Assembly: GCA_900542825.1 (NCBI GenBank)
Contig: UQOY01000001.1
Coordinates: 232,536-296,535, forward strand
Length of the DNA stretch: 64,000 nt
Source of the DNA: an uncultured Collinsella sp.
Lineage (GTDB): Bacteria > Actinomycetota > Coriobacteriia > Coriobacteriales > Coriobacteriaceae
Direction: 5' to 3'
Numbering within the stretch: position 1 is the stretch's first letter; each line of letters opens with the position of its first letter. The position numbers and the translations under genes are program-made. This document shows positions 1 through 64,000 of the stretch, piece by piece. Under the pieces are notes generated by a model. The model saw nothing but the letters and a program-made list of their open reading frames with translations, searched no databases and was not told where the DNA came from.

Positions 1-407
1 AAGGTCTCCACGAGTTTCTGATACAGCTCCTCGCCGCGTTCATCGCCAAAGGCAAGCTTGAGGCTTGCGTGGTTAAAGGGCACGGGCATGAGGGTGCCGT
101 TGATGTTGGCGAGCACCTTGTGCTGGTAGTCCGTCCACTTGGTAAAGCGCGACAGGAAATTGTGAACGCGCTCATTAAAGGTATGGTAGATGTGCGGACC
201 ATACTCGTGGACCAGAATCCCGGCCTCATCAGCGCAGTCGTAGGCGTTGCCCGCAATGTGGCTACGGCGCTCCAGAACGGCAACGCGATAGCCGATGGTC
301 TCGGCGAGACGGCGGGCACAAACGGCACCGGCATATCCGGCACCGACGACAATCATGTCGTATGCGCCGGCGTTAAAGCCTTCAGGCAGGCCTGAGGTAA
401 TCTGCAT
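1..407 (-). CDS. glf: UDP-galactopyranose mutase (N-terminal part, runs off window start)
   Basis: Reverse-strand translation MQITSGLPEGFNAGAYDMIVVGAGYAGAVCARRLAETIGYRVAVLERRSHIAGNAYD...HEYGPHIYHT has the FAD GxGxxG fold and Glf-like motifs. AAGGAG RBS 5 nt upstream of the ATG at 405-407. The + strand ORF 69..395 is its antisense shadow. Confidence 0.75.
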   Translation of the reverse strand, partial: MQITSGLPEGFNAGAYDMIVVGAGYAGAVCARRLAETIGYRVAVLERRSHIAGNAYDCADEAGILVHEYGPHIYHTFNERVHNFLSRFTKWTDYQHKVLANINGTLMPVPFNHASLKLAFGDERGEELYQKLVET

Positions 408-638
408 CGATACTCCTTGTCAAAAGCCACAGGCTCGTTAGCTGGGCTTTTCTCGAACATTCTTCGAGACATATTTATCAGAGCGATTATAGCGCTAATG
501 CGTCCTATAATGAGCTTGCCACACAAGGAAAGCTCAAGCACCGCGGCGTACATAATTGAAAGGTAAACCCGCTAGCAGCGGGTTTATTCGTGAACAGCCG
601 GGCGCCTGGAGCTTAGCGAAACGCTTGTAAGGAGTAAC

Positions 639-1619
639 ATGAGCGATTTCCTAAACCGTATGAAGTCTGCCGCCAAGGCTGACCTTAAGACGATCGTCCT
701 GCCCGAGGGCGAGGATCCACGCACCATCGTCGCAGCCACCAAGATCATCGAGGAGGGCCTGGCAAAGATCGTCATCCTGGGCAACCCCGACGAGATCGAC
801 GTTCCCGGCGCTACCGTCATCGATCCGCGCAATGCCGAGAAGCACGAGGAGTACGCGCAGAAGTTTGCCGAGCTCCGCGCCAAGAAGGGCGTCACCATCG
901 AGCAGGCTCGCGCCCAGGTGATGGATGCTACCTACTTTGGCACCATGATGGTCAAGATGGGCGACGCCGACGGCCTGGTCTCCGGCGCCTGCCACTCCAC
1001 CGCCGACACCCTACGCCCCGCGCTGCAGATCCTCAAGACCGCCCCGGGCACCAAGCTGGTCTCGGCCTTCTTCGTGATGTGCACCAACACCCCGCAGTTC
1101 GGCACCGACGGCACGCTGATCTTCGCCGACTGCGGCCTCAACATCAACCCGTCCTCCGACGAGCTCTCCGAGATCGCCATCGCCTCCGCTCACTCCTGGT
1201 CCACCTTCATGGGCAACGTTGAGCCGCACGTGGCCATGCTCTCCTACTCCACCATGGGCTCCGCCGGCGGCGACGTCGCCAAGAAGGTCCAGGAGGCCGT
1301 GAAGTTCTGCAAGGAGAAGGCTCCCGAGCTCGCCATCGATGGCGACCTGCAGCTCGACGCCGCCATCGTCCCCACCGTCGCCCAGCTCAAGGCCCCCGGT
1401 TCCTCCGTTGCCGGCAAGGCCAACGTGCTCGTGTTCCCCGACCTTGAGGCCGGCAACATCGGCTACAAGCTGGTCCAGCGCTTCGCCGGCGCCGACGCTT
1501 ACGGCCCCATCCTGCAGGGCATCGCCAAGCCGGTCAACGACCTTTCGCGCGGCTGCTCTGCCGACGACATCGTGGGTGTCGTGGCCATCACCGCCGTCCA
1601 GGCTCAGATGGCTGAGTAG
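639..1619 (+). CDS. pta: phosphate acetyltransferase
   Basis: 326 aa, full-length Pta-like sequence (MSDFLNRMKSAAKADLKTIVLPEGEDPR...SRGCSADDIV). AAGGAG RBS upstream. Confidence 0.95.
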   Translation: MSDFLNRMKSAAKADLKTIVLPEGEDPRTIVAATKIIEEGLAKIVILGNPDEIDVPGATVIDPRNAEKHEEYAQKFAELRAKKGVTIEQARAQVMDATYFGTMMVKMGDADGLVSGACHSTADTLRPALQILKTAPGTKLVSAFFVMCTNTPQFGTDGTLIFADCGLNINPSSDELSEIAIASAHSWSTFMGNVEPHVAMLSYSTMGSAGGDVAKKVQEAVKFCKEKAPELAIDGDLQLDAAIVPTVAQLKAPGSSVAGKANVLVFPDLEAGNIGYKLVQRFAGADAYGPILQGIAKPVNDLSRGCSADDIVGVVAITAVQAQMAE

Positions 1620-1633
1620 CGTACGTACCCCTC

Positions 1634-1760
1634 GGGACCCTACAGGGTAAAGCTCTGAAAACGTCCTCGGACATGCATGAAACCCCCGCTGCGCACTTCG
1701 TGCGGCGGGGGTTTCATGCGTCCTGCGGAAAGTTTTCAGAGCTTTACCCTGTAGGGTCCC
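1634..1760. repeat. composite inverted repeat / probable bidirectional terminator between convergent pta and ackA
   Basis: Perfect 29-bp arms gggaccctacagggtaaagctctgaaaac (1634-1662) and its reverse complement (1732-1760). They enclose an inner perfect 14-bp stem catgaaacccccgc / gcgggggtttcatg (1675-1688 / 1705-1718). Confidence 0.7.
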
Positions 1761-2106
1761 TGCCGCCACGTGGCAGTCAGGGTATCTGGAGTGGACGGCG
1801 GCTTGGCTACGAGCTGGGGCTGAAGATCTGAACGGATGGGTGTCGTTGCTGGGAGCGCAGGCGCTGCTGGCGGTGATCACTTTGGAGATTGAAAGGCCGC
1901 TGGGCTTCGGCGGTTGTTGTGCCGGAAAGTGTGTCCCGGTTTGGAGGCGGATTGTGGGTCGCACTTTCCGCAACGTACCTCAACTGGAAAGCTTATCCCA
2001 GAATTTGCGCTCGAAATGGGATGGAGTTTCCGCTGTCCACCTGCTAGCAAAAAGACCTCCGGAGCTATTGCTCTGGAGGCCTTTCTCTCAATTACAAACG
2101 AATGCG

Positions 2107-3285
2107 TTAGTTGTTCTTGGTCAGGCGTTCGACGTCGTGGGCGATCATGTATTCCTCGTCGGTGGGGATGACCATGACCGTGACGGCGGAACCGGCAGCG
2201 CTGATGACCTGCGGGCCGTTGCCCACGGCCTCGCGGTTCTTGTTGTTGTCGATGCGCACGCCCAGCCACTCAAAGCAGTCGCAGAAGGCCTTACGAATCG
2301 ACCAGTCGTTCTCGCCGATGCCGGCAGTGAAGGTGATGGTATCCACGCCCGCCATAGAAGCGATCATGGAGCCGGCCTGCTGCATAGCCTTATAGGCGAA
2401 CATATCGAAGGCGAGCAGGCAGCGCTCATCTCCCTCGGAAGCGCGCGTACGGATGTCGCGGGCGTCGTTGGAGATACCCGAGATGGCAAGCAGACCAGAC
2501 TGCTTGTTCATCATGTCGTCGACTTCCTGGTAGCTGTAGCCGCCCTCGCGCTGCAGGTAACACACGGTAGCCGGGTCGATAGAGCCGCAGCGGGTTCCCA
2601 TCATCAGGCCGTCAAGCGGCGTGAGCCCCATCGTGGTGTCGCGGCACACGCCATCCTCGATGGCGGCAAGCGAGGCACCGTTGCCCAAATGGCACGAGAG
2701 CAGGCGGTGGCAGCGCGAGCCCAGGATCTCCTTGGCCATCATCCACTCGTAACGGTGGCTTGTACCGTGGGCGCCGTACTTGCGCACGTGGTACTTGTCG
2801 CACACGTCCTTGGGCAGGGCGTAGGTGTAGGCAACCTCAGGCATGGTCATGTGGAACGAGGTGTCGAAGACAGCCACGTTGGGCAGCTCCGGATACTTCT
2901 CGCGGCAATACTCTATCGCCGCAGCCTCGCCGTAGTTGTGCAGCGGGGCGAGCGGAGCCACCTCGAGAATCTTAGCCATGACCTCGTCGTCGACGACTGC
3001 GGAATCATCGAAGTGCCAGCCGCCCTGAACGATGCGATGCCCAATGCCATCGATCGTAAAGTCGGTCTTCTCGAGCTCCTCGAGCACGCGAGCGATAGCA
3101 GAGCGATGATCGGGGAAGGGAGCCTCCTCGGTCTGCTTGGCGCCACCGTTCTCGGAGTGGCCGAAGATGCCCATGTCCGATCCGATACGCTCGCAGTTGC
3201 CCTTGGCGAAAACCTCGCGGGTATCGGTATCCAAAAGCTGGTATTTAAGGCTTGAGCTGCCGGCATTGACAACAAGTACGTTCAT
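2107..3285 (-). CDS. ackA: acetate kinase
   Basis: 392 aa, MNVLVVNAGSSSLKYQLLD... acetokinase signature. AAGGAG RBS. The long + strand ORF 1840..3255 is antisense to it. Confidence 0.95.
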   Translation of the reverse strand: MNVLVVNAGSSSLKYQLLDTDTREVFAKGNCERIGSDMGIFGHSENGGAKQTEEAPFPDHRSAIARVLEELEKTDFTIDGIGHRIVQGGWHFDDSAVVDDEVMAKILEVAPLAPLHNYGEAAAIEYCREKYPELPNVAVFDTSFHMTMPEVAYTYALPKDVCDKYHVRKYGAHGTSHRYEWMMAKEILGSRCHRLLSCHLGNGASLAAIEDGVCRDTTMGLTPLDGLMMGTRCGSIDPATVCYLQREGGYSYQEVDDMMNKQSGLLAISGISNDARDIRTRASEGDERCLLAFDMFAYKAMQQAGSMIASMAGVDTITFTAGIGENDWSIRKAFCDCFEWLGVRIDNNKNREAVGNGPQVISAAGSAVTVMVIPTDEEYMIAHDVERLTKNN

Positions 3286-3445
3286 GAGACTCCTTCGCAG
3301 TGCAATACGGCCGATGCAGACCCCTTAAGGCGGCCGCATTTTAATAAGAAGTTATCATATCTTGATAAATAGCTATCAGCATATCGCCCAACGAGCGCAA
3401 AGAGGGACTGAGCGGCACTTGGTCGTCCAGCCCCCCCTCTTGCAA

Positions 3446-4624
3446 TTACTTGCCGTTGACGATGCGCTCGACGTCAGAAGCGATCATGAACTCCTCGTCC
3501 GTGGGGATGACGAAGATCTTGACCTTGGAATCCTTGGCAGACAGGCACCAAGCGCCGTCGCCACGCAGAGCGTTGCGGGCATGATCCATCTTGACGCCCA
3601 TAAAGGCCAGACGATCGGCCACGCCGGCGCGGACGGCCGGAGCGTGCTCGCCGATGCCGGCGGTAAAGACCAGGGTGTCCATGCCGCACATGGAGGTGGC
3701 CATCTCAGCGGCCTTTGCGGCAATCTTGTAGACGAACATATCGAAGGCGAGCTGGGCCTCGGGGTCGCCGGCAGCGGCGAGCTCCTCAACGTTGCGGCAG
3801 TCGTTGGTCTTGCCGCCTGTCACAGCCAAAAGGCCGGACTTCTTGTTCATCATCTCGTCGACCTCGTCGAAGGTGTAGCCGCCCTCGCGCTGCAGGTAGC
3901 AGACGGTGGCCGGGTCGATGGAGCCGCAGCGGGTGCCCATCATGACGCCGTCGAGCGGGGTGAGGCCCATGGTGGTGTCCATGCACTTGCCGTCCTCGAT
4001 GGCGCACAGGGAGGCACCGGAACCGATATGGCACACAACGACCTTGCGAGCCTCGCCGTTGGTCATCTCGGCGACCTTCTTGGAGATGTAGCGGTAGCTG
4101 GTGCCATGAGCGCCGTACTTACGGATGTGCAGCTTGTCGCAGACGTCCTTGGGCAGGGCGTAGGTCTTGGCGACCTCGGGCATGTTGAAGTGGAAAGCGG
4201 TGTCATAGACCGTGACGTTAGGCAGATCGGGATACTGCTCCAGGCAGAACTCGATAACGTTGGCCTCGGGGTTGTTGTGCAGCGGCGCCAGCGGGGCAAC
4301 CTCGCGGATCTTGGCGAGGACGTCCTCGTCGACGAGGGAGGAGTCGCCAAAGTACCAACCACCCTGAACGATACGGTGGCCGATGCCCTCGATCTTGACG
4401 CCGTTGGCCTCGAGGTCCTTCAGGACGACCTCGATGGCGACCTTGTGGTCGGGGAACTCGATGTTCTCGGTCACCTTCTTGGAACCGTTGGCAGCATGGG
4501 TGAAGGTACCGCCGGTAAAGCAGACGCGCTCGCAGGAGCCCTTTGCGGACACCTTGTGGGACTTGGTATCGATGACCTGATACTTAAGGGTCGAAGATCC
4601 TGCGTTGACGACCAGAACGTTCAT
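3446..4624 (-). CDS. acetate/propionate kinase paralog (second tandem copy)
   Basis: 392 aa, MNVLVVNAGSSTLKYQVIDTK... Collinear with the upstream ackA and clearly homologous, but divergent (paralog). GGGAG RBS. Confidence 0.9.
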   Translation of the reverse strand: MNVLVVNAGSSTLKYQVIDTKSHKVSAKGSCERVCFTGGTFTHAANGSKKVTENIEFPDHKVAIEVVLKDLEANGVKIEGIGHRIVQGGWYFGDSSLVDEDVLAKIREVAPLAPLHNNPEANVIEFCLEQYPDLPNVTVYDTAFHFNMPEVAKTYALPKDVCDKLHIRKYGAHGTSYRYISKKVAEMTNGEARKVVVCHIGSGASLCAIEDGKCMDTTMGLTPLDGVMMGTRCGSIDPATVCYLQREGGYTFDEVDEMMNKKSGLLAVTGGKTNDCRNVEELAAAGDPEAQLAFDMFVYKIAAKAAEMATSMCGMDTLVFTAGIGEHAPAVRAGVADRLAFMGVKMDHARNALRGDGAWCLSAKDSKVKIFVIPTDEEFMIASDVERIVNGK

Positions 4625-4744
4625 GTGTCTCCCTACTAACAGGCGGTGTGGCGCCGCCAGGTTACATACGCTTCAATAATAAACCCAAACGCCCTCGCGC
4701 TCGGGTTTATTGCGTTGATATATAAGTTATCGATGCCTGAATAC

Positions 4745-5905
4745 TCATGTCCTTTGGCTTGTAAGACGAAAGAGCGCGGGGATATACACCAACGAAGAAA
4801 TCCCGAGTGCAACAAGCAATATGAGTCGAATGCCCGCAACGCTGCTCAACACAGCGTTGAGCAGATAGAAAAGAACCGCACCCACCGCCACCATCTGGCT
4901 TTGAACCGAAATCAGTGAACAGCGCATCGAAGAATCGGCAGCATTTTGAAAAATTGAGTATTTAATCGGAGCAAATAACGAGTAAGCGACCGTCTGCAGC
5001 ACATAGAACACGGGCAGCAAATAAACCGGAGTAAAGGGAATCAAAAACAGAGCAGTCAGGGAAAGGCGCACGATGCCGCAAATACGCGCAAAGCGGCCCT
5101 TGTCGACACGAGCAATCACACTGGGCACAATAAGCCCCATAGAGGCCGAGGCAAGGAGCTGGACCGCAATGGCCACACCCGAAGCGACGGCATTCATTCC
5201 GCGACCCGCAAGCAGCAGTGAGAAAAAGTCTTCAAGGGCGACAAAAGCAAACGCCTGAGAACAGTCCATGATGAACGCTGACCGAAGAATGCCATTACCC
5301 GCAATAGCAGCACCGATCATCTTCGGGCTCATTCCATGCTCAGGTGTCACCGCAGTGCCCTCTCTTCTCACCTCAGGAATACAGACAACGACAACCAATG
5401 TCAGCACCATTGCGATGATATCGACCGAAAGCCCAATGAGGTATGCACCGACGGACGAAATGAAACCGCCCACACAAGCGGAGATGGCATAAGAGGCATA
5501 GAAAACAAATCGCTCAACGACATTAAGTCTTACGAGCTGGTCCTGAGAGACGCTGTCGATGTAAATCGCTTCTATGGATCCGCTCACACATGCAACGGCA
5601 AAACCTTTGAGAGCAAACGCGCCGATTAAAAGCAGAGGAGAACGGACGAGAAGCAGGGCGGCGTAGTATCCAAGCATTCCCACAACGCCAACGAGACCGC
5701 TGGTCTTTCGTCCAAACCTATCAGCAATATAGCCAGTGGGAACTTCAAGGATGAACTTACTCACTTGATATGCAATCATCATGCTAGAAATCGCTACCAT
5801 CGAAAGCCCGACGAACTCAAGGTAAACCGTCAGAAAATACAAAATGGTGCTGAAGTTCGACAGAAAAACGAACGTCATATAAAGCAAAACCGTACGGTTT
5901 TTCAT
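4745..5905 (-). CDS. MFS transporter
   Basis: Multi-helix hydrophobic protein with MFS-like motifs (GYIADRFGRK). Start chosen at MKNRTV, 6 nt after a GGAGGG RBS. Region GC is visibly lower than the flanks. Confidence 0.75.
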   Translation of the reverse strand: MKNRTVLLYMTFVFLSNFSTILYFLTVYLEFVGLSMVAISSMMIAYQVSKFILEVPTGYIADRFGRKTSGLVGVVGMLGYYAALLLVRSPLLLIGAFALKGFAVACVSGSIEAIYIDSVSQDQLVRLNVVERFVFYASYAISACVGGFISSVGAYLIGLSVDIIAMVLTLVVVVCIPEVRREGTAVTPEHGMSPKMIGAAIAGNGILRSAFIMDCSQAFAFVALEDFFSLLLAGRGMNAVASGVAIAVQLLASASMGLIVPSVIARVDKGRFARICGIVRLSLTALFLIPFTPVYLLPVFYVLQTVAYSLFAPIKYSIFQNAADSSMRCSLISVQSQMVAVGAVLFYLLNAVLSSVAGIRLILLVALGISSLVYIPALFRLTSQRT

Positions 5906-6024
5906 GCTCCGCCCTCCAAGAGTCAGCAATCTAAATCGGAATCTTGGAAAAGCATGAGGGCAAAGCTGTCAGCTATGTGTTACAAGGCGTCAATAAGCAC
6001 TTGACGTCTCGAAGCCAATTAATC

Positions 6025-6915
6025 TCACGAAGCAAGATGACGCAATAGGTGCAGAAAAACCGTCTGGTGTCGATCAGTCCAGGAATTTTGCCGATAGCAA
6101 AAGTAGATAGGCAAGGTTACATCACGCGAACCTTCAATGGAGCACTCACTCACTTCTGACCCATCCGATGCGAGAGAGGACCCAGACAAACTCAATATCA
6201 ATCCCCCGGCTTGAAGAAACTCAGTCTGAGCCCTGTTTCCGTATTCGACATCGCGGAAGCGGAAATTAACCAGCTGGGCTTCAGGGCATTGATTGATTGC
6301 ATTGAGACAGGGTGACAAATTAATGGGAACAGCGAGCCTGCCGCCCAGTAACTCGCGAATGGTCATAGCGCCCACAGATTGATGACCCGTTGGGCACGAA
6401 AGAACCTTGAGCTCCTTTTCACCCAAGTATTTCGAAGAAAGGACACTGTCCCTTGGTTCCTCAAATGAGATGGCCGCATCCGAAATGCCAAGCACAAGTG
6501 ATTCAAAGCATGTAGCCGTTGGCTGATGCCACACATCAAGGTGAATCTGAGGATGCGAACTTTCAAACGAGTCGTACCAGTTTTCGGCAAAAAGGCGCCC
6601 CCGCCCATGAAGGCAGGGGGCGTAAAGACGAAAGTGGCCATCGGGCGAAACGCCGTCACCCCTCGATTGAGCGTACTTTTTGAGATCGTCGACTTGTGCC
6701 AGGATCACGCGTGCACGACGCGCAAATTCTCTGCCCGCCGGAGACAAAACAGCCTCCCCCGCCGATCGGTCGAGCAAAACAATCTGATACTCAGATTCCA
6801 ACTTTTTGATTGCCGACGAAACGGCCTGCGGACTCACATGAACGGCGCGAGCTGCTTTGCGCACACCGCCATAGTTCGCTACCGCTTGAAGGTATTCGAG
6901 TTGAGAAAGCTGCAT
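6025..6915 (-). CDS. LysR-family transcriptional regulator
   Basis: N-terminal LysR HTH (MQLSQLEYLQAVANYGGVRKAARAVHVSPQAVSSAIKKLE) plus a substrate-binding domain; 296 aa. Confidence 0.85.
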   Translation of the reverse strand: MQLSQLEYLQAVANYGGVRKAARAVHVSPQAVSSAIKKLESEYQIVLLDRSAGEAVLSPAGREFARRARVILAQVDDLKKYAQSRGDGVSPDGHFRLYAPCLHGRGRLFAENWYDSFESSHPQIHLDVWHQPTATCFESLVLGISDAAISFEEPRDSVLSSKYLGEKELKVLSCPTGHQSVGAMTIRELLGGRLAVPINLSPCLNAINQCPEAQLVNFRFRDVEYGNRAQTEFLQAGGLILSLSGSSLASDGSEVSECSIEGSRDVTLPIYFCYRQNSWTDRHQTVFLHLLRHLAS

Positions 6916-6956
6916 AGATTACTCCAAAGGCAGCCAAGTCGACGGGCTACGCGCCC

Positions 6957-7292
6957 TCAGATGAGGTTCTCGCCCAGGTTCTTGCCGCCGAGGACGTGCA
7001 TGTGGAAGTGCATGACGGTCTGGCCGGCGTTGACGCCCTTGTTGGAGATGACGCGGAAACCGTCCTCCAGGCCCTTGGCCTTAGCGACCTCCTGGATGGC
7101 GTGAGCCATGGCGCCCATGGTCTCGGGCGGCACGTTGTCGGCGATGTCGCTGTAGTGCTTCTTGGGGATCACGAGTGTGTGGACCGGCGCCTGGGGGTTG
7201 AGGTCGTCGAAGGCGATGACCTGGTCGTCCTCAAAGACAACGGTCGAGGGGATCTCGTGGTTGGCAATTTTGCAGAAGATGCAATCACACAT
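6957..7292 (-). CDS. HIT-family (histidine triad) hydrolase
   Basis: MCDCIFCKI...HFHMHVLGG histidine-triad motif. Start set at the internal ATG preceded by an AAGGAA RBS; the listed 150-aa ORF begins further upstream. Confidence 0.8.
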   Translation of the reverse strand: MCDCIFCKIANHEIPSTVVFEDDQVIAFDDLNPQAPVHTLVIPKKHYSDIADNVPPETMGAMAHAIQEVAKAKGLEDGFRVISNKGVNAGQTVMHFHMHVLGGKNLGENLI

Positions 7293-7341
7293 GGCTGGTT
7301 CCTTTCTCACAGACCAAGGTAATTTTATTTGGTCGGGATGG

Positions 7342-7608
7342 CTAGAACGAGAGGTTGTCGTCCGTGTTGGCGGCTTCGCCATCGGCGAGCACGTCGTTGC
7401 CGTCAACATCCTTCAGGAGCACCGAGACCTTCTGCTCGGCATCGGACAGGCGGGTGCGCAGACTCTTGAGGAGCTCGACGCCGCGGGTATAGCTCTCGAG
7501 CGACTCCTCGAGCTCCATATCACCCGACTCCAAGCTGCGGATGATGAGCTCAAGCTCCTGCGAGGCCTGCTTGTACGTAAGCTGCTCGACCGGGGTCTTC
7601 TCTGCCAT
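7342..7608 (-). CDS. xseB: exodeoxyribonuclease VII small subunit
   Basis: 88 aa, coiled-coil XseB-like (LTYKQASQELELIIRSLESGDMELEESLESY), directly downstream of xseA. Confidence 0.9.
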   Translation of the reverse strand: MAEKTPVEQLTYKQASQELELIIRSLESGDMELEESLESYTRGVELLKSLRTRLSDAEQKVSVLLKDVDGNDVLADGEAANTDDNLSF

Positions 7609-7650
7609 ATCTGTTTCCTTTCCTAAAGGTTTATCGCTATGAAACGCGGT

Positions 7651-9102
7651 CTACTCGACCGTATCGACCGTTGCCGCCACGTTACCGTCTGCCATGCGCA
7701 CGCGGATGGCGTCGCCGGGCTTAAAGGTCTTGGCGCTCGTAGCCACCCCATCATCGCTGTACGCGATGGAATAGCCACGGGCAAGCACCTTGAGCGGCGA
7801 CAGGGCATCGAGCGAGGCTGCCGCACGGCCCAGGTCGGACGCAGGTTTGCCGAGCATCGTGCGCCCCTGATGCTCCAGGCGGGAACTCGCAAGCGTGAGC
7901 GCATGACGTTTGCCATCGAGCCCCGAGGTACTTGCAGCCAGACGTTCGGGCAGGCGCTCAAAGGTGGAGCGGAATGTCCCGACCGAGTGTGCTATGGCGC
8001 CCGACAGGCGATCGGCAGTCAGCGCAAGCTCCGATTCGCGACGCTCGACCATAAATGTGGGGTCGTTGAGGCACGGGCGGCACGCGGCTGCATCGAGCGC
8101 GTCGCCCAAGCGAGCCGTATAGGTATCCCAGGCGCGGCGACCGCGCTGATCGAGCATCTCCAGGTCGACCTGGGCCGACCCAATCATCGATGCCATCGCA
8201 GCACCCAGACGCTGATGGCGCGCCTCGAGCACATCGGCCAACTCCGTCATAGCCGGCGCCACCGATTCGGCCGCCGCCGTGGGCGTGGAGGCGCGGCGGT
8301 CGCTCACCATGTCGCAAATCGAGGTATCGGGCTCATGGCCAATACCGGTCACCACGGGCACAGGACAAGCCGCCACCGCGCGGGCAAGCTCCTCGTCATT
8401 AAAGGTCATGAGGTCCTCGAAGGAACCGCCGCCACGCACGAGCAGAATGCAATCGGGCGCCGGCGTAATGGCAGCGGCGCGGCGCAAGCCTTCAATAAGC
8501 TCTGCCGGCGCACCCTCGCCCTGGACCTTTGCGCCCACGCAGACAAGCTCGACGAGCGGGTTGCGACGGCGCAGCGTACGCTTGACGTCGTCGATTACGG
8601 CACCCGAAAGCGAGGTGACGACTGCCACGCGCGAGCAGAACACTGGGATGCGACGCTTACGCGCCTCATCCATCAAACCCTCGCGGCGTAGCTTTTCGGC
8701 CAGTTGCGCCACTTGTTGACGCAGCAGACCCTCCCCCGCCAGCGAGAATGAGCGAGCGACAAAGCTCATGCGGCCCGTGGCCTTATAGAGATTGAAGCTG
8801 CCCTTAAAGCTCACCTGCATGCCGTCGCGCAAGTCGAAAGTGCGCTTAAGGTAGGCGCCCTTCCAGATGATGCAGTCGACAGCTGCCGAGTCGTCCTTGA
8901 TCTGGAAATAGCAGTGGCCGCTTCGGGCGTTAGGACCACGAAAACCCGTGACCTCGCCCAGAACGCTCAGCTGCGGAATGGCATCGAGCGCACCGGCGGC
9001 GATCTCCACCGCCTGGCTCACGCTGAGCTCCTTGCGCTCCTGCTCGCCCGAACCGTCGAACTCGGCGGAAACGGCATTGCCGGTTAGGTTCCAGCCTGCC
9101 AC
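7651..9102 (-). CDS. xseA: exodeoxyribonuclease VII large subunit
   Basis: OB-fold N-terminus plus catalytic domain (VVTSLSGAVIDDV...GGGSFEDL). Start assigned to the GTG at 9102, 4 nt after an AAAGGAGG RBS; the listed ORF starts at a TTG at 9129. Confidence 0.88.
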   Translation of the reverse strand: MAGWNLTGNAVSAEFDGSGEQERKELSVSQAVEIAAGALDAIPQLSVLGEVTGFRGPNARSGHCYFQIKDDSAAVDCIIWKGAYLKRTFDLRDGMQVSFKGSFNLYKATGRMSFVARSFSLAGEGLLRQQVAQLAEKLRREGLMDEARKRRIPVFCSRVAVVTSLSGAVIDDVKRTLRRRNPLVELVCVGAKVQGEGAPAELIEGLRRAAAITPAPDCILLVRGGGSFEDLMTFNDEELARAVAACPVPVVTGIGHEPDTSICDMVSDRRASTPTAAAESVAPAMTELADVLEARHQRLGAAMASMIGSAQVDLEMLDQRGRRAWDTYTARLGDALDAAACRPCLNDPTFMVERRESELALTADRLSGAIAHSVGTFRSTFERLPERLAASTSGLDGKRHALTLASSRLEHQGRTMLGKPASDLGRAAASLDALSPLKVLARGYSIAYSDDGVATSAKTFKPGDAIRVRMADGNVAATVDTVE

Positions 9103-9217
9103 GCAGCCTCCTTTCGTTATCGAGCACAAGGGCTTCGACCCTGCGCAAATTCAAGTCCAACACATAGTACAGCGCCGCGGGGACACGAATCTCCGCGGCG
9201 CCCATCGACCTAATTTG

Positions 9218-9922
9218 TTATCGGTTGGAGTTTCTGTTGTAGCGAGCCATAAGGTAGAGCAGCTGAATGATCGAAGTGAGCGCTGCGGCCACATAGGTAA
9301 GCGCAGCTGCCGTCAGGACCTTCTTGGCACCGTTGACCTGCTTGGAACTCATACCCGACTGTTCGATGTACGTCACGGCGCGTCGGCTGGCATCAATCTC
9401 GACAGGTAGCGTAACGAGCTGGAACAGCACACTAAACGAGAAGAAGATCAACGCGAGGGTTGTGAGCCCGGCAATGTTCATAAACAGGCCCAAGAGCAAC
9501 ACGATGGTCCAGGTGTTCTGGGTAAAGTTGACGACCGGGACCAGGGCGGTGCGCACCCTCATCATGGCGTAACCGCTCTGACGCTGAGCGGCATGACCAG
9601 CCTCGTGGCAGGCCACGGCAACGCTTGCGACTGATCCGCCCGAACGGTTGGCGTCCGAGAGATACAGGTTGTTATCCTGCGGGTTGTAATGGTCGGTGAG
9701 CTCACCGGCGACGCCCTTGATACCCACGGCGTTGCAACCGTTGGCGTCGAGCATGCGACGAGCGACCGTGGCACCCGTGTCGCCGTCCGAGCGAACCTTG
9801 GACCAGGTCTTGTACGTCGAGTTGATATAGCTCTGCGCCGCAAGGCCAAGCACTGTACAAACAAGAACAACCAGCAGGTACAGCGGGTCGATGCCAAAGC
9901 CGTAACCATAGTAATAGGGCAT
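9218..9922 (-). CDS. membrane-associated putative neutral zinc metallopeptidase
   Basis: HEAGHA zincin motif with flanking TM helices; ~230 aa as is typical of this family. Confidence 0.75.
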   Translation of the reverse strand: MPYYYGYGFGIDPLYLLVVLVCTVLGLAAQSYINSTYKTWSKVRSDGDTGATVARRMLDANGCNAVGIKGVAGELTDHYNPQDNNLYLSDANRSGGSVASVAVACHEAGHAAQRQSGYAMMRVRTALVPVVNFTQNTWTIVLLLGLFMNIAGLTTLALIFFSFSVLFQLVTLPVEIDASRRAVTYIEQSGMSSKQVNGAKKVLTAAALTYVAAALTSIIQLLYLMARYNRNSNR

Positions 9923-9986
9923 GCGAATTCCTCCGAATCGAGTTACACGTTGGAGGCATTCTACCCACTCAGCCGACTAGGCTTCC

Positions 9987-11120
9987 CTATAACAACTCAA
10001 TCTTTCCGTCCTTCACGGTGAGTCCCATATTGCCGGAAAGCAGATCGTCCAGGCGCGAGCCCACAAGCTCAAAACGCCAGCCTTCACGCAGGGGACTTTC
10101 CTCAGGATGCTCAATGTAGTCGGCCAGGTCATCGCGCGAGGCAATAACCGAGGTCGCCACGCCCGAGCGCTCGGCAACCAGGCGAATAAGCGCATACATG
10201 AGGTCCGTCACGCTCTCAAGCTCCGGCGAAATTTGGCGATGCCCGCGCACCATGAGCGGCAGGCGATCGTGCGGACAGCTCGCACCGCGCTTAATGGCCA
10301 TCAACGCGCCGTCCACATCGCGCTCCCCCAGCTGATCGGTGCCGCGGATGCTGCGGAACTCCTCAACGCGCACGGGATTGCGCTTGACGAGCGCAAGCAG
10401 CGTATCGTCGGACATGACCCACTTGCGCGGGATGTTGCGGCGCTCGGCGCGGTCCTCGCGCCAGGCGGCGAGCTCGCGCGCAATGCCCAGCTGATGGCGG
10501 CTGCATGAGTTGATGCGCTTGACCTTGCGGAATGCCTCGTGGCGGTCGGCGCGGTAGTGCGACTCGTCGGCCAGAGGACGCAACTCATCGAGCACCCAGT
10601 CCACGCGGCCCAGCTCACGCAGGCGGCTCATCATCTCGGTATAGGCGACGATTAAGTACTTGACATCATCGATTGCGTATTCGATCTGCTTATCGCTCAG
10701 CGGGCGGCGCGACCAATCGGTCAGCGACTCAGTCTTGGGCAGCGACACGCCGCAGAACGTCTGAACAAGCGCGCCATACGAAATCTGCTGGCGCTCGCCC
10801 AAAAAGGCGGCGGCAACCTGCGTGTCAAAAATCGGTCGCGGCAGTGCGCCCACGGTATGGAGCATAACTTCCATGTCCTGCGAGCAAGCATGGAATACCT
10901 TGACCACGCCCTCGTCGGCCATAAGCTCGGCAAGCGGCGACAGATCGTCGATCACCAACGGATCGACCGCGACACTCTCGGCGGGGGTGGCAATCTGGAC
11001 CAGGCACAGGCGCGGATGAAACGTGCGCTCGCGCAAAAACTCGGTGTCGACGGCGATCGCGTCGAACTCGCGGGCGCGCTGGCAAAAGTCGAGTAGAGCC
11101 TGATGTGTGGAAATGTACAT
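9987..11120 (-). CDS. rnd: ribonuclease D
   Basis: DEDDy 3-5 exonuclease domain (AVDTEF..., HNA/HRDC-like C-terminus). Start set at MYISTHQALLDF; the alternative ATG at 11156 is possible. Confidence 0.8.
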   Translation of the reverse strand: MYISTHQALLDFCQRAREFDAIAVDTEFLRERTFHPRLCLVQIATPAESVAVDPLVIDDLSPLAELMADEGVVKVFHACSQDMEVMLHTVGALPRPIFDTQVAAAFLGERQQISYGALVQTFCGVSLPKTESLTDWSRRPLSDKQIEYAIDDVKYLIVAYTEMMSRLRELGRVDWVLDELRPLADESHYRADRHEAFRKVKRINSCSRHQLGIARELAAWREDRAERRNIPRKWVMSDDTLLALVKRNPVRVEEFRSIRGTDQLGERDVDGALMAIKRGASCPHDRLPLMVRGHRQISPELESVTDLMYALIRLVAERSGVATSVIASRDDLADYIEHPEESPLREGWRFELVGSRLDDLLSGNMGLTVKDGKIELL

Positions 11121-11218
11121 ATCAACCCATCGAATAAGGTTAGGCCCGAAAAACACGGGTAGGATATCGGCATTGCCCTACAACTATACTCGGTTAGTCA
11201 CAGAACGGGAACGTAAGT

Positions 11219-12136
11219 ATGCGCTGCCTTATCATCCACAACCCGGCATCGGGCCCCAGCTCAGATGAAATCTACGCGTTCACGCACGCCCTCGCGCAGG
11301 GTGGCGACGAGGTCGTGATGCGTTTTATCGGCGATGGCATGGAACCCGAGGACGCCGTGGCAGACGTGCGCGAGTTTGATCGCGTGGTGATTTCGGGCGG
11401 CGACGGCACCGTCTCCAACGTGCTCGACCAAATGCGTGGATGCGGTGTCCCCACGCTCGTCTTCCCCTCCGGCACGGCCTGCCTGTTCTTCAACAACATT
11501 GGCAATGCCCCCGAGGCCGCAGCGCTCGCCAAGGCCTGCCGCGCCGGCCGCACCGTCAAGGCGGACATGGGTGAGCTCTTTTGGCTCGACGAGAATGGCA
11601 ACGAAAAGCGCCACGGCTTTATTATCATCGCCGGCTCGGGCTACGATGCCGAGATCATGATGAAGGCCGCCCCAACCAAAAACGACATCGGCGAGATCGC
11701 CTATTTCCTGTCGGCGCTCGCCACACCCAACCCCACGGTGGCGCACTTTACGATTGAGCATGACGGCATTGTCGAGGAGCTCGATGGCATCTGCTGCATG
11801 GCAGGCAACACCTCGGTCATCCAAAACGACATCAACCTGTTCCCCAACTGCCGTATGGACGACGGCATGGTCGACATCGCGGTCATCGAGCCCGTAAAAA
11901 CCGTGCAGCTGCTCCCGACCGTGATCACCGCCGCGCTCGACCCCGCCGGCAAGGTGCTCGGCCGTCCGCAGTTCAAGATCATCCAGACCAAAGAAGCCAA
12001 GATCACCTGCACGCCATCGCTGGGCATGCAGTTCGATGGCGAAATCATCTCCAGCAACTCCGGCGTCTTTGGCGCCCGCGCGCTGCCGCAATGCCTCGAC
12101 CTCATCGTCGACGAATTTTCACCGCTCGGAAAATAG
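11219..12136 (+). CDS. diacylglycerol-kinase-family lipid kinase (YegS/DagK-like)
   Basis: DAGK_cat signature (VISGGDGTVSNV), 305 aa. Confidence 0.85.
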   Translation: MRCLIIHNPASGPSSDEIYAFTHALAQGGDEVVMRFIGDGMEPEDAVADVREFDRVVISGGDGTVSNVLDQMRGCGVPTLVFPSGTACLFFNNIGNAPEAAALAKACRAGRTVKADMGELFWLDENGNEKRHGFIIIAGSGYDAEIMMKAAPTKNDIGEIAYFLSALATPNPTVAHFTIEHDGIVEELDGICCMAGNTSVIQNDINLFPNCRMDDGMVDIAVIEPVKTVQLLPTVITAALDPAGKVLGRPQFKIIQTKEAKITCTPSLGMQFDGEIISSNSGVFGARALPQCLDLIVDEFSPLGK

Positions 12137-12145
12137 GAGGACCCC

Positions 12146-12238
12146 ATGAACGACAATCCCCTGATCGGCTTTATCGTCATCGTCTTGGCCATGCTCGTCG
12201 GTTACGCCATCAATGTGATTCACCGCCGAAAAAAGTAA
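12146..12238 (+). CDS. small hydrophobic peptide (30 aa, single predicted TM helix)
   Basis: AGGAGG 5 nt before the ATG, which is 10 nt after the kinase stop. Translation MNDNPLIGFIVIVLAMLVGYAINVIHRRKK. Below the ORF-track size cutoff. Confidence 0.4.
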   Translation: MNDNPLIGFIVIVLAMLVGYAINVIHRRKK

Positions 12239-12545
12239 ATCCACATTGGTATGATATTCATCCAGTTATCGACTCTCCTGTTGTTTATGCAAATCCTAAA
12301 CAGCGGGAGAGTTTCCTTTTGAGCACTGCCTGGCGCTTTATTCAGCTATAGTAAATGCAGGGTGCCTTTATTTAACTAAAGCCACAGAATGAGTATTATT
12401 ATCCACTCATCGTATATTTCTACACGCTCATCGAGTAAAAGCTGTTGTCAAATGAATACTCTTTACACTTCCTTTAGGCTAGTAGATGTATTTATTAGCT
12501 GAAACTCCGTGCGGTTTCGCGGGGTTTCAACAGTTGGGAGGGATC

Positions 12546-14345
12546 ATGAGGTTTACTCATCCTGTCAACACGCTCAAGAAGCTTGGCTGCGGCCTTGCAT
12601 TTGGAGCAGCGGCCATTATGGCTATGCCGACTTCGGCGCTCGCTTGCACCCAGATCTACATGGGCAGCCAGCTCACGGCAGACGGCAACACGTACTACGG
12701 ACGTTCCGAGGACTTCGGCCCGCGCTACATCAAGCACTTTGGCATCGAGCCCGCACACAAGGACGGCAGCAAGTACACCTCGGTCGAGTCCGGCTTTGAA
12801 TACAAGTCCAAGGGCGCAACCTACCGCTACACCTTCGTTCGCGACAACCCCTCTCAGTGGGAAGATCGTTACGACGCATATTCCGAAGCTGGCATCAACG
12901 AGAAGGGCGTTTCCTGCTCTGCCACGCTGAGCACCTCCTATAACGAGAAGGCAGAGGAAGCCGACCCCGTCACCGAGGAGACCGGCATCGGCGAGTACAA
13001 CTACGCCAGCGTCATTCTGGGCGAGAGCGCCACGGCCCGCGAGGGTGTCGAGCTCCTCGGCAGCCTGATTGACGAGCAGGGCGTCTGCTCCAACGACCAG
13101 ATCATCATTGCCGACAACAACGAGACCTGGCTGTTTGCAGCGCTTTCCGGCCATCAGTGGATTGCCATGAGGCTCACCGACGATATCGCCTCGCTCAATC
13201 CCAACATCGGCAACCTCACCTATGACGTCGACCTCGACGACACCGAGAACTGCCTCCACTCCGAGGGTATCGAGTCCATGCCTAAGGAGAAGGGCTTTGC
13301 CGAGTACACCAACGGCAAGTTCGACGTCGCCAAGACCTACGGCGAGGAGATTAGCGAGGCCGACATGCACCAGTGGTCGCGCTATGTCCAGGGCCGCGAT
13401 TACTTCATGGCTCCGCTTGCCGAGGGTGCCGACTACGAGATCGTCAAGGACGAGCGCGAAGACGCTCGAGCCACAACCGGCGCCCTGGTCCACGAGATGC
13501 AGCCGCTGTTCTTTACGCCCGGCAAGTCCGACTGGAACACCTTTGAGATGATTCGTTCCTTCGCCGCTCGCGGCGAGAATGTCGCCGGCCTCAACGCCAA
13601 CACCGACGGCGCCTATGCCATCGGCTCCAACCGCAACACCGAGATCCACACTTTCCAGATCCGTCACGGCATGGACCCCGAGATCGCGACCATCCAGTGG
13701 GAGATGCTCTCCAACGCCGAGTTCTCCGTCGCTATCCCCCTCTATTCCGCACTGCTCACCGAGGTCAGCCCCTACTTCAGCGATCAGGACGTCTCCTTCG
13801 ATCACTGTGAAGAGGAAGACGTCGTGAACAACGAGGAGCCCAAGAACTCCATCAACTACGTCCTCATGGACATCAACACGCTTGCCTATGAGAACCGCGA
13901 CAATTGCGCCACCGGCGTCCGCGCCTATCTCGACGCCCTGCAGAAGGAGCTTATTGAGCAGAACCTGACCGTCGACGAGGCCATGCAGGACGCCGAGGAC
14001 ACCGAGGCCCGCACTGTCCTGGCCAACAAGGCCGGCAAGGCGGCGACCAAAGACACCTACGTCAAGTGCAAGGCCATGCTCGAGGAGATGCGCGACTACC
14101 TCAAGGAAGGCGACTTCTCCGAGGAGTTCGTCCCGAGCGACTACGATGCCGACAACGACTGCCTGGTCGAGTCCATCACCTATGCCGACGAGGCCCTCTC
14201 CGATGAGGACGTTGCCGACCCCGAGGTTAAGGAAGAAGCGGCCGAGGAGAAGTCCGAGGGCAACAACATGGCCGCCATGGCCGTTGGCGCCATCGTCATC
14301 ATCGGTGTCTGCGGCTTCGTGCTCTATCGTCGCAAGAAGGCCTAA
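12546..14345 (+). CDS. secreted C69-family dipeptidase with C-terminal membrane anchor
   Basis: Signal peptide then ...ALA-CTQIYMGSQLTADGNTYYGRSEDF (Ntn Cys nucleophile pattern of peptidase C69). C-terminal hydrophobic helix plus RRKKA tail. GGGAGGG RBS before MRF; the listed ORF starts 60 nt earlier. Confidence 0.8.
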   Translation: MRFTHPVNTLKKLGCGLAFGAAAIMAMPTSALACTQIYMGSQLTADGNTYYGRSEDFGPRYIKHFGIEPAHKDGSKYTSVESGFEYKSKGATYRYTFVRDNPSQWEDRYDAYSEAGINEKGVSCSATLSTSYNEKAEEADPVTEETGIGEYNYASVILGESATAREGVELLGSLIDEQGVCSNDQIIIADNNETWLFAALSGHQWIAMRLTDDIASLNPNIGNLTYDVDLDDTENCLHSEGIESMPKEKGFAEYTNGKFDVAKTYGEEISEADMHQWSRYVQGRDYFMAPLAEGADYEIVKDEREDARATTGALVHEMQPLFFTPGKSDWNTFEMIRSFAARGENVAGLNANTDGAYAIGSNRNTEIHTFQIRHGMDPEIATIQWEMLSNAEFSVAIPLYSALLTEVSPYFSDQDVSFDHCEEEDVVNNEEPKNSINYVLMDINTLAYENRDNCATGVRAYLDALQKELIEQNLTVDEAMQDAEDTEARTVLANKAGKAATKDTYVKCKAMLEEMRDYLKEGDFSEEFVPSDYDADNDCLVESITYADEALSDEDVADPEVKEEAAEEKSEGNNMAAMAVGAIVIIGVCGFVLYRRKKA

Positions 14346-14428
14346 GACCCTCACGTTCCAAGAAACGGGCGGGTCGCATGAGTCATCCCGACCGCTCAGC
14401 CTGCCCTTTTGACCGGTAGGAAACGCCG

Positions 14429-14451
14429 CTGAAATCTTTTCAAAAAAGATT
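14429..14451. promoter_or_regulatory. perfect 10-bp inverted repeat (candidate operator) upstream of an extended -10 element
   Basis: gaaatctttt-caa-aaaagatttc. TGcTATAGT (extended -10 like) lies at 14471-14479. Confidence 0.3.
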
Positions 14452-14538
14452 TCCCCGCACACACTTCGCTGTGCTATAGTGCAGCGCAACAGCAACTAGG
14501 TGCGACCGCGCCACGGCATCACGAAAGGAGCCACCAAG

Positions 14539-14604
14539 ATGATGAACACGATGAAGTCCCTCAACAACTGGTGGTGGCGTGATGCGAATACGATCGGTCG
14601 ATAG
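14539..14604 (+). CDS. leader peptide with three consecutive Trp codons (attenuation leader)
   Basis: AAAGGAG RBS 8 nt upstream. MMNTMKSLNNWWWRDANTIGR*, with TGGTGGTGG at 14569-14577. Confidence 0.55.
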   Translation: MMNTMKSLNNWWWRDANTIGR

Positions 14605-14643
14605 TGAGTCCCTCACGCCTATTTTTGCGCTCTAGGTGATTGG

Positions 14644-14676
14644 AAGGCCTCCGGTTTCGACCGGGGGCCTTTTTCT
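14644..14676 (+). terminator. intrinsic terminator (attenuator) in leader of ECF transporter operon
   Basis: aggcctccggt-ttcg-accgggggcct followed by tttttct, located between the leader peptide stop and the S-component start. Confidence 0.6.
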
Positions 14677-14753
14677 ATCTCGAGCCCGATCGCATTCGCA
14701 TCACGCGCCTCCGCTTTTCTCTTACGCCCCCCCTTTTTGAAAGGACTTTCACC

Positions 14754-15329
14754 ATGTCTCAGAACACCACCGCCACCGCCCAGCCCCGCACCGTCCAGAC
14801 CGCCGACCGCGGTAAACTCGATATCCGCGCCCTTGTCCTACTCGCCATTCTGCTTGCCGCCGGCTTCATCCTCAACTTCACCGTCGGTAAGGCAATCTCG
14901 GGTATCTCGGGCGGTATGATTAGCCCCGAATTCATTATCTCGGCCTTCTGCCTCACCATCCTGGTCGTTCGTCCCAACATCGGTCAGGCGCTCGTCATTG
15001 GTCTCATCTCGGCGGCCGTGATCCAGATCACTACTACCTCGCCGTTTGTCGATTTTGCCGCCGAAGGCATCGCCGCCATGCTCATGGCAGTCATTGTCAA
15101 CGCCGCCGCCAAGGACGGCCAGGTTAAGCCCGCCGTCGCCATCGTCGCAACCTTCGTGACCACCTTTGTCTCGGGCGTCATCTTCATGGTCATCAAGATG
15201 GCCATGCTCGGCGTGGTGGGCGAGCTCGCCGCAGCCATGCTGCCCGTCGTCGCCATGACCGCCGTCTTTAACGCCATCCTGGTCGGCGCTCTCTACCTGC
15301 CCATCCAGAAAGCCCTGAAGCTCAACTAA
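14754..15329 (+). CDS. ECF transporter substrate-specific (S) component, putative tryptophan-specific
   Basis: 191 aa, ~6 TM helices, first gene of an S / fused A1A2 / T operon. Tryptophan specificity is inferred only from the Trp-codon leader. Confidence 0.7.
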   Translation: MSQNTTATAQPRTVQTADRGKLDIRALVLLAILLAAGFILNFTVGKAISGISGGMISPEFIISAFCLTILVVRPNIGQALVIGLISAAVIQITTTSPFVDFAAEGIAAMLMAVIVNAAAKDGQVKPAVAIVATFVTTFVSGVIFMVIKMAMLGVVGELAAAMLPVVAMTAVFNAILVGALYLPIQKALKLN

Positions 15330-15542
15330 CCAGCCGCGGCTTTACGAGCCACCACATCTTGGCGTTCATTCGTCGCTCGTGTACCCAAGTACGCTTCGCT
15401 CCTCTTTCGCGCCAACCTGGGACCCCTCGTAAAGCCGTCTCTGTGCTTCACCACCAAAGACCGTCCCAAACAACGAGCTTTTGGGGACGTTCCCAAACGA
15501 CTTGTCATGTAAGAACGTCCCCAATGACCATGAAAGGTATCC

Positions 15543-17294
15543 ATGGAAACGATCATCAACGTCGACGATGTCTCGTTCTCCTATGGCACGCAAACCGAGC
15601 AGGCGCTCAGCCACGTCTCGCTCAGCGTGAACAAGGGAGATTTCATCGGCATCATCGGGCCCTCGGGCGCCGGTAAGTCCACACTTGCCGCTTGTCTGTC
15701 GGGTGCCGTGCCTCACCACTACACCGGCGCCTTTTATGGCTCCGTGTTAGTTGACGGCCACGACACCTGCGAGGTCTCGCTCACCGACATATCGCAGATT
15801 GTCGGCAGCGTGCTGCAAGACATTGACACGCAGATGGTCGCTTCGGTCGTTGAGGATGAAATGCTTTTTGGCCTCGAGAACTTTGGCGTACCGCACGACC
15901 AGATCGAGCAGCGCGTGAGTGAGACGCTTAAAACCGTCGGCATCAGCGACCTGCGCGACCGCGAGATCGCCACCCTCTCGGGCGGCCAAAAGCAAAAGGT
16001 TGCCATCGCCGCCATCCTCGCCATGCGCCCGCGCGTGCTCGTGCTTGACGAACCCACCGCAGCGCTCGACCCCGCCAGCTCCACGCTGGTCTTCGAGACG
16101 CTGCGCGAGGCAAACCGCGCGCTCGGCATCACCATCGTCGTCGTTGAACAAAAGGTCGCCTTGCTTTCGGAGTACTGCAGCCGTGTGTTGGTGCTCGATC
16201 GCGGCCAGATCGCGCTGCAAGGTGAGCCTCACGAGGTCTTCGCACGCACCGACGAGCTTCGCACCATCGGCGTCGATTGCCCGCGCGTCACGCGCATCTT
16301 CAACAGCCTCGAGGCCGATGGCCTGGTAAGCGGCACGCCCTGTCTGGATGTCAACGAGGCAGAACGACTGATCACGGAAATCGTAGACCCCGGCCGTGCG
16401 ACAAGCGATACCCGGACGCCCGCAGGCTCCCCGCACGCGCCGTCGCTGCGCCCGCATGCGAAAGACGCCGAGCCGGTACTCACCTTTGACCATGTCGAGT
16501 TTTCCTACCCCCATGGAGGTGCCGCCGTCCACGACCTCAACTTGACACTCTACCCCGGCGAGCTCGTGGGCATTGTCGGCCAAAACGGAGCCGGCAAAAC
16601 CACACTCACCAAACTGCTCACGGGCCTGCTCAAGCCCGCATCGGGCAGCGTACGCGTTACGGGCTTGGACACGGCATCGGTTCCCACGAGCCGCATCGCA
16701 CGCGAAGTGGCAACACTTTTCCAAAACCCCGACCGCCAAATCTGCAAAGACACCGTGCTCGACGAGGTCGCCTTTGGTCTAGAACTTGCCGGCATCGACC
16801 GCGCCGAAGCTCTACGTCGCGCCCAGCTGGTCATCGACCGCTTTGGTCTGCCCGCCGACGAGGCGCCGTTCTCGCTGTCGCGCGGCCAGCGCCAGATGGT
16901 GGCGCTCGCCTCCGTTGTAGTAGTCGAGCCCAAGATCGTGGTGCTCGACGAGCCCACGAGCGGTCTGGACTACCGCGAGTGCATGACCGTGATGGAAACG
17001 GTGCGTACCATGGCCGAGCGCGGTTGCGCCGTCATCATGGTCTGTCACGACATGGAAGTCGTTTCCGACTTTGCCGAGCGCATCGTGGTGATGGCTAACG
17101 GTCGCATCCTCGACCGCGGCCGCACGCACGAATTGTTCTCGAACATCGAACTCATGCAGCAAGCCTACGTTGAGCCGCCCCAGGTCATCGAACTCTCGCG
17201 CCGTCTGGCATCCACCGTCTCGCCCGCCTTTACACAGGTGAGTGAGGTCGCCGATATCGTTCGCATTACCGAGGAGATGGTCCGCCGTGGTTAA
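15543..17294 (+). CDS. ECF transporter fused tandem ATPase (EcfA1-EcfA2 fusion, YkoD-like)
   Basis: Two complete ABC cassettes (GPSGAGKST...LSGGQKQ...LDEPT and GQNGAGKTT...LSRGQRQ...LDEPT). Confidence 0.9.
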   Translation: METIINVDDVSFSYGTQTEQALSHVSLSVNKGDFIGIIGPSGAGKSTLAACLSGAVPHHYTGAFYGSVLVDGHDTCEVSLTDISQIVGSVLQDIDTQMVASVVEDEMLFGLENFGVPHDQIEQRVSETLKTVGISDLRDREIATLSGGQKQKVAIAAILAMRPRVLVLDEPTAALDPASSTLVFETLREANRALGITIVVVEQKVALLSEYCSRVLVLDRGQIALQGEPHEVFARTDELRTIGVDCPRVTRIFNSLEADGLVSGTPCLDVNEAERLITEIVDPGRATSDTRTPAGSPHAPSLRPHAKDAEPVLTFDHVEFSYPHGGAAVHDLNLTLYPGELVGIVGQNGAGKTTLTKLLTGLLKPASGSVRVTGLDTASVPTSRIAREVATLFQNPDRQICKDTVLDEVAFGLELAGIDRAEALRRAQLVIDRFGLPADEAPFSLSRGQRQMVALASVVVVEPKIVVLDEPTSGLDYRECMTVMETVRTMAERGCAVIMVCHDMEVVSDFAERIVVMANGRILDRGRTHELFSNIELMQQAYVEPPQVIELSRRLASTVSPAFTQVSEVADIVRITEEMVRRG

Positions 17295-18033
17295 CGTCAT
17301 CGACTACATGCCGGGCGACACGCTGCTGCACCGCCTGAACCCCGTCATCAAACTGGGCCTCGCCGCCGCCATCATCATCGGCATCTTCTTGTCCGACACC
17401 TATGTGGCATTGTTGGGCTTTCTGGCGCTCACGCTCGCGCTGGGAGCCTACGCCGGCGTCGTCGACCGCCTGCTCGCGCTGCTCAAGCTGCTGATTCCGC
17501 TCGCGCTCATCATGCTGGTGCTGCAGCTGGCTTTTATGCGCGATGGCAATGTGGTGTGGAGCTTTGTCACCGACACGGGTCTCATCACCGGTTCCAAGGC
17601 CTGTCTGCGTCTGCTGGGCGTGGCGCTTCCGCTTATTCTGATGCTCATGGTGACCAAGCTCAACGACCTTGCCAACGCCTGTGTCGAGGTACTGCACGTT
17701 CCGTATCGTTACGCCTTCACCTTTACCACGGCGCTGCGCTTTGTGCCAGTGTTTGGCCAGGAGATGAACGCCATTATGGAGGCACAAACCGCACGCGGCG
17801 TCGAGTACGACACCAAGAACCCCATCAAGAAGCTTCAGCTCATGCTGCCGTTGTGCGTGCCGCTACTGATCTCGAGCGTGGGTAAAACCGATGCCACGGC
17901 CTTGGCGGCCGAGCAGCGCGGCTTCTACCTGCGCACGCGCGCGAGCTCGTACAAGCGCTGCCCCATCAAGGGCCTGGACATTGCCATACTTATTGTCAGC
18001 ATTGCCCTTATCGTCCTCGGATTCCTGTTCTAA
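17287..18033 (+). CDS. ECF transporter transmembrane (T) component (EcfT/CbiQ family)
   Basis: CbiQ-like TM protein. GTG start overlaps the ATPase stop (GTGGTTAA); the listed ORF starts at 17242. Confidence 0.8.
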   Translation: MVNVIDYMPGDTLLHRLNPVIKLGLAAAIIIGIFLSDTYVALLGFLALTLALGAYAGVVDRLLALLKLLIPLALIMLVLQLAFMRDGNVVWSFVTDTGLITGSKACLRLLGVALPLILMLMVTKLNDLANACVEVLHVPYRYAFTFTTALRFVPVFGQEMNAIMEAQTARGVEYDTKNPIKKLQLMLPLCVPLLISSVGKTDATALAAEQRGFYLRTRASSYKRCPIKGLDIAILIVSIALIVLGFLF

Positions 18034-18063
18034 CCCATCGCCACCGGCAACCGACAAATGCAA

Positions 18064-18098
18064 AAGGCCCCGGCTCGCATCAAACGAGCCGGGGCCTT
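18064..18098. terminator. bidirectional terminator hairpin
   Basis: aaggccccggctcg-catcaaa-cgagccggggcctt, a 14-bp perfect stem between convergent ecfT and the racemase gene. Confidence 0.6.
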
Positions 18099-18116
18099 AC
18101 TGTTTTCCCAGATAAA

Positions 18117-18151
18117 ACCTGCCAAAATAAACCTGTCCCTTTTTGGCAGGT
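18117..18151. repeat. hairpin repeat element copy 1 (acctgccaaaa...ttttggcaggt)
   Basis: acctgccaaaataaacctgtccctttttggcaggt, 11-bp stem. Further copies at 63797-63831 and a partial inverted copy at 63069-63098. Confidence 0.7.
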
Positions 18152-18157
18152 CGAGGG

Positions 18158-18904
18158 CTACAGGCGGTAGGAGGCTCCGCTGCGGATAATGGACTCGCGT
18201 ACCAGGACGTCCATAGCGTCGAGAGTGATCTCGGGCATCTCGCGATACTTTTGTAGCACCGAGAGCTCGGTGCAGGCCAGGATGACGCGATCGCAGCCGC
18301 TGCGGGCGAACTCCCACATCACTCGGTCAAACTTGTCCATATCGGGCTCGCGTCCGGCCTTCACGTCATCATAAATCAGCGACATTACATCGGCCTGGCG
18401 CTTCTCGCTGGGATAGACGACCTCGACGCCCGCGGCCTCGCACTCGCGCCCATAGACGCCTGCACCCACGGTGCCGTCTGTGCCCATGATGCCGATCTTG
18501 CGCACCGGCTCAGACGGCATGCTCAGGTTAGGATCGAACTCGCACTCCCCCATCACCGCGCCCGCCAGGGCATAGCGCACCGACTCACGCGGCATGTGGA
18601 TAATCGGCACCTTGGTAAACGACTGAATCTGGTCATAGAAGTAGTGCGATGTGTTGCAGGGAATGGCAATGTGCGCGCAGCCCAGCCTCTCGAGCGCCTG
18701 AGCGCACTCCTTCATGGTCGCCAGCAGCTCGGCATGCTCGCCGGTCTTAATGGCCAGCGTACGGTCGGGCATGGTCGACTTGGAGAGCACCACCATGTCG
18801 ATATGTTCCTGATCGCAGGCAGCAGCCGTATGACGCACGACCTGATCGTAGTAATACGACGTGGCCTCGGCGCCCATGCCGCCGATAACTCCCAGCTTTT
18901 CCAT
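18158..18904 (-). CDS. aspartate/glutamate-racemase-family protein (probable aspartate racemase)
   Basis: MEKLGVIGGMGAEATSYYY...CNTSHYF...ACTELS Asp/Glu/hydantoin racemase motifs. GGAGG RBS before MEKLG; the listed ORF extends to 18988. Confidence 0.8.
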   Translation of the reverse strand: MEKLGVIGGMGAEATSYYYDQVVRHTAAACDQEHIDMVVLSKSTMPDRTLAIKTGEHAELLATMKECAQALERLGCAHIAIPCNTSHYFYDQIQSFTKVPIIHMPRESVRYALAGAVMGECEFDPNLSMPSEPVRKIGIMGTDGTVGAGVYGRECEAAGVEVVYPSEKRQADVMSLIYDDVKAGREPDMDKFDRVMWEFARSGCDRVILACTELSVLQKYREMPEITLDAMDVLVRESIIRSGASYRL

Positions 18905-18988
18905 CGCCGCCTCCTTGGTGACGCCCATGCAATTGCTCGTATCATGCCCGCGCCCGTCCGATGCAAACCGGGCGGACGCCGCGCTCAT

Positions 18989-20245
18989 CTACTTGTAATA
19001 CGTCTTGAACAGCTTAAAGTGACGCAGCTTGGTGTGCCACATGCGCAACCAGCGGTTAAAGACAAAATCACCCTTCATAAACGAAGGATCGGCAGCCTTG
19101 CCCTCCTTGGCCAGACGATGCGCCTTCGCACGCAGCTCGGGGTCCTTGACATACTTGTCAACGACGCCCATAGGAACAACCATCCACAGAGCCTCGTCCT
19201 GCGCCGTCACAAATTCCGGCTCAAACGGACGGTTATAGACGTACTCATCCACCACGTATTTGGCAACGTTAAAGCCGCTGTTGGTAACGTAGTAGTTACT
19301 GCGGCCCTGACGCGTGTTGAAGTCGAAAAACTTAAACGAACCGTCGCGTTGGTCGTACTTGACGTCGAAGTTGGAGAAGCCCGTAAACTTAAGGTCCTCA
19401 AGCAGCTTGCGCACGCCACCCATGAGCTCGTCGTTGGGCTCGGTGATGATGCAGGCGTGGTTGCCGACACCATGGGGCTGATGCTCCTCGAGTAGCACGT
19501 GACCCAGGCACATCATGCGAACCTTGCCGTTGCGGTCGGAATAACTGGTAAGCACGCGCATGTACTCGTCGTTGCCGGGCACGCGGTCCTGCAAGATGAG
19601 GTCATCGGTGTAGCCACTGGCGTACACATCGCGAATGACCTGCTCCAGCTCGGCGCGATCGGCAATCTCGTAGGCCTTCTTCTGGCCCTCGAACTCGTGC
19701 TCCCACCACATGATGCCGTCAGAGGGCTTCAGAATCATCGGGAAGGGGAAGTCGATCTGGTCGAGCACCTCAGTGGAAGCCTCGCCCTGGGCGTTGAGCA
19801 TTGCCATGGTAAAGGTAAACGTGTGCGGGTAGGGAACGCCGTGCTTCTCGCACAGTTCGTAGAAAATCTCTTTCTTCTGGCACTGCTCGAGCATGCTGTA
19901 GGGCGCATAGGGCGCGATGACGTTGGAGGCAAGCTGGCCGGCATCCTGAGCCTGTGCGGCAAGCGCGACGTAGTTATCACCGCAGCCCATGAGAATAATC
20001 TTCTTATCGGGATTGGCCTGTGCAATGCCGTTGACGGTCTCGATCATGACCGGCATGGTGTCGATATCCACATTGGGCGTATAGTCGATAATCTGGCTGC
20101 GGTATGCAGGACCCGTATGATACTTGCCAAAGACCAGGCTCTTGACCTGATACTCCTCGTAGAAGGCGCGCGCCACCGAATAGGCGTTGATATCGCCGCC
20201 GAGCAGCACGGGTATAAACTCGCGCTCTGTAAACTGCAATGCCAT
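18989..20245 (-). CDS. ATP-grasp carboxylate-amine ligase (D-aspartate-ligase-like)
   Basis: 418 aa ATP-grasp fold directly upstream of, and co-oriented with, the racemase gene; this is the Asl/RacD-type arrangement. Confidence 0.65.
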   Translation of the reverse strand: MALQFTEREFIPVLLGGDINAYSVARAFYEEYQVKSLVFGKYHTGPAYRSQIIDYTPNVDIDTMPVMIETVNGIAQANPDKKIILMGCGDNYVALAAQAQDAGQLASNVIAPYAPYSMLEQCQKKEIFYELCEKHGVPYPHTFTFTMAMLNAQGEASTEVLDQIDFPFPMILKPSDGIMWWEHEFEGQKKAYEIADRAELEQVIRDVYASGYTDDLILQDRVPGNDEYMRVLTSYSDRNGKVRMMCLGHVLLEEHQPHGVGNHACIITEPNDELMGGVRKLLEDLKFTGFSNFDVKYDQRDGSFKFFDFNTRQGRSNYYVTNSGFNVAKYVVDEYVYNRPFEPEFVTAQDEALWMVVPMGVVDKYVKDPELRAKAHRLAKEGKAADPSFMKGDFVFNRWLRMWHTKLRHFKLFKTYYK

Positions 20246-20558
20246 GGAAACTTCCTATCATCAACTGCCCGTACGATGGGCGGTCTTTATGCAACTGGTT
20301 TATTCTAGCGTGCCAAACCGCCGCTTCCCAAAGTTCCACCATATCTATGGCAAGCAGGCGATTGTGATCGAGCCCGTAGGGTTCCGTAACGTTAAAGTTG
20401 AACTCTATGGTTTCTCAACAATTCACTATAACTGCAGGTCAAGGCCAAGCCTCAAGTTCAACTTGACCCTTTAGAACCTTTAAGGTTCAAGTTGAGGTCG
20501 AAAGCAGTAGTAGAATACCTTTCGACCCATAACCTACGATTGATTGCAGAGGGACTGG

Positions 20559-21692
20559 ATGCAGCATTCGAACCATCGCACCGCAGCGCTCATTGCGTCG
20601 AAGCCGGCTCGTATCATCACGAGCGCCGCGCTCGCCGTTGCACTGACGGCCGCGCCGATGCTCTCCCCCGTCGCAGCCTATGCTGCCTCGCAGGCAACGC
20701 AGGATCAGCTTTCCGCTGCCCAGCAGAAGATCGAAACCGCCACGAGTGCCTACAACGAGGCCCGCACCAAGCTCGAGGATCTGCAGAAGCAAATCGACAC
20801 CAACGAGGCAAGCATCGAGAAGATCGAAGCCGAACTTCCCGATCAGCAGGCCAAGGCGAGCTCCGCCATGCGCGATCTGTATAAGTACCAGAAGGGCACC
20901 AACCCCATCGTGAGCTTCCTGGTCAACGCGCAGAGCCTGGGAGAGTTCATCACCACCTGCAAGTACACCAACCAGATCACGAGCTCGAGCGTCGACGAGA
21001 TCGAAGAACTCAACAAGATGCAGACCGAGCTCGAGCAGAACAAGACCGAGCTCGAACAGGCCAAGTCCCAACTCGAGACCGAGCAGAAAACCGCCGAGGA
21101 CGCACTGGCACAGGCCCAGCAGCTTCGCAGCGAAGCCCAGGCAAAGGCCGAGCAGGAGAATGCCGCCGAGCTAGCCAAGCTCGAGGCCGACAAGGCCGCT
21201 GCCGCCGAGAAGCTCTCGGGCGAGGGCGTGAGCGGCAACAACTCCAACAGCCAGGCCAATAACGCCAACACCACCATCGACACCACGGTGAACAACTCCA
21301 ATACCGGCAACTCCGATTACGACTCATTTATCAACGAGTGGACGAGTCGCATCGACAACTACCTCGCCGGCTCCCCCATGGCAGGCCAGGGTTACAATTT
21401 TGCCGTGGCAGCCTGGAACACCGGTGTTGACCCTCGCTGGTCTCCCGCCATCGCCTGCATCGAGAGCAGTAAGGGCCTCTATTGTGCCGGCTCCTATAAC
21501 GCCTGGGGCTGGAGCGCCCGTGGCGGCGGCTGGCGGAGCTTTGGTAGCTGGAGCGAGGGCGTCTCTGCCCACGTTGCCTACCTGGGCGCCAACTATGGCT
21601 CCACGCTTACCCCGGCAGCCGCCAAAAAGTACTGCCCGCCCACGTGGCAGGACTGGTACAACAAAGTTGCAACCCAGATGAATCGCATCTAA
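20559..21692 (+). CDS. secreted coiled-coil protein with C-terminal transglycosylase/Rpf-like cell-wall hydrolase domain (PcsB-like architecture)
   Basis: Signal peptide (AAYAAS), ~200 aa of heptad-rich coiled coil, Asn/Ser linker. C-terminal WSPAIACIESSKGLYCAGSYNAWGW resembles transglycosylase-like (Rpf) domains. Confidence 0.55.
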   Translation: MQHSNHRTAALIASKPARIITSAALAVALTAAPMLSPVAAYAASQATQDQLSAAQQKIETATSAYNEARTKLEDLQKQIDTNEASIEKIEAELPDQQAKASSAMRDLYKYQKGTNPIVSFLVNAQSLGEFITTCKYTNQITSSSVDEIEELNKMQTELEQNKTELEQAKSQLETEQKTAEDALAQAQQLRSEAQAKAEQENAAELAKLEADKAAAAEKLSGEGVSGNNSNSQANNANTTIDTTVNNSNTGNSDYDSFINEWTSRIDNYLAGSPMAGQGYNFAVAAWNTGVDPRWSPAIACIESSKGLYCAGSYNAWGWSARGGGWRSFGSWSEGVSAHVAYLGANYGSTLTPAAAKKYCPPTWQDWYNKVATQMNRI

Positions 21693-21731
21693 GATCAACG
21701 TCAAAGGGTCCCAATTGGGACCCTTTTTCTT

Positions 21732-23114
21732 TTACGCGACGGAGGTATCGATGACGCCAGTCGCGTTTGCGATGGCAACAATGATAATCATTGCCAACAA
21801 GAGCACACCCATAGCCTTGAGCCAGAGCTTTGCAAGCTTTTTACCGCGATATCTATCGAGTAGCTCAAACCGCCGGCGAAGGCGGCGTTTATCGAGCATC
21901 ACAAAATGAATGAGTACTACGAGACCGTCGACAAAGATAAAATACTCAATCGCGAGAAACCACATCGGGTAGTTTTGGTTGGCACCCGTGGGATGAAAAA
22001 CGGCAACATGGCTTCCGGCAAAGAAAACAAGTAGCGAAAGATAGACGAATGCGTTCCAAATGCGCCCAACGGTGTCGGGAATGCGGGAGAGTAAACTCGG
22101 GCGCTCAGGCACCAACGGCAATCCACCCTGAGACTGATCCGTGGGGAGCACGGGCGCAGGGCACACAGCTCGCCACTCCGGAGGCTCTTGGAAGGAAGCA
22201 GCATTCGGCGCGGACGACGCATACGATGCGCGCGCAGCGTGCCCTAGTGCCTTCGCGCTTGCAAAGCGCTTGTCCGGATCGAGCGCCATCGCCATGCAAA
22301 TAACATCGGCAAGCGAGGCGGGGACGTCACGTGCCTCGCATTGCTCGCGTATGTTCCGACCTGGCTTGGGATCGGCCCCCGTCAGACAAAAGAACAGCAG
22401 GGCACCGAGCGCATAGACATCGCTGCGCACGCTCGTCTGGCCAAAACCGTACTGCTCGGGTGGCGCATAGGGTCGCGTGCCAAACTTAACAGTATCGGCA
22501 TCGGCTCCCTCACGCCACACGCGAGCGATTCCCAAGTCGATAATCACCAGCGATGAAAATGTCATGCCTGTATCGGGCGTATAGTTCGCGCCCGACACGA
22601 TGATATTCGAGGGCTTTAGGTCGCGATGGATCACCGGAGCGGCCATCTCCCCCGCCGACGCAAAGCCGGCATGGAGCTCCGCAACTGCATCACAAAGGGC
22701 GCCAAACAGCTCACAAGCATAATCGGGCGTCGCACCCAAACGCCCCACCAGGGCCCCGAGCGTTTCGCCTTCGATGTATTCCATGACCACGCAGAGCTCA
22801 TCGCCCACGCGGCGGCAATCGACAATCCGAGGCAAGTGCTCGTAACGTCGCCCGGCATGCTGGGCCGCAAACAGGCGTTCATACGCCCCGCCAATCTGGG
22901 CCGACGCGTCGATGCGCTTGCGAACAAAGGGGCCAAGAGATCCTCCACCGGAGCCCTCAAAGTACACGAGCTCGGTCGTCTCGACGTCGGAGTGCTTGAG
23001 CACACGGTCTACGCGATAACTGTCATCACGCTCAAGTGACGCCAGGTGTCCGGCGAGCGCAGCGGTCAGCTCATCATCGGAATATGTTGGGCTCTGAGTA
23101 TCCATAGCGTCCAT
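21732..23114 (-). CDS. serine/threonine protein kinase with C-terminal TM segments
   Basis: HRDLKPSNI catalytic loop, DLG, APE motifs. C-terminal hydrophobic helices. Confidence 0.85.
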   Translation of the reverse strand: MDAMDTQSPTYSDDELTAALAGHLASLERDDSYRVDRVLKHSDVETTELVYFEGSGGGSLGPFVRKRIDASAQIGGAYERLFAAQHAGRRYEHLPRIVDCRRVGDELCVVMEYIEGETLGALVGRLGATPDYACELFGALCDAVAELHAGFASAGEMAAPVIHRDLKPSNIIVSGANYTPDTGMTFSSLVIIDLGIARVWREGADADTVKFGTRPYAPPEQYGFGQTSVRSDVYALGALLFFCLTGADPKPGRNIREQCEARDVPASLADVICMAMALDPDKRFASAKALGHAARASYASSAPNAASFQEPPEWRAVCPAPVLPTDQSQGGLPLVPERPSLLSRIPDTVGRIWNAFVYLSLLVFFAGSHVAVFHPTGANQNYPMWFLAIEYFIFVDGLVVLIHFVMLDKRRLRRRFELLDRYRGKKLAKLWLKAMGVLLLAMIIIVAIANATGVIDTSVA

Positions 23115-23200
23115 AATAACGCAGGGCGCGGACGCCCCATGACGCCCGTACCCTGCACGTTCTAAATATCGTGAACGGCGCTTCCGCCGGCAGCCAACCG

Positions 23201-23623
23201 TTAGCTCACCGTCTCCTCACCAAAGCGATACAGCTCCTCGTTCACCTTTTGCAGGCTGCAGCCACGATCGATACAGAAAATAATGATGGCGTCACGGCGG
23301 TCCTTGCAGTTGAGGACATTGGTGCCCGCCGCCGTCAAGGCTCGGTTGGTCTCCTTGAGCGTCAGCGCCATGGCAAAGGCAATCTGCAGCACCTTATTGC
23401 GGCTCGGATGCCTCGCACCGGTAAAGATCTGGTAGCCAAACGTCTCGTTAAGGTCGGCCATACGCACCACGCGCGAACGCTCCAGCCCCTTTTCTTCCAA
23501 AAGCTGTTTCAGATACTCCGAAAGCGACGGAGCGGTAAAGTCGTGCTCTTTGATATAGCCCTCGATACTCGGGGCATCAAGCAGCTCGTTGAGCAACTCT
23601 TCGGTTAGCTTCTTATCGGGCAT
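23201..23623 (-). CDS. hypothetical protein with XRE-like helix-turn-helix
   Basis: LSEYLKQLLEEKGLERSRVVRMADLNETFGYQIFTGARHPSRNKVLQIAFAM resembles a Cro/C1-type HTH; no further assignment. Confidence 0.4.
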   Translation of the reverse strand: MPDKKLTEELLNELLDAPSIEGYIKEHDFTAPSLSEYLKQLLEEKGLERSRVVRMADLNETFGYQIFTGARHPSRNKVLQIAFAMALTLKETNRALTAAGTNVLNCKDRRDAIIIFCIDRGCSLQKVNEELYRFGEETVS

Positions 23624-23670
23624 ACGGCCTCACCCCCCAGCTCGCATAGTAACCATGTTTTTAATTCTAG

Positions 23671-24114
23671 TTAAAAACCGCTCACGTCAGAACGTTCCCA
23701 GCTGGCAACCTGGTCGGGAGATACCGTGCTCATCGCTTCGAACTTCCAGGTGCCGCCCGCCTTGAGATGGTTGGTATTCGCAAGAGCCGTTCCCACCTGA
23801 TTGCCGTCTGCGTCATACAGAACATACTCAATCTGAATGTAGCTTTGCTCTTTATCCGTATTATTGGTCAACGTGCCAGTGATCTTATACGCGAACTGAT
23901 TAGACGTATCCCCGGCCTCATCCAAAACCGTATAGGGTTCTTGTGCCTCTTTTTGCTCCTCGACTTGCTGGGTCTGTTCGGCAGGCTTTGCTGCATCACC
24001 CGTAGACGAATCAGACGAGTTACCGCCCATAGAACCCACGACGCCGGCAACAACGAGCACCACGACGACGCCCAGAACGATCTTGCCAATCGGCTTCTTT
24101 CCCTCTTTTGCCAT
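23671..24114 (-). CDS. FxLYD-domain membrane-anchored protein
   Basis: N-terminal TM anchor, Ser-rich linker, EYVLYD motif within a beta-rich C-terminal domain. Confidence 0.65.
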   Translation of the reverse strand: MAKEGKKPIGKIVLGVVVVLVVAGVVGSMGGNSSDSSTGDAAKPAEQTQQVEEQKEAQEPYTVLDEAGDTSNQFAYKITGTLTNNTDKEQSYIQIEYVLYDADGNQVGTALANTNHLKAGGTWKFEAMSTVSPDQVASWERSDVSGF

Positions 24115-24421
24115 TATGCATCCTTCCTACGATCCGGCTACCGCGCCGGCACACAGCACATCGTAGGAGGCAGCAAGCTCAAATTCATTAGCTGGCAGCT
24201 AATGCAGCAACACAGCTTGCCATCCGACGCTCATTGAGTCCTTTTTTCCTTCACCGAACTCATGCCTTTGTTGTTGACTATTAAACATTTAGACGTAAAC
24301 TGCTTTGTTACCTTGTCAACATCTGAAAGGAACATCATTGGGAAAAGACGTACTGGTGCAGCAACTCGTCGACTCATTCGACAGCTGGCCCGCCAAAAAT
24401 TCCGGTTGCGGATCGTCCCGC

Positions 24422-26659
24422 ATGACACAAGAGCTCTATCCTTTTGACAAGCTCTTCTCTCCCATCAAAATTAACAAGCTCACCGTCAAAAACCGCATTG
24501 TCATGGCACCGATGGGCAATATCGACATGTGCGAGGAAACTGGCCGTCCCAGTGACATGATGCTGCAGTACTTTTTCGCCCGCGCCAAAGGCGGCTGCGG
24601 CCTCATCACAACAGGACTCGTGCCGGTAAGCCACGGCATCGATACCACGGTCACCGAGCTGGACAAGCTCACCTATTTCCCGCGCATCGATCGAAGCCGA
24701 ACCGTTATGGCAGGCTGGCGCGACCTTGCCCAAGGTGTCCATGCCTTCGGATCGCGCATTTTTGTCCAGCTTACGGCTGGACTCGGCCGCGTGGGCAACC
24801 CGCAATGCCTCATCACGCAAAAGAAGTTTCCGGTCTCGGCGAGTTTCTTGCCTAACTACTACATCTCCGCCATTCCATGCATGCGCCTCTCGGACCAAAA
24901 GCTGCGCCGTATCGTAAACAATATCGGCCAAGCGGCGGCCGATGCCCATGCCATGGGCATCGATGGCGTCTATTTGCACGGGCACGAGGGTTATCTTATC
25001 GAGCAGCTCGGAAACCCCGCCTTTAACCATCGCAAGCTCGGACGTTATGCCGATTGGCGTCAATTTGGCCTCGATATGGTCAAAGAAATCCGTCGCCGCG
25101 TTGGACCCGACTACCCCATCATGTACCGCATCGACCTTTCGCTTGCACTCGAGGAAACCTATGACGAGCAGGTCATGAATTCGACCTATCTGGGACGCAT
25201 GCGTGGCGGTCGCACAGTCGAACAGACCCTGTGTTATATGGAAGAGCTCGTGGCGGCGGGAGTAGACATCTTTGACGTCGACCTTGGTTGCTATGATAAC
25301 TGGTGGATGCCCCACCCGCCTGCGAGCATGCCCGCAGGCTGCTTCGTTCCCGTGGCGCGCGCCGTTCGAGAGCGCTTTGCCGCCGACAATATCCGCTCCA
25401 ATGCCGGCCTTCCCGTACCCGTTGTCGCGGTGGGTAAGTTGGGCTACCCCGACATTGCCGAACGCGCTCTTCGCAATGGCGACGCCGATATGATCATGCT
25501 CGGACGCCCGCTGCTTGCGGATCCCGAATGGCCCAACAAGGCGTACGCCGGTCGCGTGGCAGATATTCGCCCCTGCATCGGATGCCAGGAAGGATGCCTT
25601 AACGAGTTTGTCGAAGGGGGCCATCCGCAGTGTGCCGTCAATCCACGCTGCAGCTTTGAATACCTCATGCCCCAGACACCCGCTCCCGCCAAAGAGCCCA
25701 AACGTATAGCGGTGATAGGAGCCGGGCCCGCCGGGATGGTCTGTGCGCTAATCGCCGCGCGTCGTGGCCACGACGTAAAGCTCATCGACGCCGAAGATGA
25801 ACTTGGAGGAAAACTCCTCTCCGCCAGCGCCGCCCGGATCAAGTTCGACCTCGATAACTACCGATCATATCTTGTTCGACAGGTGCGCGAGCAGGCAGAA
25901 AAACCCAACGGGAACCTGACACTCGAACTTGGACGGGCAGCACGCGCCGAAGATCTTGCAAAAGCAGGCTTCGACGCAATCGTGTGCGCGACAGGCACTT
26001 CCAATGCGATACCGCCCATCCCCGGCCTTACGGAGCTTGCAGCATCGGGCCATGCTGTGCAGGCAACGCAGCTACTGCGCCAACCCGCGCTGCTTGGCAA
26101 CGCCAAAACCGTCACCATCATTGGCGGAGGGGCCGTGGGCTGCGAGGTTGCCCAATGGCTCACCGTCGAACATGGCATACCACAGGTCAGCGTAATTGAA
26201 ATGCTGCCTCACATGATGCAGGGCGCCTGCACGGCAAATCGTGGCCACCTACTCCATGCGCTCAGGGGACGCAATGTGCGGCTCCTCAATATGACACGCG
26301 TCGAGCGCGCGGAAGTCGGCGGCAAACGCGAGTCTGGAGCCCCATCGAGGTGTGCGCGTCTCCACTTGAGTCGCAACTGCCACAAAAACGTTCCCGACCC
26401 CTACGTCTCGTGGTCACCGGTCTTGCCCGAGAACGTCGAAAACCCGCTTGCACCCAAAATCGGCAACGACTGGAAGTCACTCGAGATAACCTGCGACCTG
26501 GTAATCATCGCCTGCGGCGGACACCCCGACGACGCGCTGTTCTACAAACTGCAACAGACGCACGCCGCAGACGAGCTGCATAACATCGGCGATGGGTTTG
26601 CACCCGGCCGTGTGCTCGAAGCGGTCCGTGCGGCATACCGACTCGGCACCAATATCTAA
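24422..26659 (+). CDS. NADH:flavin oxidoreductase of the 2,4-dienoyl-CoA reductase / BaiH / TMADH family (OYE TIM barrel + 4Fe-4S + FAD/NAD(P) domain)
   Basis: OYE-like N-terminus (KLTVKNRIVMAPMG...HGHEGYL), Cys cluster CIGCQEGCLNEF...C, and a C-terminal Rossmann domain (IAVIGAGPAGM). Confidence 0.8.
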   Translation: MTQELYPFDKLFSPIKINKLTVKNRIVMAPMGNIDMCEETGRPSDMMLQYFFARAKGGCGLITTGLVPVSHGIDTTVTELDKLTYFPRIDRSRTVMAGWRDLAQGVHAFGSRIFVQLTAGLGRVGNPQCLITQKKFPVSASFLPNYYISAIPCMRLSDQKLRRIVNNIGQAAADAHAMGIDGVYLHGHEGYLIEQLGNPAFNHRKLGRYADWRQFGLDMVKEIRRRVGPDYPIMYRIDLSLALEETYDEQVMNSTYLGRMRGGRTVEQTLCYMEELVAAGVDIFDVDLGCYDNWWMPHPPASMPAGCFVPVARAVRERFAADNIRSNAGLPVPVVAVGKLGYPDIAERALRNGDADMIMLGRPLLADPEWPNKAYAGRVADIRPCIGCQEGCLNEFVEGGHPQCAVNPRCSFEYLMPQTPAPAKEPKRIAVIGAGPAGMVCALIAARRGHDVKLIDAEDELGGKLLSASAARIKFDLDNYRSYLVRQVREQAEKPNGNLTLELGRAARAEDLAKAGFDAIVCATGTSNAIPPIPGLTELAASGHAVQATQLLRQPALLGNAKTVTIIGGGAVGCEVAQWLTVEHGIPQVSVIEMLPHMMQGACTANRGHLLHALRGRNVRLLNMTRVERAEVGGKRESGAPSRCARLHLSRNCHKNVPDPYVSWSPVLPENVENPLAPKIGNDWKSLEITCDLVIIACGGHPDDALFYKLQQTHAADELHNIGDGFAPGRVLEAVRAAYRLGTNI

Positions 26660-26680
26660 CACGAAAGGATGGGCTCACAG

Positions 26681-27958
26681 ATGAACCTGACCTCCCAACA
26701 ACAAGCCCTGCTCGACGGCGCCAAGGGCCCCGCCATGGCCAAAGTGGTCAAGACCCTCGTTATGTACGGCGAATGTTTTGGCGCCGAGCGTATGGTTCCC
26801 GTGACCGGCGCAAACGGTCATCTTGTCACCAGTTTCGGCCTCTCCATGCTCGGTCCAGTCTATGACCTTATGGATGAGCTGCTGAAAGACGGCGCCCCGT
26901 CCGGTCAGTCATTCTCGGTCGACCCGAGGCCCCTCGACCCCGCCGTCCCGGCCAACCCGCTGCAAAAGTTACTGTTCAAGATTATGTATTCCAAACAAGA
27001 CGATTATGAGGCACAGCTGCGCAGCATGGGCCTATTGGACAGCGATGCTTTCACCTGCACCTGCTACCAGCCCGAGGTTGGCAATCGACCTCGACGTGGC
27101 GACATCCTAAGCTGGGCAGAAAGCAGCGCCGTGGTCTTTGCCAACTCCGTGTTGGGCGCTCGCTGCAATCGCAACTCCGGCATCATCGAGATGTTCGGCT
27201 CAATTGCCGGCTTTGTCCCGGAATTCGGCCTGCTCACCGATGAGGGCCGCAAGGCGACCTGGATCATCGAAGTGGACTGTAAGCGCAAGCCCGAAGCGCA
27301 AGTGCTTGGCAGCGCCATTGGCATGAAGGTGATGGAAGACGTCCCTTACATTAAAGGCCTCGACCGCTGGCTTGGCCGCGAACTCACGCCCGGCACGCAG
27401 GACTACCTTAAGGACATGGGCGCCGCCAGCGCATCGAACGGCGCTGTCGGGCTCTACCACGTGGACGGCATCACACCCGAGGCCGTCGAACAAGGCGAAC
27501 AACTCATAGCACCAGACGCCCAAATCTATCGCATTGACGACGCCGAGCTGGAACGCATCCGCTCGAGCTACCCCATTATGTGGAAGAACCCGGGCGCGCG
27601 CCCCAAGCTGGCCTTCATCGGCTGCCCCCACCTCTCGTCTGCACAACTCGCCCATTGGGCAGACGCCATCTGCGATGGGCTGAGCGCCTCCGGCAACTGC
27701 CGCGTGCAAGTACCCACCGTACTGACCGCCGCCCCATCCGTGGCAGACGCCTTCCGCAAGACTGCGGCATACAGACGCCTCTCGACTACCGGCGCCGTCG
27801 TCTCGAGCATCTGCCCGCTCATGTACACCAACAACCCGCTGTGCGGCAGCATGCCCATCATCACCAACTCCAACAAGTTGCGTACGTACTCGGCATCGCG
27901 CTACTACACCGACGACGAGGTGCTCGCCTACGTCACCACCGGAAAACCAATCGAATAG
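26681..27958 (+). CDS. aconitase X catalytic (large) subunit, AcnX type II (cis-3-hydroxy-L-proline dehydratase-like)
   Basis: ~425 aa DUF521/AcnX-like sequence, immediately followed by a separate small subunit. Start at MNLTSQ chosen over the ATG abutting the RBS. Confidence 0.7.
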   Translation: MNLTSQQQALLDGAKGPAMAKVVKTLVMYGECFGAERMVPVTGANGHLVTSFGLSMLGPVYDLMDELLKDGAPSGQSFSVDPRPLDPAVPANPLQKLLFKIMYSKQDDYEAQLRSMGLLDSDAFTCTCYQPEVGNRPRRGDILSWAESSAVVFANSVLGARCNRNSGIIEMFGSIAGFVPEFGLLTDEGRKATWIIEVDCKRKPEAQVLGSAIGMKVMEDVPYIKGLDRWLGRELTPGTQDYLKDMGAASASNGAVGLYHVDGITPEAVEQGEQLIAPDAQIYRIDDAELERIRSSYPIMWKNPGARPKLAFIGCPHLSSAQLAHWADAICDGLSASGNCRVQVPTVLTAAPSVADAFRKTAAYRRLSTTGAVVSSICPLMYTNNPLCGSMPIITNSNKLRTYSASRYYTDDEVLAYVTTGKPIE

Positions 27959-27972
27959 GAAGGCGACTCCTC

Positions 27973-28416
27973 ATGGAAAAAATCTTTCACGGCCGCGTCG
28001 TTGTCCCCGGAACTGCCCACGCCAAGGCACTTGTCTCTCACGGAGGGCTCAACACACTCGCATCGTTTCAGAAGGCACTGATGTTTGGCGACAAAAAGGC
28101 CACGTGTTCCGACCAAAACAATCCCGACTTGTACGGCAAACCTTTGGCGGGATGTGCCTTGTGCCTTCCGCAGACTATCGGATCCACCACAGGCGGCATG
28201 GTGCTCTTCTGCGCCACCAAAATGGGGCGCCAACCCGCATGCCTGCTGTTTTCCAAACCCATTGACAGCCTTGCCGCCGCTGGCGCGATCCTCTCGGGTG
28301 TATGGACCGACACACCCATGCCCACCATTGACAACCTGGGCGATGAGTTTCTCGATGCCGTGTCGACGGGAGACGCCATCACCGTGGCCGAAGACGGCAC
28401 GGTCATCGTCGGCTAA
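27973..28416 (+). CDS. aconitase X swivel (small) subunit
   Basis: 147 aa (MEKIFHGRVVVPGTAHAKALVSHGGLN...), AGGAAGG RBS. Encoded inside a longer listed ORF 27580..28416. Confidence 0.65.
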   Translation: MEKIFHGRVVVPGTAHAKALVSHGGLNTLASFQKALMFGDKKATCSDQNNPDLYGKPLAGCALCLPQTIGSTTGGMVLFCATKMGRQPACLLFSKPIDSLAAAGAILSGVWTDTPMPTIDNLGDEFLDAVSTGDAITVAEDGTVIVG

Positions 28417-28526
28417 GGCTATCCGACCCGCCGCCCGCAGATGAACAACGTGTTTCGCCGTTTCCCACGCGCGGTGCGGGCGATAATCTTGACGTATTCG
28501 ATATACAACACGAAAGGAGTCCCACC

Positions 28527-29948
28527 ATGGGAGCATCGGTATCGGTCGCACAGGGCGCGCCTCTTGATGCAGGCACCTACAAGGCAGACGAGGCGGCCGT
28601 CGAGCGCTTTTGCGAATTGCTGCGCATCCCCACCGTTTCGCGTGAGAACATCGCCGAGCGCGACGATGAGCCCTTCAGCCAGTGGATCCCCACGCTTCAG
28701 CGACTTTATCCGCATTTCTTTAACATCGCCGAGATCACACGCATCGACGACTTTGGTATGCTCCTGCGTTGGCCTGGCGCCGATTCCGCCTTGGACCCCA
28801 TCGTCATGATGGCGCATCAGGACGTCGTGCCCGTCGAGGGCCAAGACTGGAAGCATGATCCCTTTGGAGCCGAGATCATCGACGGCGAAATCTGGGCCCG
28901 CGGTTCACTCGACACCAAGTGTATCGTCTCTGCCTTTCTCGAGGCCGCCGAGTACCTAATCAATCAGGGCTTCGTTCCCCCGCGCGATGTCTGGTTCTTC
29001 TCGAGCGATGGCGAGGAAATCGCCGCGCCTACTGCAACCCATGCAGTTCAGTGGCTTCGCGAGCACAACATCCATCCCTACATGGTGCTCGATGAGGGTG
29101 GCGCCGTGGCAACCGACGCCCCGCTCGGCGTCACCGAACCCGTTGCCATGGTAGGCGTGTCCGAGAAGGGTCACGTCGACCTTACCGTCACGGCGCGCGC
29201 CGACGGCGGCCATGCCTCTACGCCTGCGGCAAACGATGCCTGCCGTCTTCTCTGCCGTGTATGCGAGACTATCTCGACCAACCCCGGCAAGCCGCAGCTC
29301 ACGCCCGCCGTCGAAGCCACACTGACCGAACTGGGCGCCCGTAGCAGCGCGACGTATCAGGCAATCTTTGGCAACCTGTGGCTCACGCGCCCCGCGGTTA
29401 CCAAGATCATGGCCGCCAGCCCCGAGACCTCGGCCATGCTGCGCACAACCTATGCGCTCACGCAGCTCGAAGGCTCCAACGCGCACAATGTGCTGCCACC
29501 AGTTGCTCGCGCTAACTTCAACGTGCGCATCGCTCCGTTCGAGACCATCGCCGATGCCGTTGAGCGCGCCCGCAAGCTCGCCGCCCAGCAGTGCCGCGCC
29601 TCGGGCGTAAGCCCCGACCATGTCACCGTCGAAATCAACGAGGCGATCCCCTACACCGAGCCCGCGCCCATCTCGCCTTACGAAGACGATGCCGCCTTCA
29701 ACTACATCCATCGCTGCGTGTCGGGTGTCTATCCCGAGGCCGGCTTTGCCCCCTACGTGCAGAACTCCTGCACCGACTCGCGCGAGTTCAACGAGATCTG
29801 CGATCGCGTCTACCGCTTCTGCGGCTTTATCTACTCGGGCGAGGCGCGCAAGCTCATCCATGCCGCCAACGAACGCATCGGCGTCGACGTCTACAAGCGC
29901 GGTATCGAATTCTATGTGGCGTTTCTCGCCAACCTTGGACAACTGTAG
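28527..29948 (+). CDS. M20-family metallopeptidase (dipeptidase/carboxypeptidase-like)
   Basis: HQDVVP, SLDTKC and EEIAAP motifs typical of M20 family; AAAGGAG RBS. Confidence 0.8.
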   Translation: MGASVSVAQGAPLDAGTYKADEAAVERFCELLRIPTVSRENIAERDDEPFSQWIPTLQRLYPHFFNIAEITRIDDFGMLLRWPGADSALDPIVMMAHQDVVPVEGQDWKHDPFGAEIIDGEIWARGSLDTKCIVSAFLEAAEYLINQGFVPPRDVWFFSSDGEEIAAPTATHAVQWLREHNIHPYMVLDEGGAVATDAPLGVTEPVAMVGVSEKGHVDLTVTARADGGHASTPAANDACRLLCRVCETISTNPGKPQLTPAVEATLTELGARSSATYQAIFGNLWLTRPAVTKIMAASPETSAMLRTTYALTQLEGSNAHNVLPPVARANFNVRIAPFETIADAVERARKLAAQQCRASGVSPDHVTVEINEAIPYTEPAPISPYEDDAAFNYIHRCVSGVYPEAGFAPYVQNSCTDSREFNEICDRVYRFCGFIYSGEARKLIHAANERIGVDVYKRGIEFYVAFLANLGQL

Positions 29949-30001
29949 GACGGGAGGGCCGATAGCGCCCCTCCCCGCTTTTACCGACCAGGAGAACCAG
30001 C

Positions 30002-31321
30002 ATGACCCAACCGAATCTTAAGCGGGCGGCCCGGCTCGATACCAAGGCCGTCGCCCTCGCCTCTCTACCCTTTATGGGCATGATCAGCTTTTGGCAGGTC
30101 TACGACGGCATCGTTCCCAAGATGCTCACGGGAACCTTTGGCCTATCCAACTCGCTCACCGGCGCGATCATGGCCATCGATAATGTCTTTGGTCTGTTCC
30201 TGCTTCCGCTCTTTGGCATCCTCTCGGACCGTTGCACAAGCAAACTCGGGCGCCGAACGCCCTTTATCTTGGGCGGCTCCGCGGTGGCGATGCTCTCCGT
30301 CCCGCTCATCGCGATTGCCAACAACATGGGCAGCCTACCTCTGCTCATTGGCGCGATTATCCTCACGCTTTTGGCAATATGCGCCTACCGCACCATGACG
30401 GTTGCCATCGTGGCCGATATTACGCCTCGCCCACTGCGAACCAAGGCGGACTCGATCGAAAAGATCGTCGGCTATGCGGGAACGGGCCTTATGCTCGTCG
30501 CCATCTCGGTCATGGTTCCCAAGGCCGACAAGCCCGATTATCTTCCGCTCTTTTTCTTGCAGGCCGCCTTTATCCTCGTGTCGGCCGTTGTCTACGGCAT
30601 CTTTGTCCGTGAGCCCGCCCTCGTCGAAAAGATGCGCGAGAAATCGCTGTCCATGGGCATCGACGAGGATCAGATTGACAAAGATGACTCCCCCGAGGCC
30701 GGCGGTAAAGATCGCGTTGCAGACACCGGCTTACGCCGCTCCATCATCATGCTGCTCGCCGCAACGTTTTTCTACTACATGAGCTATAACGCCATGACCA
30801 CCAATATCAGCCGCTATGCCGATATGTTCTACGGCATGGAGGGCGGTTCCTATGCCATCATCAATATCGTGACGATTGCTGGCGCGCTGCTAAGCTACGT
30901 ACCCTTGGCAAATCTTTCGCTCAAAATCGGCCGTAAAAAGGTCGCCCTGGGCACCGCCGTCATCATGGTTTTATGCCCCGCGCTTCTTTGGCTGGCGCCC
31001 GGTTTCTCGCCCGTGCTGTACGGCGTCTTTTTGTTGATGGGCGTTGCGCTGGGCGGCGTAGACCTGTGCGTGTACACGATGATTCTGGAGTGCTGCAGCT
31101 CCCAAAGCGTGGGCCGCTACTCCGGTTACTACTACACCGTGAGCATGGCGGCTCAGGTGGCGACACCGATTCTCTCCGGCATCGTTATGGACGTGGCACC
31201 GTCGATGCTCTTCGCCTACATCACGGCAATGGGCATGATTATGGCCGCGAGCATTGCCGCCGCCAAGCATGGCGACGCCATCTTGATCGACGAGGTCGCT
31301 CGCCGCGAGGCAGCCGAGTAG
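30002..31321 (+). CDS. MFS transporter (GPH/sugar-peptide type)
   Basis: 12-TM MFS topology; AGGAGA RBS. Confidence 0.75.
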   Translation: MTQPNLKRAARLDTKAVALASLPFMGMISFWQVYDGIVPKMLTGTFGLSNSLTGAIMAIDNVFGLFLLPLFGILSDRCTSKLGRRTPFILGGSAVAMLSVPLIAIANNMGSLPLLIGAIILTLLAICAYRTMTVAIVADITPRPLRTKADSIEKIVGYAGTGLMLVAISVMVPKADKPDYLPLFFLQAAFILVSAVVYGIFVREPALVEKMREKSLSMGIDEDQIDKDDSPEAGGKDRVADTGLRRSIIMLLAATFFYYMSYNAMTTNISRYADMFYGMEGGSYAIINIVTIAGALLSYVPLANLSLKIGRKKVALGTAVIMVLCPALLWLAPGFSPVLYGVFLLMGVALGGVDLCVYTMILECCSSQSVGRYSGYYYTVSMAAQVATPILSGIVMDVAPSMLFAYITAMGMIMAASIAAAKHGDAILIDEVARREAAE

Positions 31322-31411
31322 GAGCGCGTGCCAATATTGAACAACGGAGCCGGATGGGGGGGCATTTCCCATCCGGCTCCGTTTTTTCATCCTCAAGAGG
31401 CTCGTCGAAGC

Positions 31412-31735
31412 CTACCCCACCGTGACGGATTCCCCGGTAAAGGCACTCATCATCAACAGGACAAAGAACACCAGGTAGCTAACACTCAGCAGGTACGCAA
31501 TAATCAGGAAGAAGACCCATCCGACATTGGTCTTGCCGTCGGCACGACGTTGCTCACGATAACGGCACAGCCAAATCGTCACGCCAATGGCCACAATCAA
31601 CAGCACAAGTGCCACTGCCGCCAGTCCAGCAAGCGCAAACATCACGCCAATGCTCACAGCAATAACCGGGAGCAGTAGTAAGCCGCACCCGCACCCACCA
31701 GGACTATACACGGCAGACCGGCGGCGTCGTTTCAT
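31412..31735 (-). CDS. hypothetical small membrane protein
   Basis: 107 aa, three hydrophobic helices; abuts the M20D gene stop. Confidence 0.35.
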   Translation of the reverse strand: MKRRRRSAVYSPGGCGCGLLLLPVIAVSIGVMFALAGLAAVALVLLIVAIGVTIWLCRYREQRRADGKTNVGWVFFLIIAYLLSVSYLVFFVLLMMSAFTGESVTVG

Positions 31736-31737
31736 CG

Positions 31738-32925
31738 TTACTCCAAGCCAAGCAATCGTTTGTAGACATCGAGGCCTTTGAGCAGGATTTCCTCGTCAAA
31801 GAGCATAGTATCCGTATGCAGGGCACTCGTGGCATAGGCGGGGCAGCCCTCGGTGTCGCTCGGATTATCCCGACTGACAGGAACGCCCGTGCCCAGCAAG
31901 AAGAACACACCCGGCAGATGGCGCTGATAGAAGGCGAAGTCTTCGGCAATCAGCAGCGGCTCGTCCACGAGCTGCAACTCGGGCAGAGCAGGCGCGATTC
32001 GGGCAAACAACTCGGGGTCGTTGTCGACCGGCGGATAGCCCTCGGCAAAGTCGAGATCGTACGTGCAGCCCGTTGCAGCGCATGCCTCGTCAAGCACGCG
32101 GCGCACGCCCTCACGCGCACGGTCGAACATGTCGTCCGTAAACACACGCAGGCTGCCGGCAACATGGGCCTCCCCCGCCACCGCGTTGCAGACGGTACCG
32201 GCCTGCAGTAGGCCGAACTTACCAATGCAGGGTTCGTCGGCGCCCAACTCGTCCATCAATTCACGCTCGGCAACCAAAAACTTCGCTGCCGCCAACGCGG
32301 CATCGTGCGATTCGTTTACGGGAACGCCGTAGGTCTTGGCGATATGGATGCTTGTCCCGTGAATGTGCACGTGCGTCTCACTCGAGCGCGCTAGCAATGG
32401 ACCGGAGCAGCTCGCCAACGTGTTCGCAGGCAGGTCGGGCCATACGTGGAACCCGAAGATACGGTCCACCCCGTAGCGCTCAAACACCCCGCTCTCACAA
32501 ACTGTCTTGGCGCCACCGGTCGTCTCCTCGGCAGGCTGGAACACAAAGAGCACGTTGCGCTTGATGGCACCCGGCTGCTCACGAATCGTGCGATCGACAA
32601 AGGTTGCCGCCGCAAGTGCCATGGCCATGTGTCCATCGTGTCCGCAAGCGTGCATCTTGCCGGGATGGGTTGAGGCAAAGGCCGCACCCGTCGCCTCCGC
32701 GATGGGTAGCGCGTCCATATCGGCGCGAATCGCCGTGGCATGCACGGCACCAACGCCAGCATCGAAGAAAGCGCAGACACAGCTGGGGCACGGATGGGTC
32801 ACCTCGCAGGTGAGCGGCGCCAACACGCCCTCGATATAAGCGATGGTTTGAGGAAGATCGAAATCGAGCTCCGGAATGCGATGCAGGTCGCGACGATAGC
32901 GACGAAGTTCTTGGAGCTCGGTCAT
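31738..32925 (-). CDS. M20D-family amidohydrolase (N-acyl-amino-acid / hippurate hydrolase-like)
   Basis: MHACGHDGH and PAEE motifs. Start at MTELQELRRY, 6 nt after AAAGGA; the listed ORF extends further upstream. Confidence 0.85.
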   Translation of the reverse strand: MTELQELRRYRRDLHRIPELDFDLPQTIAYIEGVLAPLTCEVTHPCPSCVCAFFDAGVGAVHATAIRADMDALPIAEATGAAFASTHPGKMHACGHDGHMAMALAAATFVDRTIREQPGAIKRNVLFVFQPAEETTGGAKTVCESGVFERYGVDRIFGFHVWPDLPANTLASCSGPLLARSSETHVHIHGTSIHIAKTYGVPVNESHDAALAAAKFLVAERELMDELGADEPCIGKFGLLQAGTVCNAVAGEAHVAGSLRVFTDDMFDRAREGVRRVLDEACAATGCTYDLDFAEGYPPVDNDPELFARIAPALPELQLVDEPLLIAEDFAFYQRHLPGVFFLLGTGVPVSRDNPSDTEGCPAYATSALHTDTMLFDEEILLKGLDVYKRLLGLE

Positions 32926-33076
32926 AAAGGATCCTTTCATGGGGCATTTCCATTCACACAATATTGTGATGCAAAAATGTGATGCCCTTGTTTCTAGCAT
33001 ATCCCTGCATTTTTTAAACGTTATATACGAATACTCTTGTTTGGTAAAGTGCAACGTGGTAGGGTCGTTACCACTT

Positions 33077-33235
33077 GATAGAGGCGCGGGCACGAAGAAC
33101 CGCGGGCGAGCCGGCAGGCTTTGACCCCGTGGGGAGGCGAAACCCGCCGAACTGGGCTTTTCGGGCACGAACAACCTGGTGGGCCTGCGGGAAACACCCG
33201 CAGGACTGTCTGCAGCAATGCGGGAGCGCTATCCG
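33077..33235 (+). promoter_or_regulatory. lysine riboswitch (L-box)
   Basis: 5' GAUAGAGGCGCG, internal GGGGAGGCGAAACCCGCCGAA, and 3' GGACUGUC...GAGCGCUAUCC match the conserved L-box P1 and core elements. Sits directly upstream of lysA-dapA-dapB-dapH. Confidence 0.8.
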
Positions 33236-33304
33236 GACATTGGGTCCACGCTATGCGGATTCGATGCGCAGATGGCGCCGTCTGGATAGCGAGGTTTACG
33301 GGAC

Positions 33305-35614
33305 ATGGCATTGACCCCCAACGAGGCATATGCGGCCAAGCAGCCGTTTGTGGACAAGGAGACGCTCGAGCATATCGTCGAGCAGTTCCCCACGCCGTTT
33401 CATCTATATGACGAGGCGGGCATCCGCCGCAACATGCAAGAGGTGCGCGATGCCTTTGCATGGAACCCGGGCTTTAAGGAATACTTTGCCGTCAAGGCCA
33501 ATCCCAACCCGGCGCTCGTCTCCATTCTCAACGAATACGGCTGCGGCTGCGATTGCTCGAGCTATACCGAGCTCATGATCGCCCGCTCGCTGGGTATCAC
33601 GGGACACGACATCATGTTCTCGTCCAACGACACGCCAGCTGCCGACTTTGAGCTCGCCGACAAGCTGGGTGCCATCGTCAACTTTGACGACATCAGCCAC
33701 ATCGAGTTCTTTGAGCGCGTCGCGGGGCCCATCCCCAAGACGGTCAGCTGCCGCTTTAATCCGGGCGGCCTGTTCCAGCTCTCCAACGGCATCATGGATA
33801 ACCCCGGCGACTCCAAGTACGGCATGACCACCGAGCAACTCTTCGAGGCGTTCCGCATGCTCAAGGCCAAGGGCGCCGAGGACTTTGGCATCCACGCATT
33901 CCTTGCCAGCAACACCGTCACCAACGACTACTACCCCAAGCTCGCGCGCATCCTCTTTGAGCTTGCCGTGCGCCTGGAGCGCGAGACCGGCGCACATGTC
34001 GCCTTTATCAATCTGTCCGGCGGCGTCGGTATCCCCTACCTGCCCGAGCAGCAGGCCAACGACATTCACGCCATCGGCGAGGGAGTGCACGCGGCATACG
34101 ACGAGATCCTGGTTCCCGCCGACATGGGCGATGTGGCCATCTGCACCGAGATGGGCCGCTTTATGATGGGCCCCTACGGCTGCCTGGTCACCAAGGCCAT
34201 CCACGAGAAGCAGATCTACAAGGACTATATCGGTGTCGACGCAAGCGCGGTCGACCTGATTCGCCCTGCCATGTATGGCGCCTACCACCACATTACGGTG
34301 ATGGGCCAGCCGGGTGGCGCCGACAAGACCACAGCACCCGTTGCGGATACCTACGACATCACGGGCAACCTATGCGAGAACAACGACAAGTTCGCCATCG
34401 ATCGCGAACTGCCGCATATCGACATGGGCGACCTGCTTGTGATTCACGATACCGGCGCGCATGGCTACTCCATGGGCTACAACTACAATGGACGGCTGCG
34501 CTCCGCCGAGGTCCTGCTGCGTCCCGATGGCTCGGCCGAACTCATCCGCCGCGCCGAGCGCCCGGGCGATTATTTTGCCACGCTCGATGTGCTGCCGTGC
34601 GGCCGAGAGCTGCTGGCCAAGTCGCGCGCCGAAAGTGCCCGCCGTCGCGCCCAAGACGAGCGGCTGGCAGTCGCCGCCCAATGGAACAAACGCATCCAGA
34701 TCGCGGACGCGAAGGAGAAGAACATGGACATCCGCAATCTTGAAGGCTCGATCGTCGCCCTTGTTACGCCGTTTAAAAAGGACGGCAGCGTCGACTTTGA
34801 CGCGCTCGAGCGCCTTATCGATTTCCACCTGCAAAACGGCACCGACGCCATCCTCACCCTGGGCACCACCGGCGAGAGCGCCACGATGACCGATGACGAG
34901 GACAACTCCGTTGTCGCCGCCGTGGTCAAGCAAGTTGCAGGCCGCGTCCCCGTCATTGCCGGCTCGGGCTCCAACTCCACGCAAACCATGCTCACCAAGT
35001 CGCTCACCTACCAGGGCTTGGGAGCCGACGGTCTGCTGCTCATTACCCCCTACTACAACAAGGCCAATGAAGAGGGCATCTATCAGCACTTTAAGACCGT
35101 CGCCGATGCCGTGGACATCCCCTGCATCCTGTACAACATCCCCGGCCGCTGCGGCTGCGGCATCAGCGAGCGCAACGTAGAACGCTTGGCTGCGCACCCC
35201 AACATCATGGGTATTAAGGAAGCCTCGGGCAACGTCGCCTACGCGGCCAAGATCGCCCACCTGCTGTCCGACGACTTCCGTATGTACTCGGGCGAAGACG
35301 CACTTACCGTACCGCTCATGAGCCTGGGCGCTTCGGGCACCATCAGCGTGTGGGCCGATGTTCAGCCGCAGCTCGTGCACGACATGTGTCGAGCCTATCT
35401 GGACGGTGACGTGGCACGCGCCCGCGATATCCAGATTGCCGGCCAGCCGCTCATCAATGCACTCTTTAGCGAGGTCAACCCCATCCCCGTCAAGGAGGCG
35501 CTCGCCCAGATGGGTATGATCGAAGCAAATTACCGCATGCCGCTGTGCCCCATGGCAGACGTCACGCGCGCTACACTTACCGATGCTCTGAAGGGAGCTG
35601 GTCTGCTTGATTAA
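33305..35614 (+). CDS. lysA-dapA: in-frame fusion: diaminopimelate decarboxylase (LysA) + 4-hydroxy-tetrahydrodipicolinate synthase (DapA)
   Basis: 769-aa ORF. Residues 1-~455 are a PLP-dependent ornithine/DAP decarboxylase fold; after a ~40-aa basic linker comes a complete DapA (MDIRNLEGSIVALVTPF...). No stop codon found on reading codons 34562-34740. Confidence 0.8.
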   Translation: MALTPNEAYAAKQPFVDKETLEHIVEQFPTPFHLYDEAGIRRNMQEVRDAFAWNPGFKEYFAVKANPNPALVSILNEYGCGCDCSSYTELMIARSLGITGHDIMFSSNDTPAADFELADKLGAIVNFDDISHIEFFERVAGPIPKTVSCRFNPGGLFQLSNGIMDNPGDSKYGMTTEQLFEAFRMLKAKGAEDFGIHAFLASNTVTNDYYPKLARILFELAVRLERETGAHVAFINLSGGVGIPYLPEQQANDIHAIGEGVHAAYDEILVPADMGDVAICTEMGRFMMGPYGCLVTKAIHEKQIYKDYIGVDASAVDLIRPAMYGAYHHITVMGQPGGADKTTAPVADTYDITGNLCENNDKFAIDRELPHIDMGDLLVIHDTGAHGYSMGYNYNGRLRSAEVLLRPDGSAELIRRAERPGDYFATLDVLPCGRELLAKSRAESARRRAQDERLAVAAQWNKRIQIADAKEKNMDIRNLEGSIVALVTPFKKDGSVDFDALERLIDFHLQNGTDAILTLGTTGESATMTDDEDNSVVAAVVKQVAGRVPVIAGSGSNSTQTMLTKSLTYQGLGADGLLLITPYYNKANEEGIYQHFKTVADAVDIPCILYNIPGRCGCGISERNVERLAAHPNIMGIKEASGNVAYAAKIAHLLSDDFRMYSGEDALTVPLMSLGASGTISVWADVQPQLVHDMCRAYLDGDVARARDIQIAGQPLINALFSEVNPIPVKEALAQMGMIEANYRMPLCPMADVTRATLTDALKGAGLLD
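34724..35614 (+). CDS. dapA: DapA portion; possible independent internal translation start
   Basis: ATG at 34724 is preceded by GAAGGAG 7 nt upstream, embedded in the fusion linker coding sequence. The 296-aa product is a full-length DapA. Confidence 0.45.
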   Translation: MDIRNLEGSIVALVTPFKKDGSVDFDALERLIDFHLQNGTDAILTLGTTGESATMTDDEDNSVVAAVVKQVAGRVPVIAGSGSNSTQTMLTKSLTYQGLGADGLLLITPYYNKANEEGIYQHFKTVADAVDIPCILYNIPGRCGCGISERNVERLAAHPNIMGIKEASGNVAYAAKIAHLLSDDFRMYSGEDALTVPLMSLGASGTISVWADVQPQLVHDMCRAYLDGDVARARDIQIAGQPLINALFSEVNPIPVKEALAQMGMIEANYRMPLCPMADVTRATLTDALKGAGLLD

Positions 35615-36347
35615 GACCGTCATTATGGGAACGGGCCGCATGGGCTCGCTCATCCGCACCACCGCCGAGGGCGTTGTCGACGCCGCCGGACAACCTGTTT
35701 TCAATATCGTGGCCCAGATCGGCTTTGACTTGTCCGAGCTCGAGAACGCCCCGGCAGCCGACGTCATCATCGACTTCTCGAACGTCGTGACCTTCGATGC
35801 CGTCGTCGCCTATGTCGAGCGCACGGGCGCAGCGTTAGTCTCGGGAACCACGGGCTACACACCAGAGCAGATGGATCGCCTGCGCGAGCTGGGTCAGAAC
35901 GCCCGCGTCATGCACTCCGGCAATTATTCCATCGGTATCGCAGCCCTGCGTCATCTGGTAGCACAGGCAACACGCGAGCTGCCCGGCTTTGACTGCGAAA
36001 TCGTCGAGACGCACCATAACCAAAAGGTCGACGCCCCCAGCGGCACTGCCAAGTTGTTGCTCGACGCCGTCGTCGAAGCCGAGCCCGAGGCAGGTTACCA
36101 CCCCGTCTATGGCCGCGAGGGCATGTGCGGTGCACGCGACCCCAAGGAGATCGGCATGCACTCGCTGCGCGGTGGCACTGTCGCCGGCGTGCACGAAGTG
36201 AGTTTCTTTGGCCAGGACGAGGAGGTCACGCTCACGCACCGCGCCACGAGCCGTCAGATCTTTGTCAACGGTGCCCTGGCAGCCGCGCAGAAGCTCGTCA
36301 CCCACGAGCCTGGCTTCTATACGTTCGACCAGATCATGTTTGCCTAA
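35607..36347 (+). CDS. dapB: 4-hydroxy-tetrahydrodipicolinate reductase
   Basis: 246 aa, DapB motifs (EIVETHHNQKVDAPSGTA). Overlaps the dapA stop by 8 nt (ATGATTAA). Confidence 0.9.
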   Translation: MIKTVIMGTGRMGSLIRTTAEGVVDAAGQPVFNIVAQIGFDLSELENAPAADVIIDFSNVVTFDAVVAYVERTGAALVSGTTGYTPEQMDRLRELGQNARVMHSGNYSIGIAALRHLVAQATRELPGFDCEIVETHHNQKVDAPSGTAKLLLDAVVEAEPEAGYHPVYGREGMCGARDPKEIGMHSLRGGTVAGVHEVSFFGQDEEVTLTHRATSRQIFVNGALAAAQKLVTHEPGFYTFDQIMFA

Positions 36348-36386
36348 CCAGGTATCAACCGGATTCACCCAAAGGAGAGACAGCAA

Positions 36387-37106
36387 ATGAGCAATGCAGC
36401 CGAAATGGATGCACAGGAGATCATCAACTACATCGCCACCGCGCCCAAGAAAACGCCCGTCAAACTGTACGTGCGCGAGAAGCCGGGCATGAAGGTCCAG
36501 TGGGGCAATGCACACGTCTACGGCGGTCGTCGTGGCAAGACCGTCTTTGGTGACTGGGATGAGCTCAAGGCAATCCTCGACGCCAACGCCGGCTCCATCG
36601 ACTACTACGACGTAGAGAACGACTGCCGCAACTCCGCCGTGCCCATGCTCGACCTCAAGGGCATCAACGCCCGCATCGAGCCGGGCGCTATCATCCGCGA
36701 CCGCGTCGAGATTGGCGACCGTGCCGTCATCATGATGGGCGCCATCATCAACATCGGCTCCGTCATTGGCGAGGGTTCCATGATCGATATGGGCGCCGTG
36801 CTGGGCGGCCGCGCCACCGTGGGTAAGAACTGCCACATCGGCGCCGGCACCGTGCTGGCAGGCGTCGTGGAGCCCGCCAGCGCCACGCCCGTCATCATCG
36901 AGGACGATGTCATGATCGGCGCCAATGCCGTGGTCCTGGAGGGCGTGCACGTGGGCAAGGGTGCTGTCGTTGCCGCCGGCGCCGTGTGCGTCGAGGACGT
37001 CCCCGCCGGTGCCGTCGTGGCCGGTGTCCCCGCCCGCGTCATCAAGATGCGCGACGAGAAGACCGACAGCAAGACTGGCCTCGAAGAGGGCTTACGCCAG
37101 CTTTAA
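36387..37106 (+). CDS. dapH: 2,3,4,5-tetrahydropyridine-2,6-dicarboxylate N-acetyltransferase
   Basis: Left-handed beta-helix hexapeptide repeats with DapH-like N-terminus. Confidence 0.85.
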
Positions 37107-37111
37107 TAGTT

Positions 37112-37137
37112 ACGCGGTTTTGACAAACCGCGTTTTC
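37112..37137 (+). terminator. intrinsic terminator of lysine operon
   Basis: acgcggttt-tgac-aaaccgcgt followed by tttctct. Confidence 0.7.
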
Positions 37138-37224
37138 TCTGACGCATGCTCAACCTGCGGCGCAATGTCAGCAACCAAGCCGAAAACAAAAAAGGCCGAA
37201 GCACCATCGGGGCTTCGACCTTCA

Positions 37225-37569
37225 TCATCTCAGGGTTCCGTCGTATTCAACCATGGCGGGTCGCTTTGACAGGCGCCCCGCGGCCGTCTTATAGACCTCG
37301 GAACGGTCGCGCCGCCCTATTGCCACGATCTCGGCAATCTCAACCGTTCCGTCCTCCCGGATTCGAAAAACCATTCGGAGTCCTGCATTCCGCCATTTGA
37401 TCTTTTTGCAGCCGGCAAGCTCGCCGTGAAGCGGCGTTCCAATTTCATCAGCGCGCGTCTTTAATTTCGCGACTGCAATACGGACGAGTCTTCGCTGAGA
37501 TCCATCTAGTTTTTGATATTCCTTCTCGACGTCTCGATTCAAAAAGCCGACGACAAAATGCCCACTCAT
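37225..37569 (-). CDS. type II toxin, RelE/ParE family
   Basis: RelE-like core (GCKKIKWRNAGLRMVFRIREDGTVEIAEIVAIGRR). Overlaps the antitoxin stop (ATGA). Confidence 0.7.
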   Translation of the reverse strand: MSGHFVVGFLNRDVEKEYQKLDGSQRRLVRIAVAKLKTRADEIGTPLHGELAGCKKIKWRNAGLRMVFRIREDGTVEIAEIVAIGRRDRSEVYKTAAGRLSKRPAMVEYDGTLR

Positions 37570-37916
37570 TCGAAAAGATCCTCATCGGGGATCGCGTCCG
37601 GATCCATCGATTCAAACTCCGCGAGCTCCTCGGTAGTTAGGGCGTCCTCAAACGGAACAAATTCATGCGGACCATGCTTGACTCGATCCGCAGCGATGCG
37701 ATTTATCTCAAGTTCGTGCAGATACTGCAGCGCGCCGTACATTTCCTCATAGGCGGCATAGTCGATAATCACGGTATCGATATCGTTATGATCGGCAATG
37801 AACTGTGGTGCGCGTTTTGCGCGTTTACGAATGGCAGATAAAGACTTGCTTGCTTCTGTAGCCGAAACAACCTGGTCTTTTGTAAACACCGGTTTTTCCA
37901 GAACAAGTGGGGACAT
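37566..37916 (-). CDS. type II antitoxin, Phd/YefM-like
   Basis: VSATEASKSLSAIRKRAK... Phd-like N-terminus and acidic C-terminus. GGAGG RBS before MSPLV. Confidence 0.65.
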   Translation of the reverse strand: MSPLVLEKPVFTKDQVVSATEASKSLSAIRKRAKRAPQFIADHNDIDTVIIDYAAYEEMYGALQYLHELEINRIAADRVKHGPHEFVPFEDALTTEELAEFESMDPDAIPDEDLFE

Positions 37917-37930
37917 TTTGACCTCCAAAA

Positions 37931-37980
37931 AAATAATCTGGATTATATTTCAAAGTATACTTCAAAATATAATCCAGACT
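37931..37980. promoter_or_regulatory. ~46-bp imperfect palindrome in toxin-antitoxin promoter (candidate autoregulatory operator)
   Basis: aatctggattatattt-caaagtatacttc-aaaatataatccagact, centred on GTATAC; AT-rich. Confidence 0.5.
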
Positions 37981-37999
37981 TTTATTCGAAAAAAAAGCC

Positions 38000-39013
38000 C
38001 TATCGATTCTCGATGCTGCCGATATTCTTGAGCTCGATGGAGATGAGGCCGTTGGGCTCGTTGACGAACTCAATGTACTCGGAGTTCGAACCCATCTCGG
38101 CCGGGAAGCTGATTTCGATGCCCGTGTCGGTACGGATCTTGTGATTGCGCACAGCAGCGCGCTCGACCTGCTTGCGCTCCACGGGAACGCGCTCGGGAAC
38201 CTTCTCCTCGGTCAGCGCCGCACGCACGCTTTCCTTGATGACCGGCTCGTCCTCAAAGACCTCATCGACGATATCCCAAGGCGGCAGCTCCTCGTCATCC
38301 TCAACCTTCTCGGCAACGGCAGCCTTAACCTTAGCGAGCGCTACGGCCGTATTGGCACCGTGCTCCTCGGCGACTTCCTCGACCACACGCGTCACGGTGT
38401 CGATGACCTCCTTGCCCGACACGCCCGTGTCGCACTGCAGCAGGCCATCAGGAATAAGCATACGGTCCTCGCCGGCAATCTTGCGTTTCTTGTCCACGTA
38501 GCCGATCTCCATGGTGCTCGCGCGCACGATGGCATAGCTTGGCACCTTTTGCGAGGGGTTTGGCAGAATAGCGTAGTGGCGCGCGATGTCATTGCGCACC
38601 TCCCCCTCCTCGCGGCCCACTTCGTGCATGAAAGCCTGCTTGGAGCCCAGCAGCATCACGGCAAACCAGCGGGCATCCTCATCGTCGTCAAAATCAGCCA
38701 CGAGCACGTCGGTGGACTCGGCTTTCTCAGCCTTGGTGAGCTCGGAGGAGATAAACTCCGCAATCTGCTGCGACAGGTCCACGAACTCGCGCTCGCCAAA
38801 GAAATAACCCTTGAGCTCGCCGCCAAACGCAGAGTTCTCGGCAAACGTGGCGCGTTTATTGTCGGTCGAGGTACGTGCGCGGCGCAGATGCGTGGTCACG
38901 AAGTTGCGCACGGTACGGCTTTCGATATCCAACTCGCGCTGGCTCATAACGTTGACGGCAGAGTCAAAGTCCAGGATATGCAGAATCGCGTGATTGATTT
39001 TCATATACGGCAT
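38000..39013 (-). CDS. nucleoid-associated protein (NdpA/YejK, NA37 family)
   Basis: MKINHAILHILDF N-terminus characteristic of the 37-kDa nucleoid-associated protein family. Confidence 0.75.
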   Translation of the reverse strand: MPYMKINHAILHILDFDSAVNVMSQRELDIESRTVRNFVTTHLRRARTSTDNKRATFAENSAFGGELKGYFFGEREFVDLSQQIAEFISSELTKAEKAESTDVLVADFDDDEDARWFAVMLLGSKQAFMHEVGREEGEVRNDIARHYAILPNPSQKVPSYAIVRASTMEIGYVDKKRKIAGEDRMLIPDGLLQCDTGVSGKEVIDTVTRVVEEVAEEHGANTAVALAKVKAAVAEKVEDDEELPPWDIVDEVFEDEPVIKESVRAALTEEKVPERVPVERKQVERAAVRNHKIRTDTGIEISFPAEMGSNSEYIEFVNEPNGLISIELKNIGSIENR

Positions 39014-39133
39014 TCCGTTCTAGATCGATTTCGGCACGAACCAGTATAGCGGTCGAGCCCTCCCCGAGCGCATCGAAGATTGGTGCATCGGGGACAGGTT
39101 ACTTTGCGCCAATGGCTAGCGCAGAAGCTCGGA

Positions 39134-40276
39134 CTACCAAGCCTCGAGCTGTTCTGCCAGACTCTTACCGGCAGTGGACATGTCGATCTGGGGTCGTTTG
39201 GGCAGCAGCGCGCATTTAAGGATTGCCACGATGGTCTGCGAGACAAAGCGTCGCGTATCCTTGTCAAAGCCTTGTGCAGCCTGGAGCATCACGGGCAGGC
39301 TCTCGCGCAGGTTCCCAGCGATATCTGCAAAGCGTTCGGCGCCCGTAGCCTCAAACACAGAGAACAACGCATCTACAAAACGCTCGCGCTCGCTAGGTGA
39401 CACCGCAAGCAGCATCTCGCGAATGGAGCCATCAACGTATCGAGCACCGGCGGACAGACGCTCACAGTACACAAAATCGCAGCCGTCGACCACCCAGCTA
39501 AAGGGATTGTGTTGCAGCAGACTAAACTCGGTGCTCTCAACGATGGCATAGTCCTCTTGCGTCTCGAACATCATGCCGAAGATCGAAGACTGGGGCAGGG
39601 TTTTATCGATACGACCGGAAAGGCTCGCAAAGGCGTCTCCGCTCAGAAACTCCTCGACAAAGCCAGGGCCATCGTGGGAGAAGACCCGCTCAATCCGGTT
39701 GCGAGCACCGCTTGAGCACATCGCTGCGCCATACACAGCCAGATTTCCGCCCTTGGAATGGCCTCCGCACAAGAGCGGCCCATCAATCGAGGCCGACACC
39801 TCGTCCATATAGCGTGCTGCAGATTCCTGAGAGGCCACAGGACATCGAAACGCCATGTTGAAGTCCTCTTTCCAGCCCACAATCGTGCTGTCGGTCCCTC
39901 GGAAGGAAACGTAGCTAAACCCTGCCGGAAATCGGAGCGTCATGGCCGCAAACTGCTCCGTCATCGCAACATCGTTCACGGCGCGATAGCCGCAAATGCG
40001 CACGCCGCGGTATCTGGGATTTGCTGCCACCGCCTCCAACAAGGCACGGCTTCCCTCTGGATTCCACAGGTCGCCAACCATATCCCGATAGCACTCGGCA
40101 CGTAGCAGCTCGCGCACGTCAAGCCCCCGCCAGCCCTCAAGCTCTGGCATGTCCTGCGGCAGGCGCAAATACGACAACCAGGCAAAGACCAGACTGTCCA
40201 CCGCGCAAAACGCCCGCTCATCAAACGAGTCAAAGGCCGTCTGGGCATAGGTCAAAAAGTTAGGCGAATCAGACAT
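39134..40276 (-). CDS. Mbeg1-like (DUF2974) lipase-type alpha/beta hydrolase
   Basis: GHSKGGNLA nucleophile elbow; 380 aa. Confidence 0.7.
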   Translation of the reverse strand: MSDSPNFLTYAQTAFDSFDERAFCAVDSLVFAWLSYLRLPQDMPELEGWRGLDVRELLRAECYRDMVGDLWNPEGSRALLEAVAANPRYRGVRICGYRAVNDVAMTEQFAAMTLRFPAGFSYVSFRGTDSTIVGWKEDFNMAFRCPVASQESAARYMDEVSASIDGPLLCGGHSKGGNLAVYGAAMCSSGARNRIERVFSHDGPGFVEEFLSGDAFASLSGRIDKTLPQSSIFGMMFETQEDYAIVESTEFSLLQHNPFSWVVDGCDFVYCERLSAGARYVDGSIREMLLAVSPSERERFVDALFSVFEATGAERFADIAGNLRESLPVMLQAAQGFDKDTRRFVSQTIVAILKCALLPKRPQIDMSTAGKSLAEQLEAW

Positions 40277-40434
40277 GACCCTCCCATCAACAATAGTGCA
40301 AGGGGGACAGGCTGGTTTTGCACCGATTGCACCTCATTTGATGCAAACAAACCTGTCCCCAATGCATCAAAAAGGCGCCCGGGTCACATGGACCCAGACG
40401 CCTTCATTGTAGCCTGTTGCTTAAACGAGCGAAT

Positions 40435-41385
40435 TTAGCAGGAGAAGTCGACGCTGTCGATGATGTCCTTAAGAGCCTTTGCGGAGGCGGTGAGCTCATG
40501 CTGCTCGTCATCGTTCAGCGGCACGGGAACGCGGCAGACGACGCCGTCGCGACCAACGACCGTCGGCATGGAGATGGCCAGATCGGACAGGCCGTACTCG
40601 CCCACCATGAGCGAGGAAACAGGCAGAACGGTCTGCTCATCGCGCATGACGGCAGTGCAGATGCGCTTAACGGCCATAGCGACACCGTAGTAGGTGGCGT
40701 GCTTCTTCTCGATGATGGTGTAGGCGGAGTTCTTGACGTCCTCGGCGATGCGCTTCTCAGCGGCCTCATGCTCCAGGTGACCGTGAAGCTCGCAGAAGGT
40801 GTTCAGCGGCACGCCGGCAACCTGGGCGCTGGACCAAGCGACGAACTCGGAGTCACCGTGCTCGCCCATGACGTAGGCCTGAACGTCGCGCGGGTCAACC
40901 TCGACGTGAGCGCCGAGCATCTGCTGCAGACGGCCGGTGTCGAGCACGGTGCCGGAGCCGATGACATGACCCTCGGGCAGGCCGGACATCTTGATGGCGG
41001 CGTAGGTCAGAACGTCGACCGGGTTGGAGACGATGAGCAGAATGCCGTCGAAGCCAGACTTCTTAATCTCGGGAATAATGGACTTAAAGATGCTGACGTT
41101 CTTATTGACCAGGTCCAGGCGGGTCTCACCGGGCTTCTGGGCAGCGCCAGCGGTGACGACGATCATGGCGGCGTCGGCGACATCGGAATAATCGCCGGCG
41201 TAGATCTTCATCGGCTCGGCAAACGTCATGCCGTGCGCGATATCCAGAGCCTCACCCTCGGCGCGGTTCTTGTCCACGTCGATGAGGACCATCTCGGAGA
41301 ACAGACCACTCTGCATCAGCGCGAACGCCGAAGACGAACCGACGAAACCGCAGCCGACAATAGCGACCTTCTTCTCGTTAACCAT
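40435..41385 (-). CDS. ldh: L-lactate dehydrogenase
   Basis: KVAIVGCGFVGSS Rossmann motif and LIVSNPVD. GGAG RBS before MVNEKK. Confidence 0.9.
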   Translation of the reverse strand: MVNEKKVAIVGCGFVGSSSAFALMQSGLFSEMVLIDVDKNRAEGEALDIAHGMTFAEPMKIYAGDYSDVADAAMIVVTAGAAQKPGETRLDLVNKNVSIFKSIIPEIKKSGFDGILLIVSNPVDVLTYAAIKMSGLPEGHVIGSGTVLDTGRLQQMLGAHVEVDPRDVQAYVMGEHGDSEFVAWSSAQVAGVPLNTFCELHGHLEHEAAEKRIAEDVKNSAYTIIEKKHATYYGVAMAVKRICTAVMRDEQTVLPVSSLMVGEYGLSDLAISMPTVVGRDGVVCRVPVPLNDDEQHELTASAKALKDIIDSVDFSC

Positions 41386-41586
41386 TAGAAACTCCCATCT
41401 CTCTCCACAAACAAGCCGCCCGGGAACGACCCGAGCGGCTTGCCGTAATCCCAATACATCCAATCGGGACTTTGATTATGCTCCTATTCGCAGACAAATA
41501 TCGACCGTTTACCGAAATTATTTGCAGGATTCGTAAAATAACTGCACGAAATCGATTTCGAGCTATTGACGAGTCGAAATAAGTTT

Positions 41587-42750
41587 CTAATACAGGCCCG
41601 CCTCGCGAATGGCCTCGACAGCCAAAGCGATCTGGTCGGGCGGCAGGACCAGCGCCATGCGCACGTGCCCCTCACCCGAAGGGCCAAAGCTCGCGCCCGG
41701 CGTCACCACAACGCCGGCCTTCTCCATAAGCTCCTCGCAAAACGCCATGGAATCGGTGCGACCACCGGGAAGCTTGGTCCACACAAACATAGAGCCATGC
41801 GCGTTGGGACGCTCCCAGCCCAGGCCCTCAAGACCGTCGCACAGGGCATCGCGGCGCTCCTGGTACTTCAGACGCTGCGCCTCGACCTCATCGCGCGGGC
41901 CATTAAGGCAGGCGATAGCAGCCTTCTGGATCGGGAAGAACATGCCAAAGTCGATCTGGCCGCGCAGCTTGGCAAAGGCAGAGACCACATCCTCGCGACC
42001 GACCAAAAAGCCGATGCGGGCACCGGTGACGTTAAACGACTTGGAGAGCGAGAAGAACTCCACGCCCACCTCGAGCGCGCCGGGATACTGCAAGAAGCTG
42101 CCGCCCGGCTCGCCGTCGAACACGATGTCGGAGTATGCGTTGTCATGGACGATGAGCAAATCGTGCTCGCGGGCGAAAGCGATGATCTCCTCGTAGACCT
42201 CGGGCGTGCCCACCGAACCCACCGGGTTGGCAGGCAGCGACACGATCATATACTTGGCACGATCGGCCACCTCGGGATCGATACCCGCCACATAGGGCAG
42301 GTAATTATGCTCGGCGACCAACGGATAGTACTCGAGCTTGGCATCGGCGATCTTGGCACCCGCCTCAAAGACCGGGTAGCACGGATCGGGAACCAGAATG
42401 GTGTCACCCGGATCGAGCAGGGCCAGGCCCAAATGGCCCACGCCCTCCTGCGTGCCGTTGCACGACTGCACCATAGACGGCGTAATGCCCGAAACGCCAA
42501 AGCGACGCTCATAGTAATCGCACACGGCTTGCTTGAGTTCGGGCAGGTCGCGCAGGGCATACTTCCACATCTCGGGATCTTGGGCGGCTTGTGTGAGCGC
42601 CTCGACCACATGGCCGTACGGCTTAAAGTCGGGCGTGCCCACGCTCATGTTGTAAATGGTCTTGCCCTGAGCCTTCAGCGCGAGAAGTTTGTTGTTGAGC
42701 GAGGCGAAGACCTCCGCGCCAAAGCGGTCGAGACGCTGCGATGCTTGCAT
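41587..42750 (-). CDS. PLP-dependent class I aminotransferase
   Basis: SLSKSFN PLP-lysine motif. Start at MQASQ with AAAGGTGG RBS. Confidence 0.8.
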   Translation of the reverse strand: MQASQRLDRFGAEVFASLNNKLLALKAQGKTIYNMSVGTPDFKPYGHVVEALTQAAQDPEMWKYALRDLPELKQAVCDYYERRFGVSGITPSMVQSCNGTQEGVGHLGLALLDPGDTILVPDPCYPVFEAGAKIADAKLEYYPLVAEHNYLPYVAGIDPEVADRAKYMIVSLPANPVGSVGTPEVYEEIIAFAREHDLLIVHDNAYSDIVFDGEPGGSFLQYPGALEVGVEFFSLSKSFNVTGARIGFLVGREDVVSAFAKLRGQIDFGMFFPIQKAAIACLNGPRDEVEAQRLKYQERRDALCDGLEGLGWERPNAHGSMFVWTKLPGGRTDSMAFCEELMEKAGVVVTPGASFGPSGEGHVRMALVLPPDQIALAVEAIREAGLY

Positions 42751-42868
42751 GGTGCCACCTTTCAATATAAAAAACGCGGCGCTCCGACAAGAGCGCCGCG
42801 CGATACGGGCCATCAGATTGCAAAAGTGTAACGCTTACAAACCCCGTATTGGTTCAATTTAGCCAACC

Positions 42869-44848
42869 TTAGTCAACTGGATTGAGCGCGTCGATCTGCG
42901 CAAGCCACAGACGCGAGCTAGCGTCACTCGGCATACGCCAATCGCCGCGCGGGCTGAGCGTCACCGAGCCCACCTTGGGACCATCGGGCAGGCAGCTGCG
43001 CTTAAACTGCTGGGCAAAGAAGCGACGGTAGAACGTACGCAACCACGTGTGGACAGTCTTGGCGTCGTAGACGCCCTCGAAGCTCTTGAGAGCCATACGG
43101 TAGATCTTGCCGGGCTCAAAACCAAAACGCAGCAGGTAATAGAGAAAGTAGTCGTGCAGCTCGTACGGGCCCACCAAATCCTCAGTCTTCTGCGCAATCT
43201 CGCCGTCGCCCGTGGGCGGCAGAAGCTCGGGGGACACCGGTGTATCGAGGATGTCGAGCAGCGTCTCAGCAATACGCCCGCCAAAGACATCGGCGGCATA
43301 ACGCACCAGATGGCGCACAAGCGTCTTGGGCACGCTCGCGTTGACGGCGTACATGCTCATGTGGTCGCCGTTATAGGTAGCCCAGCCGAGCGCCAGCTCC
43401 GACAGGTCGCCCGTACCGATGACAAAACCGCCAGCCTGGTTGGCCAGATCCATCAGAATCTGCGTACGCTCGCGGGCCTGGCTGTTCTCGTAGGTCACGT
43501 CCTGCACGGCCGGATCGTGCTCAATGTCCTTGAAGTGCTGCTCCACGGCCGCGTGGATCGAAACCTCGCGGAAGCTCACCCCCAGGTCGCGGGCAAGCGA
43601 CTCGGCATTGGACTTGGTGCGATGCGTCGTGCCAAAACCTGGCATGGAGACCGCCGTGATACCCGTGCGCGGCAGCCCCAGCGCATCGAAGGCGCGCACG
43701 GTCACAAGCAGTGCCAGCGTGGAGTCCAAGCCACCCGAAAGGCCGATGACTGCAGCCTTGGTACCCGTATGGGCAAGGCGGGTCTTGAGGCCGGCGGTCT
43801 GCAGGTCGAGGATAGTCTCGCAACGCTCGGCCAGGTCGCCATGGTCAGCTGGCACAAAAGGTGCGCGGGGGAAGACACGGTCGATGTCGCAGGCGTTGCG
43901 CAGGACGGGAGCCTCGGAGAGCACGCCCCCAAACGAAAATTCAACGGCCGTGGCCTCCGGCGCATCGTCCGCGCGCGTCCACGTCGTCGAGCGGCGGCGC
44001 TCGGCAACCAGACGGTCAAGATCGACATCGGCGACGGCCATATCGCAGGTAAGCAGTTTGGTCGCAGCGAGCTTCGAACCGTTTTCGTAGACGAGGTTCT
44101 CGCCTGCAAAGACCATGTCGGTCGTGGACTCGCCCTCACTCGCGTCCGCATAGGCATAGGCGCAGTACAGGCGCGCACTCTGATTGGAGATGAGACTGCG
44201 GCGATAATCTGCCTTACCGATAATCTCGTCCGAAGCCGACGGGTTGAGAATCACCGTGGCACCGGCAAGCGCCATCTCGGTCGAAGGGGGCGCCGGCACC
44301 CACAGGTCCTCGCAGACCTCAACGCCCAACACCATATCCTCGGCACCTTCATCACAGCAGCGGTAGACAAGCCCCGAGCCCAGCGGGACCAGACCCTGAC
44401 CAGCAAACTCGACCCACACAGGATCTGTGGGCGCCGGAGCAAACCAGCGGCGCTCGTAGAACTCGCCATAGTTGGGCAGATACTTCTTGGCCGTGAGGCC
44501 CAAAAGCTCGCCCGCGCAGCACACGGCGGCGCAGTTGTAGATATTCTCGGCAACTGCAACGGGAAGACCGATGGTAAAGACAATCGGCAGCTCGCGGGTT
44601 TCATCGAGAATATGCACCAGAGCAGCCTCGCAGGCATGCAGCAGCGTGCGATTATGGAACAGGTCGGCCGCGGTATAGCCGGTCAGGTTAAGCTCGGGCA
44701 GCACCAGCGCGCGAACGCCGCGCTCGGTAGCCTCGCGAACAGCCGTCAGCGCAACCTCGGCATTGCCCTCGACATCGGCCACGCGAATCCGCGGCGACGC
44801 CGCCGCCACACGCAAAAAGCCATCAGACTGAGAAAGGTGAAGATTCAT
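42869..44848 (-). CDS. nadE: glutamine-dependent NAD+ synthetase
   Basis: N-terminal CN-hydrolase domain plus C-terminal NAD synthetase domain (SGGLDS). Confidence 0.9.
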   Translation of the reverse strand: MNLHLSQSDGFLRVAAASPRIRVADVEGNAEVALTAVREATERGVRALVLPELNLTGYTAADLFHNRTLLHACEAALVHILDETRELPIVFTIGLPVAVAENIYNCAAVCCAGELLGLTAKKYLPNYGEFYERRWFAPAPTDPVWVEFAGQGLVPLGSGLVYRCCDEGAEDMVLGVEVCEDLWVPAPPSTEMALAGATVILNPSASDEIIGKADYRRSLISNQSARLYCAYAYADASEGESTTDMVFAGENLVYENGSKLAATKLLTCDMAVADVDLDRLVAERRRSTTWTRADDAPEATAVEFSFGGVLSEAPVLRNACDIDRVFPRAPFVPADHGDLAERCETILDLQTAGLKTRLAHTGTKAAVIGLSGGLDSTLALLVTVRAFDALGLPRTGITAVSMPGFGTTHRTKSNAESLARDLGVSFREVSIHAAVEQHFKDIEHDPAVQDVTYENSQARERTQILMDLANQAGGFVIGTGDLSELALGWATYNGDHMSMYAVNASVPKTLVRHLVRYAADVFGGRIAETLLDILDTPVSPELLPPTGDGEIAQKTEDLVGPYELHDYFLYYLLRFGFEPGKIYRMALKSFEGVYDAKTVHTWLRTFYRRFFAQQFKRSCLPDGPKVGSVTLSPRGDWRMPSDASSRLWLAQIDALNPVD

Positions 44849-45051
44849 AAGAATGCTCCCGTGCGTAGACGCCATTCACAACAATTAGCAAGCCCTATTG
44901 TAGTTCAACCGCCGGGTGTAACCGCATCCCACCAACTTGGTGAGCAATTGATGAGTTGATGATATCTGTTAAATGTCACGTACGATTCACATCTGGTGGG
45001 TACCCTGATGGCTGCATGAAACGAAGCAGATTTACACCGGGAGGGCCCCGT

Positions 45052-46005
45052 ATGACAACCAAGTACACCGACGCGCCGCGCACGCGCGTCATGACACCGG
45101 CCGCGCTCAACAACGGCGTTCACGAAAACCATTCCATCGGACAGACCATGGCCATCGCGCCCAAAAAGGGCCTGTTCGATGACATTTCCATTCCCCAGAT
45201 CATCGCCGGTGCCGCAGCAGCCGCCACAAGCGTCGCGCTTGCTTCCAAGATCGGTATCGCCGGATCGGTGATCGGTGCCGCCGTGAGCTCCGTCATCACC
45301 GTTGTGTCCTCGCAGGTCTACCGCCACTTTATCTCTGCCAGCGCCAAAGCCCTCAAAGGTACGCACGCCGACGTCGACTACCCCGCCGGCGCCTATGAGC
45401 CCGTTGGATTGAATGCCGAGGAGCACCTGGGCGGCGCCGCGACTACGCAAGAGATGCGCCAGATTGCGGGGCGCGCGACCACGGCGCGCGTTGCCCCCGA
45501 CAGCTTGCGCGCCAAGGCGGCGGCAGAGCGCAGCCAGACGCAAAAGAAGGTCATCATCTTCTCGATCGCCATCGCCATCGTCGCGGTCATTGCCTGTGCC
45601 GGCGCCATCCTTATCACCACCGCCGGTGAGGGTCTGGGCGAGCGCCCCGAGCCGATTCTGTCGTCGCGCACGACGGAGAGTGATGCAAATGACAACACCC
45701 ATTCGCAAGACCAGCAGGCACAGACGGACGGCACGCAAGACAGTTCTACCTCTGCCGATTCGTCCTCGAACGCCCAAAACCAATCGCAGGGCACCGATTC
45801 CTCTACGTCCAACAGTGGCACGCAATCCGGCACGACCGACTCAAGCCAAACGACTGACGGCTCTCAACCGAGTACAGGCGACCAGACGAGCGGCAATGCA
45901 TCGGGCACGGGATCTACCGACAATAGCAACACCAACAGCTCGAGCGGAACCGCTTCCGGCACGGCATCTGACAGCTCAAGCCAAGGCACGGCATCGGGCA
46001 ACTAA
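45052..46005 (+). CDS. hypothetical membrane protein with Ser/Thr/Gln-rich low-complexity C-terminal region
   Basis: GGGAGG RBS before MTTKY; two hydrophobic segments; ~120 aa of SDSSTS-type low complexity. Confidence 0.5.
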   Translation: MTTKYTDAPRTRVMTPAALNNGVHENHSIGQTMAIAPKKGLFDDISIPQIIAGAAAAATSVALASKIGIAGSVIGAAVSSVITVVSSQVYRHFISASAKALKGTHADVDYPAGAYEPVGLNAEEHLGGAATTQEMRQIAGRATTARVAPDSLRAKAAAERSQTQKKVIIFSIAIAIVAVIACAGAILITTAGEGLGERPEPILSSRTTESDANDNTHSQDQQAQTDGTQDSSTSADSSSNAQNQSQGTDSSTSNSGTQSGTTDSSQTTDGSQPSTGDQTSGNASGTGSTDNSNTNSSSGTASGTASDSSSQGTASGN

Positions 46006-46143
46006 ATACGTTTGCCTCTCATAGATAACCGACCTGTATAACGGGCGCGAACCGGCAACGGTCGCGCCCGTTTGCCTTGGGCGACGAGATGGCAAGCCCC
46101 GTGCGATGGTAAGATGCTTTGGTGTGTAAAGAGGAGATTTGCC

Positions 46144-47445
46144 ATGAGCAAGACAATAGTTAGGCCCACGCTATCGCTGGGCAACCACATCTATCTGTAT
46201 CGTCTACTGCGCGATGCGATTGGGTGCGGCAAGCAAACGTTTATGACGCAGGTCGAGGAGGCACTCGCCGCTGGTGACATGGTCGCCTGTGACCTAGGCT
46301 TCGAGTCCACACGCGAGCTGCTCGAGGAGCTCGACGACTGCATTAAGCTGACTGTCTTTAAGGGCGGTCGCCTGTATGCCACCGTCATCGCCAACGAGGC
46401 CTGGGATGCCGCCCTTGCCAAGGGCGAGGACAAGTCTAAGGCTGCCAAGGGTGCCAAGCAGTCCTACAAAAAGAAAAAACGCGGCGAGAAGGACCTCAAG
46501 GCCGTGCGCCCTAAGCACGTTAAGCGTCCCGAGCCCGAGCCTGTGGCCGAAGTCGCTCCGGAACCCGAGGCAGCGGTTGAAGTCGCTGTTGAAGCAACGG
46601 CAGAGGTCGATACCGAAATCGCCGCCACGACCGATCCCAAAGTCATATCCGAGCAGGAAGCCACTGCGGAGCCCAACGAGGCTCCCGAGTCGACAACCGA
46701 AGAAGCCGCCGACCAGCCCGAGACGCCTGCGTTCCAAAACAGCGATGTCTTTGGCGACGAGGCCGAGGACGATCAGCCCGAAGAGCCCGCAGAACAGGAC
46801 GCTACCGAGGCGGCATCGGAGTCCGAGGCACCGCAGCCTGCCATCTCGCTCACGGTCGTCTATGACCCCGAGAACGCAAACGCCGGCATCACCACCATGG
46901 CATCCACGCCCATCGAGGCAAAGTCGAGCGTCGAGAACGAGAACGCGACGCAGGTTGAGGTTGAAACTGCAGCTGCAGGCGCGTCCGCCATCGTGAAACC
47001 CGCAGATTCCACGATCAAGCCGGAAGCGATGCCGGAATCCGCACCCGTCATCGAGTCCGTGCCCACCTCTGCTTGCGACCAAATTCCCGCACCGGCACCG
47101 GCTTCGGCACCCGCAGCGGCCCCAACCCCCGCACCTGCAGCGCCCGCCATCCTCAAGGACTTCCCCTTCGATTTCACAACCGAGGTCTTCTGCCCCGGCC
47201 CGCTTCTGCATCAGCTGTCGACCTATCTCCCCTACGGCGCCGACACGCTCGGCATCGTCGGCGAGTACTACTGGATCGCCCGCGAACGCGGCACCATCGA
47301 GGCCGCGCGAAACCGCGCGAGCTTCCCCCTGCGCTACACGCAGGCCGGCGAGCGCCACGAAGTCACCGTGCGCATCCGCCGCAACACCACCGGAGGTCTC
47401 GGAGCCGCCTGGACCATCGATAAAGTCGAAGAACCCGAGCAGTAA
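46144..47445 (+). CDS. hypothetical protein with long acidic Pro/Glu/Ala-rich linker
   Basis: AGAGGAG RBS before MSKTIV; globular N- and C-terminal regions separated by ~250 aa of acidic low complexity. Confidence 0.5.
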   Translation: MSKTIVRPTLSLGNHIYLYRLLRDAIGCGKQTFMTQVEEALAAGDMVACDLGFESTRELLEELDDCIKLTVFKGGRLYATVIANEAWDAALAKGEDKSKAAKGAKQSYKKKKRGEKDLKAVRPKHVKRPEPEPVAEVAPEPEAAVEVAVEATAEVDTEIAATTDPKVISEQEATAEPNEAPESTTEEAADQPETPAFQNSDVFGDEAEDDQPEEPAEQDATEAASESEAPQPAISLTVVYDPENANAGITTMASTPIEAKSSVENENATQVEVETAAAGASAIVKPADSTIKPEAMPESAPVIESVPTSACDQIPAPAPASAPAAAPTPAPAAPAILKDFPFDFTTEVFCPGPLLHQLSTYLPYGADTLGIVGEYYWIARERGTIEAARNRASFPLRYTQAGERHEVTVRIRRNTTGGLGAAWTIDKVEEPEQ

Positions 47446-47449
47446 CGAC

Positions 47450-47487
47450 AAACGGCTCAAATCCAAATCAGGATTTGAGCCGTTTTT
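47450..47487 (+). terminator. intrinsic terminator
   Basis: aacggctcaaatcc-aaatc-aggatttgagccgtt followed by tttat. Confidence 0.65.
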
Positions 47488-47516
47488 ATTTGTTGATGTT
47501 GCGTAACCAACAGCGA

Positions 47517-47616
47517 GCGGGTCGCAAGTGCCCCAGGTTGCCGTGAAAGAGGAGCGACGCGTACTTCGGTACGCGAGCGACGGCTTGAACGGCAAGATGG
47601 GGTGCTTGCGGCCCGC
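47517..47616. repeat. 100-nt symmetric imperfect hairpin centred on a UUCG tetraloop (candidate structured RNA / large palindrome)
   Basis: Nested pairings gcgggtcgcaag/cttgcggcccgc, ccccaggttgccgt/acggcaagatgggg, and cgcgtac-ttcg-gtacgcg, all symmetric about position 47566. Confidence 0.4.
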
Positions 47617-47628
47617 GCAGCGTCGAGC

Positions 47629-47656
47629 AGTTACGCGGTTTGGTAAAACCGCGTAA
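47629..47656 (-). terminator. terminator hairpin downstream of ettA
   Basis: gttacgcggtt-tggtaa-aaccgcgtaac, 11-bp perfect stem. Sequence-related to the lysine-operon terminator at 37112. Confidence 0.6.
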
Positions 47657-47661
47657 CAAAA

Positions 47662-49341
47662 CTAGTCACGCGTCAGCTTGCGGTGAATACGATGCGGCTG
47701 GGCTGCGTCCTCGCCCAGGCGCTCGATGCGATTGGCTTGATAGGCCTCGAAGTTGCCCTCGAACCAATACCAGTTGCCCGGATTCTCGTCGGTGCCCTCC
47801 CACGCCAGAATGTGCGTGGCGACGCGGTCCAGGAACATACGGTCGTGGCTAATGACCACCGAGCAGCCCGGGAACTCGAGCAGCGCCGCTTCGAGCGAGG
47901 ACAGCGTCTCGACGTCGAGGTCGTTCGTGGGCTCGTCGAGGAGCAGCAGGTTGCCGCCCTGCTTGAGCGTGAGCGCCAGGTTCAGACGGTTGCGCTCGCC
48001 ACCGGAGAGTACGCCAGCGCGCTTCTGCTGGTCCTGGCCCTTAAAGCCAAAGCTCGCCACATAAGCGCGGCTGGGAACCTCGGTCTCGCCCACCATCATG
48101 TGGTCCAGGCCGTCCGAGACGACCTCCCACAGGTTCTTATCGGGGTCGATGCCGGAACGGTTCTGGTCGACGTAAGAAATCTTGACGGTCTCGCCCACCT
48201 CGAGCTCGCCCGAAGTCAGCGGCTCCAGACCCACAATCGTCTTGAACAGCGTAGTCTTACCCACACCGTTGGGGCCGATGACGCCCACGATGCCGTTGCG
48301 CGGCAGGATGAACGATAGGTCGTCGATGAGCACGCGGCCATCGAACTCCTTGTGCAGATGATGGGCCTCGAGCACCTTGTTGCCCAAACGCGGTCCCACG
48401 GGGATGCGGATATCGGTCCAGTCGAGTTTCTGGCTTGCGCGGGCCTCGGCCTCCATCTCCTCGTAGCGAGCCAGACGGGCCTTGTTCTTGGCCTGGCGAG
48501 CCTTGGGCGAGCTGCGTACCCACTCGAGCTCGGCCTCCATGCGCTTGGCGAGCTTGGCATCGCGGTTGCCCTGCGCCTCGATACGCGCGGCTTTGGTCTC
48601 CAGGTACGTGGAGTAGTTGCCCTTGTAGGGATAAAGGTGGCCGCGGTCGACTTCGCAGATCCACTCGGCAACGTTATCCAGGAAGTAGCGATCGTGCGTG
48701 ACGGCAAGCACCGCGCCCTGGTAGTTGTGCAGGAAGTGCTCGAGCCACAGGATCGACTCGGCATCCAGGTGGTTCGTGGGCTCGTCGAGCAGCAGCAGGT
48801 CGGGAGCCTCGAGCAGCAGCTTGCACAGGGCCACGCGGCGGCGCTCGCCGCCGGAAAGCACGTTGACCGGCATGTCGGAATCGGGCAGCTGCAGGGCGTC
48901 CATGGCCTGACCGAGCTTGGAATCGATATCCCAACCGTCGGCGGCGTCGATCTCGTCCTGGAGCTTGCCCATCTCGGCCATGAGGGCGTCCATGTCGCAA
49001 TCCGGGTCGCACATCTCCTCGCCGATTTTATTGAAGCGATCGACCTTGGCGATCATGTCGCCAAACGCCATGCGTACGTTCTCGATGACGGTCTTGTCAT
49101 CGTCGAGCGGCGGCTCCTGCTGCAGGATACCCACGGTGTAGCCGGGGGTGAGCCTGGCATCGCCGTTGGAGACCTCCTCGATGCCGGCCATGATCTTGAG
49201 CAGGGTCGACTTGCCCATACCGTTGGGGCCCACGACGCCGATCTTGGCACCGGGGTAGAAGCTCAGGGTCACGTCGTCAAGGATTACCTTGTCGCCATGG
49301 GCCTTGCGAGCCTGATACATCTGGTAGATAAACTCCGCCAT
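47662..49341 (-). CDS. ettA: ABC-F ATPase, energy-dependent translational throttle protein
   Basis: Two ABC cassettes with an inter-domain linker; MAEFIYQMYQARKAHGDKVILDDV N-terminus typical of EttA. Confidence 0.9.
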   Translation of the reverse strand: MAEFIYQMYQARKAHGDKVILDDVTLSFYPGAKIGVVGPNGMGKSTLLKIMAGIEEVSNGDARLTPGYTVGILQQEPPLDDDKTVIENVRMAFGDMIAKVDRFNKIGEEMCDPDCDMDALMAEMGKLQDEIDAADGWDIDSKLGQAMDALQLPDSDMPVNVLSGGERRRVALCKLLLEAPDLLLLDEPTNHLDAESILWLEHFLHNYQGAVLAVTHDRYFLDNVAEWICEVDRGHLYPYKGNYSTYLETKAARIEAQGNRDAKLAKRMEAELEWVRSSPKARQAKNKARLARYEEMEAEARASQKLDWTDIRIPVGPRLGNKVLEAHHLHKEFDGRVLIDDLSFILPRNGIVGVIGPNGVGKTTLFKTIVGLEPLTSGELEVGETVKISYVDQNRSGIDPDKNLWEVVSDGLDHMMVGETEVPSRAYVASFGFKGQDQQKRAGVLSGGERNRLNLALTLKQGGNLLLLDEPTNDLDVETLSSLEAALLEFPGCSVVISHDRMFLDRVATHILAWEGTDENPGNWYWFEGNFEAYQANRIERLGEDAAQPHRIHRKLTRD

Positions 49342-49525
49342 TTGTCTGTTTTATCCTTTCTAACTGCTGTTTCCATATTCTTGTTTCGCTTTAGTGGAAA
49401 CGAAATGAGAAAATCAGCTCTGAAACTTAGCGAAAAAGGGGCATGGTTGCCCACACCCCCTAATACTACCTGGGAAAAGTCCCCCGGGACACACTATGAA
49501 CTGCGTACGCTAGTTTTCCGCAACC

Positions 49526-50239
49526 TTAACGAACAGCCCGCTGAGATTTGCGCCACAGCAGATACGAGTAGACGTAGACGGCTCCGACCGAACCAAACGC
49601 CAGCACCGCAATCACCGCGGCGACGACTTCACTCGAAAGCACCGCACCTGCCACGCCCATCGCAATCAGGTCAACACCCAGCACCATAAAGCAGGCACCG
49701 CCAAAGCGCTGCGTACGGCGCCAGTTCTCGGGATCGGCAAGCGCCCAAGGCGTCTTGATACCGAGCGTATAGTTCTGCTTCACACGCGGCAAGTAGTTGC
49801 CTACGCCGATGAACAGCAAACCGATAGCACCGGAAATCAGCACGTTGACCGAACCGACCGCCGGCACCACGCCCCAGACCGTAAGCTCTCCCAGCCAGCT
49901 TATGGCGCACATGAACAAGGTGAAGGCGATCACGAAGCCCTGGTAGAACTTGCCCGAGGTTCGATATGCCTCGCCTTTGGGGTCGATGCGCGGCACCACG
50001 CAGAACATTGCGAGAAGCACCAGAGGCAGCACGCCGAGCGCGGAGGCCATCCAGCTGGGACCCCAACCGTCGACGGCGCCGTTCGCGCCCCAGTGCGTGG
50101 GAATCTGCCCAGGCAAGCTCGGCATCACCATGAGGTGCGCTACGACATTGGCGACGCACAGAGCGATCAGCGCAATCCACACACGCCGCGATACCCCCGT
50201 GGCGTGAATGCCCTTGTTTTCGTTATTCATCCTTATCAC
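49526..50239 (-). CDS. SdpI/YhfL-family membrane protein
   Basis: Polytopic membrane protein downstream of, and overlapping, an ArsR-family regulator (SdpR/SdpI-type arrangement). Confidence 0.7.
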   Translation of the reverse strand: MIRMNNENKGIHATGVSRRVWIALIALCVANVVAHLMVMPSLPGQIPTHWGANGAVDGWGPSWMASALGVLPLVLLAMFCVVPRIDPKGEAYRTSGKFYQGFVIAFTLFMCAISWLGELTVWGVVPAVGSVNVLISGAIGLLFIGVGNYLPRVKQNYTLGIKTPWALADPENWRRTQRFGGACFMVLGVDLIAMGVAGAVLSSEVVAAVIAVLAFGSVGAVYVYSYLLWRKSQRAVR

Positions 50240-50501
50240 CTTCCGTGTTTGTAAAGCCCATAAACCAACCGATCAAGTCCTGCATGACGGTGGTGTTTAA
50301 GCTGTAAACGATGTTTTGGCCATGACGTTCGTCGGTCACCAACCCGGCGTTTTTGAGCGTCGCCAAGTGATGGCTCAACGACGGCTTGCTGATGTCAAAA
50401 TGCTCGGCAAGCTCCCCGGCCGTGCGATTGCCCTCGCGCAGCAGTTCCAAAATGTGACGCCGTGTAGGATCGGCCAGCGCCTTAAAACCCTCTCCCGGCA
50501 T
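50223..50501 (-). CDS. ArsR-family transcriptional regulator
   Basis: ALADPTRRHILELL...AGELAEHFDISKPSLSHHL winged-helix; start at MPGEGF. Confidence 0.8.
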   Translation of the reverse strand: MPGEGFKALADPTRRHILELLREGNRTAGELAEHFDISKPSLSHHLATLKNAGLVTDERHGQNIVYSLNTTVMQDLIGWFMGFTNTEGDKDE

Positions 50502-50799
50502 AAGACCTCCTCTCATCATTTCGTTCGACGCGCACACTATACTCGTTATTTAGATGTTTGTCTAACCATCTAATCTTATACTCAAAAAATAGCCGCCCCC
50601 GCGTAATGCGAAGACGGCCACTTCTCACGCTACAAACATGTTTGGGAGTTGGCAAACCCGCTGCAACGGGTGCCATCTGCTTCATCTTATGCGAATCCCT
50701 GCCTCATTTCAACAAGCCCCTAGGGCTCAAATGGAATCGCGATAATACCTATAATGGCGATAGCTAAAACACGATTCGCTTCCCCATCGGAGGATGTTT

Positions 50800-51597
50800 A
50801 TGACCGAAACCGCAGCCGCAATTTCCAACGAGACACGCGACACCAAGCTCGAGATCATCATGGGCCGCGAGGCACTCGATAAGCTCGCCGATGCTACGGT
50901 GCTGGTGCTCGGCTGCGGAGGTGTGGGCTCCAATTGCTGCGAGGCCCTCGCCCGCGGCGGCATCGGGCATTTCGTCATTCTGGACAAGGACATTGTCGCG
51001 CCCAGCAATATCAATCGCCAGGCCATCGCCTTTCACAGCACCGTCGGCAAGCGCAAGGTGGACGTGATGGAAGCCATGATCCGCGATATCAATCCCGCCG
51101 CCACCGTTATCAAGCGCACCGAATACCTGCTGAGCGATAACATCGACGAGTTCTTTGCGAGCGTTTTGGAGCAGACGGACGGCAAGCTCGATTACATCGT
51201 CGACGCCATCGACACCATCTCGGCCAAGCTCACCATTGCCAAATATGCTCAGGACCACGACATTCGTTTGGTTAGCTCCATGGGCGGGGCCAACAAGCTC
51301 CATCCCGAGTGCCTCCGCTTTGCCGACATTTTCGATACGGTACGTGACCCCATGAGCCGCATCATGCGCAAAGAATGCAAGAAGCGCGGAATCAAGAGCC
51401 TACATGTACTGTTTAGCTGCGAGGAATCGGTTAAGACTCAGCCCCGCGACCCTTCCAATATCCACGAGCGCACCGAGCTGGGAACCGCCAGCTTTATGCC
51501 GCCCATCATGGGCCAGATGATCGCCGGCGAGGTTATCCGCCAGATCAGTGGCCGCGGCACCGAGCGCGTGCGCGCCGATGGCCAGCGCCTAGACTAG
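50800..51597 (+). CDS. tcdA: tRNA threonylcarbamoyladenosine dehydratase (ThiF/MoeB-family)
   Basis: VLGCGGVGS E1-like Rossmann motif; GGAGG RBS. Confidence 0.8.
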   Translation: MTETAAAISNETRDTKLEIIMGREALDKLADATVLVLGCGGVGSNCCEALARGGIGHFVILDKDIVAPSNINRQAIAFHSTVGKRKVDVMEAMIRDINPAATVIKRTEYLLSDNIDEFFASVLEQTDGKLDYIVDAIDTISAKLTIAKYAQDHDIRLVSSMGGANKLHPECLRFADIFDTVRDPMSRIMRKECKKRGIKSLHVLFSCEESVKTQPRDPSNIHERTELGTASFMPPIMGQMIAGEVIRQISGRGTERVRADGQRLD

Positions 51598-51611
51598 CGG
51601 AGCGCGCCGAG

Positions 51612-52394
51612 ATGGAGCCCCGGTTATTTGATGCACACTGCCATCTTGATTTAATGGCTCACCCGGACGCCGTTGCCGATGAGGCAACGGCGCTGGGCTT
51701 GGGTCTATTTGATTGCGGCGTCGATCCACGTGACTTCGCTAGCGCACATAGGCGAACCCGTCGCCCTCCTACCGTCATCAAGGGTATCGGCCTCCATCCC
51801 CGGTGGCTCGCCGACGAGCGATGCGGCAACGCAGAAATTGACCTACTCTGCCAAATTGCCGCGCAAGAGCGTTTTGTTGGCGAGGTGGGACTCGACTTTT
51901 CCGCGCGCTTTGATGGAAGTGAGCCGCTACAAATACAGGCATTTGACCGGCTCTGCGATACACTCGTGCAGCATCCTCTTACCGGGCGCGTAATATCAAT
52001 TCACGCCGTTCGTTCGGCAGGAGCCGTACTGGACATCCTCGAATCGCATGGACTACTCATCCCAAACCCCGACTCCCCCGCTATCATCTTCCACTGGTTT
52101 AGCGGCACTTCGGACGAACTCGCCCGTGCGCGAAACGCAGGCTGCTATTTTTCCGTGAACGAGCGTATGCTCGCCACCAAGCGCGGTCGCGAATATGCCC
52201 GACAGATTCCACTCGACCGTCTACTGCTCGAGACCGATGCGCCGGCCGAGCCAAACACAGAAACAAGCGCGCAGTCGCTCATCAGATCGCTCACAAGAAC
52301 CTCAGAGCGCATCGCCTCGCTCAAAGACTGTGACGAAAAGTGCATCGAGTCGGCAGTTTTAGCAAATGCGCGCTCTGTATTTGACCTTCGCTAA
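51612..52394 (+). CDS. TatD-family metal-dependent hydrolase
   Basis: FDAHCHL N-terminal motif and TIM-barrel hydrolase length. Confidence 0.8.
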   Translation: MEPRLFDAHCHLDLMAHPDAVADEATALGLGLFDCGVDPRDFASAHRRTRRPPTVIKGIGLHPRWLADERCGNAEIDLLCQIAAQERFVGEVGLDFSARFDGSEPLQIQAFDRLCDTLVQHPLTGRVISIHAVRSAGAVLDILESHGLLIPNPDSPAIIFHWFSGTSDELARARNAGCYFSVNERMLATKRGREYARQIPLDRLLLETDAPAEPNTETSAQSLIRSLTRTSERIASLKDCDEKCIESAVLANARSVFDLR

Positions 52395-52404
52395 CCCCTG
52401 TGGG

Positions 52405-52469
52405 CAAAAAATGCCAAATATGAGTACTGTTACCGGAATGGATACATTACTCATATTTGGCATGTTTTG
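52405..52469. repeat. 22-bp inverted repeat with 21-nt spacer
   Basis: caaaaaatgccaaatatgagta ... tactcatatttggcatgttttg, one mismatch. Confidence 0.5.
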
Positions 52470-52476
52470 CACACGA

Positions 52477-52510
52477 GGTCCCGGGGAGGATCCTGCACCT
52501 CCCCGGGACC
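52477..52510. terminator. bidirectional terminator hairpin
   Basis: ggtcccggggagg-atcctgca-cctccccgggacc, 13-bp perfect stem between convergent tatD and the kinase gene. Confidence 0.7.
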
Positions 52511-52516
52511 GCTCGG

Positions 52517-53380
52517 CTATTCGACGATTGGTGCTCCGTGGCCCCAAGAGCCTTCCATGCCGCACACGGTCGAGGCAAACCCGGCAGCAAAGTCGAGCGC
52601 GCGCTCGATGGCCTCGGCGCCATCCTCACCACGCTTGGCGGAATCGAGATAGCACATCAAAAACGAGGTGAGGAACGAGTCGCCCGCCCCCATGGTGTCC
52701 TTCATGTCCGTTACCGGTTTAGCCAGCTGGCGGTAATAACGCTCGCCGTCGTAAGCAATGCAGCCCTCGGCGCCCGCCGTAGCCGACACAAAACGCGGAC
52801 CCAGGCCCTTCACCCATGCCAGACGCTCGCGAATCTCGTCCTCACTCGCGGCATCCGCCGCACTAAAGAAAGCAAAATCGACGTAGGGCGCAATCTGCTC
52901 GTAGTACTCGTCGGTGGAGTCGTCCGAAAAGTCAAAAGAGACCGTGACGCCCGCAGCCTTCAGCTTGGGCAGCTCGCGCTCGGTAAAGCAATAGTTGCCC
53001 GAATGAACCACATCGAACTGCTTCATGTACGCAAGATCAAAGCGATCGAGGACATAGCGCGCATCGCCACGGATACCGCCCTCGTTGGAGCCAAGGAAGA
53101 CACGGTCACCGTCAACGACGGTCACGCGAGCCGCTCCGTTCTCGCCAATCATCTGCTCGCACTTGTCAAGCTCGATACCCTCATCCTCGAGGCTTGCAAT
53201 GACATGCTCGGCAGCGGCGTCATTACCAAAAATGCCCATGTATGCGGAGCGTGCGGCACCGCATTTCTTGGCATAAACGGCGAAGTTCACCGCGTTGCCG
53301 CCAGGATACATGGTGTGGATATGCTCGTAGCGATCGACGACGTTGTCGCCAAATCCGAGCGCGTTGACGTTAAATGCCAT
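52517..53380 (-). CDS. PfkB-family sugar kinase (fructosamine/fructoselysine kinase FrlD-like)
   Basis: PfkB motifs (GGNAVN, DTMGAGDSF); first gene of a deglycase/epimerase cluster. Confidence 0.75.
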   Translation of the reverse strand: MAFNVNALGFGDNVVDRYEHIHTMYPGGNAVNFAVYAKKCGAARSAYMGIFGNDAAAEHVIASLEDEGIELDKCEQMIGENGAARVTVVDGDRVFLGSNEGGIRGDARYVLDRFDLAYMKQFDVVHSGNYCFTERELPKLKAAGVTVSFDFSDDSTDEYYEQIAPYVDFAFFSAADAASEDEIRERLAWVKGLGPRFVSATAGAEGCIAYDGERYYRQLAKPVTDMKDTMGAGDSFLTSFLMCYLDSAKRGEDGAEAIERALDFAAGFASTVCGMEGSWGHGAPIVE

Positions 53381-53394
53381 GGCCTTTGTCCCTT

Positions 53395-54363
53395 CTAGTA
53401 CTCGACAACACCCATATAGCGGCGGAAATCGGGATCGTGATCAAACACCTTGCCGCGTGCAGCACGCAGCTCGCAGTTCATGGCGTAGAACAGCACCGGA
53501 TCCAGATAGGCACGGACGCTCGCCGGCACGGCTTCCATACCGTACTCCTTGGCATCGAGCACCATCAGCGTATCGGTATGCGTCTTAAGGAACGCCAGGG
53601 CGCGCTCGTCCATAGCACGGCACTCGCTGGAGCCCATCTGCAGGAAGTAAAAAACGCCATCCTGAGTAGCCTCGAAGGGGCCGTGGAAGTACTCGGCAGA
53701 GTGGATGTAGCTGCAGTGCTGCCACTGCATCTCCATAAGAGAGCAGATAGCGAAACCGTAGGTCTGGCTAAAGTTGGGACCGCTGCCCAGAATATAGAAG
53801 AACTCGTGCTCCTGGCAAAGCTTGGCAAAGCGATCGCCCAGCTCGGCATTTACCTTCTCGCGTGCCGGGGGAAGGATCTTATCCATCTCGGCGATACCGG
53901 CATACATATCGGCAAGATCGGCGTAGCCCTCCTGCTGATCGAGCAGCTCTGCCGCAAGCGACAGCGAAATACCAGCGGGGACCTCGGCCTGCGGCACACC
54001 CTCGCCCCACGGGTAGACCCACGTGGTCCACTTGCCGGAGTCGATCTTAGATCCAGCGTTGTCGGTCTGGGCGATCACCGTAGCGCCGGCGGCAAGGGCA
54101 ATCTCGCAGCCCTCGACGACCTCTGGGGTGTTGCCACTGTGGCTACAGGCGATGACCAGGGACTTCTCGCCCAGACGACGCGGACGCATAATGTCGAATT
54201 CACGCGCGGTATAGATATACGAAGTGAAGGTGGTTGCCTCGCGCTGCAGAAGCTCATGAGCCGGGATCAAATCGATCATGGAGCCACCGCAAGCAATCCA
54301 GTAGACGCTGTCGAACTTGCCCTTCTCGGCAATTGCCTCTTTGATCAGATCGTGTGCGTTCAT
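53395..54363 (-). CDS. SIS-domain fructosamine-6-phosphate deglycase (FrlB-like)
   Basis: Two SIS domains (ACSHSGNTPE). Start at MNAHD with AAAGGA RBS. Confidence 0.7.
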   Translation of the reverse strand: MNAHDLIKEAIAEKGKFDSVYWIACGGSMIDLIPAHELLQREATTFTSYIYTAREFDIMRPRRLGEKSLVIACSHSGNTPEVVEGCEIALAAGATVIAQTDNAGSKIDSGKWTTWVYPWGEGVPQAEVPAGISLSLAAELLDQQEGYADLADMYAGIAEMDKILPPAREKVNAELGDRFAKLCQEHEFFYILGSGPNFSQTYGFAICSLMEMQWQHCSYIHSAEYFHGPFEATQDGVFYFLQMGSSECRAMDERALAFLKTHTDTLMVLDAKEYGMEAVPASVRAYLDPVLFYAMNCELRAARGKVFDHDPDFRRYMGVVEY

Positions 54364-54425
54364 ATCCAGTTCCTTTCTTGTTTGGTCCGCAATCAATGAG
54401 ATTGGCTGCGTGGCCGATAGTTGTT

Positions 54426-55277
54426 TTAGTCAATCAGATATTTCTCGAATGCGGCCATGTTCTTGGCATCTGCCGCCGCCGGGTCATCGTAGTAACGACC
54501 GTCCGTGATTTCCTGGCCCAGCATGCCGTCAAAACCATGGGCGTTGAGCGTGGCGACGAAGGCGTCCATATCGTGCTTGCCATCGCCCCACACCAGATGG
54601 CCATACGGGTCACCGTCGATAAAGTGCATCTCGTGAATTGCCCCATCACCAAAGGCGGCAAACCAGTCCTCGAGCGTCTCGCCTGCAACGCCCATCGCGG
54701 TTGTATCAACCATGGGCTGTAAATACGGGCTCGCGACCTCGTCAATCATGCGCTTCGCATCGGAAACCGTCGTCACAAGGTTGCTCTCCTCGGGACGCAG
54801 GCTTTCCATCGTAAGCACCAGACCGTGCTCGCCGGCATACTCCGCCAGAATGGACAAGTGCTCGCGGCTGCGCTTCCAGGCTTCCTCGCGGTCCTCGTCC
54901 CAGTCGCCCCAGCCCGAGTTGACGGACATACGGTCGCACCCAAGTACCTCGGCAAGCTCAATGCCGTGCTTAAAGTACGCCAGGCTGCGCTGTTCATGCA
55001 ACGGTTTGCGTGCGCAGTACTGCCAAGGATAGACAACATTCTCGGGGCACAGAGTACGATACCTAAGCCCACGGTCTGCAGCCTTTTTCGCCAGGACCTC
55101 AGCCTCAAAGTAGCCCGTGTGGTCGAGCGTCACATGCGGCTCCGCACACCACAGCTCAATGGACTCAAAGCCCAGACGCTGCTGCACATCAAGGAAGTAA
55201 TCGAGCGACCACATGATGTAGTGGATATTCATGCCCGCAATCTGTTCGCGGCGCAGCGTCGGTTTGGATTCAGACAT
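54426..55277 (-). CDS. xylose-isomerase-like TIM-barrel sugar phosphate isomerase/epimerase (FrlC-like)
   Basis: 283 aa TIM barrel epimerase family; AAGGAGG RBS. Confidence 0.7.
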   Translation of the reverse strand: MSESKPTLRREQIAGMNIHYIMWSLDYFLDVQQRLGFESIELWCAEPHVTLDHTGYFEAEVLAKKAADRGLRYRTLCPENVVYPWQYCARKPLHEQRSLAYFKHGIELAEVLGCDRMSVNSGWGDWDEDREEAWKRSREHLSILAEYAGEHGLVLTMESLRPEESNLVTTVSDAKRMIDEVASPYLQPMVDTTAMGVAGETLEDWFAAFGDGAIHEMHFIDGDPYGHLVWGDGKHDMDAFVATLNAHGFDGMLGQEITDGRYYDDPAAADAKNMAAFEKYLID

Positions 55278-55278
55278 C

Positions 55279-56862
55279 TTATGCCTCCTTATTTCGATCG
55301 AACACGATTTGTCCGTCCGACATCGTCATATCGACCGCAAGATCACGTGCGTCGCGATAATCGAGGTCAAACACATCCCGATCGAGCACGCAGATATCGG
55401 CAAGTTTGCCGACCTCGAGCGTACCCAGCTCGTCTTCGCGCATCAGGTCGTACGCGCCCCCGGCAGTCCAAGCGCGCAAAAGCTCGACAAGCGTCAGCAC
55501 GTTGGCCTCATTCACGGGAAGTCCGTCGGCGAAGAACCCGCCGCACGCGCTGTAGATCGACTCGCCCAAGCTCGGAATCAACAGCGGCAAATCAGTGCCA
55601 CAGCACACTGTGCATCCGGAATCTTCCATGCCGCGGCGATTCCAGCTGTGCAAAAGTCGCGTCTCGCCAATTTGTCGACGCATCATCGACAGGCAATCCT
55701 CGCGCCGGTCCAGCGTCAGAATCTGCGGATAGACCTCGCAAATTCCACCTAACTTGCCAAACTCGACAAGATCGGTCGGGTCAGAGTTCTCGAGATCGGT
55801 AATCGCATGGCGGCGAAGCATCCGTCCATGCTCGTCTCGAGGCAGCGAGGCATAGAGCGCCACGGTGCGACGAACGGCGCCATCCCCCTGGCAATGCAAG
55901 GAATATCGGAAGCCGTCAGCATCAACTGCGCGCAGCTCGTTCTCAATCAGATCCCACTCGGGCTCCTCGACAACCGTCTTGCCGGCAGCTCCCGCATCGG
56001 CCGTGTCCTCATAGGGGTCAATCATCTCGGCAAGCCCCGCCCATACGCCGCGATCGGTCATACGGTTGAAGCCAGAAAAACGAACGAACGGTCCCCGGAA
56101 GCGCTCTCGTGCCTCGCGAGCATATGCCAGATTTGCACCAGCGCCCACCGGCTGCGACATCATAGAGACGCGAACCGTCAGCTCACCAGATTCCTCACGG
56201 CGAGCCATTTCGTCGGCAAAGCCGTAGTAGTCATCAAACGCCATCTCCTTGATGGCGGTAACGCCGCGCTCGTTAAGCATGCTCATGTAGTCCGAATACC
56301 TGGCACGCACCTCGGGCAGCGCGAGGAAATCGCTCATCATGCGCCAGATCTTCTCGGCATAGCACGCCTGGGGTGTAAAGCCGTATCGCGCACTGGCTGC
56401 AGCATTGAGAACGCAGGTCTCCGCGCCCGGTGTAAAGCAGACGACAGGGATATCACCAAAACACTCGTCAAACGCAGCTGCTGTATTTGCGTTCTCGGCA
56501 TCCGATGCCAACGTTTCGGGCAGGTTGTGGCCAAAAGCCGCCGCGCAATCCGGATGACCTTCTTTCCATGCACGCAAGAGCGACACAGCCTCTTTGGCAT
56601 CAGCGACGCCGGACAGATCAGACCCCAACGTCCGCAGCGCCCAGCCCGTATAGAAGGTATGCACATCGATCAGGCCGGGCATGACGGTGCGGTCGCCCAG
56701 GTCAACTGCCTCGTCCGCTTGGGTCAAATACGAAGCTACCTCACACTTGGTGCCAACCGCCTCAATTCGATTGCCACGGACCGCTACGAAACCTTCAAAC
56801 GGCAGGTCCCCCGTACCGGTAAAGACGCTCTTAGACGTCAGGACCGTCAAACGATCAGACAT
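55279..56862 (-). CDS. amidohydrolase-family metal-dependent hydrolase (Amidohydro_3-like)
   Basis: N-terminal PGLIDVHTF metal-binding motif; ~527 aa. Confidence 0.7.
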   Translation of the reverse strand: MSDRLTVLTSKSVFTGTGDLPFEGFVAVRGNRIEAVGTKCEVASYLTQADEAVDLGDRTVMPGLIDVHTFYTGWALRTLGSDLSGVADAKEAVSLLRAWKEGHPDCAAAFGHNLPETLASDAENANTAAAFDECFGDIPVVCFTPGAETCVLNAAASARYGFTPQACYAEKIWRMMSDFLALPEVRARYSDYMSMLNERGVTAIKEMAFDDYYGFADEMARREESGELTVRVSMMSQPVGAGANLAYAREARERFRGPFVRFSGFNRMTDRGVWAGLAEMIDPYEDTADAGAAGKTVVEEPEWDLIENELRAVDADGFRYSLHCQGDGAVRRTVALYASLPRDEHGRMLRRHAITDLENSDPTDLVEFGKLGGICEVYPQILTLDRREDCLSMMRRQIGETRLLHSWNRRGMEDSGCTVCCGTDLPLLIPSLGESIYSACGGFFADGLPVNEANVLTLVELLRAWTAGGAYDLMREDELGTLEVGKLADICVLDRDVFDLDYRDARDLAVDMTMSDGQIVFDRNKEA

Positions 56863-56871
56863 CACAACCAC

Positions 56872-58335
56872 CTACACCGGAAGCATGCCAGAGATTGCCG
56901 TTACGATCAGGCCAAAGACGACCATGAAAATGAAGAACTTCCAAATGGTCTTCCACCATTGGCCAAACGAAATCTTAGCCACGGCAAGGCCGGCGACCGT
57001 CATGCCCGCCACGGGACTGATGGTGTTGATGGTCTGATTAGCAAACTGGAGCGCGGTAACGGCAGCTTCGGGATTGAGGCCCATAAGCTCGGTCAGCGGA
57101 CCCATGACGGGCATGGTGAGTGCCGCCAGGCCAGAACTCGAGGGAACCAGCAAAGAGAGCAGGCCAAGGACGATATACATAAACGTGGTGTAGACGGCGG
57201 CGGGTGCACCGGCGAGCGCAGTGGCGAGCGCCTGGAGGATGGTATCGATGATCATGCCGCCCTCGGCGATGACCAGAATGCCGCGAGCGATACCGATAAC
57301 GATGGCGGCGTACGCAAAGTCGGCAATGCCTTTAACGAACTCCTCAGCGATCGTCTGCTGGTCAAGACCGCCCAGGATACCGGCAAGCAAGCCCATGCCA
57401 AGGAACACGGCGGAAATCTCATTCATGTACCAACCCTGGGTAACAAGACCCCAGACGATAATGCCCATACCGCAGGCAAAATCGATAAGCACGAGCTTCT
57501 GACGGATAGTGAACTCTTCCTCGATGGAGGCATCGGTCACAGAAAACTCAACACGCTTGAGTTTATCATCCTCGTACGTAATGGACGACTCGGGGTTTTT
57601 CTTGACGCGCATAGCGTATCGCATGGCCCATGCGATACCGACGGCAGTGAAGATGACCCAAGAGATGGCACGCAGCCACAGCTGAGGATTGCCCTCGATG
57701 CCGATAATGCCCTGGGCGATCAAGACGTTAAACGGATCGATGGTCGAGGCACAATATCCCAGGTTAGGACCAAGGAAGCAGATGATGAATGCCGTCATCG
57801 AGTCATACCCGATACCCATCATGATGGGAATGAAGATGGCATAGAACGGTAGGGCTTCCTCAGACATGCCAAACGTAGTGCCGCAAATGGACAGCAACGT
57901 CATCGTGATGGGAATGATGAGGATGTCCTTGTTCTTGAGCTTTTTAATCACACGGCTCATGCCGGCATTCAAAGCGTTGGTCTTGGTGATGATTGCGAAC
58001 GATCCGCCAATCAATAAGACGAACGCAACGACGTCGGCAGCCTCTTGGATGCCCTTGGTGGGCGCTTGCAGGACCGCGAAGATATCCTGACCCAGATTGA
58101 TGGTCTCGCCGGTCTCGGAATCGGTGTAGTTCTTATCGACCTGTTCATAGGTTCCAGCAACGGCGACTTCACGCTCGCCCGCCGCTGTCGAAATCATCTT
58201 GCGCTGATACTGACCAGAGGGAACGATCCAAGTCAGGACCGCAAAGACAACGATCAGCAAGAACATGATCGTATAAACATGCGGTAATTTGAACTTAAAA
58301 CGTCTGTTTGTCTTCTTCGCCTTCGTATCTGACAT
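56872..58335 (-). CDS. YfcC/DcuC-family membrane transporter
   Basis: ~490 aa polytopic; start at MSDTKAKK, 6 nt after GGAGG. Confidence 0.7.
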   Translation of the reverse strand: MSDTKAKKTNRRFKFKLPHVYTIMFLLIVVFAVLTWIVPSGQYQRKMISTAAGEREVAVAGTYEQVDKNYTDSETGETINLGQDIFAVLQAPTKGIQEAADVVAFVLLIGGSFAIITKTNALNAGMSRVIKKLKNKDILIIPITMTLLSICGTTFGMSEEALPFYAIFIPIMMGIGYDSMTAFIICFLGPNLGYCASTIDPFNVLIAQGIIGIEGNPQLWLRAISWVIFTAVGIAWAMRYAMRVKKNPESSITYEDDKLKRVEFSVTDASIEEEFTIRQKLVLIDFACGMGIIVWGLVTQGWYMNEISAVFLGMGLLAGILGGLDQQTIAEEFVKGIADFAYAAIVIGIARGILVIAEGGMIIDTILQALATALAGAPAAVYTTFMYIVLGLLSLLVPSSSGLAALTMPVMGPLTELMGLNPEAAVTALQFANQTINTISPVAGMTVAGLAVAKISFGQWWKTIWKFFIFMVVFGLIVTAISGMLPV

Positions 58336-58553
58336 AGATACCTCCAAAGAACTCGAGACTGCATCGCATCTCGCTTCAACGCTTGCATAAGGCAAACGTT
58401 CTATGACGTTCTATAGATTAACAGCAGCTTTTCCCCTCATCAAGATAATTTCAAACTGATTGCCGCAACGCGGTTGAACGGTTGCGTTCGCGCCGTGAAC
58501 GGTATGGAGACGCCCGGTGAGATGATCCACCGGGCGTCTCCATTCGCAATGTC

Positions 58554-59297
58554 CTAGATGTCAAAAACGTAGCGAGACCCAACGATCCGCTGACGACCGA
58601 TGATAAACGGCCGCCGCTGCTCATCGAAAAAGAAGGCTTCCATATAAAACAAGGGTTCGCCAACGGGAACTGCCAACAGCCGAGCGACCTCGGGCGACGC
58701 GCACGCGATCTCGAGCGTGCACGGGTCGGTAAACGCGGGCGTACGGCCCGTCCGGTTGCACACGAACTCAAAAATGGATTGGTTCGATAGAGGTGCCGTT
58801 GATAGATAAGCGTTGTCCTCGTAAACGTATATGTTGTTCTCGAGCATGACGGGGACTCCATCGGCAGTACGCACACGCTCAACGCAAATCAAATCAGTTC
58901 CAACGGGAACACCAAAGAACTGCGCTTCGGTGGAATCCGCCGGCAGTATCTTTCTCGAAATGACGCGCGCCCCCGGTTCCATTCCGTTAACGCGGCATGC
59001 GTCCGAAAAACTCTGGACGTCATCCTTCTGGCGAATCTTGCGCTTGAGCTTGGGGGCATTGACAAACGTGCCTTTCCCCTGTCGCTTCGTTAGATAGCCC
59101 TGCTGGACGAGCTCCTCAATAGCACGTCGCACGGTAACGCGGCCAACTTTATAGCTCTCAGCCAATTCAAATTCGTTGGGTATCCGCGCGCCCGCCTTGT
59201 AGGCACCGGAGTTGATTTCGTTTTTAATGATATCGATAACCTGTTGGTACAGCGGAATCGCTGCTTTACCGTCAGTTAGCCCTTCAGTCGGTGGCAT
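58554..59297 (-). CDS. GntR-family transcriptional regulator (HutC/UTRA subfamily, FrlR-like)
   Basis: N-terminal GntR wHTH (LPNEFELAESYKVGRVTVRRAIEEL) plus UTRA effector domain. Confidence 0.85.
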   Translation of the reverse strand: MPPTEGLTDGKAAIPLYQQVIDIIKNEINSGAYKAGARIPNEFELAESYKVGRVTVRRAIEELVQQGYLTKRQGKGTFVNAPKLKRKIRQKDDVQSFSDACRVNGMEPGARVISRKILPADSTEAQFFGVPVGTDLICVERVRTADGVPVMLENNIYVYEDNAYLSTAPLSNQSIFEFVCNRTGRTPAFTDPCTLEIACASPEVARLLAVPVGEPLFYMEAFFFDEQRRPFIIGRQRIVGSRYVFDI

Positions 59298-59322
59298 ATA
59301 CCCTCTCCCAGCACAATTAAGT

Positions 59323-59369
59323 CTAAAGCGGGCTCAAGGGCATTCAACAAGCCCTTGAGCCCGCTTTAG
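59323..59369. terminator. 19-bp perfect stem hairpin (terminator of HAD gene; lies in GntR upstream region)
   Basis: ctaaagcgggctcaagggc-attcaacaa-gcccttgagcccgctttag. Confidence 0.6.
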
Positions 59370-59447
59370 CATAAAGTATGCTAGGTGTCGCACCAAAATG
59401 TCGGGCATTTACTCATCAGACCCGAAAAACGCGCAACTACCACGCTC

Positions 59448-60107
59448 CTAAGAAAGCGTGAGCAGCTCCGGCAGCTGGTCGATAATCTTGTCCGCGGCAT
59501 CCTGGCTAAAGCCAAAGCGCTCCTCGCGCTTGGCAATGACTGTCAGGCCGGCTCGCTTACCCGCGGTAATGCCCGGAACGGAATCCTCAACGCAGCAGCA
59601 GCGATTCGCGGGCAGCCCCAGCAGGTCCAGCGCATGCAGGTAGATGTCGGGCTCGGGCTTGCTCTCCCTAAACTGCTCGCCACTCACCACATACTCAAAG
59701 GCATCCGACAGTCCGCATGCGTTGAGCACTTCCTCGATGCTAACCATGGGAGACGAGCTGGCAAGCGCCACGCGAACGCCACGGCGCGGCAGCTCTCGAA
59801 TCGTATCCACGGCGCCTGGGTTAATCAAAGCCTGATAGTCGCGCGGACGCTTATGTGCCCACTCGTCCCAACGGGCCAACGCTTCCTCGCCAGTGAAATG
59901 CCCCTTACCGGCGCGCTCAAACCAATCGACCAGCATATGCAGGAAGAACTGATGCGAGGTGCCGACTTGCCCATTCAACTCCTCTTGAGTCAGGTTAAGC
60001 CCAAGCTCCTTGGCAAACGCGGCAGTCTCGCCCAGGTAATAATACTCGGTATCGACAATGACGCCGTCCATGTCAAAGATAACGGCGTCGAACGGAAATG
60101 CGGACAC
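59448..60107 (-). CDS. HAD-family hydrolase (beta-phosphoglucomutase-like phosphatase)
   Basis: FDAVIFDMDGV motif. GTG start 4 nt after GGGAGGG; the listed ATG start at 60155 is less likely. Confidence 0.8.
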   Translation of the reverse strand: MSAFPFDAVIFDMDGVIVDTEYYYLGETAAFAKELGLNLTQEELNGQVGTSHQFFLHMLVDWFERAGKGHFTGEEALARWDEWAHKRPRDYQALINPGAVDTIRELPRRGVRVALASSSPMVSIEEVLNACGLSDAFEYVVSGEQFRESKPEPDIYLHALDLLGLPANRCCCVEDSVPGITAGKRAGLTVIAKREERFGFSQDAADKIIDQLPELLTLS

Positions 60108-60170
60108 GGCACCCTCCCTAACAAAAGGGCGCCCGCAAGCGGACGCCCGAACCATGCACTATCGGCGATT

Positions 60171-61013
60171 CTAACCCAGCAGCTGGTCAAGCGCCACCGC
60201 AATGCCGTCTTCGTTGTTGTTGGCGGTCACCATCTGCGCCACGGCTTTGACCTCGTCGACGGCGTTACCCATGGCAACACCGGTACCCGCCCACTCAATC
60301 ATGGACTTGTCGTTCTGGCCGTCGCCAAACGATACGACCTCACTGGCATCAATGCCGAGCTTGAGCAGGGCACCCCCGAGCGCACGGGCCTTGTCGATAC
60401 CGGGCGCCGTGTACTCAAAGTACCAGTCGGCCGTAAACATGCCCGAAAGCGTCTGGGTAAAGGGCGCATACATTTCCTCGTAATGCGCCTGCAGGTAGGT
60501 CGGATCGCCCGCCGTCAGCAGCTTGTCCACGGGATACGTATCCACGACCTCATGCAAGCTCTCCACCTCGCGAATCTTAAGATCGCACGCATCGCGCTCA
60601 TACTTGACGATATTCTTCTGCGAGCCGTCAGGCAGCGTGATCATGCAATGGTACGAGTCCTCGACGTGCAAATCGCGACCGAGCGAAATCATAGGGATCA
60701 CGTCGAAATTGCGCAGGTGATCAATTAGACGGTGCAGCTCGTCAGCCTGCATGGCCTGGTCAAAAAGGACCTCATCGGTCTGAGCGTCGACCACATGCGC
60801 GCCATTAAAGGCAACTAGCAGACCGTCATGGTTTTGAAGGTCGAGCTCCTGCGCCAAGGCGTGCAGCCCCCATGCGGGACGGCCCGAAGCCAAGATGAGC
60901 TTAATGCCCGACTCCTGCACCGCGAGCAACTTCTCGCGCGTACGTGGGCTGATGACCTTTTGGTCGTTGGTGAGCGTACCGTCGATATCCATTGCGATGG
61001 CTTTGATTGCCAT
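60171..61013 (-). CDS. Cof-type HAD-IIB sugar phosphatase
   Basis: IAMDIDGTLTN motif; GGGAGG RBS before MAIKA. Confidence 0.8.
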   Translation of the reverse strand: MAIKAIAMDIDGTLTNDQKVISPRTREKLLAVQESGIKLILASGRPAWGLHALAQELDLQNHDGLLVAFNGAHVVDAQTDEVLFDQAMQADELHRLIDHLRNFDVIPMISLGRDLHVEDSYHCMITLPDGSQKNIVKYERDACDLKIREVESLHEVVDTYPVDKLLTAGDPTYLQAHYEEMYAPFTQTLSGMFTADWYFEYTAPGIDKARALGGALLKLGIDASEVVSFGDGQNDKSMIEWAGTGVAMGNAVDEVKAVAQMVTANNNEDGIAVALDQLLG

Positions 61014-61250
61014 ATATGCCTCCCTGTCATTGAACAAGCTTGCCTGAGCCATCATACAGAACACCCACGGCGGCTCTGTCTGCAACGGGAAAAATGTCAT
61101 ATTGTCCCAAACATGAACGGCGCGCCTTCGACGATTCCGATGCCCGTCGAAGCGCCCCCCGATACATTCCATCCTATCCAAATAGCAAAGGGCCCGCATC
61201 CCAACGGATACGGGCCCTTGTCGGCTATACGTTAGTTTTCGCAGCGAATC

Positions 61251-62945
61251 CTACTTGCGGTGAGCGCGGTAGAACTCGATGAGCGCCTGGGTCGAAGCGT
61301 CCTGCTCGGCCTTGGCGGCGTCGTCATGGAAGGCCGGGGTAATCTGCTTGGCAAGCTGCTTGCCCAGCTCGACGCCCCACTGGTCGTAGGAGTCGATGCC
61401 CCAGACCGTGCCCTCGACAAACGTGATGTGCTCGTACAGGGCGATGAGCTCGCCGAGTGCGAACGGGGTCAGCGTGTCGCCGAAGATCGAGGTCGTCGGG
61501 CGGTTGCCCTCAAAGCAACGAGCCGGGACGATCTGCTCGGGAGTGCCCTCGGCACGAACCTCGTCGGCCGCCTTACCAAAGGCGAGCGCCTTGGTCTGGG
61601 CCAGGAAGTTGCCCAGGAACAGCTCGTGCACGTCCTGACCGCTATCGGTCGCAGGGTTGGCGGTATTGGCGAAGGCGATGAAATCGGCCGGAACCACCAC
61701 GGTACCCTGGTGCAGCAGCTGGTAGAAGGCATGCTGGCCGTTGGTGCCGGGCTCGCCCCAGAAAATCTCACCGGTGTCGGAGGTCACGGCGCTGCCGTCC
61801 CAGCGGACATGCTTGCCGTTGGACTCCATGGTGAGCTGCTGCAGGTAGGCCGGGAAACGGTGCAGGTACTGGCAGTACGGAAGCACGGCGTGGCTCTTGG
61901 AACCGAAGAAGTTGACGTACCAGACGTTGAGCAGGCCCATCAGCGCGACGGCATTGTTCTCGAGCGGCGTGCTGCAGAAGTACTCGTCGATGGCGTGGAA
62001 GCCCTCAAGGAACTGCTGGAAGCGCTCGGGGCCGAGCACGACGATCAGCGACAGACCCACGGCGGAGTCGACGGAATAGCGGCCGCCGACCCAGTTCCAA
62101 AAACCGAAGGCGTTGGCGGGGTCGATACCGAAGGCCTCGACCTTTTCGAGCGCGGTGGAAACGGCGACGAAGTGCTTTGCCACAGCCTCGGCGTTCTGCT
62201 CATCGGAGCCATCGATGGCGCCCTGAGCCTTGAGCTGCTCGAGCATCCAGGTCTTGACCTCGCGGGCGTTGGTGAGGGTCTCGAGCGTGGTGAAGGTCTT
62301 GGAGACGATGATCACGAGCGTGGTCTCGGGATCCAGACCCTTGAGCTTCTCGGCCTGGTCGTTGGGATCGATGTTGGAGATATAGCGGCAGTCGATACCG
62401 GCGTCGGCGTAGGGACGCAGGGCCTCGTAGGCCATGACCGGGCCCAGGTCGGAGCCACCGATGCCGATGGACACCAGGTGCTCGATCTTTTTGCCGGTAA
62501 CACCCTTCCACTCACCGGAGCGCACGCGCTCGGCGAAGGCATACATGCGGTCGAGGACCTCGTGCACGTCGGCGACGACATCCTGGCCGTCAACGATGAG
62601 CTGGCCCTTCTCGCTTGCCGGGCGGCGCAGCGCGGTGTGCAGGACGGCGCGGTCCTCGGTGGTGTTGATGTGCTCGCCGGAGAACATGGCGTCGCGGCGC
62701 TCCTCGAGCTTCACCTCGCGGGCAAGATCGCACAGCAGCTTGACGGTCTCATCGGTCACCAGGTTCTTCGACAGATCGAAGTGCAGGTCACCGGCGTCAA
62801 AGCTCAGCTTGTTCACGCGCTCGGCATCGGCGGCGAACCAGGCCTTGAGGTCGATACCCTCGGCCTCGAGCTTCTCCTGATGAGCCTCGAGCGCCTTCCA
62901 AGCGGCAGTCGACGTAGCATCGATAGGTGCGGCAACAGTTGCCAT
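61251..62945 (-). CDS. pgi: glucose-6-phosphate isomerase
   Basis: Full-length PGI motifs ([21 protein letters not shown]); GAGGAGG RBS before MATVAAP. Confidence 0.9.
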
Positions 62946-63068
62946 AGAGTCCTCCTCAGCATACGGGCGCACGCCTCCATGCGCCCGGACATTCAGATGC
63001 CACTATTCTAGCGCAGGTCAAGACTATAATCAGCGAGCGTTGCCAATCGGCCCCCAAACGGCAACCGA

Positions 63069-63098
63069 CCAAAAAGGGACAGGTTTATTTTGGCAGGT
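63069..63098. repeat. hairpin repeat element, partial inverted copy
   Basis: accaaaaagggacaggtttattttggcaggt is the reverse complement of the 18117 element with the left arm truncated. Confidence 0.55.
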
Positions 63099-63144
63099 CA
63101 AACGCTTTACCAATCAAAAATTACCTATCCCTTTATGCCAAATA

Positions 63145-63678
63145 TTAGGCCGCGGCGCACACGCTGCCGAGCAGCTCGCGCAGAGGAGACCCAATGCCCT
63201 CCAGCAGTTCGGGCGCGATGATGGCAAAAACGGGAACCTCGCCGGCGCCCACGACAGCAGGCACCTTGCCCTCCGAGACAATGCATCCATAAGGGACAAA
63301 ACCGTCTTCGCTGGCATCGAGCGCCGCCATGCGACGCGCGAGTTCGCGCGCAAAGCCGGCAGTATCGGCATCGCCAATCGCTAGGACAAAGTCCACGCCT
63401 TCGTCGGTCGCCAGGGCCACGGCTTCGTCGATCAGCTCGTCTCCCCCGTCGCCCTCAACCGAGCCGCAGCGGAAAAGCACGCGCTCGAGCAGAGCTCGAT
63501 CAACCGAGCCGAGTGCCGCCGAAACGAGCTCATCACGCGTGTGCTTGTCGCCTCCCAGCACGACCAGCGCCTTGGTGCCACCGTAGTGAGCGACCAATCG
63601 TCCGCACCAGCGAGCCACGTCTCCATCCGCAACAAGGCGCGTCGGCATACCAAACCCATAATTGACCATCTTTTCCAC
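63145..63678 (-). CDS. short Fe-ADH/DHQS-superfamily N-terminal-domain-like protein (possibly truncated remnant)
   Basis: 177 aa. KALVVLGGD and DFVLAIGDAD resemble the Rossmann-like N-terminal half of iron-containing alcohol dehydrogenases, but the GGGS motif and the C-terminal domain are missing. Confidence 0.3.
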   Translation of the reverse strand: MEKMVNYGFGMPTRLVADGDVARWCGRLVAHYGGTKALVVLGGDKHTRDELVSAALGSVDRALLERVLFRCGSVEGDGGDELIDEAVALATDEGVDFVLAIGDADTAGFARELARRMAALDASEDGFVPYGCIVSEGKVPAVVGAGEVPVFAIIAPELLEGIGSPLRELLGSVCAAA

Positions 63679-63796
63679 AACCCTTCCGTGCGTATAGGCG
63701 GATCAATCGTTAGACCCATGCTACGAAGCGAGGTTTTCCGAGCTGTTTCGCACTCTTTAGAGCTGCGTTAAAACCCGATGCAGCCGCAAAAACCAT

Positions 63797-63831
63797 ACCT
63801 GCCAAAACAAACCAGTCCCTTTTTGGCAGGT
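63797..63831. repeat. hairpin repeat element copy 3
   Basis: acctgccaaaacaaaccagtccctttttggcaggt. Confidence 0.7.
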
Positions 63832-63861
63832 TTTGACGATATCCGGACGAGCGGGTATTAT

Positions 63862-63891
63862 CGAACATGTATTCGATAAGAACATGTGTTT
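63862..63891 (+). promoter_or_regulatory. two tandem Cheo-type LexA (SOS) boxes
   Basis: cgaacatgtattcg and agaacatgtgttt match the Gram-positive/actinobacterial CGAACRNRYGTTYC consensus. Confidence 0.55.
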
Positions 63892-63904
63892 GATGGGAGG
63901 ACGC

Positions 63905-64000
63905 GTGGGACACGAGCGTCACACCTATATCTGCATCGACCTTAAGACGTTCTATGCCAGCGTCGAGTGCGTCGACCGCGGGCTCGACCCGCTCACTACG
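63905..64000 (+). CDS. Y-family DNA polymerase (DinB/UmuC/ImuB-like) N-terminus, runs off window end
   Basis: GGGAGG RBS 4 nt before GTG. ...HTYICIDLKTFYASVECVDRGLDP matches the Y-family palm N-terminal motif (DxDxFYASVE). Confidence 0.6.
   Translation, partial: MGHERHTYICIDLKTFYASVECVDRGLDPLTT

Follow-up and report, generated by a model that had tools for sequence, protein, structure and literature searches.

Organization of the locus

The window, that is, the whole stretch of DNA analyzed here (64,000 nt), comes from Collinsella (Coriobacteriia, Actinomycetota), and the features described below lie on its plus strand unless otherwise noted. The locus consists of a short leader ORF with three Trp codons (WWW) behind a ribosome-binding site (SD), a GC-rich terminator, and the genes for a TrpP-like S component, a fused EcfA1A2 ATPase, and EcfT, in this order. 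A first-pass annotation of this DNA had proposed a trp-style attenuator acting on an uptake operon. All elements that it listed, including the 21-codon leader ORF with its AAAGGAG ribosome-binding site, the three consecutive TGG codons, the GC-rich stem followed by UUUUUCU, a perfect 10-bp palindrome, and a TGcTATAGT element, were found again in the sequence where it had placed them. It had attached particular interest to the case of an actinobacterial host, which is borne out because the organism is a Collinsella.

The S-component gene (14754–15329, ATG at 14754) encodes the ECF substrate-binding subunit of 191 amino acids and is preceded by the SD sequence AAAGGA (14740–14745); GAAAGG is found ahead of the S ATG in other lineages. 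The fused EcfA1-EcfA2 ATPase (15543–17294, 583 amino acids) has two ABC_tran domains, and its NCBIfam scores for ECF_ATPase_1 (461 bits) and ECF_ATPase_2 (438 bits) are both over the cut-offs. The EcfT frame (17242–18033) belongs to the CbiQ family (Pfam E value of 1.8e-25). Its likely start is GTG at 17287, which gives a protein of 248 amino acids and an 8-nt overlap with the ATPase stop, as in the orthologous loci, where EcfT also has 248 amino acids. The S, A, and T genes are thus encoded together as an ECF transporter with an operon-encoded S component, and related loci have the same gene order.

A structured spacer (15330–15542) with two long inverted repeats (15337–15364/15410–15437 and 15481–15501/15504–15524) separates the S and ATPase genes. 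Its minimum free energy is −70.5 kcal/mol (z = −5.3), and it is kept in 48 of the 80 Collinsella loci compared. A decayed second S paralog at this position was ruled out, as tblastn gave no match.

An Rfam scan of the whole window at the gathering score gave neither RF00513 nor a T-box and nothing relevant at the leader, and a scan of positions 14400–14800 with E values up to 10 gave no Trp_leader (RF00513), T-box (RF00230), or other family. The sole true Rfam match in the window is a lysine riboswitch, which is located away from the leader.

Leader ORF and its conservation

The leader ORF (14539–14604; MMNTMKSLNNWWWRDANTIGR*) ends with a TAG stop codon at 14602–14604 and is intact in relatives. 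Its SD sequence, AAAGGAG (14524–14530), is located 8 nt 5′ of the ATG, and in the other lineages GAAAGGAG or GAGAGGAG is found 6–9 nt 5′ of the ATG. The TGG TGG TGG triplet (14569–14577), the proposed ribosome stall site, is invariant in the Collinsella genomes and in seven further loci that were retrieved with the S protein. TGGTGGTGG occurs once in the window, compared with 0.41 expected copies, and at least one copy was present in 32 of 100 shuffled sequences; therefore, it is not significant on its own. The decisive support for the leader is its comparative conservation rather than chance statistics of the sequence.

Conservation of the WWW leader, which had been suggested as a check in the first-pass annotation, was examined at three depths. 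A scan of the genome collection with an alignment of the S protein yielded 80 loci, all from Collinsella and with little divergence (96–99% identity). The leader is intact in 79 of them, and we assume that the single leaderless locus is an effect of a contig end. More distant orthologous loci were fetched by the S protein alone, independently of the leader motif, and hence form an unbiased sample (S-protein identities of 76–85%). All seven, including that of Olsenella uli, carry a leader and share the SD sequence, the ATG, the motif N-WWW-[R/H]-x3-[S/T]-[I/V/L]-G-R-x-stop, and the terminator. Their upstream neighbors are all different (MarR, DAGK, AICARFT, aminotransferase, and helicase genes), and the leader travels with the S gene, not with these neighbors. 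A scan with a DNA pattern of the leader found about 110 further leaders, a sample that carries the motif by construction and is biased accordingly. Wherever the downstream sequence was long enough, the leader is followed by a TrpP-like S gene (42–99% identity to that of the window, with some at just 42–56%) or, if no S gene is present, by an ECF ATPase gene.

No orthologous leader found deviates from the three Trp codons. The N-terminal part of the peptide is variable in length and sequence; from N-WWW to the stop, the length is fixed among the loci compared. The stop codon follows 9 codons past the last Trp codon across lineages and 8 in this window. Constant features are N-WWW-[R/H], the stop distance, the block CGGUCGAnnGURAG, and the terminator. 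At the level of the sequence comparison, conservation is demonstrable for the leader with its Trp codons and fixed geometry, for the terminator, and for helix 1:2 (described below).

Terminator and helix 1:2

The intrinsic terminator (segments 3 and 4; 14644–14676), identified by sequence and folding, has the stem AAGGCCUCCGGU / ACCGGGGGCCUU (arms at 14645–14655 and 14660–14670) closed by a UUCG loop, and is followed by UUUUUCU, which ends at 14676. An equivalent hairpin with a T-run was found in 70 of 70 distinct leaders (−12 to −29 kcal/mol). The RNA from 14486 to 14753 as a whole is predicted to fold with −106 kcal/mol, much more stably than shuffled sequences (z = −5.4).

Upstream of the terminator, two segments can form helix 1:2. 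The core of segment 1, GGCGUGA (14576–14582), comprises the end of the last Trp codon and the bases that follow it, and pairs with UCACGCC (14613–14619) in the stop-codon region. This region is designated segment 2 (14592–14620) and contains the invariant CGGUCGA-nn-GURAG followed by UCACGCC, the 3′ strand of the helix. The consensus of helix 1:2 is GGCGYGA:UCRCGCC, and it covaries as GUGA/UCAC, GCGA/UCGC, and GCAG/CUGC. In alignment A2, 88.5% of the cells are paired and 4 of the 7 pairs are changed on both sides. The number of double-changed cells is 12, compared with 4.3 in shuffles, and values as high as those observed arose in 0 of 500 shuffles; slid controls gave 25–58% paired cells. Column-wise pair counts of this kind are usable for the helix 1:2 core only. 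They are uninformative for the complete terminated fold and the antiterminator because the arms of the terminator are shifted by one alignment column between lineages.

The first-pass annotation had also pointed out a short hairpin overlapping the TAG stop codon. This hairpin is present (GTGAG-TCC-CTCAC, 14604–14616), but its conservation does not extend beyond Collinsella-like lineages, and it was rejected as a conserved element. Other lineages have CUGCGCC or UCGCGCC in place of its 3′ half, which cannot pair with GUGAG and instead pair with segment 1. Outside Collinsella-like lineages, the partner of the 3′ half (UCACGCC) is the GGCGUGA at the last Trp codon.

Proposed pairing with the 5′ arm of the terminator

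When the nascent RNA was folded with a ribosome modeled on the WWW codons, positions 14592–14597 paired with 14651–14656 and positions 14617–14620 paired with 14645–14648. Most of the nascent folds have this topology as well. The mean probability that the 5′ arm of the terminator pairs with upstream RNA is 0.68 (0.71 in the window) with the ribosome on WWW and 0.29 (0.26 in the window) with the ribosome at the stop codon. The stalled state had the higher value in 26 of 27 lineages, with the pairing worth −6.6 kcal/mol on average, although this contrast is partly trivial because masking more RNA must result in less pairing. The apical part of the antiterminator exhibits modest co-evolution (permutation p = 0.0085).

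Three other comparisons gave weak or negative results. The nascent-RNA folds had no extra stability over dinucleotide shuffles (mean z = +0.24), the antiterminator duplex reached a z value of only −0.9 on average against shuffled segment 2 (0.06 for the window), and own 5′ arms were not distinguished from foreign ones in this pairing (p = 0.17). The post-stop segment of the window pairs worse than most foreign ones, which makes the window a weak case. At equilibrium, the terminator wins under every ribosome mask; therefore, the model depends on kinetic control during transcription, as in E. coli. Folding does yield structures that compete with the terminator, namely helix 1:2 and the sequestration of the 5′ arm with the ribosome on WWW, and the first-pass annotation would have been refuted by a lack of any such competitor. 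A function of the stop-codon region as the antiterminator strand against the 5′ arm of the terminator is plausible from these folding models, with little statistical backing.

Proposed mechanism of attenuation

We consider the locus to be a ribosome-mediated transcription attenuator of the trp type on the operon of a tryptophan (TrpP-type) ECF importer in Collinsella, with a probability of roughly 0.8. The proposal of trp-style attenuation made at first pass is supported by the conserved leader, the Trp codons, the terminator, the covariation of helix 1:2, and a match of the S component to TrpP only. Transcription would start approximately 50 nt 5′ of the leader ORF, and a ribosome would translate the leader as RNA polymerase moves ahead. 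When charged tRNA-Trp is plentiful, the ribosome would reach the stop codon and cover segment 2 (from 14592 to about 14615). Because segment 2 is covered by the ribosome at the stop, the terminator would form and transcription would end before the S gene. When charged tRNA-Trp is scarce, the ribosome would stall with a Trp codon in its A site, covering segment 1 and leaving segment 2 free. The free segment 2 could then pair with the 5′ arm of the terminator as it emerges, through the two short helices described above, and the polymerase would read through the blocked terminator into trpP-ecfA1A2-ecfT. In the absence of translation, segment 1 would pair with segment 2, and termination would be the default. 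The response to tryptophan, like the antiterminator pairing, is inferred.

S component and transported substrate

TrpP (PF17099) was the sole Pfam match of the S component (E value of 4.1e-5), aligning residues 25–188 with positions 3–168 of the 169-position profile. The alignment is full length, and its score (23.9 bits) is under the gathering threshold (27.2 bits). TrpP is also the only family matched by 13 of 13 relatives (best E value of 1.9e-6), and several relatives carry a precomputed PF17099 match. This comparison, which had been suggested at first pass, thus returned TrpP and no family for a non-Trp substrate. On the strength of the profile match, we designate the protein as TrpP-like rather than as a proven member of TrpP. 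Its AlphaFold model (pLDDT of 72.8) has six helices, and the best matches in the PDB are RibU, ThiT, FolT, and other S components (probability of 0.9–1.0, TM score of 0.5–0.7, E value of only 0.1–2), suggesting the six-helix bundle of an ECF S component as the predicted fold. A sequence search of solved structures gave a marginal match to FolT only (E value of 0.44).

The family name and the Trp-codon leader suggest tryptophan as the transported substrate. It is conceivable, but rather unlikely, that the attenuation logic is right and the cargo is a Trp precursor or a related indole compound (indole, anthranilate, or a Trp-containing or Trp-derived molecule), which would relieve the Trp-tRNA shortage indirectly. 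The score under the TrpP threshold would be in line with such a cargo, as would the search of solved structures, which retrieved no solved or characterized close relative. In addition, a single leader precedes two tandem TrpP-like paralogs (approximately 48% identical) in many lineages, suggesting two specificities. Set against this are the exclusive match of all the relatives to TrpP and the case of B. subtilis TrpP, described as a gene for tryptophan transport that is regulated by TRAP in a Trp-specific manner (PMC10327191). Moreover, sensing of Trp-tRNA makes most sense for the uptake of tryptophan itself.

C-terminal region of the leader peptide

The C-terminal residues of the leader peptide, [S/T]-[I/V/L]-G-R-x, are as conserved as the Trp codons. 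The peptide, mainly through this region, might therefore be a TnaC-like arrest peptide that senses free tryptophan within the ribosome, in which case the operon would answer to Trp excess, or be controlled through Rho, and would not answer to tRNA charging. In E. coli, the Trp-containing leader peptide of tnaC can indeed control the Trp permease gene tnaB. The codons, however, point to the RNA as the conserved entity. In the unbiased loci, Gly is always GGT and Arg is always CGA, and because these synonymous positions never vary, a constraint at the RNA level appears to act on segment 2. The complementarity of the C-terminal coding region to the terminator indicates the same. A run of three Trp codons with an intrinsic terminator behind it is the signature of starvation sensing, and induction by excess tryptophan makes little sense for an ATP-driven importer. 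We regard an arrest peptide as very improbable.

Putative promoter region and palindrome

An extended −10 element, TGcTATAGT (14472–14480), probably marks the promoter, with a putative transcription start near 14487. In almost every lineage, a (G)TATAGT sequence is located at an equal distance from the leader, and a scan with strict consensus criteria found no −35/−10 pair. The perfect 10-bp palindrome GAAATCTTTT-CAA-AAAAGATTTC (14431–14453, no strand assigned) lies at about −56 to −34 relative to this start. It is unique in the window (1 copy, 0 expected) and is retained with a spacer of 3–5 nt in almost all 79 Collinsella loci. It is specific to Collinsella and missing from the other lineages compared, in which another inverted repeat, GTAAC-N5-6-GTTTAC, occupies this position. 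It could equally be an operator or an A/T-rich UP element.

Main control by a DNA-binding protein at this palindrome, with the leader ORF and hairpin as a constitutive partial terminator or a leftover, would agree with its unique occurrence over the −35 region, with the other inverted repeat at its place, and with the existence of TrpR-family regulators in Coriobacteriales (PMC9413887), but we consider it highly improbable. The palindrome is lineage-specific, whereas the leader is still found where the S proteins are just 42% identical. A leftover would not be expected to keep an uninterrupted ORF, constant spacing, the invariant WWW, and covariation in a helix. A UP element accounts for the A/T-rich palindrome equally well, and regulation at both levels, known from E. 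coli trp, would be compatible with the attenuator.

A long-range helix around the terminator

In addition to the elements of the attenuator, we observed a long-range helix of 30 bp, A:A′, which encloses the terminator and was absent from the first-pass annotation. Strand A (14570–14602) is predicted to form a duplex with strand A′ (14681–14716), which begins 5 nt past the T-run of the terminator and ends in GCGCCUCCGC; in the Collinsella lineage, it is followed by UUUUCUCUU. The duplex has an energy of −47.2 kcal/mol (z = −5.7), which none of 200 shuffles matched, and it is also contained in the minimum free energy structure of 14486–14753. The two strands co-evolve: the energy of self pairs is −19.9 kcal/mol, compared with −16.5 kcal/mol for cross pairs, and 0 of 10,000 permutations gave a value as low. 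For this helix, significance was reached in about 9 of 25 lineages, approximately a third. As a conserved second terminator it was ruled out, since a U-run past A′ is present only in Collinsella and one further lineage (L089).

In Collinsella and about a third of the related lineages, A:A′ may tentatively be regarded as a second layer of the attenuator, a reading that we hold to be possible but doubtful. Because UUUUCUCUU comes after A′, it could act in Collinsella as a second, giant terminator; the stall site would then be its 5′ arm and would be occluded directly by the stalled ribosome. Alternatively, it might be a lock that prevents renewed translation of the leader or that generates a site for RNase III in the full-length mRNA. 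If true, either mechanism would be one that is not described for classical attenuators, and the co-evolving helix is a concrete puzzle that is open to experiment.

Implications and comparison with known systems

The attenuator would extend the range of classical leader-peptide attenuation to Coriobacteriia, which are abundant Actinomycetota of the human gut, and to an ECF-type importer. The leader provides independent regulatory evidence that these S components, unannotated and listed as "hypothetical", import tryptophan or a compound that spares it, a role relevant to modeling competition for tryptophan and production of indole metabolites in the gut. As a compact and highly conserved motif, it could be annotated by genome pipelines. 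The suggestion at first pass that such an attenuator may be previously undescribed holds in part. There is no match in Rfam, and no earlier description of a leader attenuator on an ECF importer was found in the literature searched, although many subscription-journal papers were outside its reach and absence is not proof. The principle of leader-peptide control of a transporter, however, is already known. Other leader-ORF-gated transporter genes are precedents for leader translation gating the transcription of a transporter; they differ in the amino acid or signal and in the class of transporter, and their sequences are unrelated.

A close parallel is E. coli trpL (RF00513). Both leaders contain a small translated ORF with Trp codons in tandem and have an intrinsic terminator ahead of the first gene of the operon. 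Both can be divided into four segments with helices 1:2, 2:3, and 3:4, of which 2:3 is a proposed pairing in Collinsella, and the position of the stop codon would let a ribosome that terminates there mask segment 2. The two leaders have no sequence or covariance-model similarity (no Rfam match up to an E value of 10) and are found in different phyla. The Collinsella leader has three Trp codons compared with two in trpL, precedes an importer rather than biosynthesis genes, and has the extra long-range helix around its terminator.

Among actinobacteria, the leader peptide of C. glutamicum trpL has three tandem Trp codons and mediates ribosome-dependent attenuation (PMC11995493), as proposed here. 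Unlike the present case, it controls the trp biosynthesis operon, and the neighboring C. glutamicum trpP has its own leaderless transcript that is not under trpL (PMC11995493).

The leader proposed here also shares with trpP T-boxes the sensing of tRNA-Trp charging and a choice between terminator and antiterminator ahead of an ECF S-component gene. T-boxes bind the uncharged tRNA directly, whereas no T-box match was found here and the proposed sensor is the ribosome. Trp-specific T-box leaders reportedly precede trpP in other Firmicutes (Rodionov et al. 2009, J Bacteriol). With these, the T-box in other Firmicutes would be a third RNA-level sensor on the TrpP family.

In B. subtilis, trpP (yhaG) is a tryptophan uptake gene controlled by TRAP (PMC10327191, which cites Yakhnin et al. 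2004). It shares with the Collinsella operon the family name TrpP (PF17099) and, if our proposal is correct, a Trp-specific control of an uptake gene at the RNA level. TRAP binds free tryptophan and blocks the ribosome-binding site, whereas the sensor proposed here is a translating ribosome that responds to charged tRNA-Trp and acts on transcription termination. The TrpP family would thus have come under different RNA-level Trp sensors by convergence, the ribosome in Collinsella and TRAP in B. subtilis (PMC10327191). Most likely, the attenuator of Collinsella and its relatives switches on uptake, and not synthesis, when charged tRNA-Trp is scarce, a classic mechanism in a new place.

Leader of the transporter operon

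We consider it likely, with a probability of about 0.8 judged from sequence, that the leader of the window is a ribosome-mediated attenuator of the trp type, found in Coriobacteriia and controlling a TrpP-like ECF importer. The interpretation as an attenuator on an uptake system, put forward in the first-pass annotation, is supported by the conserved leader with its three Trp codons (WWW), the terminator, a covarying helix 1:2 and the TrpP-like S gene; it is least secure in the details of the antiterminator pairing and in the predicted substrate identity.

Reading of positions 14200-15000 located the claimed leader ORF (14539-14604; MMNTMKSLNNWWWRDANTIGR, then stop), the SD sequence AAAGGAG 8 nt upstream of it (14524-14530), three consecutive TGG codons (14569-14577), and a GC-rich stem (14645-14655 and 14660-14670) with TTTTTCT on its 3' side. 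The start codon of the S gene (ATG, 14754), the promoter element TGcTATAGT (14472-14480) and a perfect palindrome (14431-14453) also lie where they had been placed. The short hairpin GTGAG-TCC-CTCAC (14604-14616) over the TAG stop codon is present in the window, but other lineages carry CUGCG or UCGCG at the CUCAC position, so the hairpin is not a conserved feature; CUCAC is also used by helix 1:2. The triple TGG is by itself within chance expectation (one copy observed against 0.41 expected; at least one copy in 32 of 100 shuffles). The leader RNA (14486-14753) is far more stable than its shuffles (-106 kcal/mol, z -5.4).

The spacer between the SD sequence and the ATG, GCCACCA (14531-14537), can base-pair with UGGUGGC of the Trp codons (14572-14578), and does so in the minimum free energy (MFE) fold of the full leader. 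This pairing could limit the leader to a single round of translation. In Olsenella-type leaders this spacer reads GCGCCA, opposite UGGCGC.

Conservation of the leader

In Collinsella, the leader ORF is intact with its WWW in 79 of 80 loci, as M(M/K)NTM(K/T)SLNNWWWRDANTIGR(Q/K/R) and a stop codon, and the single locus without it is assumed to be cut by a contig end. The window has TAG where most strains have CAG, making its peptide one residue shorter. Seven distant loci were found by the exact sequences of S proteins with 76-85% identity, a route independent of the leader, and form an unbiased and more telling sample than the Collinsella genomes. All seven keep the WWW leader, with an SD sequence, an ATG and a peptide with a common C-terminal end: MSRIARTSMNWWWRSLSAVGRS in L081 (Olsenella uli), MINFSNNSVMNWWWRDAYTVGRL in L083, MTKTYLNNNWWWHNLVSVGRS in L085, MNKSAMSTSNNWWWRDAFSVGRL in L089, MFQSMNNNWWWRNSISLGRW in L090, MNRNAVSLARTSNNWWWRDSHSIGRS in L091 and MSAMQNLPMNWWWRDANTVGRL in L092, each ending at a stop codon. 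A GC-rich hairpin and a T-run follow the peptide in every case. Because the upstream neighbours of these loci all differ (MarR, DAGK, AICARFT, aminotransferase and helicase), the leader is taken to move together with the S gene.

Toward its N-terminus the peptide is free to vary in both length and sequence, and the stretch from N-WWW to the stop codon has a fixed length, with 9 codons past the last Trp. Gly is encoded by GGT and Arg by CGA without exception, and this single-codon use points to a constraint on the RNA, not on the peptide. A metagenome scan with the pattern TGGTGGTGGC-N17-GGTCGA-NN-GTRAG, which selects loci for the motif and measures the spread of the leader, not its frequency, returned 119 stretches; 7 are chance matches within GC-rich ORFs and the remainder are leaders. 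Where these have sufficient downstream sequence, they are followed by a TrpP-like S gene (42-99% identity) or directly by the ECF ATPase gene.

Terminator and helix 1:2

Each of the 70 distinct leaders has the terminator, with a folding energy between -12 and -29 kcal/mol. In ribosome-free folds of every lineage, GGCGYGA, made up of the last Trp codon and the next bases (14576-14582), pairs with UCRCGCC (14613-14619), a strand located 10-17 nt past the stop codon. In an alignment of 30 sequences, 88.5% of the cells of this helix are paired, and four of its seven pairs show double-sided changes (GUGA/UCAC, GCGA/UCGC and GCAG/CUGC). The observed values were reached by none of 500 shuffles, a control that related sequences can inflate, and the clean control of slid strands gave 25-58%. 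This pairing is the classical helix 1:2.

Proposed antiterminator

Nascent RNA was folded up to the terminator loop with the ribosome either at the Trp codons, with the mask reaching 13 nt past the start of the third TGG, or at the stop codon. In the stalled state, GAUCGG (14592-14597) of the window pairs with CCGGUU (14651-14656) and GCCU (14617-14620) with AGGC (14645-14648), sequestering 11 of the 13 bases of the terminator 5' arm. Most other lineages form a single long irregular hairpin, CGAUCG-U-GAGUCUC-UCGCG with CGCGA...GAGGGCUC-CGGUUG. Over 27 lineages, the mean probability that the 5' arm pairs with upstream RNA is 0.68 in the stalled state versus 0.29 at the stop codon (0.71 versus 0.26 in the window); the stalled value is higher in 26 of the 27, and the average pairing energy is -6.6 kcal/mol. 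Folding gives the alternative structures sought for the proposed attenuator, as helix 1:2 and this predicted pairing of the 5' arm.

We infer the antiterminator pairing from these folding models. Modest co-evolution is seen in its apical part (p 0.0085), and both strands are too conserved for covariation. The other statistics are weak: stalled nascent folds have no extra stability over shuffles (mean z +0.24), the z of the antiterminator duplex is -0.9, and own arms do not differ clearly from foreign ones (p 0.17). At equilibrium the terminator prevails in every case, and therefore control must be kinetic. Control of the E. coli trp leader is kinetic. The invariant block CGGUCGA-nn-GURAG is the site occupied by a ribosome at the stop codon; WWW lies 18 nt upstream, and a ribosome there leaves the block free. 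This geometry fits the classical attenuation model.

Long-range helix A:A'

The earlier description of the leader was incomplete in that it missed a long-range helix, in which strand A (14570-14602, from the Trp codons to the ORF end) pairs with strand A' (14681-14716), beginning 5 nt past the terminator T-run. The duplex reaches -47 kcal/mol (z -5.7) and is also seen in the MFE fold of the leader RNA. Helices of equal strength and other sequences occur in L083, L089, L092, L109, L181, L124, L105 and L211, and the helix is absent from the Olsenella-type lineages. The A strand of a lineage pairs more stably with its own A' strand than with foreign ones (-19.9 versus -16.5 kcal/mol; 0 of 10000 permutations as low).

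Because A' lies downstream of the terminator, it cannot be the antiterminator. A U-run follows A' in Collinsella and L089, where the helix would form a second terminator with the stall site as its 5' arm; other lineages have no U-run. A lock on leader re-translation, an RNase III site and a 5' stabiliser are further possibilities.

Promoter region

The (G)TATAGT element keeps a constant spacing to the leader in nearly all lineages. The palindrome is unique in the window (0 expected) and, with a spacer of 3-5 nt, is kept in Collinsella only. It is possibly an operator; an UP element, rich in A/T within a GC-rich genome, would explain it equally well.

In Olsenella-type lineages (L081, L085, L090, L091, L098, L105, L112, L117, L143 and others), the palindrome position, about 40-60 nt 5' of the -10 element, is taken by an imperfect inverted repeat, GTAAC-N5-6-GTTTAC, which directly precedes two promoter boxes, CTTGCG (-35) and GTATAGT (-10). 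The repeat is a candidate site for a regulator. Regulators of the TrpR family (HisR-like) have been reported in Coriobacteriales (PMC9413887).

Transporter operon

The profile search proposed earlier for the S component (14754-15329) gave TrpP (PF17099) as the single Pfam match, a full-length alignment whose score of 23.9 bits (E 4.1e-5) is slightly below the 27.2-bit cut-off. All 13 aligned S-protein relatives match TrpP and no other family. The AlphaFold model (pLDDT 72.8) has six helices, and its best matches among solved structures are the ECF S components RibU, ThiT, FolT and others (TM 0.5-0.7, probability 0.9-1.0). The following genes encode a fused EcfA1A2 ATPase, exceeding NCBIfam cut-offs, and a CbiQ-family EcfT, which probably starts at GTG 17287. 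When genomes were searched with the S protein, the 80 best hits all came from Collinsella (96-99% identity), and an Olsenella uli protein is 80% identical. These matches place the window in Collinsella (Coriobacteriia, Actinomycetota).

The 213-nt spacer between the S and ATPase genes (15330-15542) forms strong secondary structure (MFE -70.5 kcal/mol, z -5.3), with two long inverted repeats (15337-15364/15410-15437 and 15481-15501/15504-15524), and is conserved (86-96%) in 48 of the 80 Collinsella loci. Its origin as a decayed second S gene was rejected. In other lineages this spot is occupied by hairpins resembling terminators or by a second TrpP paralog, in some cases truncated, and the varied content hints that expression of the S component and the ECF module is uncoupled. 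Many lineages have a tandem second TrpP-like S gene, about 48% identical to the first, under the same leader (4139-4684 in L083, 4390-4935 in L089, and L112 and L117); L090 retains just a 67-aa remnant (4163-4366) followed by a terminator-like hairpin.

In five metagenome contigs (L100, L141, L152, L153 and L156), the leader, terminator and A' strand adjoin ecfA1A2 without an S gene, which is retained in sister contigs with a near-identical leader (compare L109, L173 and L205). They may represent a natural deletion variant in which only the energising module is left behind the Trp leader. Upstream of the leader, a C69-family dipeptidase gene (12486-14345, + strand) follows a DAGK-like gene (11219-12136), which directly adjoins the leader in L083 and L089; the peptidase gene looks like a Collinsella-specific insertion. 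The window also contains a lysine riboswitch (Rfam RF00168; 33071-33239, + strand; score 74.4 bits with a gathering cut-off of 30, E 1.5e-17).

Comparison with known systems

The leader matches neither the Rfam Trp_leader nor the T-box family, and a literature search of incomplete coverage, which leaves absence unproven, found no prior description of this element. The leader occurs widely in gut metagenomes and could serve annotation, and the mechanism proposed for it is an expected one. In Firmicutes other than B. subtilis, trpP is controlled by Trp T-boxes. In B. subtilis, trpP is under TRAP control at the translation level (PMC10327191). The Collinsella leader shares its logic with E. coli trpL and actinobacterial trpL, and trpL of C. 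glutamicum likewise has three tandem Trp codons (PMC11995493).

Follow-up and report, generated by a model that had tools for sequence, protein, structure and literature searches.

The window analysed in this study, a stretch of 64,000 nucleotides from an uncultured Collinsella sp., contains a module whose conserved core is a flavin/FeS reductase together with the two subunits of an aconitase X (AcnX), and which probably removes the hydroxyl group from a 3-hydroxy acid. With moderate confidence, we read it as a two-enzyme, CoA-independent module in which AcnX would dehydrate the 3-hydroxy acid to a 2-enoate that the flavoenzyme would then reduce.

Five genes lie on the + strand in the order OYE/FeS/FAD reductase (24338..26659), AcnX large subunit (26669..27958; 429 aa; Pfam PF04412, 9.8e-88), AcnX small, or swivel, subunit (27973..28416; 147 aa; Pfam PF01989, 6.7e-12), M20 family metallohydrolase (28527..29948; 473 aa; Pfam Peptidase_M20 and M20_dimer) and MFS transporter (30002..31321; 439 aa; Pfam MFS_1 7.4e-27, MFS_2 2e-15), separated by gaps of 9, 14, 110, and 53 nt. 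A convergent M20D gene occupies 31738-32925 on the - strand (Pfam Peptidase_M20; TIGR01891, 217.6 bits against a cut-off of 153.75). An earlier, sequence-only reading of this DNA had called these six ORFs, and all are present at its coordinates with its domains as judged by Pfam; its 9-nt and 14-nt gaps are correct. The ATG at 24422 that it gave as the reductase start is probably not the one used. The gene probably begins at TTG 24338, which has AAAGGA ∼7 nt 5′ of it and yields a protein of 773 aa, matching a 99%-identical database cluster (P0390).

Just past the MFS gene there is an intrinsic-terminator-like hairpin (31343-31383, + strand, with a T-run to 31393) that has a 19-bp stem with 11 G-C pairs and a 3-nt loop, and is followed by TTTTTCATCCT. 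Its stem is the longest among the terminator matches of a 10.6-kb scan, which gave zero matches in the AcnX small-subunit/M20/MFS intergenic gaps, the remaining + strand matches being short 5-bp stems within the MFS coding sequence. The five-gene unit closes with this strong terminator. Upstream of the reductase, a sigma-70-like sequence (TTGACT-16-TAAACT, 24274..24301, + strand) agreed with the consensus at 9 of 12 positions, but the number of promoter-like sites in the region is not above that of shuffled sequence, and the promoter is therefore a mere candidate. The tight spacing noted earlier is borne out and, with the promoter-like site at the 5′ end and the terminator 3′ of MFS, is compatible with co-transcription.

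The reductase combines Pfam domains Oxidored_FMN (2.5e-40) and Pyr_redox_2 (3.4e-26) with a CxxCxxxCx11C motif at residues 385-404 (25574-25633) and GxGxxG motifs at residues 433-438 (25718-25735) and 568-573 (26123-26140). By sequence, it is a member of the 2,4-dienoyl-CoA reductase/2-enoate reductase/BaiCD/BilR superfamily, with 1PS9 (7.5e-56) and 6QKG (3.7e-46) as top PDB matches. The three-module architecture is common to clostridial 2-enoate reductases, the E. coli 2,4-dienoyl-CoA reductase FadH (1PS9), BaiCD/BaiH, BilR, and 2-naphthoyl-CoA reductase (6QKG), as are the cluster motif and the two dinucleotide-binding motifs to the OYE + [4Fe-4S] + FAD family. Unlike known members of that family, the protein scores only about one third of the cut-off with every equivalog model, the top NCBIfam models being BaiCD (283 bits, cut-off 825) and BilR (280 bits, cut-off 750), each missed by a wide margin, and it forms a separate subfamily with AcnX nearly always downstream. 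In its HEGY motif (24983-24994), Glu takes the place of the His/Asn with which classical OYEs bind the activating carbonyl, and E. coli dienoyl-CoA reductase presumably has SEGY at the equivalent position; the sequence therefore does not tell free-carboxylate from thioester specificity.

Watanabe et al. (2021, PMC8184944) distinguish six subclasses of Type-II AcnX. C3LHyp dehydratase activity is confined to IIa, which has a two-Cys site, and the archaeal phosphomevalonate dehydratase makes up IIb; IIc-f, in which neither set of landmark residues is present, have no assigned function. Judged by its residues, the AcnX in the window belongs to one of these functionally unassigned subclasses, because the IIa landmarks and the phosphate-binding Asn residues of IIb are absent; asking whether it is IIa or IIb, as had been suggested, gives a fit to neither, although the three-Cys site of IIb is kept. 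The predicted [4Fe-4S] ligands of the large subunit, Cys130, Cys319, and Cys382, align with Cys110/283/342 of Thermococcus kodakarensis (Tk), a three-Cys arrangement that Type-I and IIa do not have. The catalytic machinery is otherwise intact as well: Glu151-Ser152-Ser153, Lys403, and Tyr407, which are catalytic or carboxylate-binding, are conserved in alignments to 7cnr and 7cnp, and the catalytic Ser71 of the small subunit lies within a GSTTGG motif (alignments to 7cnr_B, 2hi6, and 7cnp). The large subunit also has a family-specific loop, G50-HLVTSFGLS-59, in which H51-G57 are invariant and G50 and L58 are present in at least 90% of the family alignment (A1), and a CSDQNNPD-type motif of the small subunit is kept in aligned family members, reading CGDQNNKD in L042.

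The sequence-only reading had taken bacterial two-subunit AcnX enzymes to be cis-3-Hyp dehydratases, which is too broad given that this holds for one of the six subclasses. Its model, in which AcnX acts on cis-3-Hyp, the flavoenzyme reduces the product to proline, and the M20 peptidases and MFS transporter supply Hyp peptides from collagen, is in our view quite improbable. Type-I and IIa AcnX do perform such chemistry (PMC5144071, PMC8184944), and the superfamily fold, the C2-H/C3-OH elimination, and the Ser, Glu, Lys, and Tyr residues are common to the window AcnX and the At cis-3-Hyp dehydratase, as is Thr73 of the small subunit, whose At counterpart, Thr72, forms a hydrogen bond to the ring nitrogen. 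Trimethylamine and histamine dehydrogenases, OYE/FeS relatives among the PDB matches, carry out C-N/C=N chemistry, and several lineages have peptidases or amino-acid transporters close to their AcnX genes (M20 here, M19, Na:Ala symporter, OPT). However, Asp203, whose D203A mutant is inactive, is replaced by Val53, invariant in the window family, and further landmarks are replaced too (Trp35 by Leu29(S), Cys71 by Thr72(S), Asn294 by Ser153, and Ile206 by Phe56/Leu58). The Fe-S ligands also differ, in that a Cys stands in for At Ser449 and Cys510 has no counterpart, and the NCBIfam C3LHyp dehydratase equivalog gives 141.7 bits against a cut-off of 700. The surroundings of the AcnX locus contain no Hyp gene cluster (proline-racemase-like, Pyr2C reductase, and Hyp epimerase genes are all absent), the M20 and MFS genes are lineage-specific, and M20D goes with dap genes. 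The Hyp isomers of collagen are trans-3 and trans-4. Since cis-3-Hyp is not known from collagen, telomycin being its sole known source (PMC8184944), the collagen rationale is weak. On these sequence comparisons, a hydroxyproline pathway is unlikely.

The window AcnX is closer to the AcnX of Thermococcus (E 5.6e-43) than to that of Agrobacterium (E ∼1e-19), and the Type-IIb enzyme of T. kodakarensis is its closest solved structure. Two-subunit architecture, the three-Cys site, the catalytic small-subunit Ser, the Glu-Ser-Ser triad, the carboxylate/C3-OH-binding Lys and Tyr, and Leu at the Trp35/Leu27 position are all common to it and Type-IIb (T. kodakarensis TK1248/TK1249, 7CNR/7CNS; Aeropyrum pernix). 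That it should be a bacterial phosphomevalonate, or mevalonate-like, dehydratase akin to the archaeal modified mevalonate pathway is nonetheless barely credible. Identity to Tk is just ∼30%, Ser59 and Asp85 occupy the positions of the phosphate-binding Asn53 and Asn79, and GHLVTSFGLS replaces the AQVAGVSYKN loop of IIb. The host is bacterial, and the enzyme is coupled to an ene-reductase, which has no place in the mevalonate pathway, rather than to a UbiD-type decarboxylase as Type-IIb is; neither the window nor the related loci examined contained mevalonate-pathway genes (UbiD/UbiX-type decarboxylase, isopentenyl-phosphate kinase). The evidence sits better with the fallback offered earlier, in which AcnX acts on some other hydroxy acid, but the mevalonate-5-phosphate-like substrate named there is unlikely because both Asn residues are replaced.

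Functional coupling of the flavin/FeS reductase to AcnX, also proposed earlier, is strongly supported by adjacency kept in distant phyla. Of 41 metagenomic loci with a reductase orthologue (<90% identity, with enough room downstream), 33 have the AcnX large subunit directly downstream. The context is conserved for this pair, but not for M20 and MFS. Seen from AcnX, an OYE/FeS/FAD reductase of one of two subfamilies is alongside in 33 of 59 non-Collinsella species loci with sufficient upstream sequence. Nine of these have an orthologous reductase 7-96 nt upstream, and another 24 have a match of <45% identity beside AcnX, of which 23 are distinct, 26-30%-identical proteins of the same architecture and one (L088; 41%, cut by the contig end) may be orthologous. 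The pairing is found again in gut and other anaerobes. Loci from Parolsenella, a MAG named Atopobium, Muricomes, Flexilinea (Chloroflexota), Peptococcaceae, and Treponema preserve the order reductase-AcnXL-AcnXS, with 55-84% identity, amid unrelated flanks. Apart from the reductase, the genes around AcnX vary (DUF5696, MatE, Na:Ala symporter, MFS_2, OPT, M19 dipeptidase, glycosidases). In several lineages the module has TetR regulators at its flanks, among them a TetR_N gene in L007 that belongs to neighbour cluster c4, present in 7 loci, and these would fit an inducible catabolic unit.

The adjacency is far beyond chance, and it is very improbable that the reductase and AcnX are mere neighbours serving unrelated processes. 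Such a reading could point to the 26 of 59 AcnX species loci with no reductase within 8 kb, which imply that the dehydratase can stand alone or has its partner elsewhere, and to six reductase orthologues (52-60% identity) that occur without AcnX. A PocR sensor kinase adjoins three of those six; beside two of these three (L149 and L153) there is also a TctABC-sized gene set, Pfam having been run on L149 alone. Against it, the pairing persists, with gaps of only 7-96 nt, amid unrelated flanks in at least four phyla, the reciprocal test from the reductase side gave the 33 of 41 above, and three reductase subfamilies have been recruited beside AcnX pairs, the pairing therefore having been assembled or maintained with each.

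In the two-enzyme module that we favour, a heterodimeric, [4Fe-4S]-dependent AcnX of a subclass outside IIa/IIb would work with the NAD(P)H-dependent FMN/[4Fe-4S]/FAD reductase encoded directly upstream, which has 2-enoate-reductase/dienoyl-CoA-reductase architecture. Ser71 of the small subunit would take the C2 proton from a free 3-hydroxy-carboxylate, the iron of the cluster, aided by Glu151 and Lys403, would strip the C3 hydroxyl to give an alpha,beta-unsaturated carboxylate (2-enoate), and the flavoenzyme would reduce the C=C, or a tautomeric C=N, to the saturated acid. The net reaction would be a CoA-independent reductive dehydroxylation that could double as an electron sink in anaerobes. 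The data show the gene content, the catalytic residues, the kept adjacency, and the limits of the operon, and from them we infer this order and direction, and the free acid as substrate. The two AcnX reactions characterised so far eliminate C2-H and C3-OH from 3-hydroxy acids, giving 2-enoate-type products (PMC8184944). There is an outside chance that the direction is reversed, the flavoenzyme desaturating a saturated acid and AcnX hydrating the enoate, or that AcnX isomerises 2-/3-hydroxy acids like classical aconitase. BaiCD-type superfamily relatives are dehydrogenases in bile-acid metabolism, and BaiCD is the top NCBIfam match of the reductase. Aconitase-superfamily reactions are also reversible (PMC8184944), but NAD(P)H-linked enoate reduction is thermodynamically favoured and the commoner role in fermentative anaerobes, and both characterised AcnX enzymes are dehydratases physiologically.

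A 47%-identical AcnX paralogue pairs with the third OYE/FeS/FAD reductase subfamily. Its clusters in two unrelated assemblies (L172/L173 and L177) hold MttB-family methyltransferases, Pyl-type MtbB, a corrinoid protein, a BCCT transporter, and a class-III aminotransferase, a quaternary-amine context that points to carnitine-like substrates for the paralogue. The resemblance to enterobacterial caiTABCDE would be a functional analogy only, with the same net chemistry (3-hydroxy acid to enoate to saturated acid) if the paralogue takes carnitine; the Cai enzymes use CoA thioesters, a crotonase-type dehydratase, and an acyl-CoA-dehydrogenase-type reductase, whereas the paralogue has Fe-S AcnX and an OYE/FeS flavoenzyme, and no CoA-transferase or CoA-ligase gene was seen in the L172 and L177 clusters. 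We see a slim chance that the substrate of the window module itself is L-carnitine or a related 4-amino/ammonio-3-hydroxybutyrate, with AcnX forming crotonobetaine and the reductase gamma-butyrobetaine, which would make it a CoA-independent counterpart of the cai pathway in obligate gut anaerobes. Carnitine, as a 3-hydroxy acid with a C2 proton, suits AcnX chemistry, and the window family is mostly from gut organisms, but the amine-cluster evidence comes from the paralogue. The two families differ in the specificity loop (GHLVTSFGLS in the window, GHFVIAHAIP in the paralogue) and the small-subunit motif (CSDQNNPD and CADHGNPD), the window transporter is an MFS protein, no BCCT, MttB, or corrinoid genes flank the 64 window-family loci examined, and a third paralogue-family member (L178) is without amine context. 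A literature search did not find support for this reading.

The M20 and MFS genes are lineage-specific additions to the conserved core. They occur in the operon in Collinsella-like genomes only, M20 being 3′ of AcnX only where reductase identity is at least about 76%. The M20 hydrolase resembles carboxypeptidases and aminoacylases, scoring ∼250 bits with NCBIfam PRK08262 models against cut-offs of 503-825, and the transporter weakly resembles the GPH/MFS_2 family (TIGR00792, 53.5 bits against 231). From an M20 amidohydrolase and an MFS importer we infer that, in Collinsella, the substrate may enter the cell as an amide or peptide conjugate. The convergent M20D, once counted in the Hyp-peptide module, is better explained as a probable N-acetyl-diaminopimelate deacetylase (DapL), because a lysA-dapA/dapB/dapH operon controlled by a lysine riboswitch adjoins it. 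The end coordinate of 33174 formerly given to the cluster is merely a mechanical 5′ extension of the M20D ORF, and this riboswitch lies there at 33071-33239 on the + strand (Rfam RF00168, E 2.4e-18; 74.4 bits, gathering score 30).

The AcnX encoded in the window is predicted from its sequence to be a Type-II enzyme of an uncharacterised subclass, within the group termed IIc-f. The large subunit (AcnX-L) matches PF04412 (295 bits, cut-off 31.5) and the small subunit (AcnX-S) PF01989 (45.5 bits, cut-off 27; Pfam), and large and swivel subunits are encoded by tandem genes 14 nt apart, the arrangement of a Type-II heterodimer. Type-II enzymes comprise six subclasses (Watanabe et al. 2021, PMC8184944): IIa are cis-3-hydroxy-L-proline (C3LHyp) dehydratases with the full set of Type-I substrate residues and only two cysteines, IIb are archaeal mevalonate 5-phosphate (MVA5P) dehydratases, and IIc-f are four bacterial subclasses without characterised function and without either set of landmarks (PMC8184944). 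The window proteins were aligned with Thermococcus kodakarensis AcnX (Tk, 7CNR), diverse representatives and the Type-I protein of a reference locus (L176), which is 92.5% identical to Agrobacterium AcnX (At) over a 265-aa query fragment and whose numbering was verified at 16/16 landmarks. The catalytic residues Ser71(S), Glu151, Ser152, Lys403 and Tyr407, with (S) marking small-subunit numbering, align with Tk Ser62(S), Glu129, Ser130, Lys361 and Tyr365, and Cys130, Cys319 and Cys382 correspond to Tk Cys110, Cys283 and Cys342, the three-cysteine [4Fe-4S]/[3Fe-4S] site of IIb. Glu151-Ser152-Ser153 likewise equals the Glu-Ser-Ser of Tk, the At counterpart being Glu-Ser-Asn.

The sequence-only reading had taken this enzyme for a cis-3-hydroxyproline dehydratase in a candidate hydroxyproline and peptide catabolic module, an account that is mostly wrong. 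Trp35, Thr72, Asp203 and Ile206 (At numbering) are completely conserved in IIa, and the AtAcnX D203A mutant is inactive (PMC8184944). Of these four C3LHyp-binding residues, only Thr72 has a retained equivalent, Thr73(S); Trp35 is replaced by Leu29(S), Asp203 by Val53 and Ile206 by Phe56/Leu58, and in the same landmark alignment Thr72(S) stands at At Cys71 and Ser153 at At Asn294. The Type-I Fe-S ligands are Cys273, Cys508 and Cys510 (PMC8184944), whereas the window protein carries cysteines at the positions of Cys273, Ser449 (Cys319) and Cys508 and a leucine (Leu384) at that of Cys510, a IIb-like three-cysteine pattern. Against the NCBIfam C3LHyp dehydratase equivalog NF051439, a model built for the fused Type-I enzyme, the large subunit scores 141.7 bits and the small subunit 27.2 bits, compared with a cut-off of 700. 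No hydroxyproline genes were found in the roughly 12 kb of the window flanking the module on each side, nor among the related loci inspected. The supply of substrate from collagen is also a weak rationale, since cis-3-hydroxyproline is known only from telomycin (PMC8184944). With both the C3LHyp landmarks and the gene context against it, hydroxyproline dehydration is very unlikely here. By contrast with the window, the Type-I reference locus has a 357-aa ORF directly downstream, which by eye is presumably proline-racemase-like.

A mevalonate-5-phosphate-like substrate, given in the same reading as an example of another hydroxy acid, fares worse still, and a phosphomevalonate role is barely credible. 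The phosphate-binding residues are replaced (Tk Asn53 by Ser59, Asn79 by Asp85), the G48-V49-S50 loop is not kept, and the window has the loop GHLVTSFGLS as against AQVAGVSYKN in Tk and IIb-like representatives. Within the family alignment of large subunits, this loop shows no variation at H51-G57, while G50 and L58 are present in at least 90% of the members. The host organisms are bacteria (Collinsella, Clostridia, Treponema and Flexilinea), and no mevalonate genes were found in the window or in the related loci examined. The enzyme was placed in an uncharacterised Type-II subclass because the C3LHyp landmarks, the MVA5P landmarks and the NF051439 score all fail, the absence of both sets of landmarks being characteristic of the bacterial two-subunit enzymes of IIc-IIf; it is structurally nearer to IIb, yet lies outside IIa and IIb on the defining features tested.

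Asp85, with Asp90 nearby, was considered as a hint that the substrate is cationic and rejected, because the same Asp residues occur in a 49%-identical AcnX pair (P0125) from an aromatic ring-cleavage cluster, which would be expected to carry anionic intermediates; D/N exchange at the Tk Asn79 position is frequent across AcnX subfamilies. The P0125 pair (L171:7001-8742) has no reductase, and its cluster is of aerobic type, with two LigB genes, a FAD_binding_3 hydroxylase, a meta-cleavage-type hydrolase, an aldehyde dehydrogenase (Aldedh), MFS transporters and a LysR regulator; this AcnX may add water to a ring-fission intermediate or remove it. Another pair (P0133, 44% identity; L175:782-8817) follows Ni_insertion and AIRC genes, families also known as LarC and LarB respectively, together with a DUF362/beta-propeller protein and an ArsP-type permease, which suggests that this AcnX has yet another role, connected with an enzyme that uses a nickel-pincer cofactor.

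The reductase encoded upstream of AcnX most likely starts at TTG 24338, preceded by AAAGGA, giving 773 aa as in a 99%-identical protein cluster (P0390). It consists of an N-terminal Oxidored_FMN barrel, a CxxCxxxCx11C motif (residues 385-404) and a C-terminal Pyr_redox_2 domain with GxGxxG at 433-438 and 568-573, the OYE, [4Fe-4S] and FAD/NAD(P)H architecture of the FadH, 2-enoate reductase, BaiCD and BilR superfamily. This architecture includes the 2-enoate reductases (EC 1.3.1.31), which reduce free enoates with NADH. Among solved structures, the best matches are E. coli 2,4-dienoyl-CoA reductase (1PS9, 7.5e-56) and 2-naphthoyl-CoA reductase (6QKG, 3.7e-46). Scores against the specific NCBIfam equivalogs fall short (BaiCD 283.5 vs 825; BilR 279.9 vs 750; mycofactocin OYE 263.1 vs 793), each best score being about one third of its cut-off, as is also the case for two other AcnX-linked reductase subfamilies. 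All three subfamilies share HEGY at the OYE substrate-binding position, and close homologues are named in the databases only as NAD(P)/FAD-dependent oxidoreductase. The substrate class is not readable from the sequence.

All six ORFs named in the sequence-only reading are present with the domains it gave them (Pfam, NCBIfam), and five of them form a compact block on the forward strand, in which the gaps are 9 nt (reductase/AcnX-L), 14 nt (AcnX-L/AcnX-S), 110 nt (AcnX-S/M20) and 53 nt (M20/MFS). A promoter-like site (24274-24301, +) lies 5' of the reductase gene, and an intrinsic-terminator-like hairpin (31343-31393, +) with a 19-bp stem and a T-run begins 22 nt 3' of the MFS stop. This was the longest stem in a 10.6-kb scan, which gave no terminator-like hits in the intergenic gaps of the block; the remaining forward-strand hits are 5-bp stems within the MFS coding sequence. 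An Rfam scan found no riboswitch 5' of the AcnX operon, its sole match being the lysine riboswitch of the adjacent dap operon. Upstream of the operon are an Asp/Glu/hydantoin racemase-family gene (18158-18988, -) and a Ser/Thr protein kinase gene (21732-23114, -), and no conserved link of either to the AcnX module was seen in other genomes.

Relatives of AcnX-L, for which a 98%-identical cluster representative stood in during locus searches, were found in at least 599 stretches of a one-genome-per-species collection. The best 80 of these at least 599 share 64-99% identity and come from Collinsella, a MAG named Atopobium, many Clostridia (Acutalibacteraceae, Oscillospiraceae, Lachnospiraceae, Ruthenibacterium and Muricomes), Solobacterium, Treponema and Flexilinea; Parolsenella is also represented among homologues of the reductase, and Peptococcaceae in the AcnX protein matches. 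The family is found mainly in organisms of the human and animal gut. Loci 97-99% identical to the window belong to Collinsella aerofaciens isolates and Collinsella MAGs, and among the matches listed identity is 64-70% across Actinomycetota, Bacillota, Spirochaetota and Chloroflexota, with long invariant stretches common to family members in the alignment.

The order of reductase, AcnX-L and AcnX-S is kept at 55-84% identity amid unrelated flanks, such as WhiA/RapZ genes and a PTS operon (L002), an ABC transporter and TetR (Flexilinea), or molybdopterin genes (Peptococcaceae). Counted from the AcnX side, over 59 non-Collinsella species loci whose upstream sequence was long enough and a range of 8 kb, an orthologous reductase lies 7-96 nt upstream in nine, an adjacent reductase hit of less than 45% identity is present in 24, and no reductase occurs within 8 kb in 26. 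All except one of these 24 carry a different reductase, 26-30% identical and of the same OYE/FeS/FAD architecture (Pfam), and the remaining locus (L088, 41% reductase identity) is cut by a contig end and may be orthologous. Counted from the reductase side, AcnX-L is directly downstream in 33 of the 41 metagenomic loci that carry a reductase orthologue of less than 90% identity and have room downstream. A 47%-identical AcnX (P0129) has a partner from a third reductase subfamily, which shares 34% identity with the reductase of the window. These counts and the P0129 pairing make the dehydratase-reductase pair a real, recurrent unit; the adjacency that the sequence-only reading had named for checking in related genomes is conserved, and a chance neighbourhood without functional meaning, which the counts contradict, is highly improbable.

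No recurrent third partner emerged when neighbours were clustered across 64 loci, as beyond the reductase and TetR each recurrent cluster reached at most 8/64 loci, and the neighbours of AcnX are heterogeneous (DUF5696, MatE, Na:Ala symporter, MFS_2, OPT, M19 dipeptidase, GDH and glycosidases). TetR regulators recur beside the module, with TetR_N in L007 and the neighbour cluster that holds the L007 gene (c4) in 7 loci. The M20 and MFS genes, included in the original module, are found downstream of AcnX only where the reductase identity is roughly 76-99%, in loci that we take to be those of Collinsella or close relatives, and are absent from Parolsenella-type loci (82-84% identity), leaving them outside the conserved unit.

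The convergent M20D amidohydrolase gene was removed from the AcnX module because by gene context it probably belongs to lysine biosynthesis. Its start at 32925 agrees with the sequence-only reading, but the end at 33174 set there for the cluster was a mechanical ORF extension that overlaps a lysine riboswitch on the opposite strand (33071-33239, +; Rfam RF00168, 74.4 bits, E 2.4e-18). The riboswitch is directly upstream of a single 769-aa ORF (33305-35614, +) combining a LysA-like PLP decarboxylase (residues 39-384) with DapA/DHDPS (479-763), followed by DapB (35607-36347, +) and DapH, tetrahydrodipicolinate N-acetyltransferase (36387-37106, +); the M20D gene (31738-32925) is divergent from this riboswitch and lysA-dapA, dapB, dapH series. 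The acetylase branch of diaminopimelate synthesis requires an N-acetyl-diaminopimelate deacetylase, which in Bacillus is an M20 amidohydrolase whose gene adjoins dapH, and the window protein scores 217.6 against a cut-off of 153.75 for TIGR01891 amidohydrolase (NCBIfam). By gene context it is therefore a putative N-acetyl-diaminopimelate deacetylase of the DapL/YkuR type. The putative LysA-DapA fusion is unusual in that it joins the final enzyme of lysine synthesis to an early one. Further on, a small ORF (37566-37928, -) with a weak Phd/YefM antitoxin match adjoins an unannotated 114-aa ORF, and the two may form a toxin-antitoxin pair.

In both characterised AcnX enzymes the small-subunit Ser takes the C2 proton, the Fe-S cluster, Glu and Lys remove the C3 hydroxyl, and the products are conjugated with a carboxylate (PMC8184944). 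Reductive dehydroxylation is thus the most economical reading of the locus, given this chemistry, the 2-enoate reductase architecture of the partner and the three reductase lineages that adjoin AcnX pairs. AcnX would dehydrate a free 3-hydroxy acid to a 2-enoate (or an enamine or imine), which the flavoenzyme would reduce to the saturated acid, amounting to a two-step, CoA-independent reductive dehydroxylation. In Collinsella, the layout suggests that the MFS protein could import, and the M20 enzyme hydrolyse, an amide-linked precursor. The sequences themselves show the catalytic residues, the architecture, the conserved adjacency and the operon signals. From these we infer the order and direction of the reactions, as well as the free-acid substrate, and a reverse direction or an isomerase role for AcnX is a less likely alternative; as a general scheme, loss of water from a 3-hydroxy acid and subsequent ene-reduction is the reading towards which we lean, by a modest degree.

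The paralogous P0129 module offers a possible clue to the substrate. This pair and its own OYE/FeS/FAD reductase lie within quaternary-amine clusters (L172:3584-15320, L173 and L177:1-15219), whereas a third family member (L178) is without amine context. In L172 and L173 the neighbours are MttB-family methyltransferase genes, a Dimeth_Pyl (MtbB) gene interrupted by an in-frame stop, in keeping with pyrrolysine, together with sigma-54 activators and a class-III aminotransferase, and L177, from a Desulfobacterales MAG (GCA_021737275.1), has the order BCCT, corrinoid protein, MttB, reductase, AcnX-L, AcnX-S, EamA, MttB, MttB, TetR. No CoA-transferase or CoA-ligase genes were found in the L172/L173 and L177 clusters. 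To our knowledge, L-carnitine is the sole common quaternary amine that is also a 3-hydroxy acid. Gamma-butyrobetaine is reported as a substrate of the MttB family (PMC8604678). The P0129 module is a candidate CoA-independent route in which AcnX would convert L-carnitine to crotonobetaine and ene-reduction would yield gamma-butyrobetaine; no publication linking AcnX to carnitine was found in the literature searched.

Transfer of this substrate to Collinsella is speculative because the window family and the paralogue have different specificity loops, and a carnitine-type substrate, suggested there only by analogy with P0129, is unlikely. The wider proposal is a long shot: that the widespread AcnX-reductase modules are a hitherto unrecognised, CoA-independent route for the reductive dehydroxylation of amine-bearing 3-hydroxy acids in obligate anaerobes, with L-carnitine (or nor-carnitine/GABOB) converted via crotonobetaine to gamma-butyrobetaine by the Desulfobacterales-type paralogue and possibly by the gut family of Collinsella and many Clostridia. 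If true, the carnitine reading would account for the abundant first step that is missing from gut carnitine-to-TMA metabolism outside cai-bearing Proteobacteria, and the quaternary-amine clusters in any case give a lead to carnitine-related chemistry of medical interest.

Returning to reductive dehydroxylation, the locus gives one AcnX subclass without assigned function a conserved partner, and with it a testable scheme of dehydration then ene-reduction. The parts are of known kinds (Type-II AcnX, OYE/FeS/FAD reductase, M20 and MFS), whereas no description of the AcnX-reductase module was found in the literature searched, where the conserved pair and the AcnX subclass are alike undescribed. 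The family of this enzyme pair is large, highly conserved and gut-enriched. Once the substrate is identified, thousands of genes would gain an annotation, and a new microbial electron sink or a transformation of host or diet metabolites could come to light.

Two further neighbourhoods were observed. A DUF5696 protein of ~716 aa, which has no NCBIfam match, is encoded directly upstream of the AcnX pair in 8 loci (L053:5718-7865, L054, L068, L070, L071, L083, L084 and L087), or in L070 and L087 directly upstream of the reductase instead; the hosts are named as Acutalibacteraceae, Clostridiaceae or Clostridia MAGs, and, reductases aside, this is the sole cluster at positions -1/-2 to reach 8 loci. 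Reductase orthologues of 58-59% identity also occur without AcnX (L149:338-11179, L153 and L155). The TctABC transporter beside some of these prompted consideration of an aconitate to tricarballylate conversion, which was set aside as no other support was found. In L149 (Pfam), the reductase gene comes after those for a PocR-domain hybrid sensor kinase and for ARMT1-like and flavin-reductase-like proteins, and is convergent with an MBL-fold hydrolase gene and the TctABC operon, and the ORF sizes in L153 and L155 match those of L149 as far as the contigs extend.

Follow-up and report, generated by a model that had tools for sequence, protein, structure and literature searches.

Lysine riboswitches have been catalogued in the order Coriobacteriales upstream of lysA-dapA-dapB(-dapD), as in Atopobium parvulum and Slackia heliotrinireducens (PMC5584792, Table 1), and horizontal transfer of these riboswitches between Firmicutes and Actinobacteria has been discussed in the same work. 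No analysis of the expression platforms of the Coriobacteriales riboswitches was given there (PMC5584792). An element of the same RNA family, in the same bacterial order and ahead of the same gene order, is found in a 64-kb stretch of DNA from an uncultured Collinsella sp. (hereafter, the window). Unlike the catalogued cases, it belongs to a Collinsella host, lysA is fused with dapA, and the acyltransferase of the operon fits TIGR03532, the model for DapH (acetyl). It represents the catalogued Coriobacteriales riboswitches in Collinsella and is already known in kind; a literature search on riboswitches in Collinsella returned no title or abstract indicating a description of this particular element.

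The lysC L-box of Bacillus subtilis shares with the Collinsella element the aptamer family, the five-helix junction and the conserved cores, and in both leaders P1 competes against an alternative helix that takes up the 3' P1 strand. The B. subtilis lysC leader carries a terminator hairpin with a U-tract, whereas a terminator scan found none in the Collinsella leader; a relative from the Eggerthellaceae (L073) has one. Compared with lysC of Escherichia coli, the element differs in regulated gene (lysA-dapA as against lysC) and in phylum, the two platforms have no sequence relationship, and occlusion of the Shine-Dalgarno sequence (SD) in the bound state is weakly predicted here. The value of the present locus lies mainly in annotation, in that the putative promoter, leader, operon limits and terminator are fixed, and in indicating that in Collinsella, an abundant genus of the gut, the acetylase (DapH) branch of lysine synthesis is probably controlled directly by a lysine-sensing RNA. 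What is known on lysine riboswitches is not changed by it.

A scan of the window against Rfam 15 at gathering thresholds gave a single match across the 64 kb, to RF00168 at 33071-33239 on the + strand (74.4 bits, E 1.5e-17), with a score more than twice the gathering score of 30. The alignment is full length and untruncated, spanning model positions 1-182 of 182. A preliminary description of this DNA had proposed an L-box from short motifs and had suggested a covariance-model search and a check that helices P2-P5 could form; the score above and the covariation of P1-P5 described below bear out the L-box identity. The motifs that it quoted were all recovered, where it had placed them, by direct reading of the sequence:

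33077-33088, + strand: quoted motif GATAGAGGCGCG
33131-33151, + strand: quoted motif GGGGAGGCGAAACCCGCCGAA
33203-33210, + strand: quoted motif GGACTGTC
33224-33234, + strand: quoted motif GAGCGCTATCC

In the RF00168 alignment the window also matches the junction-core consensus (AGAGG-GC, GCCGAA, ACUGUC, GGAG-GCUA), and the columns of these cores are invariant in all 14 aligned Coriobacteriia aptamers. Folding of the 14-sequence alignment with RNAalifold, run without the Rfam model, independently recovered P1-P5 with 47 pairs in total, 16 of which show a compensatory change (at least one sequence with both sides altered and pairing kept). Thus the helices can be formed, and they covary among the relatives. 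In the window they fall as follows:

33077-33081 / 33229-33233, + strand: P1
33086-33090 / 33143-33147, 33100-33106 / 33126-33132 and 33110-33112 / 33117-33119, + strand: the three segments of P2
33151-33155 / 33176-33180 and 33160-33163 / 33168-33171, + strand: the two segments of P3
33182-33191 / 33197-33207, + strand: P4
33209-33214 / 33219-33224, + strand: P5

Loops L2 (GAGCCGGCAGGC) and L3 (GGGCAC) are nearly invariant in the same alignment, and hence show no covariation between them. Judged by model score and covariation, the element at 33071-33239 is a lysine riboswitch (L-box, RF00168) aptamer and an ordinary member of its family. We infer that it binds lysine and that regulation runs in the direction of a lysine-dependent OFF switch.

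The riboswitch lies on the same strand as, and directly 5' of, the lysine biosynthesis genes lysA-dapA, dapB and dapH:

33305-35614, + strand: fused lysA-dapA open reading frame, 769 aa (Pfam PF02784, PF00278 and PF00701; TIGRFAM matches)
35607-36347, + strand: dapB, 4-hydroxy-tetrahydrodipicolinate reductase (TIGR00036, 179 bits)
36387-37106, + strand: dapH, tetrahydrodipicolinate N-acetyltransferase (TIGR03532, 346 bits)
37112-37141, + strand: intrinsic-terminator-like hairpin (37112-37133) with the U-rich tail UUUCUCUG (37134-37141), from the terminator scan

Between the last nucleotide of P1 (33233) and the ATG of lysA-dapA (33305) there are 71 nt, so that the earlier placement of the element about 70 nt upstream of the operon was right. 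The gene identities given at the time (lysA, dapA, dapB and dapH) likewise stand, but lysA and dapA are a single fused open reading frame and not two genes. In the fusion, diaminopimelate decarboxylase occupies residues ~15-424 (PF02784, PF00278; TIGR01048, for which this fused frame scores 269.5 bits, below the cut-off of 297.9) and 4-hydroxy-tetrahydrodipicolinate synthase occupies residues ~479-763 (PF00701; TIGR00674, 333 bits over 481-763), with a linker of ~50 aa (residues ~430-478) in between. LysA and DapA catalyse the last and the first committed steps of lysine synthesis. The dapB gene overlaps the 3' end of lysA-dapA by 8 nt, and the terminator-like hairpin, which begins 6 nt past the dapH stop codon, marks the end of the regulated operon.

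An M20-family amidohydrolase gene (31738-32925, - strand; TIGR01891, 218 bits) lies upstream and is divergently oriented; its product is plausibly the N-acetyl-diaminopimelate deacetylase that completes the DapH branch. The gene is on the opposite strand and is therefore outside riboswitch control. The intergenic region is common to it and the riboswitch promoter, and the same neighbour is found in locus L082.

A putative promoter for the leader was recognized from conservation:

33037-33065, + strand: putative promoter (-35 TTGTTT, 17-nt spacer, extended -10 TGgTAGGGT)
33037-33042, + strand: -35 hexamer TTGTTT
33060-33065, + strand: -10 hexamer TAGGGT

In all 12 lineages compared, an extended -10 (TGnTAnnnT) ends 9-11 nt 5' of the 5' strand of P1, the distance in the window being 11 nt, and a -35 hexamer starting with TTG is present at 17-18 nt spacing in nine of the 12. 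Neither hexamer contains a variable position among 68 sequences of the C. aerofaciens group. A generic sigma-70 scan did not call this putative promoter. From its position, transcription would probably start at ~33071-33073, a few nucleotides before P1.

Searches with LysA as the query returned loci of 97-98% identity in dozens of genomes of the Collinsella aerofaciens group, to which the window is assigned, and more distant loci (78-84% identity) from other Collinsella, Eggerthellaceae and Atopobiaceae. In all Coriobacteriia loci tested, RF00168 matched immediately 5' of lysA, at 51-81 bits: 56-81 bits in L001, L008, L016, L020, L026, L054, L058, L063, L064, L067, L068, L070, L072, L073 and L074, 69 bits in L081, 51 in L082, 72 in L089 and 65.5 in L093. 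No riboswitch was detected by the RF00168 scan in the Lachnospiraceae-type loci L076-L080, whose LysA is ~70% identical. These Lachnospiraceae-type loci differ from Coriobacteriia in operon structure: an 83-nt tRNA gene lies near the lysA stop codon (about 4360-4470) in L076, L077 and L079, and ~1.4 kb further on, on the minus strand (5655-5737), in L080, and none of the four has dapA. A metagenome pattern scan for window-type lineages, that is, lineages whose expression platform resembles that of the window, returned 16 stretches, of which L089 and L093 alone carry the riboswitch. The other 14 were rejected as chance matches, many of them on apparently non-gut JGI (Ga…) metagenome contigs.

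The expression platforms downstream of these aptamers are of several kinds. The window-type platform, with a spacer of ~60-70 nt, is found in five lineages (the C. aerofaciens group, L081, L089, L082, which equals L063, and L093). In four relatives the platform is compact: the SD (AAGGAG or AAGGAA) lies 1-7 nt past the 3' strand of P1, and the ATG follows 5-10 nt beyond the SD hexamer. These compact platforms lie at:

around 2985-3007: L064, L070 and L074
around 955-970: L072

An SD 1-7 nt after P1 leaves no room for a terminator in these four relatives and therefore points to control at the ribosome-binding site, although folding of the compact platforms revealed no switching mechanism and SD accessibility in their ensembles shows no switch. 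The leader of L073 has a terminator with a 13-bp hairpin and a U-tract, 39 nt past the aptamer (2889-2920). Spacers in L067 and L068 are longer (~70-85 nt), and the terminator scan found no + strand terminator in either leader. Going by these alignments, the aptamer is constant and the expression platform has been rebuilt repeatedly within Coriobacteriia, and the comparison shows how fast such rebuilding (terminator-type, compact SD-adjacent, long-spacer) proceeds within one class.

The LysA-DapA fusion is present in the C. aerofaciens group, L081 and L082, while lysA and dapA are separate, adjacent genes in other Coriobacteriia. In L064, dapA is in frame with lysA, just past the lysA stop codon. 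Conservation of the fusion extends to many contigs, at 76-98% identity. Eight contigs with fusion proteins of 76-87% identity were fetched for leaders of intermediate divergence, and six of the eight are low in GC and lack the riboswitch. These low-GC contigs (L083-L088) encode the fusion among different neighbouring genes, and the RF00168 scan detected no lysine riboswitch upstream of it. In two of them, L085 (1501-3795) and L088 (1501-3765), the DapA domain is 96-98% identical to that of the window and the LysA domain 73-79%. Such a mismatch between domains suggests, as far as identity values go, either lateral transfer or recombination (mosaic ancestry) or a chimeric metagenome assembly. 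No database name for the LysA-DapA fusion was found, and no paper on it came up in the literature search.

The preliminary description saw no obvious terminator in the leader of the window, and this is confirmed by the terminator scan, which gave no terminator-like site on either strand between 32800 and 33500. This negative result is meaningful because the same scan detects terminators both in the leader of L073 and after dapH. In a search of 33060-33330 for inverted repeats, two mutually exclusive helices, I1 and I2, were found to have a common downstream arm; the parts of the platform are:

33227-33238, + strand: anti-P1 upstream arm CGCUAUCCGGAC, made up of the 3' P1 strand and the five following nucleotides (inverted repeat I1)
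33246-33259, + strand: candidate SD-sequestor upstream arm CCACGCUAUGCGGA, which mimics the 3' P1 strand (inverted repeat I2)
33280-33291, + strand: switching segment GUCUGGAUAGCG, a mimic of the 5' P1 strand (I1/I2 and conservation)
33291-33295, + strand: Shine-Dalgarno sequence GAGGU, 9 nt before the ATG (read from sequence)

I1 joins 33227-33238 to 33280-33291 over 12 nt with 92% complementarity, forms in unconstrained folds of the window and ends at the first SD nucleotide. I2 joins 33246-33259 to UCUGGAUAGCGAGG (33281-33294) over 14 nt with 79% complementarity and covers the SD guanines; once P1 is enforced, the fold contains I2 together with its CC:GG pairs across the SD. I2 is not conserved in other lineages. 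The length of I1 was reached in only three of 2000 shuffles of the window platform.

In all five window-type lineages, a segment of 10-12 nt that can pair with the 3' P1 strand and its flank reaches the SD or stops 1 nt short of it, and complementarity of this extent was matched in 1-27 of 2000 shuffles per platform. A purine-rich equivalent of the SD adjoins the anti-P1 arm in each of the five, and the motif GGAUAGYRAGG is kept in all, while most of the spacer between the anti-P1 arms cannot be aligned from one lineage to the next. Among the 68 sequences of the C. aerofaciens group, 33276-33296 contains no variable site and the 37 nt of 33239-33275 contain nine, with three in the loop 33270-33274 and three in the linker 33239-33243; those in I2 comprise two C-to-U changes that keep G·U pairs and one position with two pair-breaking changes. 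Conservation and complementarity together give good evidence that the SD-adjacent arm would act as a switching sequence, competing with the 5' strand of P1 for its 3' strand.

Effects on the SD itself were assessed by comparing a "holo-like" ensemble, in which the platform was folded alone, with an "apo-like" ensemble, in which the 3' P1 strand was available. In three lineages (L081, L089 and L082) the SD or AUG is predicted to be unpaired with a probability of ~0.9 in the apo-like fold and of 0.1-0.3 in the holo-like one, the occlusion in L081 and L089 proceeding via a local helix of another kind (AUGG.GCU.UCU with AGG.AGU.CCAU). For the window and L093, both ensembles give essentially the same SD accessibility. 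The CC:GG extension over the SD of the window lies 2.1 kcal/mol above the best fold of the platform, and a small GGAC/GUCC hairpin forms in competition with it. Guanine 33291, the first of the SD, is paired in both conformers, and the AGG adjoins a helix in each, so that the two are predicted to differ little in structure. Blocking of the ribosome by the lysine-bound conformer is therefore inferred, and not clearly predicted by these folds, for the window. Two proposed pairings were rejected. A sequestor, CCACGC:GYRAGG, derived from a motif common to four window-type lineages, does not hold as a conserved structure: it is near-optimal only in the window (+2.1 kcal/mol) and lies 5.8-12.8 kcal/mol above the optimum in the other lineages. 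Extension of P1 through pairing of a conserved 5' ACUY with the SD was, by eye, not consistently possible across lineages.

Taken with the platform data, translational control is the best-supported mechanism, and it is reasonably probable that the element is a lysine-dependent OFF switch acting mainly on translation initiation, through a P1/anti-P1 competition coupled to the SD. With no lysine, the 3' P1 strand and its flank (33227-33238) would pair with the SD-abutting segment 33280-33291, leaving P1 open and both the AGG of the SD and the AUG single-stranded. Binding of lysine to the five-helix aptamer would lock P1 (33077-33081 / 33229-33233), and the freed segment 33280-33291 would then pair with the mimic of the P1 3' strand at 33246-33259, in a hairpin that could extend over the SD guanines 33293-33294 and so lower ribosome loading on lysA-dapA. 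Translational control had earlier been considered likelier than termination, with sequestration of the ribosome-binding site as the means. The preference over termination is supported by the missing terminator and the conserved anti-P1 arm at the SD, but for the window the folds give no clear prediction of SD occlusion with lysine bound.

This last point bears on a rather unlikely alternative, in which the same aptamer acts mainly through factor-dependent premature termination or mRNA decay, with SD occlusion being only a trigger or a minor contribution; examples would be Rho termination inside the long lysA-dapA reading frame once translation falls, or RNase cleavage of the lysine-bound leader. 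Given the small change in SD exposure predicted for the window, an amplifying step of this kind is plausible, and there is precedent for it in the E. coli lysC riboswitch, where cleavage by RNase E accompanies regulation at the ribosome-binding site (as summarised in PMC5584792). Similarly, an FMN riboswitch of the actinobacterium Corynebacterium glutamicum is reported to be Rho- and RNase-dependent (PMC4288175). However, the switching arm directly abuts the SD in five lineages, which suggests that the ribosome-binding site is what the switch primarily acts on, and factor-dependent control is compatible with the translational model and does not exclude it. Classical attenuation, with the lysine-bound hairpin 33246-33294 and the UUU at 33295-33297 serving as a weak, non-canonical terminator and the anti-P1 helix as antiterminator, is very unlikely. 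The P1-enforced hairpin does end at G33294, directly followed by UUUAC, L093 has UUUU at the equivalent place, and the Eggerthellaceae relative L073 uses a terminator-type platform. Against this, the leader scan finds no terminator, although canonical ones are found in this genome and in L073; just three U residues follow the hairpin; L081, L089 and L082 lack a U-tract there; and the terminated transcript would end at or inside the start codon. In addition, the apo helix also ends 1-3 nt before these U residues, so that the two states would not differ.

It is extremely unlikely that the aptamer no longer regulates and is a degenerate or non-functional relic, for instance one brought in with a laterally acquired operon. 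Regulation does appear dispensable in some genomes, as the low-GC fusion operons (L083-L088) and the Lachnospiraceae lysA loci (L076-L080) lack the riboswitch, but the window element scores 74 bits with all junction cores intact, the aptamer is kept with compensatory changes across Coriobacteriia, and purifying selection on promoter, P1 strands and switching arm is clearly seen among the 68 genomes. A quite unlikely joint reading of the data is that an unusually fast-evolving "double-mimic" strand-swap platform controls a bifunctional LysA-DapA enzyme. Here, a copy of the P1 5' strand (GGAUAGCG) may be fused to the SD and a copy of the P1 3' strand (CGCUAU) may lie upstream of it, such that lysine may decide only to which of two helices of equal length the SD-proximal arm belongs, and repression may then depend on a very slight change in structure or on a cofactor (Rho, RNase). 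If true, one RNA sensor and one polypeptide would set the flux through the lysine pathway; no description of a double-mimic switch combined with LysA-DapA was found in the literature searched.

Beyond the operon, an AT-rich, near-perfect palindrome at 37935-37980, with a 20-bp stem (GTCTGGATTATATTTTGAAGTATACTTTGAAATATAATCCAGAT) that is followed by a T-run on the minus strand, sits downstream of a gene for an NA37 nucleoid-associated protein (38000-39013, - strand), and is probably the terminator of that gene.
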